A DNA stretch of 63,855 nt, filler included, from Folioceros fuciformis (Eukaryota): NCBI GenBank assembly GCA_049999805.1. It is 10 parts of 10 records of this genome, joined end to end, with 100 filler letters (N's around TTAATTAATTAA, not from the genome) between each part and the next. Parts side by side here need not be neighbours in the genome. Positions count along the whole stretch, not along the records: positions 18,278 to 27,815 come from JBNGIO010005729.1; 9 more parts are not named here. One strand, given 5' to 3'. A program made the position numbers and the translations under genes. The notes beneath the pieces were generated by a model. It worked only from the letters and a program-made list of their open reading frames with translations. It was not told where the DNA came from and searched no databases. Shown one piece after another: positions 1-63,855 of this stretch. Numbering within the stretch: position 1 is the first letter of the stretch; every line of letters begins with the position of its first letter.

Positions 1-119
1 AGAGCCCTGCGCATACAATCAGATGGACCTTCAAAGTATCAGCAACCGAGCTACAAGCCAATGTTGTTTTCGTTTTGACTTGTTCTTTTTAATTCTAACA
101 CCCTAACCTGATACAGGAA

Positions 120-611
120 ATGACACAGGACAAGAGAACCCAACCTGGTAGATGTTCTCAACCACACACATCCAAGTGTGTGCATAGATGCTGTACAAAT
201 CACTGCAGTATTCCTCACTGTCACCTTTTACAAGCAGTCCCTAACCACCACAGGGGTAGACAAAATAGATCACAAAACAATCATAGGTCCGTAAGTAGTC
301 TCCTAGCACCTGTACAGTACAAAATCCAAGTGTTAGAAGAACAAGCCTACGAACAACAGTGGAAAGCAAAGATAGACTCCGTTACCCTAAAACGGCAACT
401 TCTTAATCTAGAGCATAGAATCAAGCAGCTGGACACACTCGTGCATACCTTATACATGAGCTGTCCCTTCTCTGAAGAAAGCCCAGTCCACTCGGCACAT
501 GACCCTGTAGTATCGTACATACCCTCAGATACTCCCTACAAGCCACTACCCGAACTTGTAGAGAGTGTGCTCATGAGTCTATCAAGACTAATCAACCCTG
601 AAGAAGCATAA
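120..611 (+). CDS. Extra ORF upstream of Copia gag (Cys/His-rich N-terminus, heptad/coiled-coil-like middle), function unknown
   Basis: Open 163-aa ATG ORF ending ~110 bp before the gag ATG (719). Contains CVHRCCTNHCSIPHCH and LKRQLLNLEHRIKQLDTLVHTL. Positionally equivalent ORFs occur at 11419-11697 and 61664-62206. Confidence 0.55.
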   Translation: MTQDKRTQPGRCSQPHTSKCVHRCCTNHCSIPHCHLLQAVPNHHRGRQNRSQNNHRSVSSLLAPVQYKIQVLEEQAYEQQWKAKIDSVTLKRQLLNLEHRIKQLDTLVHTLYMSCPFSEESPVHSAHDPVVSYIPSDTPYKPLPELVESVLMSLSRLINPEEA

Positions 612-718
612 GAAGCAAGAGGCATTGTTAGTCAGATTCTTTGGATCTGCTGTTAATGCATAAAGAACATATACCAAAGTGACTAACTGCTAGGCTCACT
701 TAATAGTACCTAGTAACA

Positions 719-3700
719 ATGGCCTCTAACTCCACCATCACGCAGATACATACAACCAAAGTAGAAATAAAAGACAGAGATCGCTTCAATGGTTCAGACT
801 TTGCAGTCTAGCAGATGCGCATGGAGGCCATCCTTGAGGAACATGATCTCATGGATGTTGTCGATGGGTCACTCTCGCAGCCAACTATCCCAAATCCAGC
901 ACCAGCAACTGGTTCACCAGCAGAGAGCATAATCTCTGCCTGGCACAGAAAGGATAAGAAGGCTCGGAGTATTCTACTCTCAGCCCTCGACAGAAATATG
1001 ATGCAACATACACAAGGACAAAAGACTTCCGCTGCTATATGGAAAGTATTCAAGGACATGTTTGCTGCAAAAGATGCCATGTCACTTGTGAATGCCACCC
1101 GTATTTTTTACTCCCTCCGGATGAAGGAATCCGATACAATCGAGCACCATGTGCACCGATTCCGAACCCTACGTGCAAGATTAGCATCAGCATGGGCAAC
1201 CATTTCAGAACTGGATGCAACAACAGCTTTGCTTACATCCCTGCCTACAAGCTACCGGACATTTGTCAGTTCGCAAGCTTCTATAATTAGACAAGCTGTT
1301 AACGCAGCATCTACAAGTGCAACACCTACCATTACCTTATCTGACATAGTTGGCACTCTACTCGAAGAGGAGTCCAGCAGGTTGGGAACAGGGCGGCCTG
1401 CACCCCAACAACAGCATCAGATCCTATACATTTCCAGAGGGAGAGGGAGAGGCCGAGGAGCCTATAGACCACACAATGGCGCTAGACGCCCCTATAACGG
1501 TTCAGGAAGTACCTCTGGGCNNNNNNNNNNNNNNNNNNNNNNNNNNNNNNNNNNNNNNNNNNNNNNNNNNNNNNNNNNNNNNNNNNNNNNNNNNNNNNNN
1601 NNNNNNNNNNNNNNNNNNNNGGTCAAGGGTCCCTGCAACTGGTGTCGCATTCCAGGGCACTATGAAAATGAATGTCGAAAAAAGCAGGCCGGAGAGCCTA
1701 GGCGACCTGCACTCGAGACACATGTCGCTGTTAGACCACAAAGTGGCAGTGAAAACAAAAAAGCACCTGCTATCCTAGCGACCTGCCTGTCACTCACCAA
1801 TGCTGACAGACATACTTGGTTCCTGGACTCAGGTGCTACTAACCATATATGTCAGACTCGAGAGATGTTCTTCACTTATTCATCACCTACCACAAGTCAG
1901 TTTGTGTTGTTAGGAGATGACAGTGGCCTCGCCATTCTAGGGATAGGTTCTGTGAGACTCATGCTCAATCATGGACATAGGATTACCTTAAAGGGCGTTC
2001 TACATGTCCCCAAGATGACGAAGAACTTGTTGTCCATCCGAAAGCTTGTTACTGAGCATGACCTCCAAGTCCTCTTCAGACCAACTTCCTGTATTACCTC
2101 CTCTTCACAGGAACTTTCCCCTCCATTGGGAGAGGGGTTTGCCTTCCATGACCTGTACAGTCTGAAGGTTAGTCACGATCAGCCCACTGAGCAGCAAACC
2201 TATGTTGCTGACGCACAACCAAATGTTAGCAAGACTTTCCTATGGCATTGTAGACTATGCCACCCAAGCTTATCCTATATAAAGCACATAACCAAGAGCA
2301 AGGATATGTATAAGGATGGGCTCACTTTTCAATATGAGGATACACTGTTCTGCGAAGGCTGCCAGTACGGAAAACTCAATCAAAAACCGTATAACGATCC
2401 TTCACCAACTCGAGCTACAGCCTTGCTAGAAGTTGTACATACGGACATCTGTGGACCCATGTCCACACAATCATTCGGTGGAGCTATCTATTTTCTATCT
2501 TTCATGGACGAGTGGAGTCATTACTGCCAACTCTATTTTCTGCATAGTCGCCAACAGACCTTTGCCAAGTTTGTGGAATACACAGCTATGGCGGAAGCAC
2601 AAATTGGCCATGTGATTAAATGCCTGCGCAGCGACAATGCCAAGGAATACATTAGTGCTGAGTTCACTGAGTTTTGCAAAAGGAAAGGCATCATTCACCA
2701 ATTGACGGTACCTTACCATCCACCCCAGAATGCCTTTGCAGAACGTTACAACAGGACACTGCAGGAACGGACAAGAGCAACATTGGCACTGGCAGGACTT
2801 ACCCGGGCATACTGGGCAGAAGCAGTCGATTCAGTGAACTACATCACCAACAGACCGCCGTTGAAGCCTTTGTACGACACCACACCGTATCAGAGGTGGA
2901 CTGGAAATAAACCTCGCATATCACACCTGCGGATATTTGGTGCATCAGCCTATGCCTACATTCCTTCCGACAAAAGACAAAAGATGGACAACAGAGCAAG
3001 CAAGTATGTTTTCGTCGGGTATTCCAATGTAGTTAAGGGATACAAGATATATAACCCTTTAACAAGGGAGTTAACTATAGCAAGGAGCGTAAGCTTCAAT
3101 GAAACCTTTATCCTCAACTCCCATCTTCGCTTTATTACAAGCCACGAACTACCAACGTCACCAACAGTATACGGTCACTCACCAGTACCCCAAACAAAGG
3201 ATGCCGACACTTACTCTGATTACCAGCAGTCTTCCTATGACTCAGACGACGACATACCTCTTCAACCAACGACTGTGGTTGATACTCCAGCCCTTACACC
3301 TGATGAGGATGATCCGCTAGGAATTCCAGACAACGGGGGTTTACCCCCCGAGGACCACGCAACTGATGACAGTGACGCTGTTAACACTTCCGACGCCAAC
3401 TATGCACCAGTACAAGATGGTTTGGATCAGCCCTTATCACCAGTGATGAACATTCCACCAGTTCTCCGCAGATCTGATAGGACTCATCGTTCCCGTTCAG
3501 AATGGCTAGATCCACCCTATGAACCTGGTGACAGCTTAGTCTCTCGCTCAATTGTTGCCTCTGACAATGTATGCGCTAGCCTTGCTCAAATGGCACACCA
3601 TATGGCTTTAGCCGTGATGGATCCTCCAGACACGCCAATGTCTTTCAAAGAAGCCCTGCAGTCCCCACAAAGATAAGAATGGCAGAAGGCAATTGACAGC

Positions 3701-5216
3701 GAGTATAAATCACTAATTGATAACCAGACATGGAAGCTCGTCAAATTACCTGCAGGACACAAACCCATCACCTCGAAATGGGTTTTCAAGCTTAAGCTAA
3801 ACCCAGATGGATCAGTGGCTAGGTACAAAGCACGCTTAGTAGCCAGAGGCTATACCCAAGTCCAGGGACTAGACTACAATGAGACTTTCAGCCCTGTAGT
3901 GAAACCAACTTCTATGTGGATTCTCCTGTGTTATGCAATTCAGAATCACCTTATCGTCCATCAAATGGACGTCAAAACGGCTTTTCTAAATGGGCCATTG
4001 GACGAAGTTATTTACATGGAGCAACCTGAGGGCTACATTGAAGATCCTACCTTGGTTTGCGAACTGCTGAAGTTGCTTTATGGGCTGAAGCAGTCTTCCC
4101 GTATCTAGAACGGGAGAGCCGACAAAAAGCTTCGCTCACTTGGTTTCGTTCTACTTTCGGCAGACTGCAGCGTCTATATTCTGCAGACCACCAACGCCCT
4201 CTGCATCATTGCACTCTATGTAGATGATATTTTTATTTTTGCAAGCAACGAAAGCATACTCACCAGAGTTAAGAAGCAGCTCTCGGATGAATGGGATATG
4301 ACTAATGTCGGTCCCCTTCAGTTCGCCCTTAGTATCCAGTTCTCTTTCAATCAGTTCAGTCACCTTACACCAAGAGCACTTCATCAGGCAGATCCTCACC
4401 AAGTTCAACTTACAAGACATCAACCCTGTCTCTACTCCAGTTGCAGCAGGAGAGAAGCTGTCTGTACAAGACTGTCCTACATCAGATGAAGACAAGGCTG
4501 AGATGGCCCACATACCTTATCGCGAAGTTGTGGGTAGCCTCCTGTACTTGGCGTGTTGGACCAGACCAGACATTTCTCAAGCAACAGGGGTCGTATCCCG
4601 TTACCTGTCAAACCCCGGCAGCAGACATTGGATTGCTGTAAAACGGATCCTGCGTTACCTTAAAGGAACTAGGCATCTCTGCCTCAAGTATACAAGAAGC
4701 AACAACCTCGCACTTACTTGCTTCTCCGACGCGGATTGGGCCGGTGACATTGATGGTAGACGGTCGATTGCAGCGTACTGCACCCTCCTCTGTGGATCGG
4801 CAGTAAGCTGGCAAAGTAAGAAACTGACCACCATCAGCCTATCCTCAACTGAAGCGGAGTACAGTGCTATGTCATTAGCTGCCAGGGAAATATGCTGGAT
4901 TCGTCAGTTTCTCTCAGAGATCGGAGTTCAGCAAAGCTCGCCTACAACCTTGCAGTGCAATAACCAATCCGCCATCGCACTATCTGCAAACCCTATCCTA
5001 CTCGCCCGTTCCAAACATATTGAAATCCAGTTCCATTACATCAGACAGGCAGTGGAGCGGAAGATCATAGAGCTTGTCTATGTTCCTACAGCTCAAAATT
5101 TGGCAGATATGCTCACAAAAGGATTGTCAAAGCTACTACATGAGCAACATCGACTGTCACTGGGGTTAGAAGAACACAAAACTTATTTCAGCTCTACCCC
5201 CGATGCCATTAATTAA
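719..5216 (+). mobile_element. Ty1/Copia retrotransposon gag-pol (Gag-CCHC-PR-INT-RT-RNase H), inactivated
   Basis: ATG at 719 is in frame with ORF 815. Motifs: CNWCRIPGHYENEC zinc knuckle, WFLDSGATNHI protease, LWHCRLCHP/CEGC integrase HHCC, VHTDICGP and LRSDNAKEY integrase core, [12 protein letters not shown] and [21 protein letters not shown] and KHIEIQFHYIR RNase H. INT precedes RT (Copia order). Premature stops at 809-811, 3674-3676 and 4106-4108, plus a frameshift near 4350. Confidence 0.96.
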
Positions 5217-6030
5217 GTGGCACCTTCTTAAGCTCCGCGAGCATGTGCGCGCGTGGCGGTTAGGGCGCTCAGTAAACTTGTTGTGCCGCCACGGCGAACG
5301 CCACCAGCACTCGATCTGTACCTTTGGAGTACCTAAAAGCGATCACGGGACAGACGTCAGCGGCCACAGTTGTGGCTTGGATGAAGCTCACACTTCCCCA
5401 CACAATCAGACACAGCTGATGGCGTCGCTTACCCGTATGGATGCTCAGCTCAGTTTTCCTTTTCTGGCCATTTGGTGTTCCCTTCCATACTCGCACGGCA
5501 GCGTGAACACACCGCGCAATAGGGCATTGTGCTCTTCCTCAGGTAGCTGTGTATCTTGTTCCTGCTCGACGTGTTGCGTGCTGTAGCAAGGCAGTATCAG
5601 CAGCAGCTCCCTAGCGGGGGAGGAATCCGGCGGGAGCCATCTCGGGCGGAGGCGTAATCTCTTGGTAGGGCGGCGCGTGTTAGGGTAAGACTGAGGCACG
5701 GGGCGGTGCTGTTGAGACGAGTGTCATGGCTCATCCTGACACCGCTCCACCCGGCCTTAACCGTTGATTCGCGTATTTGGCCTGAGAGGGGGTATTAAAA
5801 TACTCGGGTATACCAGGCCTAATATGGAATAACGTTTGGTATTTAAGTGGAGCGTTACGTAGTGTAGCATTTCGCTAAATGGCGTTTCGTGTTTTAAGTT
5901 AGGGTTGAGACGGTTACGAACAGAGCCCTTTTTGTATCGCTGTTTCAATGCAAGAATACACTTCTTTGTGCTTTCATGTGTATGCGTGAGGTGGTCTGAT
6001 GTTTTGGGTACATATTCTTTACCTGCTTGT
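5217..6030 (+). repeat. LTR-like non-coding segment after Copia pol (boundaries uncertain)
   Basis: No coherent ORF. 5770-5802 (cgcgtatttggcctgagagggggtattaaaata) resembles the reverse complement of ~23570-23605 in the Gypsy LTR region. No clear PPT or TG...CA ends found. Confidence 0.3.
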
Positions 6031-6049
6031 CCAGACCTGACTAGGCAAA

Positions 6050-7850
6050 CAGCCAGGCCACTAGTCATTAGCCCCCCGCCAGCCATCAACCACTAGCCTG
6101 CCTGCAGCCCGACCAGGCTGCCTGCGCTGCTGATGCTGGGTCACCTGCCGAATGGTTCCGTCTGCCTGGCCAACCAATGGCAGGATCCGCTTGCCTAGTT
6201 TTGCCAGCACCCTACCGACCAGAGCCGATCCGGCTAGCCTAGATGGCTCCTGCTTCGATCCGCCTGCCTAGCTGCCAGCTTAGATCTATTGTCAGGCCGC
6301 CCCGCTGACCCAGCTAGGCCTATCTGTCGATCCGGCCTCCNNNNNNNNNNNNNNNNNNNNNNNNNNNNNNNNNNNNNNNNNNNNNNNNNNNNNNNNNNNN
6401 NNNNNNNNNNNNNNNNNNNNNNNNNNNNNNNNNNNNNNNNCTCCCCGAGCTCGTGCTTTGCTCAGGACCAACTGGCCTGCCAGCCAGCCATTATCATTCA
6501 GCCAGCCCGGGCGAATCCAGCGCCGCCCACCTGCCTTCAGCCCAACTAGCCACAGCCAGCCTGCAATACGCCTACAAACCAGCCTCTTGCCTGCCGAGAT
6601 CCGTAAGCCATACCGGGTTGCAAGGCAGCACCTTGCTCCCTGCTTGGTCGGCTTGGCCGCGATCCAGCCAGCTGCTAGGATGCGCACCCCCTACAGTGGG
6701 TTGGATCCGGCCTGCCAGTCGGCCGGGCCGCCAACCAGGCTACCTGCCCGGGTCGGCCATCCCTGAGCGCCGCTTGCCAACCATCACAACTTGGATCAGC
6801 TCGAGGCCCGCCTGGCCTGGACTCTCCCCAGGCAGTCGCCAGGCGGCTGCATGGCTTCGGGATCCAGCCCTACTAGCCTGCTGAATCCTCCAGCCACCGG
6901 CCTCGCTAGCCCCAGCTGGCTGTCTACCTGCAGGGTCACCTGCCAGCTGCCTGCCGGTTGTGTTTGCGCTGCTAGGGCGCCTGCCTGCCCTCAGTAGCCG
7001 GGCCGCTACAAGCCGCCGGCAATCCGGCCTGCCTCCTAGCAACCAGACCGGGCTGGGCTGGGCTGGCCGCTAGTGGTTGGGCTGCCTGCCTCCAACCGTG
7101 ACCAGCCACAGCCAGCTCGGGCGCACAATCGAGCCGACTGCACTCCAGCTGGCCGATTTGCCCAGGTAGGCCGCCAGTCCTATCAGCCAACCTGCCCGCC
7201 CAAATCTGACTGGCCGCCAGCCTGCTTGGGATCTTGCAGGCAGCCGGCCTGCCTTCCGGAGCCGTCCAGCCAGCCAACCAGAGTCGACTGGCCAGCCTGC
7301 CCCCACTTGGTCGACTTGCCATCCCGACTGCCTACCTGCTGCTGGGCCGGGATGGCTGTTGGCTAGGCTCTTCAACGGCCGTCTCCAGCCAGCAGACCCC
7401 CCCCCTGCCAGACCTCAGCTGCCAGCTTGCCTGTAGCTGGATCATGTCGAGGCCCGCCTGGCTTGGATCCGCTAGCCTCTGGGCTGCCTGCTCTGTTGGG
7501 TCGCCGGCCAGCTGCCTATTGCTATCCACGCTGCTGGACCGCCTGCAGCTCCTTGGCGACCCGGCCTCCAGCAGGCACGCCCTGCCTGATTTGCTCCGGC
7601 CTACCACAACCCGCCGGAGCAGTGTGCCTTTGACTGGGGCCTCCCATGCTAACCAGCCCTTGTCTGGCCCAGTCTCGACCAGCCGGCCTTGGCCCTACTA
7701 ACCAGACAACCGGGCCGTTGTCGGCCCGGCCATCCTCCATGCCGCCGGCCATGGCCCGGCTGATTGGCCGCCGATCAGCCGGCATGGCAAACTCCTCTAC
7801 AGCAGCAGGTCAGGCCGCCTGCCGAACAAGATCCGGCTAAGCCTGGCCCT
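6050..7850. repeat. GC-rich, internally repetitive dispersed repeat (GCCAGC/GGATCC/GGCC-rich)
   Basis: Low-complexity GC-rich tract. 7381-7470 matches the reverse complement of ~13431-13520 in another contig. The overlapping ORFs are low-complexity artefacts. Confidence 0.75.
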
Positions 7851-8076
7851 GACGTAAGTGGTTGTAACCGTAAGTGGTTATAACCACTATAGCTAATAAC
7901 TACCTAAATAACCCTAGGTAGATAATTAAAGCTAAGAGGCCCTAATGAATAGTGCCCTAAATCTAGACTTATTTCATCACTCCCACTCACTATGAATGCA
8001 GGGATGAATTCTAGCTTTTAAATGAGGCTTATAACATATATAAGCTCATAGGTGATGATAATTTAGGTAAAGAAAA

Positions 8077-8176
8077 NNNNNNNNNNNNNNNNNNNNNNNN
8101 NNNNNNNNNNNNNNNNNNNNTTAATTAATTAANNNNNNNNNNNNNNNNNNNNNNNNNNNNNNNNNNNNNNNNNNNN
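8077..8176. other. Artificial contig linker N44-TTAATTAATTAA-N44 (first of nine)
   Basis: Same 100-nt pattern recurs at 11875-11974, 18178-18277, 27816-27915, 44509-44608, 46443-46542, 57429-57528, 61306-61405 and 62745-62844. TTAATTAATTAA puts stops in all six frames. Confidence 0.97.
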
Positions 8177-11100
8177 GCTGAAGCATATATATGTCTTCAT
8201 GCAGTGTCCCATACAGGAAAGCCGTTTTGATATCGAGCTGGTGGATATCGAGCTTATGTTGTGCGGCAAATGCCAAGAGAACTCTGATGGATGTTGCCTT
8301 TACCACTGGGCTAAACAGCTTAGTTTCCTTATAGTCGAAACCTGGGATTTGGGTAAATCCCCAGGCTACGAGCCTGGCCTTATACCGTGACACGCTTCCA
8401 TCTGGGTTGAGCTTTCTCCGGAAAGTCCACTTACAAGAAATTGGCTTTCTGCCCTGTGGTAAGTCAGTAAGGATCCAGGTTTTATTTGAAAGAAGTGAGT
8501 CGTATTCAGATTGTACCGCTGCTTTCCATTCGGGTATGTTGAGAGCTTCCTCAATTGTTGTAGGTACTCCTTGCATTTCAATAGCTGATAAGGCTTGATG
8601 CATGGCGAGGTGTGCCTGATCGACTGGTGTCGGTGCATCTGAAGGTAGGGATGCATTGGGAGAGGAGATCCTACTGACCAATGTGTCTCCCGGAGTATAG
8701 GGTGGATCCGACCACTCGGTCCTGGGAGGTCTATGCCTGGAAGAGCGTCTTAAAGTCTGTACATATGGTAAGTGAGGAGGTTCAGAACCTATAGGTTGAT
8801 TAGAATTTACCTCTCGTACTGCTAATGGAGGTAATGTGAGGGCCTCTTGATCTTGGAAGGAGGATGACTGATCGGAGGAGTAAGTATCGTCATCGTGTGT
8901 GCCCCCCTCAAGATCAAGAGGGGGATAACCATGAAGACCAGGTTTGGGAAGTGGAGTTGATGTAGACGTGCTATGGAGGTAGGTTTGGAGCAAGAGAGGT
9001 TCATTGAAGTGAACACTGCGGGAGAGGGTTACCTCATGAGTTGAGGGATCGAAGAGTTTGTAAGCTTTGACTTGATCGGAGTAGCCTATGAACAGGAGCT
9101 TCCTTCCCTTGTCGTCCCATTTTTTTCTGGTGCTTGAGGCTATATGAGCAAAGGCTGGACTACCAAAAATACGGAGGTGAGAGATGTGAGGCTTGCGACC
9201 TGTCCAGCGCTCAAAGGGAGTAGTATTAGGCAGATCCTTGATGGGCAGATGGTTTTTAAGGTAGATAGCTGTGGAGACTGCTTCGGCCCAATAGCCACAA
9301 GAGAGGCCTGAAAGCTTAAGGAGAGAGCGGGAGATTTCGAGGATGGACCTGTTAAGTCTTTCGGCAAATNNNNNNNNNNNNNNNNNNNNNNNNNNNNNNN
9401 NNNNNNNNNNNNNNNNNNNNNNNNNNNNNNNNNNNNNNNNNNNNNNNNNNNNNNNNNNNNNNNNNNNNNACGTTGAATGCCGTGGGTTTGGCAAAACTGG
9501 TGAAATTCATGGCTAATGTATTCCCCGCCGTTATCTGAGCGGAGGACTATGACCTGGAATCTAGTGTGGCGTTCAGCCAAGGAGACAAACTCTTGAAAGC
9601 GGGCAAGGGCTTCGCTCTTGTGTTTAAGGAAAAAGATAAGACAGTATCGACTCCACTCATCGAGGAAGGTAATGAAGTATTGATGCCCCCCAAAAGACGT
9701 AGTGCTCATGGGACCGCAAATGTCTGAGTGTACAACTTCTAGGAGCTTGCGGGCACGAGTTGAAGTAGTATTGGTAAAGGGGTTCTGGTTTAGTTTCGTA
9801 TACTGACAGATCTCACAAAAGAAGTCTGAAGATACCTTAAGCTTGATAGTGTCTTTATACATGTTTGGATTGGCTAATTGACTCAAGTATCGGGGGTTCA
9901 TATGACCTGCCCTGCAGTGCTAGAGCAATGACTCCTTGTATGAGCTGGAGAGGGTGCCATCAACAAGAAAAGATGATGAAGATTGGATATTCAGGAGGTA
10001 AAGATCGTTATATGGCAGACCATGGGCAAGGGCAGTGCTACCTGGATTGGCAGAGTGGTGAATGGTGCAGTGGTTACCTTGGAAAATGATTACCAGACTG
10101 TGTTCAGTGGCTAGCTTCCTGACGGAGAGTAAATTTTTGGTCATTGTAGGGACGTGGAGCACCCCATTGATGGTGAGTGTTTTGCCATTAGATAGTCGAA
10201 GTTGTACTTCGCCGGTGCCGATGATGGAAAGAGGGCTGTCATCTCCCAGCAGCACGTGTTGGTCAGAGGGCACGTCGTGATACGTGCTAAACATGTCTCT
10301 ACTGCTACAAATGTGAGTTGTAGCGCCGGAGTCGAGAAACCATCTGGTCTTGTCGGTCCTCGTGAGGGTGAGGCAAACGGCCATGATGGAACTTGTCGGG
10401 GTGGTCCTTGAAGTAGTGAGGTGAGACTCATTCTAGGGTGTGTCCCTCCTTGGCTCTTTGCTCTGCTTTTTCCTGCACTCGTGCTCAAAGTGGCCTGGTA
10501 TTTTACACCAGTTGCAGATGCCCTTTTGAAATGATCTGTTAGCTGGGCGATTGCTGGGAGCAAAATTGCCTTGTGGTGCTTGCCTAGGTTGTCTGCGAGT
10601 CAAGAGATTGTTGCGGAAACCTCCTCTACGAGATCCACGACCCCTCGATGTGAAAAGCGCGTGGTTGGGTCCAATTGCAAGCTTATGTATAGTTGATCGG
10701 CTAGCTTCTTCCTCTAGAAGGGCTCCGAGAACTTCTGCGAATGTGTATGCAGGTATTGATCCTGCTTGAGCTGCACTTTGTGCCTGGCGAAGGGCTGAAC
10801 TTTGTGAGCTCACGAAGGTTTTGTATGAAGTAGGAAGAGAGGTTAGTAGGGCGACCGCTGCTTGGTACTCGTTCAGTGGGCTTCCACTTGATGCAAGTCT
10901 TGCTCTTGTTGCTCTGAAGTTGTGTACATGTTGTTCGACTGTTTCGCTCTCCTTCATTCTCAGCTGATGAAATTGCCGCGTGGCATTTACGATAGACATG
11001 GAGCTTTGCGCTGCGAACATGTCTTTAAACACTCTCCAGATCTCGTGGGTAGTCTTCTGACCTTGAGTATGTTGGAGCATGTTTTTGTCGAGTGCTGAGA

Positions 11101-11347
11101 ATAGGATGCTAATGGCTCGTTTATCTTTCTTTGCCCAGGCTGCAATTTTGTTGGCGGTGGCGCCTCCTGCAGCTGTGGGTTGATGAACTGTGCCATCCAC
11201 GATCCCCATAAGGTCGTGCTCTTCCAATAATGTTGTGACTCGCATCTGCCAGGTGTCGTAGTCGCTGCCGGTGAACCTGTCTCGGTCCCTGAACTCAATC
11301 TTTGTTGTGTTGACAATTGATGTGCTGGTAGCTGGGTGTGTTGTCAT
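8177..11347 (-). mobile_element. Ty1/Copia gag-pol (Gag-PR-INT-partial RT), frameshifted, cut off by contig end; same family as 719-5216
   Basis: Gag start TTKIEFRDRDRFTGSDY closely resembles TTKVEIKDRDRFNGSDF of the first element. Motifs: CNWCKIPGHFEHEC, WFLDSGATTHI, VHSDICGP, LRSDNGGEY, YKARLVAWGFTQ, QLDIKTAFLYG. Frameshifts near 10430 and 9915. Confidence 0.95.
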
Positions 11348-11418
11348 TGCTCTTGTCTCATGCCTCCTGGTGCCGCGATTCTGCAGGGGGTCAAAAGGGA
11401 GCATGCGCGGTGCGCTAA

Positions 11419-11697
11419 TTATTGACGCCGGGTTGTGAACAAGTCACGCATCAAAGCGGTTATGATTTCCATCTGAGATTCGAGACGAATTATCTGGATT
11501 CGGAGATGATCTTCAGAGAGAGAATCGCGCGGACGGTCCTGTTCATTAGCAGGTGAGTGTAGTGGAAGGAAGACTGTTCTGGTATGGTCGGATTCACAGA
11601 ATTCGGTATGCTTATTGCAATTGCTGCAGGGCGCATTGGGAAAGCGCGGTGGCTGCGCCTGCGATGCGCGAACGGGCTGCACCTTACTCCGAGGCAT
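11419..11697 (-). CDS. Extra ORF between PBS and gag (CxNC motif plus coiled-coil-like C-terminus)
   Basis: 92-aa ATG ORF containing RFPNAPCSNCNKHTEFC and LRIQIIRLESQMEIITALMRDL. Stops ~70 bp before the gag ATG. Confidence 0.5.
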   Translation of the reverse strand: MPRSKVQPVRASQAQPPRFPNAPCSNCNKHTEFCESDHTRTVFLPLHSPANEQDRPRDSLSEDHLRIQIIRLESQMEIITALMRDLFTTRRQ

Positions 11698-11829
11698 CTC
11701 GCAGATTCAGGGTCAGACGTCCGAGTTGCCGTGCTTGGCACCCTGAGTCATAAAAACCTGGTTGTCGCTGCGTGCGGGCGTAGGTCACACGGGGCATCGA
11801 GGCTAATCTGCACGCCAAAGAACCATATG

Positions 11830-11841
11830 GCTCTGATACCA
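11830..11841 (-). promoter_or_regulatory. Primer-binding site complementary to tRNA-iMet 3' end
   Basis: Reverse complement reads TGGTATCAGAGC, upstream of the minus-strand Copia gag. Confidence 0.92.
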
Positions 11842-11974
11842 TAAAGCGGCAATGTATATGGTGCAAAGATGCGCNNNNNNNNNNNNNNNNNNNNNNNNNN
11901 NNNNNNNNNNNNNNNNNNTTAATTAATTAANNNNNNNNNNNNNNNNNNNNNNNNNNNNNNNNNNNNNNNNNNNN

Positions 11975-14170
11975 GGCGGGTTGCAGGAATCCAAGCAGAC
12001 CAACCAGCCGGCGGGCTAGCTGCAGCAGCAGATCAGCTAGGCGGAGGCAAGCAGCTTGGTTGGGCGACCTGGTTGGTCACGGCTGGGAGTAGGGCGGTGG
12101 TGTCGAATCGGCAGGCCCGGCCAGGCATGCGGTCTGGGTGAATCAGTCAGGCGGGGGGGGCTATTGGATCCAGCAAGCCAGGAGGCCGTATCGACAGGCG
12201 GCCTGGTAGACGGGGCGGATCTAAGCGAGGCCGCAGCAAGCCAGGCAGGCTGGTGGCTGGCTGCCTGACCGGCTTGGCAGGCAGCTGCTAGACGGGGCAC
12301 CAACGCGGGCAGGCCAGAGGCGGCACCGAATCCTAGCCGGCGTGGACGGGGCTGGTTGCAGGACCGGTGCGTCTGGATCAGAGCCCAGCTCAGAGACGAC
12401 TGGGCACAGATGTGCAGGGTTCCTGGCCTGCTGCCGGAGCTGAGCGGGGGGTAGAGCTGAGCAGCGAGGGCGGGAGTAATCGGGCAGGGACGGAGTGGGA
12501 GCAACTGCGGAGACCCATCTCCCTGCGGCTGCAGGATCCCAAGCGGCTGGCAGGCTAGTCGGCCCTGAGCGAAGTAGGATGCCGCGAGAGCATAGCCGGA
12601 GGGTGAGCCTGGCCGGCTGAAGGCGGCCTTGCAGGCGGATCCAGGCCAGGCGGGCCTCAAGCTGATTCAGGCCAAGCAGGTGGGCGGCCTGGGCGAATCA
12701 GCAAGGAGGGGGCTGCGGCGGCTGGCATGGCCGCTGAGGAAGGCAGGCGGCTGGCACGGCCGCTGAGGAAGGCAGGCGGCTGGCACGGCCGCTGAGGAAG
12801 GCAGGCGGCTGGCACGGCCGCTGAGGAAGGCAGNNNNNNNNNNNNNNNNNNNNNNNNNNNNNNNNNNNNNNNNNNNNNNNNNNNNNNNNNNNNNNNNNNN
12901 NNNNNNNNNNNNNNNNNNNNNNNNNNNNNNNNNCCGCTGAGGAAGGCAGGCAGCTGGCACGGCCGCTGAGGAAGGCAAGCGGCTGGCACGGCCGCCGAGG
13001 AAGGCAGGCAGCTCAGCAGCGCAGGTAGGCGGCCAGCCTAGCAGATCGGGCTGCAGGGCAAGGTTGGATCCAGCAGGCCGACAGGCTAGGTGGATCCGGG
13101 CAGGCAGCCTGGCGAGTGGTATGGCGGGGTGCACAGGCTGCCAAGCTTGTGGGTTGCCTGCAAGGTGAGGAATAGCCAAGCCTCGCAAGTAGCCTGGCAA
13201 GTGGCCGGCTAGCAGGGGCTGGCTGGCCAGGGAGGCCCCAGTCGGAGGCAAGCCGCTCCAGTGGGTTGAGGTAGGCTGGAGCAGATCAAGCAGGCTGTGC
13301 CTGCTGGAAGCCGGGTCGCCAGGGAGCTGCAGGCCGTGTCGTCAGGGAGCTGCAGGCGGTCCAGCAGAGTGGGTAGCGGTAGGCAGCTGGCCGGCGACCC
13401 AGCAGAAGAGGCGAATAGCTAGAGGCTGACGGATCTAGGCCAGGCGGGCCTCAGCATGATCTAGCTGCAGGCAGGCTGGCGGTTGAGATCTGGCAGGGGG
13501 GGTCTGCTGGCTGGAGGTGGTGGCTGAGGGGTCTAGCCAGCAGCCCAGCCCGCCCCAGCTGCGAGCAGATAGCAGGTGATCCTGTGGGCTGGCTGCCTGG
13601 CCAGATCTGGGAGGCCAGGCCAGCCGGCAGGCGGCCTGGAGGATGGCCGGGCCAGCAGCTGTCGGGCTAGCAAGGCCGGTCGGCTGGTCGAGGCTGGGCC
13701 AGACAGGGGCTGCAGGTGGCTGGATCTGGGCTGCCCAGCAGGAGCTCGTAAGGAGCAGGTAGCCCAGCCCGGCCAGGCAGCCAGGCGAGGCTGCCAGATC
13801 CAAGAGGAGGTCAGGATCGATCGGCAGGCCTGGCGTGGTGAGCTAGGCTTGGCCAGATCCGGGCCGGCAATACACTCCGGGCATGACACGCCGGGGCCGA
13901 TATTGGAAGCCAGGCCACCGCCTGGCTGCAGGATCCCGAGCAGGGGTTGGCAGTGCAGGATGGCAGGATCCAGGCAGGCTTGGCCTGGATCGTGGTGGAT
14001 AGGCAGCCTGGGCTTATCGACTAGGAGGGTGTCGTGTGGCTAGTTAGCCGGATCCGGAAGGAGGGAGACCACCTAGGCGGCCGGAAGCAGGTGGTAGGAG
14101 GCCGGCTTGTGGGCGCATGGTAGGTTGGCTGTGGCTGCTTGAGCTGGGGCCGTCTGGTGTGACCTACTGG
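11975..14170. repeat. GC-rich dispersed repeat, homologous (inverted) to 6050-7850
   Basis: 13220-13560 aligns by eye to the reverse complement of ~7340-7660, with the same GGATCC/GCTGGC-rich vocabulary. Confidence 0.75.
12724..13010. repeat. 29-bp tandem repeat (GGCACGGCCGCTGAGGAAGGCAGGCGGCT)
   Basis: Copies start at 12724, 12753, 12782 and 12811 and continue after the 100-N gap. Confidence 0.92.
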
Positions 14171-15579
14171 CCAGGGGAATGGAAGGTGGACGGGGAGGCA
14201 GAGGTGGAAAAATGTGTGTGTTTCTCTAATAAGTAGGAGGCGAGGAGGATGGTGGTGGGTAATGAGAAGTGTGCAAGGGCTGCATTACGCTGGGCCATGC
14301 TCAATGTGGTCCGCAAGGGAGACGTTATCACCTTGTTGCCTATGCACCCCTCTATCCCTGCCCGCCCAGCAGACTGGAGGGAAGGGCCTGAAGACGGTGG
14401 GTCTCTGAAGGATTGCAAATGATCTTAGGGGAAGGAGAGGATCGAAGAGGGGAAGAGGGTGTCGAGAGGCACTCGTGAGTTTTGGAAATTTGGAGAGGTT
14501 TGATTAATTTTGATAAGAGCAACCAGGGCCATAAGTCAGGGTCAGGTTAGGTTAGAGTCGGGTTAGGTCAGAGTTAGGTTTAGGGTTTTGACGAGTGGAG
14601 GGTTCTGTCTGGGGCATGCTGACCTGGTTAGGCAGTGACAGGGGTTCTTGGCACAGGAGTATAAGAGGCCAGGCCTGTCATTGAGGGGGGATGTTTTTGG
14701 TGAGGGCCCCCTTGACCTTGTGTGCAGGCTGTTGGGTTAGAGTTTTAACCCAGTGTGCAGATGTGCCTCGGCCTTGATTCCCCATGCCACTAGGGGAACG
14801 TGGCGGCTCCCAAAATCGTCGAGATCTTGGTGGCCAGATCCGCAGGGGCTGATCTCCCTTGCATGCTGGTTGGGTGGTTGGGGTACCTTGACATCCCTAA
14901 GGGGTTTCCAAGGCGACAGACTGCAGGGCTGTGGGCCGAGGGGGCCATCCAGCCTGGGTCTGCACATCCCTGCCTCAAGGGAGGGCTGCAAGTGAGGGGC
15001 TGTTGTGTTTGAAATCCAGGAGTGAGACGTGATGGTGAAGGATTGAAGTGTTGGAGTGCTGGAGTGGAGGTTTGAAGTGCTTGGGAAGTACTGGAGTAGT
15101 GAAGTGCTGGAGTAGAGAGCCGTTGTGCTGGGGTGAGGAGCTTAGGTGCTGAAGTTCTCAATCAGCCGCTGAGGTCGCTGGCACTTAGGGCTGAGAGTGG
15201 AGGTTGAGGCCAGGGCTGGAACCTCCTCTCAGCTGCTGAGGTGGCTAGGACCCAGAGCTAGGAGTGGGAGCTGAAGATGATGCTGAGTCCTCATTCAACT
15301 GGGGTTGTAGTTGGTATTGAAGACAAGGTTCTGATCTTTTAACTATAGTGTGGTTAGGTCTAGGGGCCGGTTGATAGATAGGATCAAATTAGGGCAGAGT
15401 GGGGAAGGTTGTAGAAAACCTTGACACTGGTTCACTCCCTTGGGAGCGAATCCTAGTACTATGACGATAACAAGGGGGAAGTGTGGCCCTTGGTGGTTCT
15501 TGGGTGCAAGTTCCACTCCACATGCCCCTTCACTTTATAATGGCTTGGGCTGCTAATGATGTGGGCGTTTCGTTGCAGT

Positions 15580-16680
15580 CACTGCGGTGGCTGAGTTAAA
15601 GCAAGCCTTGAACTACAGTCGGTGGACGGGGGATCCGTGTAATCCTGTTCCTTGGGACGAAGTCCACTGTGCCCAAAATGCTGTGACAGCCTTGTGAAGT
15701 TCTACGTACCCAGCACATGTTGGCCTTCAGGCATGTCAGTGGTGTACACAAGACACCAAATTGACTGTGTGCTTGTTGCCAATGGATTGCAGGTATCTCT
15801 TAGGCAAGGGGTTTAGCGGCCCCATTCCAGCAGCCATTTCCGGCATGACAGCTCTTCAAAACCTGTAATCCATGCTACTGTGTCTCTGGAACCTCACTTT
15901 GCATGACAGCAGTCACTTTGAGTGGCCCAACTGATGTTGGACCGTGGCCGGTGCTGCGACTCACAGGAACCTATCTGACAACAAATTCTCTGGCCCTCTG
16001 CCTACTTGGGTCGCAGACTTGTCATCTTTGACAGCTTTGTAAGTGCGATATGGAATTGGTGCGCTCGATCTGGATTGCCTACTAGTACTTGTGATGTCAT
16101 AAGTTTGGCATGTTGACCTAGAAACGAGCTTCCGCCGTGGTCCAGGGATGTGAGTAACAACAACTTGTCTGGCACCTTCCCTGCCTCGTACATCATCCAG
16201 ATCAAGGAGTTCAGGTGCAGGCTAACGATCGTCACAATTTCAAGCCCTGAGGAGTTCTATTCCAATAGTTATTGCACTTTGTGATACATGAAACCCCAGC
16301 TCATTTTCAGGTTGGCTGTTGTGTGTTGTAGGTATTCTGGTAACCCTCAGCTTAAGTGTGTTCCTACTGAACATGAAAATTGCATACCACCTGATGTAAC
16401 AACGAGCCTCCCACCAGCTGGAACAAGATCACCCACAGGAGGGAGCGGAAGTTCAATTGGGCCGGTTATTGGTGGCGTTGTGGGAGGTGTCTTGGTCCTC
16501 CTGTTCATAAATGCCCTTGTTCTTTGGTTGTGCTGCCAGAAGAAACCGGTCGGGTCGACCCATCATCCTGCTAGAAAAAGTCACCAATACACTCTCAGCA
16601 TTGTAAGGGCAGCTATAGACAACTTTGCAAGGAAAATTGGGGAGGGCGGCTTTAGGCCAGTGTATTATGGACAGCTCGGG
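15580..16680 (+). pseudogene. Truncated LRR receptor-like kinase gene fragment (LRR cap, 3 LRR exons, TM, start of kinase)
   Basis: GT-AG exons at ~15580-15693 (WTGDPCNPVPWDEVHC), ~15793-15864 (FSGPIPAAISGMTALQNL), ~15968-16039 (LSDNKFSGPLP), ~16146-16214 (VSNNNLSGTFP) and ~16332-16680 (GNPQL, TM IGGVVGGVLVLLFINALVLWLCC, KIGEGGFRPVYYGQL). The kinase is cut right after subdomain I. Confidence 0.85.
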
Positions 16681-17184
16681 ATAGATTGGCCTTCATTGAG
16701 AGCTATCCAGTCTTTGATCTCCTGATGAAGGTATTGTGGAATTGTCATTCTGGCTTGCCTGCCTTTTGACATGTGTATCCTACGACAATTTAGACATTGC
16801 TGGAATCGCGCTCCAGATTGCGATAGCCACTGATTTGGCTTGATTCGATTGCTGGCCATTCATTTGGCCAGTTAATATTTTGATAGAATGCATTAAAAAT
16901 CTATTTTTGCATTCTATTGATTTAAATATTTTGTAAAATGCCTGCAAATCAGGCAGTTGTTCTAGTATATGTCCATCAGATTGCTCAAGAAGCAATCTGG
17001 CAGAAGTACACTGGGACTGCTACCTTAATTTGCTAGGTTTCATCCTATTTTTGAATTTTTATAGAATGTTTAGAGCAAGAAATGCTTCTTGACTTTCATT
17101 TTTATTTTCTTGATATTCAGAATCAAGAAAATACATAATTCTATAAATCAAAGCATATTTACTAGGATGCATTTTGTGCACCCT

Positions 17185-17196
17185 ACTCTGATACCA
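17185..17196 (-). promoter_or_regulatory. Primer-binding site (tRNA-iMet)
   Basis: Reverse complement TGGTATCAGAGT, downstream of the LTR at 17216-17429. Confidence 0.85.
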
Positions 17197-17215
17197 TAAC
17201 AAATAAACTTGTCTA

Positions 17216-17429
17216 TATTAAGAATTAAATTGTTGGATTTTATTGTGTGTCAAGAAGAGCTTAAGACATATTGAAAAGACACTATGGCTATAACTTAAAC
17301 GACATAACTGTTCACTATAGGTTGTAACCCTAACGAACGGGTACCAAATAATTATTTATTCTAAGTACCCCTATAAATCATTATATTATGTGCCTTTAAT
17401 TTGTTAGATATTATTGCTATCTCTTAACA
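17216..17429 (-). mobile_element. Short LTR (~214 bp) inserted into an older Copia RT
   Basis: The minus strand starts TGTTAAGAG exactly where the RT frame breaks (SNPGRK|) and ends TTCTTAATA, an imperfect inverted repeat. AT-rich, followed by a PBS. The 3' boundary could instead be the CA at 17210-17211. Confidence 0.65.
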
Positions 17430-18060
17430 GCTTCCTGCCAGGGTTTGACATAAACCTACTAATCACTCCCACTGCAAAGGCAATGTCAGGTTGTGTAGCT
17501 ATTATTGCATACATTAAACTCCCTACAGCTGATGAGTATGGAATTTTCTCCATTTCAACTTTGTCCTCCGCAGAAGTTGGGCAATCCCACCTCAAAAGTT
17601 TCACATATGGAGGCAACGGAGTACTCAATACCTTCCCTTTCTCCAAATAAAAACGTTGAAGCACCTTGTTAATGTATTCAGTTTGAGACACGTAAAGCAA
17701 ACGCTTCTGTCTGTCTCGACGAATACGCATGCCAAAAATATAGCTTGCCTCTCCCAAGTCTGTCATGTCAAAATGACCATTCAACTTTGACTTCAACGCT
17801 GAAATCTCATCACTGTTAGTCCCAGCAATTAGCATATCATCCACATAGAGGACCAGAATGAGCAAGCTTCCATCCTTAGCTTGCTTCGTATAGAGGCAAT
17901 GATCCTCATCGCTACGTTTGTAGCCTTGAGAAAGCATAAATGAGTGGAACTTGAAATACCACTCCCTGGGTGCCTACTTCAAACCATAAAGGCTCTTCTT
18001 TAACCTACACACCAGACTCTCTTTGTCCTTCTCAATGAAACCCTCTAGGTGCTGCATGTA
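17430..18060 (-). mobile_element. Copia reverse-transcriptase fragment (different family)
   Basis: LVLYVDDMLIAG catalytic motif, DLGEASYIFGMRI, PYSSAVGSLMYA, PDIAFAVGVISRFMSNPG. Confidence 0.93.
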
Positions 18061-18277
18061 TAATGTGCACTCCACATGCTGAATAGGTCCTTGGAAAATG
18101 GTAGGATTTCTCTTTTTGGGAATCTCTAAGTGAACCCTGTGGTGAAATGGTTAAAAGATTAGGTTAGATTAGTAGCTNNNNNNNNNNNNNNNNNNNNNNN
18201 NNNNNNNNNNNNNNNNNNNNNTTAATTAATTAANNNNNNNNNNNNNNNNNNNNNNNNNNNNNNNNNNNNNNNNNNNN

Positions 18278-21200
18278 GGTGTGATCTGTAATAGTCCTGC
18301 CATCTGCCCCCTGTAGCAGCAGCAAGGCGTTACGTCTCACTCCCTGATCCGCAGCACATGGCGGCTAGTGCTGGTGTCTAGTGTATCACCAGTCTGTCGC
18401 TGCAAATACACAAAGTCCCCAAATTGGAACTTCTTGAGTTTGGGCCTGAAACTTCCGCTCCTAGTATAGGCATATACCTAAGAGTGTCCCTGTGCTGTGC
18501 GATGTGCAAATTTGCCATAGCCATGGGCATGACCTGCCTAAACATCGTAGCCCTCTCAACAATGACTTTGGCCCATACAGCCGGATTGTCTAAGTCCACC
18601 ACCTGCTGCAGTTGCTTAGTGATGGAGCTAGGTGGCATTGGCTCACGGCCAAAAAGTAGGAAATACGGTGAGAAGTGTACCAAAGAGGCATACTTACTCA
18701 TCCGATATCCCATTGTGATGTAGGGCAAGGCGAGATCACACTCGATCTTAGGCATTTGTAGACAGAGCTTCCTCAAGCCCTTCTTGAGTGTCTGGACCAT
18801 TCGCTCTGCAAGACCATCAGCCTGGGGATGGTCTCTACTTGTCCTACAATGATCTATCAACGCTGCGTCCAATAGATCTTGGAATTCACCCCTGAATTCT
18901 GACCCCTGGTCAGTTAAACATTCTGCACAGCTGCCGAAACGACTAAGTACATTCTACAAGAATGCTTGAGAGGTGCTCCTAGACGTCTTGTCACGCAATG
19001 CGATAGCCTCCACCCACTTGGAGAAATGCTCCATCATGACAAGCACGTGCACATTCCCACATGCAGTGCGTGGCNNNNNNNNNNNNNNNNNNNNNNNNNN
19101 NNNNNNNNNNNNNNNNNNNNNNNNNNNNNNNNNNNNNNNNNNNNNNNNNNNNNNNNNNNNNNNNNNNNNNNNNNTACACATTCCCACGTGCAGTGCGTGG
19201 CAGCTCCCCAATCAGGTCACAAGACCATTTGAAAAAGAGGCCCATGATAGGCAAAGGATGTAGCTCTGGGTGCCGGATGGTGAAGGAAGTCTTCACCCTG
19301 TCGCATGGCTCGTAACAGGCAACCCAGTCACGCACTTGACCATGCATCCCATGCCAATAAAAATGAGGGGCTAGCAAGCTGTAAGTGCGTTTGACGCCAA
19401 AATGACCCATATCATTGTGCACCTTACTAATTAGTGCAGCGCTGTCAGCTGGTGGCGGCATCAAGCGTTCAATTCCATGTGCCAGCTTCCTAATAACATA
19501 ACCATCCCGCCAATAATATGTGGCAGCACGATGCTTGACTTATTCAGCTGTGGTTGGTGGCAACGTCGCATCAGCTGTCCTGTTTGCAGATACAGCAGTG
19601 TGTAAGGATCTTCCCAAATGTCCTTAGCCAGTCGCATGGGTACAGTTCTGCTGCCACTGTCGACACACACCATGGCCACCAGAGCAGCAACCTCGAATGG
19701 TTCATAAGGCTCATAATCATGCCTTGCCTCGGTGATGTCCAGACAGCTGCTATTTGGATTCCTAGAGAGAGTGTCTGCATTCTGATGCTTCAGACCTGGT
19801 CTGTGAACCACCTGGAAATCATAATCCTGTCTATCACTCTCTCATTCCTTTCTTCATCGTGCTGAGCCAAAACTGCCCCAAGGCCCAAGCTGCTCCAGTC
19901 TATGTGTAGCACAAATGGCTACTTGAAATCAGGTATGGCCATCACAAGTGCAGAGGTCAACCTGGATTTCAAGGTATCAAATGCCTCTTGCATAGCCTCA
20001 GTCCAAGTCCATACCACACCCTTTCTAAGCAGGTCGTTGAGAGGCTTGGCAATACGGCTGAAATCTGGATATATATTCGATAATAATTGCAAAGGCCAAG
20101 GAATGCTCGCAAGGCAGAGACGTTAGTGGGCTCCTTGACCTGCAGAATGGCCTGCACTTTAGCTGAGTGTGGCATCACGCCGTTGGGAACCACCTTGTGC
20201 CCTAAATATGCAACTATATCCATACCAAATTCACATTTGGCTGGATGGCACTTGAGCTGAGCCTTCCTTAGGCGCTGGAAAAGGTCCTCCAAGTGTTCCA
20301 AATGTGACTATGGAGAAGTAGACAGATCTACCGATGCTGTCAAAGATCTCCTCCGGTGTAGGCATAGGGTACCTGATCTGGGCTGTCACAGCGTTGATAG
20401 GGCGATAATCACCACACGTTCTCTTCTCCGTCCATAAGCCATGGCTATCCTTCTTAGGTGGCATGACAGTCGCAGCAGCATAATCAGAACTGGAAGGTCT
20501 GATTAGCCCTGCCTTGCATAATTCCTTGCACCTGGCATCCACCATCTCCCACTCAGATTGACTCAGCCGATACCTTATGCGATATATGGGCTCCGGGCTT
20601 GTGAGGTTGATCCTGAAGGTTGTGATGTTGCAGCGTTTCAACTCCTTCATGGAGAACGCGAAGCAATCACTGTACTTGAGAATCAATGCCCAAATCTGCC
20701 TCTGCTATTCATCAGTGGGCTGTGGTCCCATGTGCCAGTTGAATGTTTCAGCAGTGAGTGGCACCTTGGTTAATGGCTCTTGCTCACATCCACCTTGAAG
20801 GTCGATGCAGAAAAAACAGAGTGGTGCCAAGCAGCATACTCCCCCCCCCCCTTGGATCAAGCCTGAAAGGTAGGCAAGGATAGCCAAGGAAAGGTAGGTG
20901 GATTGCATCTGCTGGACAGGCCATGGCTATAAGGCTTGCAAGGGTGCCTCTGGTTAGCAGTTGGAAAGCCAAGCATAAACTCACAAGCCAAGTGATGGCG
21001 TGCAAGTCCATAGGTCGACCGATAGCAGCACAGCGCTGAGAGACTATAACCTGTGGTGTTGCCGTGGCATGTGCTGGAAAGCCCATGATCTGCTCACGCT
21101 CCTCAATGCGGGGCTCTTCCCATTGCTTTGTGATGGTGTTGTATAGCAATCCAGCACCATTGCCGCGATAGGCAAAGGAGCCAGGAAAGCTCACCAAGGT

Positions 21201-23350
21201 AGGCAACATGTTGCGAGGCTGACCAGGTGTGTTGGTTGGATCCCACGGTGGTCACTCACTAGCAACCACAAGCCTAGGTTTATGATCTGCATCCAACACA
21301 TCCTGCTGCCGCAAGGTGGGATCCCGCTTCGTGTTGCGAAGCATGAGTGCCAAGACTGAATTAGGGATGAGGTTGGTCCAGTAGTTGCACAGACGGTGTG
21401 CATAACTACCCACCTGGACAACATCCACAAAAACGGAGCACCAAGATGGTGCTCCATGACTCCCATGTCCTATCGCACGGAGTCCCTCTTGTCAAGCTGT
21501 GCTGGGGTGTTCTCGAGGAGATAGCCACACTGTGGATTTTCCTGTTGCACCCATGCCAAGATCTGGTGTAGGTCTCGGAACAACCCAATGCGATGGTCCT
21601 CCAATCCCGCTCCTGCGCCTGCTTGGGAGAACCCTTGGCATTCCCAGCCAGCTATTAGCACGTCTATGGATCCCAGGGCGTGGAAGCTAAGGCTGCCTCC
21701 AATAGCTGTGCGGGGAACCTGCTGCGGAGCTCCTGCAAGCGATGAGCAGCTATCTGCCGTGCTTCCCCACTGCTGTCACAATATACATAACGCCTGATAG
21801 GGAGGCCTACCTTAAGCAAAGCCTCTAGGCCAGTACAAATGCCGCCAAACAGCTCCACGAGAAAAAGGCCGGCGGCTGGGATAGGCCCATCAATCACCTG
21901 AGACTTGACAACATGCTCTTGCATGGGATCCTTGAGTTCTCGCTGCAATAGAGCTTGCACCTGCTGGACATGCTCGTAAGCATCCTACAGCACACCCTCA
22001 ACTTGTGTGGGATGGTCAGCGGCCTTGATCAGATATGTCAATCTGCATGTGGCTGTGGTGTTGTTGGAGTAGCTGTCACAGTGCTCCTCCTCTTGCTCTC
22101 ACTCTAGGTGGTCCTCATCCTACAAATGGTTGCTGGCCAAGGGTGTTCCCTCACTGACCAGGACTGCTGTACGGGCTTGTCGCTCTATAAGTGTAGCTGT
22201 GTCAGCCTCTGACATGTCATGCAACCGAAGGAGTAAGTGTGCCACCCTTCTCCCTCCTTCCTTCCAATCTGGACGATAATACGCCTACTCTGTCCAGTTG
22301 TCCACACTTAAACCTGGTGGAAACAGAAATTCTTGCCCTAATAGCACGTCATAGTTTGTGGCTGTTGTCACTAGGCATGGAAGACTCACCGTCATGGCAT
22401 TAGAAGTGCCTGGCTTGAGTGTGATATCCACAGGCTTGACCGTCGCTCCGGCGACTGGCTCAATTGCTCCTAACGCTGTCCTTATGCTCCAAGGAGAGCT
22501 CTTGAGAGCTGAACCATCGAGGTTGAGCCTAGAAGCTAATGTCTTGCCAATGATCACTAGTTGAGCACCAGTGTCGAGCAGTACAACCCTTGGGGCATAC
22601 CCATTCACGGTAATATGCCTCGCATCGTTGTCAACAAGTGCATTGCCGACTCTGACTGCTAGGCGGTTGGTGGGTTGGATCCTAGGAGAGCTAATGGGTT
22701 GAGCAGGCTGCCTTCCAGCTGCTACAACTTCAAACATGCTTCCAGCTATTGTCTCCTTGGTGCATCGTGAGATGCTACTAGGTACAACCCACCCATCTTG
22801 AGCTAGTGGCCAGCATGACGCTCCTGAAGACAATACAGCTGCTTGCGTTGGTTGCAATTCCTTTGGCAGATGCTCATGTCCTAGCCCATGTCTTGCAAAG
22901 AAAATAGAGGAATGCCAGTCAGTTTCTCAGATAATTGTTCCACAGTGAAGGCCTTGGGCATCAAGTAGACTGGCCCACTGGCTGACACTTGTGGTTGCGG
23001 TGGAGGCTTGTCTACTGTCTGTGGCCCTCCTGCCAATGTGGAATGCTCTTGCCCTCGGACTGGGAGTGCACTTCCTGGTGAGAGTGGTGCAAAAGATTGG
23101 GGCATGACCGCCCTCGCTCCTCGCTGTCGAGTGACTGGCCCTGCTGCCGTCTCCAACACTGGTGGGTATAAATGTTGCCCTACCCACGTTTGTGGCAACT
23201 AAGCAGTTGTCATCTCAACCTCCATCCAGCTGGCGACACACACCTGATGTGGTGAGCCGTAATCCTCCTCCTTGTCTCGGACCAGTTCAGCAACATTGGC
23301 TGGTTTGGGTGAGGTTGCTCCACTACTGAGACAAGCTGTGTCAGATACCA
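18278..23350 (-). mobile_element. Ty3/Gypsy retrotransposon with order PBS-(gag remnant)-PR-DNA methyltransferase-RT-RNase H-INT, decayed
   Basis: Protease VLLDTGAQLVIIG (ORF 22285-22857). RT GLIRPSSSDYAAATVMPPKKD...RTCGDYRPIN (20231-20686), then a deletion removing the YxDD region. LRAFLGLCNYYR; RNase H end HRPGLKHQNADTLSR; integrase HHCC HNDMGHFG...WVACYEPCDRVK; core HPQADGLAERMVQTLK. RT-RH precede INT (Gypsy order). Many stops and frameshifts. Confidence 0.93.
20985..21870 (-). pseudogene. DNMT3-like C5 cytosine DNA methyltransferase domain embedded in Gypsy pol
   Basis: Motif I LVELFGGICTGLEAL (~21860); motif IV IDVLIAGWECQGFSQAG (Cys 21638-21640); motif VI YLLENT (~21514); motif VIII VDVVQVGSYAHRLCNYWTNL (~21428-21369); motif IX EEREQIMGFPAHAT (~21104); motif X QRCAAIGRPMDLHAITWL (~21020). 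Order is canonical; broken by two frameshifts and two in-frame stops. Confidence 0.88.
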
Positions 23351-24120
23351 TGTCAGAGATATAATCTTGAGAGTAGCGTGCAAAATAGATGCCTTTTTAT
23401 TTTACGTGGAAAGTGTCTTGTGATAATGATAATAAGTACCAGCAGCCACCCTTGTTAAATAACTGCCTACATATCCTACGAAACGATCTACCATCCATGC
23501 CGTTCCACCGGCCGCATCGTTTCGGTTGGGTTTAATTAATATAATATATTTATGCCTAAGGATGCAAATATCTATCCTAACACCTCCTCTTAAACCAAAC
23601 GCGGAACGACGGGAGGATAGGGCACGCGCCGCCACATGCTTTGGGTCGGGGACTGAGAGCCACACGAAAAGCGGGTGGTAGAGCTTGGGCGCTATCCCAA
23701 AAGGATTGCCGCGCATGCCGCCGAGAACGAGTGGAGCTGGAGGCTTGCAAGTTATGGTCGCAACGCTTAGGAGAGGGCCCGGGTGCATCGATGAGGCATC
23801 GCAGTGTGTTGTGGAGATGGGTTGGCCCAGAATCGGCGTAGTGCTGGGAAGACGTCCACGCCGCGGGGGCCACGGGTATCCCGCCTAGCGCGCTAGCTCC
23901 AAAGACTGCGTTTTCTTGTTCGTGGCGAGAGATCGGGTCTGCAAGTTGGTCTCTAATCTTGGGCTATGTATTAGCAGACCACGGGTGCCGAGAAATGCTG
24001 CTGGGTCTTGGCGGGGCTGAGACCAAACGCTTGAATTAATCGCTGGAGCTTCATCCATTTGGTGAGCCGGTGTCGGTTACGGGCGGGCATCAACGACCAC
24101 TGATGTCCGGTTATGTCTCA
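23341..24120 (-). mobile_element. PBS-like site (23341-23350) and probable 5' LTR of the DNMT-carrying Gypsy
   Basis: Minus strand reads ...CTCTGACA|TGGTATCTGA, i.e. a terminal CA directly followed by a partial tRNA-iMet PBS. Upstream is non-coding with an AT-rich TATA-like tract (~23532-23552). Distal boundary uncertain. Confidence 0.6.
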
Positions 24121-24251
24121 TTGTTGAAATCTGTCTGATTTGCCTAACTGTGTGCCCTCTTGTGGCAAGTGAGCACAAAGGCTGGGCTGTGACGGCCGTC
24201 GGGAGAGTATATGGCGTCAACTCGGGTAGCTGACTGCGGGTAGCCTTCAAG

Positions 24252-27200
24252 TTTCCCCCTCTCTCCGGCCCGGCACTTTCAAGTGTCAACATAAGCAGAG
24301 TAGTCACAGAGGCCAAGCCCCCGCATGTGAAGGTGATGGGGGAGCTTAGGCAAACCCTTTGTGAATGTGTCTGCTGTGTTCGAATCTGTGCTAACATGGC
24401 TGACGTTGATGATGCCCCTGGATACCAGATCTCGTATGTAATGGTGGTGCACTTCGATATGCTTCGTTCGGGCGTGGAAGATTGGCTTAGATACTAGCTC
24501 CAGGGCCGAAGTGTTGTCACATAGGATAACTGTGGGATCTGATTGTGGGTGGCCAAGGCCCGTAAGGAAACTTCTTTCCCACTCTGCCTCTTTGGCTGCT
24601 TCCGTCAGCGATTTGTATTCTACTTCAGTGGAGCTGAGGGCAATCGTGGGTTGTTTCTTGCTGCCCCAGGTGACTGCTGCTGATGCAAGAAGAAAACAAT
24701 AAGACGAAATGCTGCGTCTGGAATCTGAATCCGACGCCCAATCGGCGTCAGAATAACCAGATAAGGTAAGCCGTTGGTCCCCACTTCTCTTGTACATCAG
24801 GCCATAGTTTATTGTACCCTGGAGATAACGGAAAATTCGCTTTACTGCTGTCCAATGGACTCTCCCGGGACATTCAAGGAATTGATGATACAGTGCTAAC
24901 TGAGTACTGTATGTCGGGCCGAGTCCAGTTGGCGACAAATAATAGGCTGCCCACTGTGTGCCTGTAAGGTACGCCTTCCATGTCCTTTAGTTCATCTGGA
25001 GTCTGTGGGCTCAGCTCTCCAATGTCCTTCATGTCGAACCTCTGGTGTAGCTTTCTCTTGACGTCCGCTAACAGTGCATGGTCGTTTGTAGCAAGGATCA
25101 AATCGTCAACGTAGAGGGCAAGCAAGACGACAGAAGTTCCTCTCGTGAGCATATATACATTGGTGTCGGCAGTGTTCTGAACGAAATCGATACTTATCAG
25201 GTAAACGTGCATTGTGAGGTACCATACCCTTCCACTTTGCTTCAGTCCGTAGATACATTTTAATAACCTGAGCACTTTATGCGGGTGTGCAGGGTCTTCA
25301 TAACCTTCGGGCTAAAACATATACAACTCCTCCTCAAGGACCCCGTACAAGAAAGCGGTGCATACGTCCATTTGCTCGAGGTCAAGGTCGAACTCTGTGG
25401 CATAAGCAAGGATGAGACGGATGGATTGGCTGCGGACAACAGGTGAGAATGTTTCTTGGTAGTCCAGCTCTTCCACTTGAGTGAACCCCCTCGCCACGAG
25501 TCGTGCTTTGAACCTGGCCACTTCCCCTTTGGCATTAAGTTTTAATTTGAAAGTCCATTTGCAGGATATGGCTTTCCTGCCTGGAGGGAGATCAGTGAGG
25601 GTCCAAGTTTTATTCTTCACTAAAGATTGGTATTCTTCCTCAACTGCCTGCTTCCAGTGCTCACGTTCAGGACCGTTGAAAGCCTGAGTTAACGTAGTAG
25701 GTTCCTCAGGTAGGGGTAAGGCTGGTCCAAGAGAAGGGACTGAATGGGTCCGGAAGTCGGTAGAAGCATAAGGCGGTTCCTTCCATTCAGATGGTGGGGG
25801 TCTGTGACGCGTGGAGCGGCGGGGAACGTCAGGCGCTGGATCAACCTGAGGTGGAGGCTATGAAGGGTTAGCCGAGGTAGGTGCATCATCAGCTGGCCCT
25901 ACATCCCCCTCTGCATCCAGAACAGGTTGATCGGGGACTGCATCCATACTGTCCGCAGCTATGGTGTCTGCATCTGCATCAATATTGTCAGGAGGATCTA
26001 AGTTGTGATGTCCTGCAGGCATAATAGGTGGTGCCATGAGTTCAGTCTCATCATCATCAAGGGGAAAGACTGCAGGTTGATCCGCCAGAGGGGGTGGGGT
26101 AGGACCCGCTGACGAATCATCCTCGGAGGCAGGAGTGTGAAGTTCAATAAAGGTGACACTCCGTGCAAGCACAATAGTGTTAGCTTCTGGATTGTAAAGC
26201 TTATAAGCCTTTGAGTGTTCGCTGTAGCCGACCAGAATGAGAGCCTCAGCGTGGCTGTCTAACTTGTGCCTTTTCTCTTTGGGTATATAAGCATATGCGC
26301 GGGATCCGAAGACCCGAAGGTCGAGGAGGCTAGGCTTCTTGTTCCAAAATACCTCGAACGGGGTTCTGTTCGGAACAGTACTAGTGAGCACACGATTGAG
26401 AATATACGTTGCTGTTACTATGGCCTCAGCCCAATAGCCCTGAGGTAAACCTGCCCACAGTAGCATACTTCTTGTCATAGATAGTAAGGTCTGATTTTTA
26501 CTTTCTGATACCCTGTTCTGTTGGGGCGTGTAGGGCACTATTGTCTGGTGTAAGATTCCATGGGACTGCAGCAGTTCTTCAAAGTTGGTGTTAACGAATT
26601 CGGTGCCATTATCTGTCCGGAGGGTCTTCAAGAGCTGCCCGGACTGTCGCTGAGCAGTGGTAAGCCAGTCTTTGAAGAACCCATAAGTGTCACTCTTGAA
26701 CTCCATTGGGAAAGTCCATGTAAGGCGGCTATAGTCATCAGTAATTGTGAAGAAATAGCGGGCACCTCCTAATGAAGGTTCGTGGACTTTACCTGAAATG
26801 TCGGCATGAACCAACTCAAGAACTCTTGTGGCCCTCTGTACAGGCGAATGGGGGAAGGGCAACTCTCGTTGCTTAGCCAGTATGCAAGATTCGCACACAG
26901 GTAATTGCTTGAAACATTTTGGTAGAGGCTCGCGATGGCACCCTAGAAGTGACATATCTATCAGCTTGGACCTGTTGATATGCCCCAAGCGGGCGTGCCA
27001 AAGCAAAGCCTGTTGTGCCTGACTTAAGTTAGAGGATGAGGTTAAGTGGGTAGTTTCATGCGATTCTGGTCCAGTACAAGTGATGTTCAATCTATACAAG
27101 TTACTTTCGGGCAGGCCCTCAAAAGCACATGTATGAGGGGATGACTGCCTATAAAAGCAGCAATGGTCAGAATCTGCATGCATGTAGAAGACACGTTGGC

Positions 27201-27815
27201 GCATGATCTGACTCATGGACATAAGGTTTTTAGCCATGCTTGGCACATAGATGACATCATCTAGAATTAACTCTGTGCCATCGTGTAGTGTGAAAACACA
27301 GGTACCCCTGCCCTGAATAGGCAAGCTTGATTTACTTTGTTCGTCCGCAAGAAATACCTGACCACCTGTTTGTGTCAGGTCTAGGGTTTTGAAGAGTTCC
27401 CTTTTCTTGCATATATGGGTGGTGGCCCCTGAATCAAGGTACCAGCGACTGTCGTCACTCCGAGTGCTGAACAGGCATACTGTAAGTATCTTCACGGGGG
27501 CCTTAGAGTCTGCTTTGTTCTGCTTCACTGCTACATTTGCTGTAGCCTTTGGTTGACGTTGGGGCTCACCTGCCTTCCGTTTACGGCATTCTCTTGCCCA
27601 GTGGCTAGGGAGGCCACACCAGTTGCAGCTGCCGAGTCGCTTGGCAGCATTAGAGGGTTCTCCCCTCTGTCCTTGGGTTGCCGCACCTCGAAACTTTGAC
27701 TTCCCTTTGCGAAAGTTGGTTACTAACGCTCTCTCCCCTCTGTTCTTGGCAGTGGAGGAGAAGGTGCAGCTCTGCTCCTCCTGGAACAGTGCACCGATCA
27801 CCTCCTCCAGGGTGA
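24252..27815 (-). mobile_element. Ty1/Copia pol (CCHC-PR-INT-RT-RNase H) with polypurine tract, decayed
   Basis: [85 protein letters not shown]; stop at 24279. PPT GGAGAGAGGGGGAAA at 24266-24252. Internal stops and an RT deletion. Confidence 0.95.
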
Positions 27816-27915
27816 NNNNNNNNNNNNNNNNNNNNNNNNNNNNNNNNNNNNNNNNNNNNTTAATTAATTAANNNNNNNNNNNNNNNNNNNNNNNNNNNNN
27901 NNNNNNNNNNNNNNN

Positions 27916-28062
27916 GGTATGGGCCTAGGGTTTCTAAGAGGTGCTCTTTAGGGGTATGGGCCTAGGGTTTCTAAGAGGTGCTCTTTAGGGGTATGGGCCA
28001 AGGGTTTCTAAGAGATGCTCTTTAGGGGTATGGGCCTAGGGTTTCTAAGAGGTGCTCTTTAG
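27916..28062. repeat. 37-bp tandem repeat x4 (GGTATGGGCCTAGGGTTTCTAAGAGGTGCTCTTTAGG)
   Basis: Copies start at 27916, 27953, ~27990 and ~28026, at the start of the contig. Confidence 0.92.
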
Positions 28063-28189
28063 GGAAGAGTTTGGACGATGAAAAGTGATGTAGGGCAAGA
28101 CCATGTTCATTACGGCTTTGGTTTTGTGTTTGTGTCCACGTGAGGAAGGTACCGAAAAATGGTATACCGATATGGTGGAGCAAGCAAGT

Positions 28190-28642
28190 AAGGTTTAGGG
28201 TTTAGCGACAAGGCAAAGCGGAATGAGTTTGGTGTTTAGTAAAATGGCATAACAGAATGAGATTAGGGTTTAGTGGCATGGCAAAGCAACAAGGTTTACA
28301 GTTTACAAGCATGGCAACAGTAGAATGGATTTAGGGCATGACGGGGGAGAATAGATGTAGGGTTTAGGGGCATTGAGGAGAAAAATAGGTTTAGGTTTTA
28401 GCGACATGATGGAGCAGAATAGGTTTAGGGTTTAGCCGCATGGCAAAGTGGAGTGGGTTTAGGGTGTAACGACATGGTGGAGAAAAATGGATTAGGGTTT
28501 TTATCAGCATTATGGAGCAAAAATGGGTTTAGGGTTTAGTGACATGGCAGAGCTGAACAAGTTTAGGGTTTAGTGACATGATGGAGAAAAGTGGGTTTAG
28601 GATTTTATAAACATTGTGGAACAAAATGGGTCTAGGGTTGAG
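28190..28642 (+). repeat. Degenerate ~34-bp tandem repeat containing plant telomere-like GGTTTAGGGTTTAG cores
   Basis: TTTAGGG-type cores recur about every 34 bp (e.g. 28422, 28457, 28527, 28561, 28595, 28629), each followed by GACATG..GGAG-like spacers. Confidence 0.8.
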
Positions 28643-28747
28643 CGGCTCAGAGTGTTATGGAGGGCAATATAAGGTTATGGGTTACAATGAGGAGTACAAT
28701 TGTTTGGTTTTGATCATTTTACAAGACTTTCTACACGCCTCTATCAC

Positions 28748-31700
28748 ATGGCGCGTGACACCCAGCCTTTACATGTCAAGAACACCCCTTGCCCAGTGTG
28801 TTCTTAACTTTGCTCCGGGGTCAAGGGGGTGAAATGCCATATTGGTCACAAGCATAAGGACTTCGATAGGACCACTTGGGTGGCACAAGTGCGACTTGCT
28901 TCTTCCTCCAAACCAGGTGCCAATCCTCTTCTAACAGATCCTCTACGGACATCCCTGAAGGCTTGGTTGTGGCTTCGAGGGCAATCTGATCACTTGTTGG
29001 CTCTTTTCCATGCTCGTTTTCCATGTCCTCGCCTCATTCGATGTCTCCCTAGGCGCCTACATGATGATATTCGGCTTGCTTATCGTCTTCCCTTGGATCG
29101 CCTTGCTCGAGACCCGAGGGATGAGGGTGCTTGGATTTTGTTTCTTTTCTTGCCTAGATGGTGCCTTCGGCGCTCTAGGGGTGGTCCGTCAGGTCATAGG
29201 GAGGTGGCTTCTCGACTTCGTCATTTTCGATCTGGAGATTGACAAGCTATTCAGGAGGAGGATTTACTAGCAACAAAATCTCGATTGGAGTCAGCTAAGG
29301 TTGACAAGGTGTGCCATGACCCATTTAAAGCGCGTCTCAAGCGGTGTCTCATGTTGGGCCTGCCAGGGATGGTGAATATGCTCGGGCTGCTAGAGCATTA
29401 CGCCCAGAGCCAGTTGCATCTGCAACTGAGGACACCATTGCTGCACTTCGTGCCCTTCATCCAAAACCTCATGACACTATACCAGAAGATCTTCTTGACC
29501 ACACGGTTGAGGAGCCTTTTTGCTTGGATAGGNNNNNNNNNNNNNNNNNNNNNNNNNNNNNNNNNNNNNNNNNNNNNNNNNNNNNNNNNNNNNNNNNNNN
29601 NNNNNNNNNNNNNNNNNNNNNNNNNNNNNNNNGAAAAGCCCACCTCAGGAGTGCGTCCTATTACTATGGGGGAGGTATTTTTGTGCCTTATTAGCCGAAG
29701 TATCGCAATTCAACTTCGGGAGTACTTCCAAGCGCATCTTGCACCCCACCAATTTGGGATTGCTACCCTAGGTGGGTGTGAATCTGCCGCTCTCTGCATC
29801 CAGGCTACCCTTGAGTTACATCCTCATTGGGTAGCTTTGCAGGTTGATATTGAGAATGCTTTCAACACCGTCTTTAGGGTCGCCATCTTCTCGGAGCTCA
29901 AGAGTGCAGGGGTCAATTGGCAAGTCTTATCCCTTTTGTTCGCTCCTTCTATGGCTTGCCATCCAAGCTCTACTACCAACACGGCTCGACTATTGAGGGG
30001 GTCTCAGTTTTTGATTCAGCAACGGGCACAAGGCAAGGGGATCTGCTTGGGGGTGCTCTTTTTGCAATGGCGCATTTTCGTGGGTTGTCCTCTACTGCCT
30101 TAGCATTTCGGGAATGCCTTTTCCCTTCCGTGGCTGATGACACTCATATTCTTGGGCAAGGAGTCACAGTCAAAGCAGCATTTGATTTCTTCTCATCAGA
30201 GCTCTCCAAGGTGGGGTTGCGGGTCAAGCTATTTAAATGCAAGGTTTGGTCCCCTTCAAGCAACACTCCCCCCCTTCAATATTTGGGGGGGGATATCACC
30301 CCCTCGTAGGGACTTCGAGTCTTGCGTGTGGCTGTGGGACCTCCTGATTTTGTTCATTGGTTTGTGGATGAAGCATTGGATGAAGATTTGGCTCATATCA
30401 TGGACCTCTCACAAATCGGTGATCCTCATATTGCGTTTGGTATCCTTTCTTCTTGTTTTGCACGGCGACCAGGTTACCTCACTAGAACTGTTGCACCTTC
30501 TCCATTTTTCTTATCAAGTCTCAGGAAGTTTGATATCAAGTTATGCAGGCTCTTGGGAACATCATACGTCTGGGCACCTTCGAGTGTGCTGTCGGTGATT
30601 TGGCTCGGAAGCAGGCTTCTTTGCCAATTGACTTTGGAGGGGTTGGTCTTTTGGCCATGGAGGCCTCTGCCCCAGCTGCCTTTCTCGGTAGCTAGGCCCT
30701 CTCAGCTCCGACTTTGGCCTCTCGTTTTTTGCTACAAGATTCCCCTGTTCTTGAAAGTTTTATTTCAGGTGTTGAGGAGGGCGTTTTCCCTTTACAGGTA
30801 TCTCTTAGGCAAGCGAGGGATTCTCTACCTTTGGAGGCTCGCGAGGCTCTACCTCCTTTCACCTCCTTTTTTAGGGAAGGGTTGCAGGGTCTCCAAGCCT
30901 CCCTCCTAGAAAAGCAATATGGCCAAGCACTAAGAGCTCTTCTTTCAGACTCATCCATCCCTAGGTCTTCTCGAGCTCATATTCGATCTTGTTTAGGTAA
31001 AGGAGTGGGCTCTTGGCTTTTAGCTCGACCTTGCATCCAGGCATTTCGAATCGTACCAACAACTTTCACCACCACCATGAGATTTCGCTTAGGTTTGGCC
31101 CACCCCTTGGCTTTTTCTCTCTCTACATGTAGTTGTGGGGTTGCCATTGTCGATACAGGGTCCCATTTGGCATGTTGTCCCGTTGGCATTGCCACTCATG
31201 ATGTAGTTCGAGACGTCATGTTCTCAATAGCTAGGGAGTATGGGTTTCTTCCGTATAGGGAGCATCCATATACTTTGCGCAATAGGGTTTCACTTAGAGC
31301 CGACCTTTTCTTCACTAGGGGAGAACAGGTTTGTGTTGCTGATGTGGTTGTTACGGATCCCATTAGGAATTCGATTTGTGAGCATGTCATCATCAACCCC
31401 CTTGGTTGGGTAGCAAAGGGTTGTGCAAGTGCCAAAGTTCGTAAGTATTCTCCCTTGCAAGACAAGCATACTTTCATCCCCCTTGCTCTTGAGACTCATG
31501 GAGCTATGCGCAAGGACTTTTAAAGGTTTATTAAGGAGTGCGCCAAGGTTTATCAGAGCAATAGGAATGATGTTCTCCCTCTTTCCTTTGTGGTGGCCTT
31601 CTTTCGACAACGTGTATCCATTGCTTTGCAACGAGCATTGGCCAATGCAGTTTTCAGAACAACGACAAGTGCAGGTCAAGCGGCTTCTTCGGCACCGGTG

Positions 31701-31870
31701 GTAGGTAGGCCTTTTGTTATTCCACATCATGACATTTTGGGAACAGTAGGTAGTTTTTGAAAATGATATTCGTAGGGGAGAGTACCTCTTTTTGCCTTTG
31801 GCTCTAATGGGGTTGTTCCTCCAATCTTTGCAGTAGATGGTACTTTCCATCTCTTTTTCAATCATAGAAA
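28748..31870 (+). mobile_element. Non-LTR retrotransposon, CRE-like (C2H2 finger, RT, C-terminal restriction-like endonuclease), decayed
   Basis: ATG 28748 with C2H2 finger CPVCS*LCSGVKGVKCHIGHKH. RT motifs GVRPITMGEVF, LAPHQFGIATLGGCE, QVDIENAFNTV, GTRQGDLLGGALF, SVADDTHILG. C-terminus RFRLGL..CSCG..GSHLACC..THDVVRD..RADL..ADVVVTDP..KVRKY..FIPLALETHG..FRQRVSIALQR. Coding ends ~31760. No APE domain seen. Confidence 0.88.
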
Positions 31871-33328
31871 ATACTAGACCTTCTTTCATACCAATCCTAC
31901 ATGGCTCAATCATATGGCCTTTACATCACTCCTCTACCCATTACTCTACACCGCTCTACGCCCATAGCTCCATGTCACTCCACAACCGTAGCTCCACATC
32001 AGTCTAAGCCCATGGCTCCACGCGGCCATATAAACCCTTGATTTTGAAAGAGAGGTTTTAAATTTAAATGTAAAACTAAGTCTATATTGCGCATGACGTG
32101 GCTTGACCAAAGAGTGGAACGTGTCCAGTTGTTTATGGTGGCACCAGTACTCTGCACACACACAAAAGGATGTGCGCGCCTATCTTCCACGGTCCGTTCC
32201 ATCTATTTTTACAGTAGTCCACGAAGAAAGTCGTCGTTATCGTCACCCACTCAAGACACTTATGCCACGCCGTTCGCCCTGCGTGGTCACTGTGTGTTTG
32301 TCTCTCGTATCTGTGAGGTCGGGACTCGCCCTCCTCTACAAGGTAGATGCATTCAGGTTCGCCCAATTTCTCCGTTAGGGTCCTTTCTCTTCCATGCAGC
32401 AAGTCGTGCTCCATGCCCGGCACACCCTGTCGATGCTCGTTCTTCCTTTGAATCGACCTGTATGGCCCCCCAGCTACATATTCCGGACACCTCTGATAGC
32501 TTTTCGCGACTACGTCTGACGCATCTGCACTCATCCGTCGTCGTCTGAAGCTGATAATGGAATGCTCGTGACATTTTATCGAAGTTCGCCTCAGCCCAGT
32601 TAGGTGAGTGGTCTGGTATCTTCTTCCCGGTGGAAGGACTAGTCTCGATCTGCACTGGCTCCTACATGGTCATGAGTTGATTGCGAATCTTCTGAAACTA
32701 AGATTTTAGCTTACTCACTCATCGCGTCTAGCGGATCAAACTAAATCTCAAAACTAATGGACAACTGCCCTTCGGGCACACTTGCACTTTCTCTCAGTGG
32801 ACACAAGCAGGGACATCGAGGTCACGGACACCACCTGTGGTGAGTGGTAGATAGAGCCTGTGTTCATGAAAGGAGGCCGACAATGCGTATGGTGGAATGC
32901 ACCAAGGATGCCGTGTCCACACCCGAATGGTTATCCTTCCCTCTCTTCCTATTGTTTTTCAAGCGGTAAAAGTTCATGCTTCTGTCAGTAGGCGTCGGCA
33001 ACTCTGCGATCCTTGTTGGGGACCTGACAGGCTGTTTGAGCTTGATCAGGCTTGTGTCTCTAGGAATCGTTTCTTTTTTTTACTGGCCGATTGCTCTTTT
33101 CAAATCTAGTGGCTATCAATCACATTACCTTACGTTGCTTAAGAGAGTATGCTGCAAAACAGAGCTTCCACACGGCATCCGCCAGTCAGGCGCGGATCTT
33201 ACCCGTTGAATGATCATGCCTGACTTTCGGTTGCTGTGTGGAAGCTCAGGTTTGTGGTCTTGTACGTTTCTGTGATTCGCAGTTCTCTATGGGTCAGTTC
33301 CTGGATACAGGTTGTGGCCATCCCTTGC

Positions 33329-36300
33329 ATGCGTCCGGTTGCTTCCGAAAAGGATCACGGACGCGGTGAGTTTCAATCTGGACCATGGGAGCAAACAGCC
33401 TTTTTTTCCTTACCACCATTGACATTGACAGTCTTCATCTTCCTGCATGTTTGTGGGGAAAATGTGCTGGATTGGCCAGCCTTGCACATCACATCTGTAT
33501 TGGGAATGTCAGGTCATGTTGTCGGACAGCATTAATGCTTCTAGTCTTCCTGCGAATTTAATCTGGGCCACCAGGGCTTCAAGATGTAAAATCCAGGCCA
33601 CAGGATATTTTACCTCAGAATTAGATAAGGTCGTCATTAGTTTCCTCCGAAGGATTTGAGTGCTTCCAGTTCCTGCATTCATGACACACAGACTTGCTAG
33701 ATGTCTCTTTCTTTCTGGCAAGCGTAGCTCATGCAAGTTTCTTTGATTTGTCCTACACTTCCAGGAGCAGCTTGTGCGAAAGGCCGGTGTTACTGGTGGA
33801 TTTTGCATCAGGGGCTGTTACTGGTTCCGCTCAGGATGGCCATCATGGTCGAGGTTTTGCAGAGAATCATCAAGAAGCTGGTGAACCTGAGGTTGCGCCA
33901 AGTTTTGAGAAAGGAGTGGTTGATTGTCTGGGCTCAGGCTGGATGGACGTTAAGAAGGTCATCTATAGTCTGCTGTGAAGCTTTTTTTTTTATTGCAAAA
34001 ACCAGTTTAAACAGCTTACGCTCTCGTATTGATATCGGTTCAAAAATGATTTGCTCGCTCTGGGACTTCTGTGCTCTATTTAGCTTCTTACCTACCTGGA
34101 AGGTCCCTCTAAGTTGCTGTATGTGTGGCAGGTGATCGAGTAGGAATTGTGTATGCTAATCGTGGGATGGTTTCTTTCTCTCTAACGGTTTCAGCTCTTG
34201 TTTTGATTGATTCTGCAGAAGTGTAAGTCATCCAGCAAGTTCTTGGGCAGTAGAGGTAACATGGCGAGCAGAGGCACCCTTGAATCAAACCGGAGTGCAC
34301 AAGCCAGAAGGCCTGAATCTGTCTCGGCTGAAGTATCAGAAGGGAGTCGTAAACTGACAGCTGTATCATCTCAACAGGCAAGTGGCGAGAGTCCACAGAA
34401 TCAAGTCCCTAGGAAACAGTGCAGTACTCCAGATGGCAACTTCCATCTGTCACGTACAACAGAAGCAGCTTGTGCATGTGGTACTATGGGCAAAGGTGTA
34501 CTTGATGCTGCTGGAGTTGACACATCACAGAGGGAGAGCAGACTGAGTTCCAGCCTACCTGGTAAGCAACGTGGGAATAACTTACCCCAGTTTAGATGGG
34601 GGGATCTTGATGAAGAGGATTTGAGAACCACCCATTTGGATGTGGAGAGCGGTGTTACACATACTGTGGCGAAAGAAGGATTTGGTTGTGAGGATAATCA
34701 CGTGGTGGCAACCACTCCAAATGCTAATTCTGAACTTGCAGGTAGGGTAGTACAGCTTGCAGAGCTCAGTGCCAGTGAGATTGTTCAAAGAAGTAGTTTT
34801 GTTGACCTACACCATACGCAGACCATTCCAGGGAAGGAGAGTATCAACAATTCTGACCAGCCTCAGGGTTTTGAGGAGGAAATTGTTACATCCTGGGACA
34901 AAAGGTCAAGTACCTGGGAAAGGAAGGCGTATATACATCCTGGCATTTTGGCGGAAGATGGTTCAGATACTGTTCCGCTACATTCCTCGGCTGTAGGGGT
35001 TGTTTATCTAGAGGATAAGGTTGGTGATTCTAATCAAAATCCAGTGAATGAGATGGATGGAACGCTACAAGGCAAGGACAATCAGCTCGTTGGAATTTAT
35101 GCGAGAATGGACTCACGAAAGCTTTTCAGCGTCGACGATTCTCTTTCCCAATTGAAGCTTAGAAGTCCTGCTTCTGGCTCTGAGCCTATGGTATCAAATC
35201 CCTCTAGATATTCTGGTGAGGTGCCACTAATGGATAACAAGGTTTCAAGCATTCCAGCAACTGATAGGCAGGACGAAATGGTTGAAAGGAAGGAAAGATT
35301 TCGACAGCGGCTCTGGTGTTTCCTGTTTGAAAATCTTAATAGGGTAATTGATGAGCTCTATCTGATGTGTGAGTTGGAATTCGACACTGAACAAATGGAT
35401 GAGGCACTTCTTGTACTAGCTGACGCAGAGATTGATTTCCGAGAACTGAAAGCAAGAGCAGAAACATTCGACAACGTCCGAAGTGGGGACCTTCCGAATC
35501 CAGGTGGTGCACACAATGCAAGATTATTACGGGGAGAGCACCAACGGCCGCATGCAATCGCATGGGAGGTGAGCTTTGCAGCGATTTCCTCACTTCCACA
35601 TCAAATCCTGGTGCCCCGGGGAGATGAGTAATGGTACATTTGCGAATTATGACCTTTTTGGGTAGTGTGAGCATGTGATATACTAGTGATGAGGTATTTC
35701 ATATCCCAGAATCTTGTTTGTAGTAATACCGTGTGTCTTGTCCCGGAATGTAGGTGCGTCGCATGGCATCGTCACCTCGCTGGGCAGACATACTCTCGTC
35801 TTCTCTCGATGCGTTTAAGAAAGTTCAGTCTGACAAATCTCATGAACGCTTTAAAATTCGGGGGAAAAGACGTGATGCTGTCAGATTCCTCACTTTCGAC
35901 GGAGATGCTCCCCTTCCTGAGCCGGGGGAGCCATTTGAAGTAGTTGAGACTGATAAACGAAAAGTGGTTGTTCAGCCAGAGAAAACTGCTACAGATCTGT
36001 GTAGAGGAAAGGAGGATGTTCCCTGCCAAGGTGGGGAAAGGCAGGCCGAAGTTTCGGTCCCTGATTTGCCTTCTGTGCGTGGTGGGCAACAGTGTGAGAC
36101 ATCTACTAGTTCCGTTAAGGGTGTGGACGCTGCAGAGCATCCACGAGTGGTTTCTGCAAGGTCCAATTGCGAGAGATATTATGATACCAACATGAACCCA
36201 CCAGCGTCAGCTGCTGGAACAGTCTGCAGCTCAGGCAGGGAGCGGGTAGTTGGTGGGAGCAAAAGTGCTATTCAAGCTTGGAAGGAGAAGAGAAATTGGG

Positions 36301-39300
36301 AAGACATTCTCACCTCTCCACTACGGAGTTCATCCCGCCCTTCACGGTCACCTAGCACTGGTAGGAAAAGTGTGCGTGAATTGCATGATAAGTTGATGTC
36401 TCCAGAAAAGAAGAAGAAAAGCCCGTTGGAGATGAAAAAACAGGTGGATGAGAAACAGGCCCGTGCTACGAAGTTGAGGTTGGAACTGGAGAACGAGAGG
36501 GTTATGCGCTTACAGAGAACAACAGAGAAACTCAATCGGGTTACTGAGTGGCAAGCTGTCCGAAGCAGTCGGTTAAGAGAGGGAATGCATGCCCGTCAGC
36601 AGCGGGGAGAATCACGTCACGAAGCTCATTTGGCACAAATTGCAAGGAGAGCCAGTGATGAGAGTAGTAAAGTTAGTGAAGTCCGGTTCATAACCTCATT
36701 GAATGAGGAGAACAGAAAGCTGTCCCTACAGCAAAAGCTGCAGGACTCAGAACTAAGGAGGGCTGAAAGGCTGCAAAACATCAGGATCAAGCAGAAGGAC
36801 TTAGCCAAGGAAGAGGCTGCACTTGAACGTCGCAAACTGCTTGAAGCAGAACGACTGCAGCGCATTGCTGATGCACAGCGTAAAAAGACTGAGGCCAATC
36901 TCCGAAGGGAGGAGGAACGTCGAGCTGCAAGTGCTGCTCGTGAGGCCCGTGCGGTCGAACAAGTACGTAAGAAGGAAGTAAGAGCAAAAGCTCAAGAAGA
37001 AGAGGCTTTGCTTCTAGGTCAAAGGCTTGCTGAGAAGCTTCGAGAAAGCTCTGCCCGTCGGAATGTTTACTTAGAGCAAATTAGAGAGAGGGCCGGTACT
37101 GAGCCTGATAAAACTGATAAGAGGAGAGATTTCCAGACTGATTCTCCATCTCGCAAGTCGCGGGATGCATTGGCAAGGCTGGCATCGGGGGGCGATCGCT
37201 TGTTAAGAGTTGCGTCCGGCCCAGCGACAGAGAGTGACACAGCTGAAAGGGACGCTGGAAGCATGGGAAGATCCAAGGGAGGAACTAACAGTGGACTGAT
37301 AAATGCATGCTCTGATGCCAGCAACGTGTCAAGTCAGCAGGCTTTGAAGAAACGGGTGAAGAGACTCCGACAGCGACTTGCAGCTCGCAAGTTTGACTTT
37401 GTGGAGCCTCCTACCAGTCCAGAATGTGGAGGAGTTGGCTTAAACTCAGTCACCAGCACGGCTCGCAGCAAGATAGGAAGGCTGCTGTCAGATTTGCAGA
37501 GATCTCTACATTCAAGGAAGGCAGGGGTTCCAGTATCGGTTGTTGGAGAAGTTGTGAAGGTTTGCCAGCTTCTGTATTTGATCTATATAGTGAATGACCA
37601 TGTTTGATGTCTGGAAGCACAATTCATAGGTTCAGCTGTCTAATTGTTTTTCTTCAGAGTGTTTTCTGCCGTGAAAAGTGCTTCTCTGAATTTCTGTGCA
37701 GTATCTTGATGGCAAGGAAGCAGAACTACATGCTGCACGGCAAGCTGCGCTTCTCGATTATGTTGCAACTGCTCTTCCAGCATCGCAGAGTAGCAAACCA
37801 GAAACTTCTAGAAGCACCATCGCATTGCTTCATCTTCTCTTGGTTCTGTTGTCTCTACCAGTCAACCGTAGTTATTTCATTGCTCGCAATCTCCTGCCTC
37901 CATTGGTACCCATGCTGGCTACGGCTCTGGAAAATTTTTGCAGTCTAGGCTCTGCTACTGCAGTAGTTACTTCCCATAATGCTTCAAAGGAATCAGGTGT
38001 GGAAAAAGCACTGGTGGAGGAGAAGCTCGAAGTAGTGGGTGAGGTCTTGGAAGGTCTTATGTTATCAGTCACAGCAGTTATGGCGCACCAATGTACAGAT
38101 GATAGGTTGCTGGTCATGCAGGATGACTTGGCAGAGTTAATTGTTGGTTGTGAAGTTCTTCACAGGTTATGCGATCTATTTGCTCTCTTTGACAGGCCAT
38201 TTGTTGAAGGTGCACCCATCCCCGTTACGGTGCTTCTGGGTCTCAGGTTGCTGGAAACCCTCACGGGCCACAGAGATCGGAGCTCATCAGTTGAGGGACC
38301 GGTTACTTCAATGGTAGACATAAGTGACAGGGTGTCCACAAGAAGTGCTAATCAGGCAGTGCAGGTCGCGAAGACAGTGACTCTATCTGAAACTGGAAAC
38401 GGATTTGCAGTGAAGGAGCATGATGGTGCAAATGGAGTTGCGTGCACAAGTCTGAGTGCTACAGATGAAGCTTGTGACTATCCCTTGGGCACTGCAGGTG
38501 AACAAGGTGACTTAGGAGACCTGCAACTTGAAAATGTCACAACTGTGCCAGTTATCTCCGAAAATGAAATGATGAAGGAGCATATGTTTTCGTGGAACAC
38601 TTCCAGAACTCTCTCAGTGCAGCCTAATTTGTTTTCTGGTTACAGTTTGTCGATGATCAGGGACAATATATCTCAGCATCGTCCTACCCATGGGTCTCGT
38701 TCTAAGGAACTTCTTTTATCTGTGGCCTTGGAGACTGGCTTAATTCGCCTCCCTTCCTTGCTCACTGCTGTCTTACTTCAAGCCAACCCACGATCTTCTC
38801 CTGAACAGGCTGCTGCGGCTCTTCCACCGAACTTTGATGCAGTGGCTACCAGTGTTCTCAGGATTCTGAACAATTTGGCAAGGCTCGATCTATTACTTGT
38901 TCAAAACATGTTGGTAAGACTCTTTTTTTGCGTTTCCCATACCCTTCATCGGGGTAAATCTTTTACTTGTTTGTGCCTAACATTCTAAAGCTGCATGCTC
39001 TTTCCACATTCTTCCATCTCTTTGTTGTATCAAAGTACTTAACGGTGCAAAAATGCAACAGGCATTGCCAGATTTGAGAATGGAGTTCTTCCACCTGATT
39101 AGCTTCCTATTATCGCATTGTACTTGCAAGTGGAAGAACACTACCGACCAGGTATCTTATTGCGTATGTCTTGATTTGCACCCCATCGATTTGGCACTCC
39201 AGTCCGGTCCCTCACTGTTTTTGGTTTTATCAGGTTGCCTCTCTTCTTCTCGAGACACTTCTGTTAGTTGGGTACTTTGCTTTGTTGCACCCTGAGAACC

Positions 39301-40392
39301 AAGCTGTTCTTCGCTGGGGTAAAAGCCCCACGATCTTGCACAAGGTATAAGGCGGGCACCCGGTCCAGTAGAGTTCGTTTGCGTGTGGCATTGATTATCG
39401 TNNNNNNNNNNNNNNNNNNNNNNNNNNNNNNNNNNNNNNNNNNNNNNNNNNNNNNNNNNNNNNNNNNNNNNNNNNNNNNNNNNNNNNNNNNNNNNNNNNN
39501 NGCTGCTAAGGATGGAATACCAAACACGGTAAAGAATGCCACTGAAGCAGGGAGGTGTCGCAAGTCTGACATGCTTGGACGGATTGTTCAACAAGCCGGG
39601 AAAGGCGATGAAGTATATGTCTGGCAAGACAGAGGTAATTTTGAAGATGCTTTCTGCGATATGGAAGGAAAGCCAGCAAACGTCGAAACAATTGAATTAT
39701 ATCTAGATGCTGGCGGTCATAACAAGAGTGCAAAAATATCATGTAGGACTAAATCCCGGTTGCAGAATGACACAGAATCAGAGAGGTTCAGCAAATTTGA
39801 GATTGTCCGACAGATCTCCAACGGAAATGAACAACAGGTGGGGAAAGAAAATGGAATACATGGAGCCTTCCAAGACGGTGGGGGAGAAGGTTCATTATGT
39901 GACGTTGAAGTAAAGTCGTCAAATGCTGAAAAGGTTGGATTGGATATGGACGTCAGCGCTCAGAGCAAAGGAACTAAGAAGCTACTGAGGACGAAATGTA
40001 GCTGGTACAGACAGGGAGCAGAAACTGCTGGTTCCCCGAGAAAGCCTTTGATGAGGAATGCGTCTAAATCTGGCTACCAATCTGCGGACTTGGATGCCAC
40101 ATTGGGTCGTGCGAGAGACTCTCACCTAAGCAGGACGTCTAGCAGGGGATCAATTTCATCACCAGGCAGCGATGCCCTGGAGACTTCTAGGAAAGCAAGA
40201 GGTTTGCTATCAATGGCATCTGATGGCTTCTCAAGGTTCTCAGAACTCTACACGGCGGGAAGTTCTAGACTTGCTCAACCTGGTGAGGTGTTTACTGCCT
40301 TGCTTCAACCCAACTTGTTTTGTCTAGAAAGCCGTTTCCCGAAGGGTCTATGGGACCAAGCAGAGGAATTCTTCTCCGTGGAGGTTTCATAA
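33329..40392 (+). CDS. SCAPER-like protein (S-phase cyclin A-associated protein in the ER), multi-exon host gene
   Basis: Phase-compatible GT-AG exons: 33329-33365 (tentative), 33812-33957 (GSGWMDVKK; 5' edge tentative), 34219-35568 (RQRLWCFLFENLNRVIDELYLMCE, AIAWE), 35754-37559 (LHDKLMSP, long coiled coil), 37702-38913, 39062-39151, 39234-39344 (GYFALLHPENQAVLRWGKSPTILHK), a gap, then a last exon to 40392 (RFPKGLWDQAEEFF). Confidence 0.8.
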
Positions 40393-42257
40393 TATGTAGA
40401 TCGCGGCGCTTCCGAGGTGAAAGTTCGGGGGCCTACAAGGGCAAGTCAGGTCTATGCAGTAAAACGCTGCTGAACGATGGATGTAATATGGCTAACATTT
40501 TGGGGGAATTGCAAGCTGTGCAAAAGGCAGGGGAGGCGGTGGGACAGTACAGCCAGAAATCTAGACCAGATTGGGAGCCGGATCGTTTGTCACGAAGAAC
40601 CGAATTGCACTAGCTGAACAGTTAAGCTTCTTAGTCGCCAATCTGTTGTTTCATTTACTGTTGTGAATCATTGGTCCCAAATGGCTTGTCTTCAGAAAAT
40701 TCCTTCAAATTTGTTTGAGACAAACGTGTAGCAGACGGAAATCGGGGGTGAAGTAGGAAAGATATCTGATGTCTGGTGAGACTGGTGACCCAGCAGAACG
40801 TAGAATCAGGGCTGTTTGGATTAGATTGAAGATGATCATATACATATATTTATATGTACGTATTACCACGAGTATACGTATACTAGAATGCTGCTGAGGC
40901 CTTTTCCCGTCCTCGTTTTGGCGAACCCTTTTTGAGTATGGTTATCAAGGGTAGGGCGGGTGGATCACGGTATATCCCTCTATATCCACATGTTACTCTC
41001 GAAGCAGGCCCGAAGCAAGGTTTTTCCTTCTGGATGGACACGCGTGCGTACGAGTGACCGAATAGACCTAGGAACATTGTGAGTAGGCTGACTGAAGAGC
41101 AATGAGTCAAGGTTCGCCCTAACGTACAGTACTTCACAGGAGAGTAAGGTGGAGCACAAACCAGGAAGTGGACTTCGGTACCACGATGTTCTGAAGTCTT
41201 GGTGTTGCAAGCCCACGCAAGATGTGTCCGCCAGGATGCATGAAGAGAGAGAGAGAGAGTTGGAGCGAAGATGCTCATTTTCTGGTGTTTTGCATGGTAG
41301 CGGGTAGGGAATACGGGAGGAAAGCTGGGTGGCTACGACTCCGTCGTCATCAACTCGTGCCCGGCCTGCGGGTTAGTCACTCGGATGATAAACAGAGATA
41401 GTCTTTTCCTTGACGGCTGATATTGTTAGCTGGACGATCCGACAAGCGCGCGTGGTGCGGTAAGCCGGTCAAGAAGTGCTTAAGTAGTTAGTGGATACTC
41501 GGGTTCGGGCCCGGTCGTATGAAGTGATAAGTGTGAAGTGAAGGAGCTGGTGGGTACGCTTGAGCAAGGCAGGGTATGTACTTACTAGGTAGGCCCCGGA
41601 TATCCGATTGAAATACGGCTTGTCTACTGTGGCGCTGATTGTAAGCGTGGACTGAGTGACACAGTAGCTGAATTATGGAACAAAAGTTAGAAAAGAGGAT
41701 AAGCTGCGCACGCTGACAGTCGACAGCATAGGATATTTGCCTGCCCTGCTGGCTGCACCTGCAGGAAGCTGAAGGTGGGTCGGGACACAAGCAGGTGGAT
41801 ATGCTGCTCCTGGTGTTGACGCAATAGTAGGTGATGATGGTGGCGAGAGTCGCGATAGGTGGCTAGATATGTATCAGCTTGCTGTGGTGGGTTTTTACAG
41901 AGTGGCCGCAAGGATTGTGACTGAAGTTGTGGGTTGCTTCTCGGGAACTGAACTGATAATTGGAGATTGATTCCCATTCCCATTCCGATCCCTTTTCTCA
42001 TTCCCATTCTAGTTTGTAGAAGCAACTTGTCGTGGGCTTCTGGTTGCACTGTTCCCAGTACAGCGCTGGGTTCCCGAACTCAATCATATAATATTTATTT
42101 ATTTTAAACTATATTTAAATATTTGTAATAAAAATTCTTAAAATAGAATTAATCTAATAATATATTGTAAATACAAATACATAATATTGTACACTCCAAG
42201 CTCAAGCCATGAGATAATATAAATGTATATATTGCAAATTTTGAAGAGATTATTTTT

Positions 42258-42830
42258 TATTATTGAAAAAGAGATGGAAAGTATCGTTTATGTGATGATT
42301 GGAAGAATAACCCGAGTATGGTCAAAGGTTGAAAAGGTATTAGCCCCTTCAGACATCATTTTTAAAAAACTAATACTGCTCTTAAAATGTTATGATGTAG
42401 AATAATAAAAAGGATTATTTACCACCGTGCTGAAGAAGCCACTTGACCTACACTTAGTGTTGAAGAAGCCGCTTGACCTACACTTAGTGTTGAAGAAGCC
42501 GCTTAACCTATACTTAGTGTTGAAGAAGCCGCTTGACTATCACTGATGTTGGATGTTGAAGAAGCCGCATGACTTATACTTAGTGTTGAAGAAACCACTT
42601 GACCTGACCTATGCTTAGTGTCGAAGAAGCCGCTTGGCCTGCACTTAGTCTCGAAGAAGCCACTTGACCTACGCTTAGTGTCGAGGAAGTTGCTTGACTT
42701 ACACTTAGTCTCGAAAAAGCCGCTTGATGTGCGTTTATTGCTGTTTTAGAAACTGCATTGGCCAATGCTCTTTGCATAGCAATGGATATACATTATCAAA
42801 AGAAGCCGACCATATATGAAAGAGGGCCAT
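42258..42830 (-). mobile_element. 3'-end fragment of the CRE-like element with an internal ~30-bp tandem expansion
   Basis: Reverse complement matches ~31590-31865 (SIAMQRALANAV coding remnant and ...TTTCCATCTCTTTTTCAAT). About ten CTTAGTGTTGAAGAAGCCGCTTGACCTACA-like units lie at 42430-42730. Confidence 0.8.
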
Positions 42831-43659
42831 TGGCACCACGGATGAAAGAGGGCCATTGCAAATGCAAGTTGAGAAGTTAAGACAAGTGCATCTCAAACAT
42901 TTGGTATTGTGAGATTTAAATATATTATTCCATGGAGTACGCATAATGAAGGCTAACTCATAACTAACTATGGACTTTTTTCTTACCTTGCAAACTCATT
43001 CATGACATATATTTGAAATCAAATATAATTATTTATATATATATATACATCAATTTATAGCTATTTTTCTTTCACATCTATCGTAGGTGGACTTTTGTGA
43101 TTTGGTATGGACATACTTGCATCTTTTGATTTTGTCATTTAGCATGATCATATTATAAAAACTGTATGTATATATTTTGGAGAGCAGGGCTGAGAGGGGA
43201 GGGGGAGGGGAGGCGTTGAATATGGAGTGTAAGGTACATGATATTATTGGTGAGCTGGATGAAATGTAGGATGAATTACAAAAGCCATGGAGCATGCAGT
43301 AAAAAGTTGTGGGCAAGGAGCGTGCGTAGGAGCGAGAGTGGAGTGGTGCGAGTGGGTGAATTCCAAAGATGGCAGGTTTGCAAGTTGTGAGGTGGCAGTC
43401 ATGCTGGGCCACGGGTGGAACAGCAACAGCAACAGCAGCGGCACCATCAACAGCAACAGCCACAGCGACAGCAAGCGGCGGCTTGACACGGTTCCAAGGG
43501 GTAGGCAATGGGAATGTCGTGGCGTGGGACGGGGAGNNNNNNNNNNNNNNNNNNNNNNNNNNNNNNNNNNNNNNNNNNNNNNNNNNNNNNNNNNNNNNNN
43601 NNNNNNNNNNNNNNNNNNNNNNNNNNNNNNNNNNNNGCTATTGGGAGTCCCAGGTCCCG

Positions 43660-43773
43660 GGTCTCGGGTCCGGAGTCCCGAGTCTAGAGTCTAGAGTATC
43701 GAGTCCCGAGTCCCGAGTCTCGAGTCCCGAGTCCCGAGTCTCGAGTCCCGAGTCTCGAGTCCCGAGTCCCGAG
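43660..43773. repeat. 7-bp microsatellite (GAGTCYC)n
   Basis: gagtcccgagtcccgagtctcgagtccc... seen directly. Confidence 0.9.
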
Positions 43774-44608
43774 TGCCGCGCCGTGCCGTGCAGTGCCATG
43801 GCGTCCTTTGCCGTTAAGTACCAGTCCATCTCCGTTCCCCGTTCCCCGTCCAGTGTCCAGCGTCCAGTCGTGTGGCAGTCCTGAGTCCAANNNNNNNNNN
43901 NNNNNNNNNNNNNNNNNNNNNNNNNNNNNNNNNNNNNNNNNNNNNNNNNNNNNNNNNNNNNNNNNNNNNNNNNNNNNNNNNNNNNNNNNNCCGTTCTGCC
44001 GGGCCGCCATGATGGCGAGGGGCCCGCAGAGAGGCGAACATGGCATGACATCCCCCGCGTCTCCCGTGTCCCCCCCCCTCCTCCCGCTGCACGCTGCACG
44101 CTGCTCGCTGCAGCTCGCACTCGCACTCGCGCTCGCACGCCCACAGGAGTGTGTGTGGTGGAAAGATGTAATGACCGGGGGACCGGGGAATCTGGCACCG
44201 CATTGGGGATGCACGTGGCTTTGGCACCGGTGAGGTGGCGGTGACATCCCCGCCTCGCCTGCCGCATGTTGCCTTGTCTTGGAGCCAGTGGTTTGTCAAC
44301 GGGGGTGGGCCCCGCTTGCAGGATGAGAGGGGTCGTGCAGCGCCTGCTTGCCTCTCCGCCTTTGCCTTTTCTTGTGCCCGGGCCCCCTGGACTAGAAGCG
44401 CTGGTTTTTGTAGAGGAAACAGGCTATAGGCGACCGACAAGGCGGTGGCAGCCTGTGTCGGCCGGAAGACGCGGAACTGAGTACAACATGGTAGTGTATG
44501 TAGGTAGGNNNNNNNNNNNNNNNNNNNNNNNNNNNNNNNNNNNNNNNNNNNNTTAATTAATTAANNNNNNNNNNNNNNNNNNNNNNNNNNNNNNNNNNNN
44601 NNNNNNNN

Positions 44609-46442
44609 CACGGTATGTACTCTTAGGAGATGACTCCGGTCTTGCCATTCATGGCATAGGGACGGTGACTTTCAAATTAGACGATGGTTCTATCCTTATT
44701 CTGAAGGATGTTCTCTATGTTCCACACATGGCCAAGAACCTTATCTCCATTCGGCATCTTATGCAAGATGGTCTTTATAAATTGGAGTTTGTCAAAGCCA
44801 ATTGTCTACTCTATCGTTCCTCTCAGCCACACAAGGTGGTTGCCAGAGGTTGTCTCCAGAGCGATCTATATATATTTTCTGGCACCCTTGTGTCTTCCTC
44901 CAGTGTTTCTGTAGTGGATTCGACTAAGGCTGCAAGTACTACAAGGCACTCGTCCTCCGGGCAAGCCTTCTTATGGCACTGTAGGCTTGGGCATCTTAAC
45001 TCTGCCAAGCTTCTTGCCATGTCCACGCAGGATCTCTACCGTGACAAGCTTCCAGCCTTGGCGAAGACTTCCCCATTTTGTGAAGCCTGCGTGTTGGCTA
45101 AGCAGCGTAGTGCTCCATACTCTAGTCTTCCTGCCCACAGAGCTTCTCAGCCCTTGGAACTAGTTCATGTGGATCTGTGTGGACCTCTTCCTGTACTCTC
45201 TTTAGGCGGAGCCCGCCATTTTATGACAATTGTTGATGATTACTCTCGTTATACCTTTGTGTATCCGCTCCGTCTCAAGAGTGACTCCTTTGCTGTGTTC
45301 CAGCCCTTTGTCTCGATGGCCGAGTTGCACATAGGGTGCAAGTTGCGGTGCATTCGTTCCAACAATGCGGGGGAACTCAACAGTGGTCTCTTCCAAGCAT
45401 TTTGTGAAGATAGAGGGATTACTCGCCAGTTTACAGTCCCTTACACGTCTGCTCAGAATGGTGTTGCGAAGAAGGCCAACGGTGACCTTATGGCCATGGC
45501 TAGGGCAATGCTCGCTCAGTCTGGCCTGCCGAAGTCCTTTTGGGCTAAGGCTATATCCACAGCTTCTTATATCAAGAACCGGCTGCTTACGAAGGCAGTT
45601 GCTGGACGTACTCCCTTTGAATGCTGGTTTCGATATAAGCCTCTTATCTCTCACCTTCGAGTTTTCGGCTCTCCAGCCTATGCCTATGTTCCTTCTCCTT
45701 TAAGAGATAAGCTCTCTTCACGAGCACGGAAACTTGTGTTTGTTGGCTATGGGGAGGACNNNNNNNNNNNNNNNNNNNNNNNNNNNNNNNNNNNNNNNNN
45801 NNNNNNNNNNNNNNNNNNNNNNNNNNNNNNNNNNNNNNNNNNNNNNNNNNNNNNNNNNNAAGCCTCTTATCTCTCACCTTCGAGTTTTCGGCTCTCCAGC
45901 CTATGCTTATGTTCCTTCTCCTTTAAGAGATAAGCTCTCTTCACGAGCACGGAAACTTGTGTTTGTTGGCTATGGGGAGGACCGCAAGGCGTATAAGTTA
46001 GTTGATACTCAATCTCATACCCCGGTGTATGCTCGCACGGTTACTTTTGATGAAGGATCTGTGCTGTCTCGTGGCCCTATTGTGGATGCCGACGAGGATG
46101 ACAGTTCTCATACTTCTACTCCTCGTCCCCTGGACGATCTATCTGTTTCCTTTGACCTTCATTCTTCGTCCTTTCCTGATGCTTCTGTTCCAGAGGCTCC
46201 TTCATCTCAAGCAGCTCCGAATTCTCCAGCTGCTGCTCGAAGGGGGGAAATAGACGAAACTGAAGATGAAGAACCTGCCGTTCCAGTCTTCGATCCTCCT
46301 AATCCACCTCCTGGACCTGATGTACCTTCACCAGGTGGCAGTACAGGGGATAGTGCCCCCGAGCGGCGGTATCCTTCACGTCAAAGACAGCCACGACATT
46401 TGTGGGCGGAAAAACCATTTGATTTAGAGTTTAATCAAGCTG
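44609..46442 (+). mobile_element. Ty1/Copia fragment (end of PR, integrase, INT-RT linker)
   Basis: LKDVLYVPHMAKNLISI, LWHCRLGH...CEAC, LVHVDLCGP, IVDDYSRY, PYTSAQNGVA, HLRVFGSPAYAYVP. Confidence 0.93.
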
Positions 46443-47839
46443 NNNNNNNNNNNNNNNNNNNNNNNNNNNNNNNNNNNNNNNNNNNNTTAATTAATTAANN
46501 NNNNNNNNNNNNNNNNNNNNNNNNNNNNNNNNNNNNNNNNNNCGGAGTGGCAAGGTACTTAAGAAGGAGGACAACTGCTGGAGCCAAAGGTCATGTCCGA
46601 CCTCGGGTTGCCTGAACTCTTCTTGCACACTTGAGGCGTGTTACAGGAACACTTTCAGGAAAAGAGAAATAGAGAGGCCAGGACAGGACTGTTGTAGTTT
46701 AAGGACAGATTGCAACCAGCTCTCTCGGATCTGCAATCCAATACATTACTCTCATGTTCCCTAGCCCTTTCAACGTTTGAAAGCATTTGACTTGTCTTCT
46801 AACGGTAGAAGATCACCTTCTAGTGGAAAGATCTTTCTAGTTACTTCATTTTCATAGCAAATGTTCTTCCTATGCTACATTTGGAACCCAATCTTAAAAT
46901 GTGTTCGCGTACATCCCAAGCATGAGTTTTTGACAAAATTAAACCAAAGCCTACATCCCACCCTTTCAAACTCATCCACACTTACCTCAATCATACGCAT
47001 TTGAGTACCTGAATCATAACATATCATAATATATGAAGGTACTAGACCAAACCTTGAGAGAACATTCTCTCTCCACTATACCAACTCTCTTTCAACTATG
47101 AGAACTTGGACCCTTTCCCAACAACTCTCTCTCAACTATGCCAACTTCCACCATTTCCCGACAACTCTCTCTCAACTATGCCAACTAGTACCATTTTCCA
47201 AGAACTCTCTCAACTATGCCCACCTACTATGATCATTTTCCAATATATTAAGGTAATAAACAAAGGTAGCCTGAGAGCGCTCTCTCTCAAATGTGCCAAC
47301 TTCTGCCATTTCCTCATAACTTTCTCTCAACAATGACAAGGAATTTATTTGCTATGATCATTTTTCAATATATTAAGGTAATAAACAAATGTAGCCTGAG
47401 AACACTCTCTCTCAAATGTGCCAACTTGTGTCATTTCCTCATAACATAACTTTGTGCTAATGTGTATAATTTCCTCATAACTTTCTCTCAACTGTGAGAA
47501 GGAAGTTATTTGCTATGATTGAAAAAGAGGTGGAAAGTCCCATCTACTCATAACTTTCTCTCAACTATGCTAAGGAAGTTATTTTCCATGATTGAAAGAG
47601 AGATGAAAGTCCCATCTACTCATAACTTTCATGATTGAAAAAGAAATGGAAAGTCTAGTAACTTTCTCTCAAGGAAGTTACTTTCTACTATTGAAAAAGA
47701 GATGGAAAGCCTCATCTACTCCAAAGATTTGGACGAATAACCCGAGTGGGCCAAAAGCCAAAAGGGTACTAGCTCCTTCGAAGGCAGCTTGGAGAGCACT
47801 CTGTCGTGACCTTGTGATCTCTCACAACTTTTGCCATTG

Positions 47840-48270
47840 CCCAATAACTCTTTTAACTATGCCAACTCTATTAAGTTATTTCCCCATAACTCTCTCTCAA
47901 CTATGCCAACTCTCTTAACTTATTGCACCATAACTCTCTCTCAACTATGCCAACTCTCTTAACTTATTGCCCCATAACTCTCTCTCAACTATGCCAACTC
48001 TCTTCACCTACTGCCCAATAACTCTCTCTCAACTATGCCAACTCTCTTAATCTATTGTCCAACAACTCGCTCTTAACTATGCCAACTCTCTCAACCTAAT
48101 GCCCAACAATTCTCTCTCAACTATCCAACTCTCTTAACTCATTGCTTAATAACTCTCTTAACCATGCCAACTCTCCTAACGTATTGTCCAACAACTCTTT
48201 CTCAACTATGCCAACTCCCTTAATATATTGCCCAACAACTCTCTCTCAACGATACCAAATCTCTTAACTT
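47840..48270. repeat. ~44-bp tandem repeat (ATAACTCTCTCTCAACTATGCCAACTCTCTTAACTTATTGCCCC-like); second copy at 54748-55178
   Basis: Units at 47886, 47930, 47974 and onward; degenerate copies extend back to ~47060. Confidence 0.9.
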
Positions 48271-50065
48271 GCACCATTGTCCAATAGTTATCTCTCCACT
48301 CTATTAACCTTATCTCACAATCATTTGCATAGGTATTAGGCTTTTCGCAATAATTGCAAAACAACCCACGTCTTTTCCTTTAGGTGCTTACGTACTATTA
48401 TTGCAAAAAGCCTTACTAGTATGCAAAGATTTGTAGAATGAGGTTGGATGTCTTGAAGAAGACAAAGCAATCACAAACCAATGCAAATGAGTAAGTGGGA
48501 AGAACATCTTCTCAGTGTTTCAATAGTAGAGAAGGCGCGAGAATGTTCATCAAAGAATAATAAGAGTCTATACCTTGACACTAGATTTTCTCAACACTTC
48601 ACCTAAAACCAACCTTGAATCTTAAGCTATGAAGAAATGCTAGCAAGGCACAAGGTGGCACTTAGAGACAAAGTGGCGTTTAGAGACAACTGGCCTCCAA
48701 ACTTCTCCTCCATACGCATCTTGAGAAGTTGTGTCTACATGGTTGTTGATATTATCTTTTATGTCCTCACTCTGTAGTGCTCAGCACTAGAAGGATTGCC
48801 ACGAAGACCTTCACCATTGCATACAAGCTCAATCCTAAGAGCTTTGCGATTGCACACAAACTCTTACAAGCACAAAATAAAGGTTGTGCTATTGCATGCA
48901 AGCCCTCACAAGCATAAAGCTAAAAGATATGCTCTAAGACTTGACACAAATAAATATTCAACTACCAAAGACAAAAGATGAATACAAGGCACTTGTACAT
49001 GGCAATAATGTCATGTGGGGGAGACAATATGAGCCTTTATGGGAAGGACATATTGGAATCTCCCCACACAATGTGGAACATGAGTGTGCCAAGAGGCACA
49101 CTATGAACATAATGACACTCAAGTCTACACATCCTAACCGAGGTAGGCAAGGCCTTTACTAGCCCCTTGGCCTTCACTGCTGTTGGTCCTTAACTTGCCC
49201 TTCCCTAGTTGACTTGACCTTTCATGTAAACCTTGAACCTTCTAGAAGATGCTCTCTAACCTTATCTAGAAAAAACTATTCTTTTAGAGCACCTTTTTTA
49301 AACTTTTTATTAACTTAATATGATATGTTATACTAAACCGCTTCTAACATTTAAAACCATCCCAGCCTCAACAAAGGCCATGTTGTTTAAAGTTCCACGC
49401 AGCGCATAGGAAGGTCTGAACAAATGTTCCCTACCAAGTAGCCGCAATGTTCACCGACAGATCGAGCGTTAGCCTCGAGTTTGATTGCTCGCCACTGAGT
49501 CGCTAGCCACTTTTGAAGAGGACATCCTGGAAAGCGGAGCTGCTGGCCATCAAGGTGAAAAGGAACAACATCCATACATCGATCGCGCTGCGTGGGAATT
49601 GGCCACTACTCCTTCCCTCTCCAAGCATTGTTAGCGTTTAAAATTTCAAACAGCCATAACACGATGTTGGGTCGCGTCTCGAACGAATGGGTCACAAGGC
49701 ACCCACTTGCAGCAACAGAGCCGACCGCCGGCCCGCTTACACACGTACAGTCGTCGGCGATCCGTGTGCCTCAAGGGATATGGATCGGCGGACATCGATG
49801 CCCGTTTATTCAAGATTTGAATCTCCCGCTGCATTTTCTGCACCTACAGTAAGAACAGTAAAGTGTTTTCCGATTCGCTATCGTTCGAGTTGATGATCCG
49901 TGTGTTTTGTGCCCGCCAGCCAGTCGCTGTTCATGTACGTAGATCATCGGGACTGCGACCATGGAGATGCTTCCCTGGAGTTTGTCTAACTCTACCCTTA
50001 CGGACTGTTCTTAGTGAGTGCAATCTCGGATGCGTGACTGCACAGATCTGCAATCGTTGCCAAAA

Positions 50066-52650
50066 ATGGTCCAGGAAGTCATACCACACCTGTCGCATAT
50101 GGGTTTGATCGCTGCTCCACCTCCACCAGTTTCGTTAACTCCACCAGTTCCGAGTTATTTGGATGCAAACGCCTGGCGGGACTGGCATACCAATGTTCTC
50201 ATGCCTCTTGGGGAGCCAAATCATGGATTCCAACACAGGAAAAACATTGTGGTGGCGCATCCGGATTCAGATCCGGTCTGTCAGGGAACCCCGCTTAATT
50301 ACGAGTGAGCTCTTTTCCTGTAGCCAGCCTGGCGGTGGACGGATCTCTGCAGCTGCAAGGCATTGTGCTGTTCACAAGCTCTAAACTATAGGCCGTGTGT
50401 TGCAGGTACCTGGTCGCGAATGCGTTCCAATGCCACTGGGGGGATTTCGTCCAAGGGACGCTGCTTGTGGAGCCTTGCTATTTGACATCCATATTCAGCG
50501 TGCTGGTAGGCAGTGATGGTGTACCAATACAACTGAGAATAGCTTCGTTGCCCAATCACGACCTCAGCCTGTATCAGAAAGGCACCGAGGTGTTCATCAT
50601 GAACCCGTTCTTTGTGCGGTTCTCGGATGGAAGTCTGGGCTTGCGGATTGCAGACCCACGGGATATTCGTCATGCATCACATGAACGGGTCGGGGCATAC
50701 TCCAGCTCTGAGAATATACCATCACCGGACCCAGACGAGATTGACCAAGCTGTTGCACATCCTGTTCATTTACCATTAACTGAAGCGCTCTGGGGATGCT
50801 CTGAGGATGTACCTTTCTACCTGCACTTATGTGACCAACCTGTTGAACACCCTGATCCTGTGGAGAAAAATGAGCTATATGGCGGAGGTATGCTTGCATG
50901 GAGGAGTCATCAACGGGTCGCGGCATCCACAGACCGCAAGTGTAATGTGTGCAACGATCGTTATGGCGAGTTCCCCAGTTCGGATGAGGTCTCCTACGTT
51001 TGCAGCATGGAATGCATGATTCAGTTCCAGGCATCGAAGAGTAAAAATCTTAAGAGAGCCATGAGGCGGGAGAGACGTGGAAGAAACTTGGTGTATGTTG
51101 TGATGTACTTTGTCCTGAGTATATATCTGAGGGAGGGCCGGGTGGCTCCCAAGGACGACATATTTACGTCAACCTTGCGAAGTTATTACCATTGTTTGAT
51201 GGATCAGACAGACCGCAGTCTGCAGAAGCTGCTAAGTGTGAGGGAATTCATTAAGGCTTGTGTGTCGCGGATAGCCATTGAGTTCGATGGTGGGAATACT
51301 GTAGAAGTTGAGGAGCTCTTCGCCTCAACTCCTTTCTGTACCGATGTGTTGCGGAATTTCAGTGAACCTGCTGGATATTTTGAGGTTAGCTTGTGGAATT
51401 ACGGGTTCCCATGGCTTAAGCTAAACGACGTCCCTGGCATCACCGTCGAGAACCATAGAAAGTACCTTTCCAAAATACCTGTAAGAGAAGGGACGCTCAT
51501 GTTCAACCTTTTTGCCACTGCAATTACCCACAATGTTGCGGATTTCAATCCAGAGCGTACAGACCACAGGAGCATGAGAGGTCACAAGACTATGTGCCAA
51601 GAATTGGAAGAGCAACTACAGAAACGTCTGCGGGCCCCTCCTCCGATCTTCCAGGATTCAGACAGATTCCCTGGCATGTACCAGCTTGGTCCAGTTGGTG
51701 CCGCCTTCTTTGATGTGTATCCGGATCATCACTTGCTCTTCATCCGGAGCTTTCGTATGCCGTATGTGCGGACGGTGCTACGAGAATGGCAGCATCACGT
51801 TTCTGCCCACAGGCGAGAGCCCGATCCCGCACCCTTGGTTCGCCCATTCTTGGCCGTGGGATGCTGGCGTTACATTTCGTCCGTGACGCACTCTTGTGCT
51901 CCAAACTGCTGCTACTTTGTGGATTTCCCCACCTCGGAATTGAAGGTTCGCGCCTCCAAGGACATCAGAGCTGGAGAGTGTCTGTCGATTCCGTGTTTCG
52001 ACATATTCAGGCCCCTGGCGGAGCGCAGGAGGATGTGGAGTGAGATGTCGTGGAGTGAAGTGTGTGTGTGCGCCCGCTGTGTGTTCGAGGAAAAAGTTCT
52101 TAGGGCTTGCCCCATCTACCGACAGCTGAGCAGGACTTACAGTTACGTGCTGACGAGGAGGTTTCAAGCCACAGGGCCTCAGCCTCTGACGATGACGTTC
52201 ATGGGAGAGTATTCAGACGACCTTGTACCAGCATCCTACGAGCTTGAGAAATTGCTGAATGGAGAACTGCGTCTCCTGGGCGAGGTTGAGAAGGCCTGGC
52301 TTCGATCATCGTTCTTATATTCCTACCTGGCTGCATGCCATCACTGGGTGTCTGACGTATTTCAGCGCGGAGAAACTGAATTCTTCTTTCCGATTGGGGA
52401 AGTTCTGGGTACGATGCTGTTGACTGATGCAGGCTCCGAGCTGGCGCTCAGCGTTATTGCTCAATGTTTGTGGGGCGACTTCTTCGGGGCTACATTCGAC
52501 GTACGCCAGAGGAATAAGACTGTCTGTCCGTTGCAGGAAATTTTGGACACTGGTTCCCAAATCTGTGAGCGCCGGTACGGGAAGGGGAGGAATAGTGGCT
52601 TCTACAGGAACATTTTGGAATTGTACTACGACGAACTGCCTTCCATTTGA
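50066..52650 (+). CDS. Divergent SET-domain protein (SMYD-like: split SET, MYND-like Cys cluster, post-SET CxCxxC)
   Basis: Exon 50066-50304 and exon 50406-52650 (phase-2 compatible GT-AG), 751-aa open frame. YGGGMLAWRS (SET-N-like), CNVC...YVCSMEC, THSCAPNC...VRASKDIRAGECLSI, CVCARC. A partial second copy lies at 56974-57428. Confidence 0.72.
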
Positions 52651-55600
52651 CGAACAGGGTTGGATCTTCGATGATTACAGCTCCCTACATGGAGCAGTCG
52701 ACGGAGGAGCTGAACCTGGGCTTCATGCCCAAAGGGCTGCACGTATTCGATGAGGCTGGCCACCTCAGTTTAATAAAGATTTTGACTTGAGAACTACACT
52801 CTTCTGCAAAGTGAAGAGCCATCCACTTCTCTCACCTGACGGATGAGAAAGGCACGACTTAATCTTGTTGGAGGTGTGGCCCTGGGTCAATGAATGTTTT
52901 AGGGTTTAGGGTCTCCTCCCTCCCATGGCTTTACAGAAGCAGGGTAGGAAGCCGGACTGATAAACAGCACGAACTAAGGAAAAGGCGAGGGAAGGGCCGG
53001 CAGCCGGAAGCCTGTTAGGCATAGCGGGGCGACGCAGCTCGCCTGGGCAAGTGTTTAGCTAGAATGAGCAAAGGAGTGCCACCTTCCTTGAGCTTTCCAT
53101 AGCTGAACGTGGCTCACATGGGTGGCGGGCGGCCCTTCCGTACCAGCTCGCTGCTCAGCTAGCGCGGTGGTTCTTGAATCAAGAGCTGTCTTCAGAAAGC
53201 GAGCCCGCTGCTTTCTATGAATCGAATTTCCGACCAACCAGCATACAAGGATGAGGGAAAACAAAGCCCACCCCTCCGGAAGTGTCTTGCGACACACCCA
53301 ACTCGCGGAGTGGCAAGGTACTTAAGAAGGAGGACAACTGCTGGAGCCAANNNNNNNNNNNNNNNNNNNNNNNNNNNNNNNNNNNNNNNNNNNNNNNNNN
53401 NNNNNNNNNNNNNNNNNNNNNNNNNNNNNNNNNNNNNNNNNNNNNNNNNNCGGAGTGGCAAGGTACTTAAGAAGGAGGACAACTGCTGGAGCCAAAGGTC
53501 ATGTCCGACCTCGGGTTGCCTGAACTCTTCTTGCACACTTGAGGCGTGTTACAGGAACACTTTCAGGAAAAGAGAAATAGAGAGGCCAGGACAGGACTGT
53601 TGTAGTTTAAGGACAGATTGCAACCAGCTCTCTCGGATCTGCAATCCAATACATTACTCTCATGTTCCCTAGCCCTTTCAACGTTTGAAAGCATTTGACT
53701 TGTCTTCTAACGGTAGAAGATCACCTTCTAGTGGAAAGATCTTTCTAGTTACTTCATTTTCATAGCAAATGTTCTTCCTATGCTACATTTGGAACCCAAT
53801 CTTAAAATGTGTTCGCGTACATCCCAAGCATGAGTTTTTGACAAAATTAAACCAAAGCCTACATCCCACCCTTTCAAACTCATCCACACTTACCTCAATC
53901 ATACGCATTTGAGTACCTGAATCATAACATATCATAATATATGAAGGTACTAGACCAAACCTTGAGAGAACATTCTCTCTCCACTATACCAACTCTCTTT
54001 CAACTATGAGAACTTGGACCCTTTCCCAACAACTCTCTCTCAACTATGCCAACTTCCACCATTTCCCGACAACTCTCTCTCAACTATGCCAACTAGTACC
54101 ATTTTCCAAGAACTCTCTCAACTATGCCCACCTACTATGATCATTTTCCAATATATTAAGGTAATAAACAAAGGTAGCCTGAGAGCGCTCTCTCTCAAAT
54201 GTGCCAACTTCTGCCATTTCCTCATAACTTTCTCTCAACAATGACAAGGAATTTATTTGCTATGATCATTTTTCAATATATTAAGGTAATAAACAAATGT
54301 AGCCTGAGAACACTCTCTCTCAAATGTGCCAACTTGTGTCATTTCCTCATAACATAACTTTGTGCTAATGTGTATAATTTCCTCATAACTTTCTCTCAAC
54401 TGTGAGAAGGAAGTTATTTGCTATGATTGAAAAAGAGGTGGAAAGTCCCATCTACTCATAACTTTCTCTCAACTATGCTAAGGAAGTTATTTTCCATGAT
54501 TGAAAGAGAGATGAAAGTCCCATCTACTCATAACTTTCATGATTGAAAAAGAAATGGAAAGTCTAGTAACTTTCTCTCAAGGAAGTTACTTTCTACTATT
54601 GAAAAAGAGATGGAAAGCCTCATCTACTCCAAAGATTTGGACGAATAACCCGAGTGGGCCAAAAGCCAAAAGGGTACTAGCTCCTTCGAAGGCAGCTTGG
54701 AGAGCACTCTGTCGTGACCTTGTGATCTCTCACAACTTTTGCCATTGCCCAATAACTCTTTTAACTATGCCAACTCTATTAAGTTATTTCCCCATAACTC
54801 TCTCTCAACTATGCCAACTCTCTTAACTTATTGCACCATAACTCTCTCTCAACTATGCCAACTCTCTTAACTTATTGCCCCATAACTCTCTCTCAACTAT
54901 GCCAACTCTCTTCACCTACTGCCCAATAACTCTCTCTCAACTATGCCAACTCTCTTAATCTATTGTCCAACAACTCGCTCTTAACTATGCCAACTCTCTC
55001 AACCTAATGCCCAACAATTCTCTCTCAACTATCCAACTCTCTTAACTCATTGCTTAATAACTCTCTTAACCATGCCAACTCTCCTAACGTATTGTCCAAC
55101 AACTCTTTCTCAACTATGCCAACTCCCTTAATATATTGCCCAACAACTCTCTCTCAACGATACCAAATCTCTTAACTTGCACCATTGTCCAATAGTTATC
55201 TCTCCACTCTATTAACCTTATCTCACAATCATTTGCATAGGTATTAGGCTTTTCGCAATAATTGCAAAACAACCCACGTCTTTTCCTTTAGGTGCTTACG
55301 TACTATTATTGCAAAAAGCCTTACTAGTATGCAAAGATTTGTAGAATGAGGTTGGATGTCTTGAAGAAGACAAAGCAATCACAAACCAATGCAAATGAGT
55401 AAGTGGGAAGAACATCTTCTCAGTGTTTCAATAGTAGAGAAGGCGCGAGAATGTTCATCAAAGAATAATAAGAGTCTATACCTTGACACTAGATTTTCTC
55501 AACACTTCACCTAAAACCAACCTTGAATCTTAAGCTATGAAGAAATGCTAGCAAGGCACAAGGTGGCACTTAGAGACAAAGTGGCGTTTAGAGACAACTG

Positions 55601-57631
55601 GCCTCCAAACTTCTCCTCCATACGCATCTTGAGAAGTTGTGTCTACATGGTTGTTGATATTATCTTTTATGTCCTCACTCTGTAGTGCTCAGCACTAGAA
55701 GGATTGCCACGAAGACCTTCACCATTGCATACAAGCTCAATCCTAAGAGCTTTGCGATTGCACACAAACTCTTACAAGCACAAAATAAAGGTTGTGCTAT
55801 TGCATGCAAGCCCTCACAAGCATAAAGCTAAAAGATATGCTCTAAGACTTGACACAAATAAATATTCAACTACCAAAGACAAAAGATGAATACAAGGCAC
55901 TTGTACATGGCAATAATGTCATGTGGGGGAGACAATATGAGCCTTTATGGGAAGGACATATTGGAATCTCCCCACACAATGTGGAACATGAGTGTGCCAA
56001 GAGGCACACTATGAACATAATGACACTCAAGTCTACACATCCTAACCGAGGTAGGCAAGGCCTTTACTAGCCCCTTGGCCTTCACTGCTGTTGGTCCTTA
56101 ACTTGCCCTTCCCTAGTTGACTTGACCTTTCATGTAAACCTTGAACCTTCTAGAAGATGCTCTCTAACCTTATCTAGAAAAAACTATTCTTTTAGAGCAC
56201 CTTTTTTAAACTTTTTATTAACTTAATATGATATGTTATACTAAACCGCTTCTAACATTTAAAACCATCCCAGCCTCAACAAAGGCCATGTTGTTTAAAG
56301 TTCCACGCAGCGCATAGGAAGGTCTGAACAAATGTTCCCTACCAAGTAGCCGCAATGTTCACCGACAGATCGAGCGTTAGCCTCGAGTTTGATTGCTCGC
56401 CACTGAGTCGCTAGCCACTTTTGAAGAGGACATCCTGGAAAGCGGAGCTGCTGGCCATCAAGGTGAAAAGGAACAACATCCATACATCGATCGCGCTGCG
56501 TGGGAATTGGCCACTACTCCTTCCCTCTCCAAGCATTGTTAGCGTTTAAAATTTCAAACAGCCATAACACGATGTTGGGTCGCGTCTCGAACGAATGGGT
56601 CACAAGGCACCCACTTGCAGCAACAGAGCCGACCGCCGGCCCGCTTACACACGTACAGTCGTCGGCGATCCGTGTGCCTCAAGGGATATGGATCGGCGGA
56701 CATCGATGCCCGTTTATTCAAGATTTGAATCTCCCGCTGCATTTTCTGCACCTACAGTAAGAACAGTAAAGTGTTTTCCGATTCGCTATCGTTCGAGTTG
56801 ATGATCCGTGTGTTTTGTGCCCGCCAGCCAGTCGCTGTTCATGTACGTAGATCATCGGGACTGCGACCATGGAGATGCTTCCCTGGAGTTTGTCTAACTC
56901 TACCCTTACGGACTGTTCTTAGTGAGTGCAATCTCGGATGCGTGACTGCACAGATCTGCAATCGTTGCCAAAAATGGTCCAGGAAGTCATACCACACCTG
57001 TCGCATATGGGTTTGATCGCTGCTCCACCTCCACCAGTTTCGTTAACTCCACCAGTTCCGAGTTATTTGGATGCAAACGCCTGGCGGGACTGGCATACCA
57101 ATGTTCTCATGCCTCTTGGGGAGCCAAATCATGGATTCCAACACAGGAAAAACATTGTGGTGGCGCATCCGGATTCAGATCCGGTCTGTCAGGGAACCCC
57201 GCTTAATTACGAGTGAGCTCTTTTCCTGTAGCCAGCCTGGCGGTGGACGGATCTCTGCAGCTGCAAGGCATTGTGCTGTTCACAAGCTCTAAACTATAGG
57301 CCGTGTGTTGCAGGTACCTGGTCGCGAATGCGTTCCAATGCCACTGGGGGGATTTCGTCCAAGGGACGCTGCTTGTGGAGCCTTGCTATTTGACATCCAT
57401 ATTCAGCGTGCTGGTAGGCAGTGATGGTNNNNNNNNNNNNNNNNNNNNNNNNNNNNNNNNNNNNNNNNNNNNTTAATTAATTAANNNNNNNNNNNNNNNN
57501 NNNNNNNNNNNNNNNNNNNNNNNNNNNNGCTGAATAGCAGGTCCTTCGTCAATTTCCCTTGCAGCGCCGCGACGTTCACCCCCAATTGTGGCCCTGGTCG
57601 CAGGTGTGAAAAGTGGCGGAACAAAGATGGA

Positions 57632-60500
57632 TCAACTGCAGCAACAAGTGCGACCCCTTCCTGGATTGGCTGCCAATTGTCGATCGGCAGGAGCCCATGC
57701 AGCTGCCTTCAATAGGGCAAACATGCCCATTATCTCAGGGTAACAGGCCTTCATGTCCGCCTTGAAGGCCTTCCGGAGTACTGAGGATCCGGGCGCATCC
57801 TCCCAAGTTCGGTGCAGACCATACCATTGGCTGCCCAGTGCGTGCGCGATTGTGGCCATGGTCATGGGCTTAGACACCTGCACGCCGGTCGCCAACACCA
57901 TGTACACCAGGAACCCAAAGAACCGTGCCTGCATTGTGCACCGCAAATGTCAACACGAATCCCATACACTGGCATACAATGCCGTGAATTTGGCCGTGGT
58001 TTGAGGGCACTCACAACTGTCTCGCTCAAGCACGTGGCGTGACTCCCTTGCCTAATGTGGTACAGCAACCTACTTGGGCCATGGTTGTCTCTTGCATCGA
58101 ACACGCAGTTCAAGAACTCGGGGTTCAGCCAGAATTGTCGCCACGCCTCGCTTATGCACCTCCTGGATGGACCTCCCGCGTCTACAGTATCTGCTTCCAC
58201 CAACCCTCCTCCCCCTTGGCCAGTGATGTACACAACCTTCAGCTCCAGGAACACATCCATGCGCTCCTCATGCCGTCTGAAATGGTCGAACAGCGCCCCA
58301 CACTCCCGACCTACCTCGACCTGCACCCACCACCACGCACCCTTGGCTTAGCCACCATCCCCACCACAAACCCTGGTTGTTCATGGCGGCACCCACACCG
58401 CTGCCAAGTGCACCTGCGCATGGGACCGTTGTGCTCTTCTACGCTGATGAGCCGCAATTGGCTGCAATGTGTGGTTGGTAAGAGCATACCTACGCATCGC
58501 ACCGTCTGTCGTGTAGCAAGCCTCCTGTGCAGCATGGAGGTTCATTTCCTCAAGCTCCCTACATGGTAGCGCAACCTCCTGCGCCCTCTCCTCTCGCATG
58601 CGGAGCCACTCGCGGTGGCGGGTTTGCAACCGGAGCAGATCAAACTGGTCCACCGTCACCTGCAAATTATTTGCGGCCCAGGCATCCCATAGGTCTTCAG
58701 GCTTTGCCGCTGCCAGGTCTATACTGGGTTCCACTTCGTGGAGTAGTCTAATGACCGTAGCAGCTGGCGACGTCCGCTCCGCTATAAACCCCTGGATGGT
58801 GGCAACGTCATAAAGTTTGAACCCCGATATGGTTACTAGCCGGCGGACCAAGGCCCTTCCTGAGCTATCCCCGGCTCCTGTCCCTCTGTCCAGGATGGTC
58901 TGTAGCTCGGCCAGCACAGCAGTGTGCTCTGGCTTTGCTTCATCCCCACCCTTCCTCTCCCGCGCCTCGTCCACCATATCGAAAAACACTTTGGCCTCTA
59001 CTTGTAGAGGCTTCAGCTTCTTCCGGGGCACTACGTAGCATGCTGCCTCCTTTGCTTACTGTAGATAGCAAGTTGCCCCCTCCCAAGTCGCCACCAATGC
59101 CGCGTACGCCTCGGCGGTAGTTGCGATTGCGAGAAGGCCCATTGCGTCCGCACCACCTGATTGACTCGGTCTCCCTCTCGCTGATGCTTGAGGGGAGCTA
59201 CCACGTCGGGGCTGCCATCGGTCCACAATGTAACAATCGTCATCTCCCACAGCCGGAGTGCCCCCCATGTCTGGGGACGACACTGTAGACCCCCCACCAC
59301 GCGGGGTATGGCTGGCCAAGCCACGCTCCATGGACCCTGTACGCTCGGAGTCGTCTTGCGNNNNNNNNNNGGCCAAGCCACGCTCCATGGACCCTGTACG
59401 CTCGGAGTCGTCTTGCGAGCATTCACCACCCTCAGTGTTTGTCATACCCTCCACCAATCCAGCAACATCAACAACCCCTGCCTTTGCTCGATACGCTCTG
59501 ACCATGTGTTCCGTCATCTGCACGGCTGGATCCCATACACATAGCAGCATAGTCTGCAGCTGGTGCAAGCTCAGCGACGCTGTGCTGCCTGGTGGGAAGA
59601 TCAGCAGGTCGTCGGTGAGCAATGCCGTTGGCGAGCTTCGAGCGAATACCCGCTGGAATCGCTCGACGAAGCACCCCGGCCCCAGGCTACTCCTATCCAG
59701 GTGAAAGAGACAGGCGACAGCATCCACTATCTCCGCCACCACAGTGCGAGGCTCAAAGTCTGACCCATCGTACGTGGCGCCAACAGGCATCGACGACGGC
59801 ACATGTATCTCGACCACGGTGCAGTCTGAGGATGCTATTTTCCTGGCTTGCAGTGGCGCGCCCCCATCGGGCGACTCAATCGAGAATTCTGGGAAGTCGA
59901 GGTTTAGAGGAACCATTATCTTTAGCTTCTTGATGTGCACGCGCACAAGCGGGCTTCCTGCAACCATCGCTCGTTGCCTCCTCCTGGGTGATGGGGTGCC
60001 AATGAAGTGATTTCGTCGCAGCGTCATGGGTATGTTCCCAGCCGCTGCTCTCATGGTGTCCTTCGGTGGTGGACGCGGTGAAATCTGTGGCGTTTGTGTG
60101 GGCGAGCGGGGCATTGCCCATCCTACCACCATGGATGCACTCGCAGTAGCTGGTAGGCGACCTCGTGGTGTCGGCCAACTCCAGCATATTGTGCTCACAC
60201 TTGGCACTTGGAGCACTGCAGGTCCATCAAGAGTGTAGCAGACCGTACTACGAGCAGATGGTGCCGGGGTTGGGGGGTCTGCTGCCGGTATGGTAAGCTG
60301 TGGCGTTCGTGGCTTTCGAGCTGCATGACGTTGGCGATTGGTCGGCGGGTCATCCTGGAACACATTGTCCTCATCTTCCTCCTCCGTTCTCCAATCAGCA
60401 AGGATGGAGTCACTATTTTCGACGACAACATTCAGACGTTGGTGGCGCTCTAGCCTCTCTTCCACGGACATTTTGATGTCGATAACGGCTGCAATTCTCC
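57632..60500 (-). pseudogene. Unknown minus-strand coding region with a possible HECT-like C-terminal segment
   Basis: Consecutive minus-strand ORFs (59056-60867, 58381-59031, 57862-58326, 57632-57946). LKVVY...DTVDAGGPSRRCISEAW and ARFFGFLVYMVL resemble HECT N-lobe motifs. Confidence 0.35.
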
Positions 60501-60533
60501 TCCCCGGGTGCCCCCTCCCACAGTGAACACGGT

Positions 60534-60831
60534 GTGTGCGCAGATGCAGCGGTACATGCATATGCAGTGCGTTCAGTTGCTGGGCGGGAGGGTCTGAGCA
60601 TGCCCCACCCTCCCTCCATACACCCATCGCGTATGTGCGCAGATGCAGCGGTACATGCATATGCAGTGCGTTCAGTTGTTGGGCGGGAGGGTCTGAGCAT
60701 GCCCCACCCTCCCTCCATACGCCCATCGCGTATGTGCGCAGATGCAGCAGTACATGCATATGCAGTGCATTCAGTTGCTGGGCGGGAGGGTCTGAGCATG
60801 CCCCACCCTCCCTCCATACGCCCATCGCGTA
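60534..60831. repeat. 99-bp tandem repeat x3
   Basis: Near-identical units start at ~60534, 60633 and 60732; 33-aa repeats appear in several frames of the ORF track. Confidence 0.93.
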
Positions 60832-61406
60832 CGGAGAGCAGGGGATCAATACCTGGGATATCTGCATGCGCCTACCAGCCGCGATAAAGAATATGGGGTT
60901 GCGGAGCCCTTAATACTGCCATTAAAAAGTTGGCACTAAATGCAGATTTAAAATCTCCTCCCTCATCAACTGCAGATGCCAGCCATTCTGCCGACACTCA
61001 AAGTTGCCTGGCACACCAAGCTCGGGGTCAGTGCCAAATGATGACTTGCCGATGCTGGCAAGTAATATTACTCCCACGAATAAGGGAGTCCCTCACCGTC
61101 CACTCAAAGGCACACCCAGCCCCGATCCCTTCTTTTCGATCCCGGGCCTCAAACATGCTGACTAGTCGTGTGCCTCAACAGCGTGTATGGTCCCCAGGTG
61201 CACGTAAGCGTACCGCCCATCGCCTGGCCGCTGCAATTGGCCTCCCCTGCACTGCCACCACCTTCCATTCAGCGCAGCTGCGGGGGCTGTGCTACCCACT
61301 CACACNNNNNNNNNNNNNNNNNNNNNNNNNNNNNNNNNNNNNNNNNNNNTTAATTAATTAANNNNNNNNNNNNNNNNNNNNNNNNNNNNNNNNNNNNNNN
61401 NNNNNG

Positions 61407-61632
61407 TGTTGAAAATAACCCGTTGTTATGGGTAACCTAGGAGTATGCATGAATAGATGACCTAATTAGTTTAGGGCTTGGCTATAAATACCTTTACCTT
61501 TTCATTATTAATTATTCTCTCATTAATTATCATGCTGGATTCTTTTGATATCTATCTCTCGCTACAGGCACAAGATGTCAAGCTGTCTTGACTGCTATTC
61601 AACATCTTATATTCCTGTTATGGTATCAGAGC
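61407..61632 (+). mobile_element. Copia 5' LTR (61407-61604) and tRNA-iMet PBS (61621-61632)
   Basis: TGTTGAA...TTCAACA inverted termini, TATAAATA at ~61483, then TGGTATCAGAGC after a 16-nt spacer. Confidence 0.85.
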
Positions 61633-61663
61633 ACCCAATGCTGATTACCATGCTGTAGCTACG

Positions 61664-62206
61664 ATGCCGAGGAATAGGACAAATTCTGGTTTTGGTGGCA
61701 GAGGAGGTTTCGTTAAAGCCTTCTCTCGACCCCTAAACAGATCTACTGTTCCCTCGAGCATTTCCTGGATTGAAGCTGAATTAAAGGCAGTGCGCAATCA
61801 GAGGGTTTTGGAGAATTATTGGCGGTGTAGGGGCTGTGGAAATCCACATCATTCAGTGTCACGAATTCCTACTTCTAAACCGTGCACCAATTGTGGGCGT
61901 TTCTTCAAACCAGATTGCTCTAAGGTCAGACCACCTGTTAGGCGGTCATCTTCAGCACCTCAATCCTATATGGAAGACGCTGACATACCTGCAACGGCAA
62001 CTTTGAATTCTCAGTCACAAAATCTGGAAGGTACACTGAATGCTGTCATCCAGCGACAAGAATCTTTCTCAAAAAGATTGGATTCGACAGATATGAAAAT
62101 TCACAAGTTTGCTGCAAAATTTTCCTCAAAACTTGGTCGACTAACTAGAGAGTTGCAAATTCTGAATGTAACACTCCGCTCCTCTGATGAGGAGCGTTCA
62201 GATTAA
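61664..62206 (+). CDS. Extra ORF directly after the PBS (CxxC...CxNC zinc-finger-like plus coiled coil)
   Basis: Intact 180-aa ATG ORF with WRCRGCGNPHH, RIPTSKPCTNCGRFFKPDC and a heptad-like C-terminus. Confidence 0.6.
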   Translation: MPRNRTNSGFGGRGGFVKAFSRPLNRSTVPSSISWIEAELKAVRNQRVLENYWRCRGCGNPHHSVSRIPTSKPCTNCGRFFKPDCSKVRPPVRRSSSAPQSYMEDADIPATATLNSQSQNLEGTLNAVIQRQESFSKRLDSTDMKIHKFAAKFSSKLGRLTRELQILNVTLRSSDEERSD

Positions 62207-62300
62207 TCTCACCCATTGTTCTTCTGCCTAGGGATATAGCCCCTTACCTGTCCTTCCTGCTGCTGGAACTACTGCGCCTACTGGAACTGCTCAAGTAACT

Positions 62301-62426
62301 CAGGATGACATTGACAAATGGCATGAAGTGAACAGTGTAGCAGTTGCTATTCTCATCTATGGACTTGATGAAGTCCTTATTCCAGATGTTGAATCCCTGA
62401 CCAATGCCAAGGACATATGGGATTAG
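62301..62426 (+). pseudogene. Copia Gag N-terminal remnant
   Basis: QDDIDKWHEVNSVAVAILIYGLDEVLIPDVESLTNAKDIWD* matches the W...A..IL...L....A..IW pattern of the Gag proteins elsewhere in this window. Confidence 0.65.
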
Positions 62427-63289
62427 AGACGTGCTAGGATCGTGAGAGCGTGAGTGGATTAGCAGGCAAGCTTGGCGAGAGAAGAGAATGAATTAAATTA
62501 TTCGTGGCCGTGTGGTCACTTTTAAGGAACTGCCGTGAAACGTCGTGTGTCCCGTGGCGTGAGTGACCGATAGTTGTTTGGGGTCAAAATACCCCTTAAT
62601 TACGTTGCTTAGAATCTACCCGATTACTATCTTGGCTACTTACTTATTTAATGTTTATTATTAATGCTGGATATATAAAAGCCTATTTACACCTTTAGGG
62701 ATCAGCTTATTGGTACATACGCTGTTAAAACAGTGCTCTCGAAANNNNNNNNNNNNNNNNNNNNNNNNNNNNNNNNNNNNNNNNNNNNTTAATTAATTAA
62801 NNNNNNNNNNNNNNNNNNNNNNNNNNNNNNNNNNNNNNNNNNNNGTTCGTTGCATTGCCAGGTTGGGAGAATTTTCCAGCTTGATTTCACCACATCAACA
62901 ATCCGCTTGTTGGGGACTAAGATACGGTACTGGAGGAGATTGTGGCGCGCTGGAGATTGGATGAAGAGGCGGAAATCGTCCACCATCCAACCCAGGAGAC
63001 AGCTGCGATCCGAGAAGGTTGGGTGTTGCAGAGGCAGCACTAAGAGATAGGCTGATGTTTTTCTGATGGACAGGAATTCTGCCATTGATTATACACGGCT
63101 TAGGTGTGGTAGTCTCACGATTGCTGAGTTAGCAGAGCTGTCGGGAGAAGAGCCTGCATACGTCTGGAGTCGTTTGTGGATAGAGGCAGTGGATGTACTT
63201 TTCTGGCTAGCTGATTGGGCTAACGGTGGAAACAATTTGCCCTTTGACAACATCCGTGCAGTGGTCAGGCATAGGAGAAGTAACCATTG

Positions 63290-63855
63290 ATGGTGTTCCT
63301 GAGATCAGGGTGGACTGACGAAAGGACACCTGCGCCGTCTTCAGTCGGAGAAGTGCACGACGGCTACTACTCGCCATTCAAGAGGACACCGGAACAATAC
63401 AGAGACAACGCGCCAGTCACAAGGAGACAGTTTGGCGATTGGAGCGGAGAGTCTGCAAGAATGGAGCTTGAGTTCACACCAAGTAAGAACGATGTCTTCA
63501 CAGGAAAACATGGAAGCATGTCTCTTGCAGATTTCGAGGAGAAGTTTCGTTGGGCAATGGCGGAAAACAAGATGAAATACAAGGACGAGTTCACTCAGAG
63601 GATGGCGTTCATGAAGATGTCATCCTACCTTGCGGGTGAGGCTCTAATGTATTACAGAGATGAGAAGGCTGGGATCCTGAAGGTGGCCGAGAGAAGAGAA
63701 GCAGTGCACGAGGCGGCCAAGAGGGCTGGTTCGACTGCACCCCCTACTGACGAGGACAAGCTCGAGCATCTGGTGGACTTGATGTTCGCCAAGTTAACCA
63801 CCATGTTTCCTACAGCTTCGCTGGAAAAGATCCAGGAACTGTCGAGGTTTTCTTT
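63290..63855 (+). mobile_element. Probable Gypsy-type Gag (capsid) ORF running off the window end
   Basis: Open frame from ATG 63290: ...FTGKHGSMSLADFEEKF...MSSYLAGEALMYY..., resembling the F.G...F...F...L.G.A..W/Y retrotransposon Gag pattern. Confidence 0.5.

Follow-up and report, generated by a model that had tools for sequence, protein, structure and literature searches.

A decayed Ty3/gypsy copy with a DNMT3-like methyltransferase domain between protease and reverse transcriptase in a Folioceros fuciformis assembly

Cytosine methylation is the main weapon of the host against transposons, and a transposon with its own de novo methyltransferase therefore turns this weapon around. Transposon-borne de novo methyltransferases in print so far come from one streptophyte alga and from dinoflagellates. 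The algal case dates from 2018: in Klebsormidium nitens, a streptophyte, a Gypsy LTR element has a Dnmt3 domain within its Pol ORF (de Mendoza et al., 2018, Nat Commun 9:1341). A sequence-only reading of the DNA analysed here had pointed to this paper, and the reference is correct. According to the same account, SymbioDIRS-Dnmt3 of Symbiodinium likewise has a Dnmt3-type domain in its Pol polyprotein, and its de novo CG methylation, demonstrated in yeast, is the basis of the cDNA-methylation model; it differs in being a DIRS element with a tyrosine recombinase, in its dinoflagellate host and in its independent acquisition (Nat Commun 9:1341). The EpiLTRs of Cymbomonas tetramitiformis and Euglena gracilis are also LTR retrotransposons with a cytosine DNMT. 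As the preprint summarises them, this DNMT is reported to be sister to DNMT4, lies at the 3' end of pol and is accompanied by a DAM adenine methylase and a chromodomain (bioRxiv 10.64898/2026.05.21.726589).

The locus reported here is very probably a dead, 5'-truncated Ty3/gypsy copy from a lineage, with streptophytes as its only named members, whose pol natively carries a DNMT3-type domain between protease (PR) and RT, in the order gag-PR-DNMT-RT-RH-INT, and is of the same kind as the Klebsormidium nitens Gypsy-Dnmt3. The likeness to KnitGypsy-Dnmt3 is drawn from its published description rather than from Klebsormidium sequence or domain order: an intronless, non-permuted Dnmt3-type domain in a Gypsy Pol ORF of a streptophyte (Nat Commun 9:1341). 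An intronless Dnmt3-type domain in a Gypsy Pol ORF is also what the lineage of our copy has. The two differ in host, which here is probably an embryophyte, and in their repeats, which are described as DIRS-like in KnitGypsy-Dnmt3 (Nat Commun 9:1341), whereas relatives of our copy have ordinary flanking LTRs and the copy itself shows none in its contig. Klebsormidium proteins were absent from the 30 relatives whose clusters were checked for names.

Layout and decay of the Gypsy copy

The window, that is, the whole stretch of 63,855 nucleotides that was analysed, is a chain of 10 contigs with spacers N44-TTAATTAATTAA-N44 between them. The contig of the element occupies 18278-27815, and a gap of 100 N at 19075-19174 interrupts the integrase. 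A decayed Ty3/gypsy pol lies on the minus strand of this contig, and its features are given below, 5' to 3' along pol, with the evidence for each and with the neighbouring element last (P0132 and P0153 are relatives).

22881-23350, minus strand: gag-PR linker region, open frames leading into the protease (ORFs 22881-23198 and 23199-23396)
22234-22926, minus strand: aspartic protease, core at about 22324-22614 (PF13975, 6.7e-10; PF13650, 8e-9)
20949-21903, minus strand: DNMT3-like C5 cytosine methyltransferase domain (PF00145, family HMM, lineage profile)
20237-20893, minus strand: DNMT-RT linker and N-terminal part (fingers) of RT (tblastn to P0153 and P0132)
20050-20307, minus strand: C-terminal part of RT, past the palm (RVT_1 profile positions 166-205 only; P0132 residues 1537-1622 by tblastn)
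19578-20065, minus strand: remnants of RNase H, spread over two frames (positions 1-27 only of the RT_RNaseH_2 profile)
19180-19539, minus strand: integrase H2C2 zinc-binding domain (PF17921, 1.8e-14; P0132 residues 1867-1985 by tblastn)
18280-19073, minus strand: integrase catalytic core and C-terminal stretch (tblastn; weak rve matches)
24279-27813, minus strand: Ty1/copia neighbour, outside the element (PF25597, PF22936, PF00665, PF13976, PF07727)

Pfam and tblastn against P0132 both gave the Ty3/gypsy pol order PR-RT-RNaseH-INT, with the integrase downstream of RT, and tblastn showed the intact polyproteins P0132 and P0158 to be collinear with the copy over residues 746-2242. The protease ORF 22285-22926 matches gag-asp_proteas and Asp_protease_2 in Pfam, and in tblastn the protease region is matched by residues 746-922 of P0132 and by the Closterium P0059 PR. 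On the other side of the methyltransferase domain, 20237-20893 is matched in tblastn by residues 293-455 of P0153 (57% identity) and residues 1278-1476 of P0132, and shifts frame near 20755-20814. The start of RT, placed earlier at about 20690, agrees with this alignment, in which the N-part of RT was found at 20237-20755 and linker homology from 20893. The RNase H remnants align by tblastn to P0132 residues 1618-1694 and 1764-1851, with residues 1694-1764 missing, and 18280-19073 aligns to P0132 residues 1979-2177 (49% identity) and to P0158 residues 2195-2242. The integrase core is cut at the contig end at 18278 and is parted from the zinc domain by the gap at 19075-19174.

The Ty1/copia element (gag end, PR, INT, RVT_2 and RNase H) lies directly upstream on the same strand, and the Gypsy copy is cut both by the contig end and by this copia, whose position directly upstream is probably the reason that the 5' part is missing. 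No gag domain was recognised in 22881-23350, with no Pfam family for 22881-23198, and tblastn with P0132 residues 1-745 gave no match anywhere in contig 18278-27815. Likewise, the contig contains no direct repeats, LTR, primer-binding site or gag of the Gypsy element.

As had been read from the sequence, this copy is dead. Frameshifts and stops interrupt it, the RT palm and part of RNase H are gone, and an Arg of motif VIII has become Cys. The deletion in RT is real, because P0132 residues 1476-1537, the palm, have no counterpart in the window. Within roughly 1 kb, the DNMT domain shows 2 changes of frame and a single stop, compared with at least 8 changes of frame in roughly 4.6 kb of pol; the break load of the domain is thus about the same as that of the remaining pol, in line with the earlier statement that it decays like the rest of the element.

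The methyltransferase domain and its affinity to DNMT3

All six motif strings quoted in the sequence-only reading were recovered in minus-strand reading frames. Motifs I, IV, VI, VIII, IX and X are present in the domain in canonical, non-permuted order, with motif I (LVELFGGICTG) within 21664-21984, motifs IV and VI within 21470-21775, motif VIII within 21252-21491, and motifs IX and X within 20784-21251. The domain is spread over three frames (21664-21984, 21470-21775 and 20784-21491), with an in-frame TGA at 21252-21254. A PF00145 search, which had been proposed as a check, passed the gathering score with the piece 21470-21775 alone (31.2 bits vs. a cutoff of 22, E 2e-7). Moreover, the three pieces cover positions 12-80, 88-159 and 173-334 of a 340-position family HMM in canonical order, with E-values, from a small database, of 1.6e-23, 3.4e-24 and 3.8e-64. 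The piece 20784-21491, with the TGA read as X, had matches at E<=1e-3 in 576 of 1.84 billion proteins (best 3.3e-44), which is far beyond chance.

Of 38 highly conserved columns, the domain of this copy keeps 35, and A177V and R188C are among the changes. The motif IV Cys and the motif VI Glu and Asn are present, and the second motif VIII Arg is replaced by Cys. The catalytic set is therefore not intact in this copy; in the family as a whole it is.

Profiles and fold indicate that the domain is closest to DNMT3, with non-permuted motif order. A profile of the lineage (A2) matched DNMT3A at 2e-24 (89 bits) and DNMT3B at 4e-23, followed by DRM (1e-13), HhaI (6e-12) and DNMT2 (1e-8), and DNMT1 was absent from its matches at E<=0.01. 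In addition, an AlphaFold model of the relative P0068 (pLDDT 83, pTM 0.86) was submitted to Foldseek, where only DNMT3A/3B/3C appeared among the matches listed, to rank 48, with E of about 1e-18. The assignment rests on lineage profiles and on the model of a relative because the window pieces are too diverged for single-sequence detection: against the PDB, the piece 20784-21491 gave nothing at E<=1, and 21470-21775 matched only M.HhaI (0.002). The domain shares the catalytic fold and motifs with host DNMT3 and DRM, DNMT3A/3B/3C being its best profile and fold matches. Unlike the host enzymes, it is encoded without introns inside a retroelement, has no PWWP, ADD or DUF companions and, in the sublineage of our copy, has E-C rather than P-C in motif IV; it also differs from DRM, whose motif order is permuted.

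Domain order in relatives

The sequence-only reading proposed that the domain had been part of the polyprotein. Because of the frameshifts and the in-frame stops in the linkers, a single frame is not provable from the window alone; relatives, with which the window is collinear, also show the order. P0132 is an intact protein of 2188 aa in one ORF with the order gag-PR-DNMT-RT-RH-INT: zf-CCHC at 530-547, protease at 796-888, PF00145 at 978-1226 (46 bits), RVT_1 at 1421-1575, RNase H at 1638-1766 and integrase at 1895-2061. P0153 (468 aa, 49% identical) is an open frame with no stop that runs from DNMT motif VI through motif X into RT. DNMT is followed by RT in the proteins of 6 of 156 relatives, PR lies directly upstream of DNMT in seven further clusters, and among 68 metagenome loci DNMT is followed by RT in 43, 10 of which also have PR upstream. 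Gag is present in P0132 and in locus L007. Furthermore, direct repeats of about 310-340 bp flank three loci (L046, L006 and L058); the distance between the repeats is 8.7 kb for L046 and L006 and 10.6 kb for L058. TG opens the repeats of L006, and CA closes those of L046.

An alternative is that a host DNMT3 pseudogene or retrocopy was captured by one Gypsy copy, as a nested or chimeric insertion. The state of the window copy would allow this, since it is full of frameshifts and both linkers next to the domain contain in-frame stops. However, the same order occurs in the uninterrupted single ORFs of P0132 and P0153 and in the 43 independent loci, the linkers flanking the domain are homologous to those of relatives, and the domain carries about as many breaks as pol. 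We therefore regard capture as hardly credible, and the comparison with relatives indicates that the DNMT domain is native to the polyprotein rather than a nested insertion. The earlier description of a Gypsy pol in which a DNMT3-like domain lies between PR and RT is thus borne out by Pfam, tblastn, profiles and fold.

Function, host and wider distribution

The window copy itself can do nothing. In the lineage, 105 of 106 rows retain the Cys of motif IV, 123 of 124 the Glu of motif VI and 148 of 151 each Arg of motif VIII, and the dN/dS between loci L001 and L002 is 0.136 at a dS of 0.26, against a Ka/Ks below 0.2 given for KnitGypsy-Dnmt3 in its published description (Nat Commun 9:1341). The lineage thus shows conserved catalytic residues and purifying selection. 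In live members, the DNMT would be made as part of Gag-Pol and enter the virus-like particle together with RT, and it may methylate cytosines in new cDNA or in the DNA of the integration site; a new copy would thus enter the genome pre-marked with host-like methylation.

The fold might instead be kept for a non-catalytic role, such as nucleic-acid binding or chromatin tethering, or for RNA methylation. Consistent with this, motif IV has the E-C form noted above, and the Klebsormidium Gypsy DNMT domain is reported to have given no DNA methylation in yeast, although the authors call that result inconclusive because human DNMT3B failed too (Nat Commun 9:1341). Such a role is, however, distinctly unlikely: the catalytic Cys, both Glu and Asn of ENV and the arginines of motif VIII are nearly invariant in 105-151 relatives, and the closest enzyme is the DNA methyltransferase DNMT3, 50 bits over the RNA enzyme DNMT2.

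The earlier reading also knew of no description of the architecture in a land plant. The land-plant novelty stands in part: another contig of the window bears a clearly embryophyte gene and liverworts hold decayed relatives, but nothing in the analysis assigns contig 18278-27815 itself to the plant and not to an alga associated with it. In the tree, the named members that share the side of the window come from Closterium NIES-68 and NIES-53, Marchantia polymorpha and Calypogeia fissa, all streptophytes, and decayed relatives are annotated on a 292-kb contig of Marchantia polymorpha and a 13.3-Mb contig of Calypogeia fissa. Land plants therefore do carry the DNMT lineage of the PR-DNMT-RT elements.

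The contig could nevertheless come from a streptophyte alga on or with the plant, a Klebsormidium- or Closterium-like contaminant, in which case the element would be real and its land-plant setting an artefact. The named relatives with PR directly upstream of DNMT are Closterium species and the published case is Klebsormidium. Moreover, contig 18278-27815 has no host gene and no nucleotide similarity to the other nine contigs, and its copia is taxonomically uninformative, without a close relative (best 38% identity). Against contamination, the two liverworts hold decayed relatives. Three DNA runs from a single sample, labelled as one organism, also contain many copies both of the Gypsy family and of the copia next to it, which range from below 90% to above 99% identity. 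At 85% identity or more, 713, 803 and 445 contig pieces of these runs lie on 19175-27815, and all 30 bins of that stretch are covered. GC (0.43-0.58) and CpG depletion (o/e 0.47-0.73) of contig 18278-27815 are also within the range of the other contigs, including the one with the embryophyte gene. Contamination is therefore fairly unlikely, and the contig likely belongs to the land plant.

On balance, we favour a reading in which a high-copy DNMT3-type Gypsy family, with copies up to more than 99% identical and possibly active fairly recently, is resident in a seed-free land plant. Taken with the liverwort remnants and the PR-DNMT members in Closterium, the retroelement DNMT3 lineage would then be old in streptophytes and have crossed to land, land-plant methylomes would have been exposed to transposon-encoded de novo methylation, and the chlorophyte RT-RH-DNMT-INT-PHD elements would be a sister lineage, the domain having moved within pol. 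If true, such a family, together with the liverwort remnants, would widen the phenomenon to embryophytes and offer a system in which to study an element-encoded DNMT3 acting on cDNA, on integration sites and alongside host RdDM and CMT pathways.

The sister elements have the order RT-RNaseH-DNMT-integrase-PHD (named members Haematococcus lacustris KAJ9512490.1 and Cymbomonas tetramitiformis KAK3250090.1, both chlorophytes). Their DNMT3-like domain (32-45% identity) is also embedded in Gypsy pol and its profile (A1) is also best to DNMT3A, but it lies past RNase H and ahead of the integrase. The separation of the PR-DNMT-RT (streptophyte) and RH-DNMT-INT-PHD (chlorophyte) lineages is reciprocal, which gives a handle on the movement of accessory domains in pol. 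In DNMT trees, which are unrooted and hold the query's relatives only, a branch with SH-aLRT 97 parts 25 rows, the side of the RT-RH-DNMT-INT-PHD elements, from the window and all PR-DNMT, DNMT-RT and streptophyte rows.

DNMT domain and decay of the Gypsy copy

All six motif strings quoted in the sequence-only reading as those of a cytosine methyltransferase (DNMT) were found in minus-strand frames by reading-frame translation, at the following positions.

Reading frames carrying DNMT motifs
21664–21984, minus strand: motif I
21470–21775, minus strand: motifs IV and VI
21252–21491, minus strand: motif VIII
20784–21251, minus strand: motifs IX and X

The last two open reading frames (ORFs) share a common frame, with an in-frame TGA between them. 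Three DNMT pieces aligned to positions 12–80, 88–159, and 173–334 of a 340-position HMM built from relatives; therefore, the entire catalytic domain is present, in canonical, non-permuted order. The PF00145 match that the sequence-only reading had proposed to look for was obtained with the piece 21470–21775 alone, at 31.2 bits against a Pfam curated threshold of 22, and the protease (PR) ORF of the Gypsy copy matched two retroviral-type aspartic protease families in Pfam. In addition, when the piece 20784–21491 was searched against a library of 1.84 billion with X placed at the in-frame stop, it matched 576 proteins at E ≤ 1e-3 and 317 at E ≤ 1e-10, the best at 3.3e-44. A chance origin of the DNMT match is excluded.

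The Gypsy copy was found by tblastn to be collinear with residues 746–2242 of two related intact polyproteins, P0132 and P0158, through protease, DNMT, reverse transcriptase (RT), RNase H (RH), and integrase (INT).

Parts of the Gypsy copy located by tblastn
22788–22234, minus strand: protease (with P0132/P0158)
21724–20964, minus strand: DNMT, reaching 21867 with the Closterium protein P0059
20893–20237, minus strand: linker and N-terminal part of RT
20307–20050, minus strand: C-terminal part of RT
20065–19832 and 19829–19578, minus strand: RNase H
19539–19180, minus strand: integrase zinc domain, also matched by PF17921 at 1.8e-14
19073–18474, minus strand: integrase core
18429–18280, minus strand: integrase C-terminal stretch, which stops at the contig end

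The RT deletion described from the sequence alone corresponds to P0132 residues 1476–1537 (RT palm), which have no counterpart in the copy; residues 1694–1764, part of RNase H, are also absent. At least eight frame changes were counted across about 4.6 kb, two of which fall together with one in-frame stop in the DNMT part of about 1 kb, so the DNMT domain decays like the remaining element, as had been claimed. The Gypsy-DNMT copy of the window is inactive under any functional model. Neither a gag match (tblastn) nor direct repeats (repeat search) were found in contig 18278–27815. The absent 5' part of the copy is probably accounted for by a second element.

24279–27813, minus strand: Ty1/copia element, directly upstream of the Gypsy-DNMT copy and on the same strand

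The strongest CpG depletion within the window was observed in the Gypsy-DNMT copy (18278–23400; o/e 0.42), with a TpG/CpA excess of 1.46. Among family copies, transversions were far fewer than transitions, and the two replacements at invariant DNMT positions (A177V and R188C) are both of the C-to-T type. CpG depletion, transition bias, and these two replacements are the signature of methylated-cytosine deamination decay. Furthermore, other family copies in DNA runs of the same organism differ from the window copy by 1–2 base indels at 19571, 20063, 20782, 20841, and 22884, several of them at or near its frame-change sites, indicating that at least some of the breaks are unique to the window copy or shared by only part of the family.

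DNMT as a component of pol in related elements

The arrangement of the domain was evaluated in related proteins and metagenome loci. P0132, from a cluster of three members, is a single ORF of 2188 aa with the order zf-CCHC (530–547), aspartic protease (796–888), PF00145 (978–1226, 46 bits), RVT_1 (1421–1575), RNase H (1638–1766), and integrase (1895–2061). P0153 (468 aa), the closest longer relative, is 49% identical to the window over the DNMT part and 57% over the RT part, and no stop interrupts it from motif VI through motif X into RT. DNMT was followed by RT in 6 of 156 fetched proteins, and protease lay directly upstream of DNMT in seven further clusters. A metagenome scan with P0110, another related protein, alone gave no relative; a scan with a three-sequence alignment gave 68 loci, for which domain order was determined by tblastn. 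DNMT was followed by RT in 43 of these (in 10 with protease upstream as well), and the remaining loci comprised RT-RH-DNMT (6), a composite (1), PR-DNMT only (4), DNMT only (9), and other or no domains (5). Locus L001 has a frame that, apart from one TAG, is open over 976–8226. Although a gapless repeat search of four metagenome loci showed no LTRs, gapped self-blastn detected flanking direct repeats in other loci, namely L046 (344 bp, 91% identical), L006 (307 bp, 94%), and L058 (337 bp, 88%), spaced by 8.7 kb in L046 and L006 and by 10.6 kb in L058; TG opens the repeat of L006 and CA closes that of L046.

A host pseudogene nested in a Gypsy element was considered as the source of the domain and is excluded for the lineage by the P0132 and P0153 ORFs, the protein clusters, the 43 of 68 loci, and the flanking repeats in relatives. 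The earlier proposal that DNMT was part of the polyprotein is borne out by the collinear intact ORFs and by the loci with DNMT followed by RT. As read from these frames, a DNMT3-type domain is shown that would be translated within Gag-Pol, between the protease and RT.

A single in-frame TAG in the DNMT-RT linker was observed in otherwise open pol frames of three metagenome loci (L001:5083, L002:2081, and L007:4509), and in L001 it is the sole stop in 7.25 kb. It occupies one and the same codon in L001 and L002 and is displaced by 6 alignment columns in L007, which is more distant; the linker TAG is absent from P0132 and P0153. It could be a programmed read-through stop, which would make Gag-PR-DNMT abundant and RT-RH-INT rare, or early decay of CAG or TGG to TAG.

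A different order, RT-RNase H-DNMT-integrase, usually followed by a PHD finger and once also by a Tudor domain after integrase, was found in 77 of the 156 proteins. Examples are P0012, P0019, P0025, P0030, and P0047, among others, and the loci L033–L036 and L039. In a FastTree phylogeny of 161 DNMT rows, 77 of 78 RH-DNMT-INT rows were grouped in a 119-row clan (support 86), and the window and all DNMT-to-RT rows fell outside it. An IQ-TREE quick search was performed on 64 rows, namely the 40 outside the clan (one labelled RH-DNMT-INT) and 24 randomly drawn full-length clan rows. The 25 RH-DNMT-INT rows formed one side of a branch (SH-aLRT 97), and the opposite side held the window together with all PR-DNMT rows, all DNMT-RT rows, and those of Closterium, Marchantia, and Calypogeia. 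As the trees are unrooted, they display one architecture change without its direction. The rows nearest to the window were P0153 and the related proteins P0002 and P0010, a group with support 89 in FastTree and no resolved support in IQ-TREE.

Among names sampled for 30 proteins, two chlorophytes, Haematococcus lacustris and Cymbomonas tetramitiformis, stand on the RH-DNMT-INT side, and every named member on the window's side is a streptophyte. Closterium sp. NIES-68 and NIES-53 carry gag-PR-DNMT, and the proteins OAE24016.1 of Marchantia polymorpha and CAM6104272.1 of Calypogeia fissa are short DNMT remnants that have decayed. The nearest Atlas cluster, a PF00145 family recorded mostly from Streptophyta, serves as a lead only. 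There is evidence that the Gypsy-DNMT lineage of the window is widespread in streptophytes.

DNMT type, conservation, and possible role

The window's own pieces are too diverged for a single-sequence search of solved structures: in such searches of the PDB, the piece with motifs VIII–X had no match at E ≤ 1 and that with motifs IV–VI matched only M.HhaI (0.002). A profile of 19 members of the window's lineage (A2) matched DNMT3A best, at 2e-24 and 89 bits in one stretch over 226 positions, with DNMT3B (4e-23) and DNMT3C also matched, followed by DRM (1e-13), M.HhaI (6e-12), and DNMT2 (1e-8); DNMT1 was absent from this search at E ≤ 0.01. A broader profile (A1) ranked the DNMT families in the same way. 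Moreover, an AlphaFold2 model of the related protein P0068, made with A2, had a mean pLDDT of 83.2 and a pTM of 0.86, and its listed Foldseek matches in the PDB (to rank 48) were all methyltransferase domains of DNMT3A, DNMT3B, or DNMT3C, at E of about 1e-18. The profile and the predicted fold thus support the description of the domain as DNMT3-like, which had been made from the sequence alone.

To assess conservation, 38 columns of the alignment were used, each occupied in 60 rows or more and conserved to 90% or more. The cysteine of motif IV occurs in 105 of 106 rows, Glu and Asn of motif VI in 123 and 120 of 124, and each of the two arginines of motif VIII in 148 of 151. The window copy keeps 35 of the 38 columns; one falls in a break and two differ (A177V and R188C), the latter being the second motif VIII arginine. 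E-C instead of P-C in motif IV was rejected as a sign of decay, since the intact proteins P0132 and P0004 read W-E-C-Q. The dN/dS of the DNMT domain was 0.136 between L001 and L002 (dS 0.26), in agreement with the Ka/Ks below 0.2 given in the text of de Mendoza et al. (2018) for Klebsormidium elements, and other pairs gave 0.10–0.24 at saturated dS. The near-copies L010 and L006 gave 0.88 (dS 0.058), a value that neutral decay following insertion would be expected to produce. At the level of sequence comparison, the DNMT domain of the lineage is shown to be conserved at catalytic positions and under purifying selection.

In live members, DNMT would most likely travel in the particle together with RT, as a fused domain or after release by the protease, and would methylate new cDNA or integration-site DNA. 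A new copy would thereby arrive with a host-like mark. An RNA-directed or non-catalytic role of the domain would be an alternative, but the family keeps the catalytic residues. Methylation of cDNA or the integration site is also the model proposed for Pol-embedded Dnmt3 in the text of de Mendoza et al. (2018), where it is based on yeast experiments in which SymbioDIRS-Dnmt3 methylated CG sites de novo. The same text reports no activity of the Klebsormidium Gypsy domain in yeast, a result that its authors call inconclusive, human DNMT3B having also failed.

Host assignment and related elements in the literature

The window is not a single locus: its 63,855 bases are ten contigs chained by N44-TTAATTAATTAA-N44 spacers, and 100-N scaffold gaps also lie inside some contigs. 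Contig 18278–27815 has 9,538 bases, with such a gap at 19075–19174. The identity of the assembly was evaluated using a host gene on another contig.

34207–38988, plus strand, contig 27916–44508: SCAPER-like gene (PF16501), three consecutive long ORFs of 474, 617, and 432 aa

The first ORF matched only embryophyte proteins at about 105–126 bits, with Chara braunii at 67 and one non-embryophyte-labelled (eukprot) sequence at 46. With the scores of all three ORFs added up, the top matches were Diphasiastrum complanatum (988 bits), Adiantum nelumboides (962), Physcomitrium and Ceratodon (about 900), Gb_27228 (895), and Selaginella (870), all near 57% identity. These matches indicate a land-plant assembly, most like seed-free lineages and with no close relative among the named proteins.

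The DNMT contig could nevertheless come from a contaminating streptophyte alga. It had no blastn match to the other nine window contigs at E ≤ 1e-5, and its copia is taxon-uninformative, the named matches at about 30–35% identity being a mixture of Asteraceae and arthropods. However, its GC content and CpG depletion are within the range of the other window contigs, and the region 19175–27815, with the Gypsy-DNMT family and the copia, matched 713, 803, and 445 contig pieces at ≥85% identity in three DNA runs of one sample labelled as one organism. All 30 bins of the region were covered by pieces, and those of run X1 comprised 107 at ≥99%, 186 at 95–99%, 244 at 90–95%, and 176 below 90%. The piece counts and identity spread indicate that both are abundant, diverged repeat families in the sample, a pattern more in keeping with a family resident in a large genome than with contamination at trace level. 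We therefore regard algal contamination as unlikely, though a risk to be reckoned with, and the window element is probably a member of the Gypsy-Dnmt3 class in an embryophyte.

That class is common to the window element and Gypsy-Dnmt3 of Klebsormidium, as compared by description only. Dnmt3-type domains in the Pol ORF are described in the text of de Mendoza et al. (2018) for a Gypsy LTR element of Klebsormidium nitens and for DIRS elements of Symbiodinium. In their texts, Sarre et al. (2025) and a 2026 preprint on DAM retrotransposons (bioRxiv 10.64898/2026.05.21.726589) cite only Klebsormidium as a streptophyte case. The preprint further describes, for Cymbomonas and Euglena, DNMT4-like EpiLTRs; the RH-DNMT-INT-PHD elements differ from these as characterized there. 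Our search of the running text of papers found no description of a Gypsy-DNMT3 element in a land plant or of the RH-DNMT-INT-PHD architecture. The novelty claimed in the sequence-only reading is tentative for land plants, and it is less surprising with the class already in print for K. nitens. Provided that the host assignment is correct and that there are intact copies, the element would be a useful extension of Gypsy-Dnmt3 and a possible study system.

In run X3, C>T (277) and G>A (142) were much more frequent than other changes, as in a bisulfite- or enzyme-converted library, and methylome data for the sampled organism probably exist. Rfam gave no match at the gathering score in the whole window. 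The copia polyprotein at 24279–27813 had a best match of 38% identity among proteins of 1141–3255 residues, which places it in a divergent copia lineage. A second Ty1/copia lies at 812–3676 (plus strand); the open frames of the two are 651 aa (24279–27813) and 954 aa (812–3676), and their identity of 33% links nothing. At 50392–52650 (plus strand), a 752-aa open frame matches the SET domain weakly (24.6 bits) and includes a stretch rich in cysteine; it is possibly a SMYD-like host gene.
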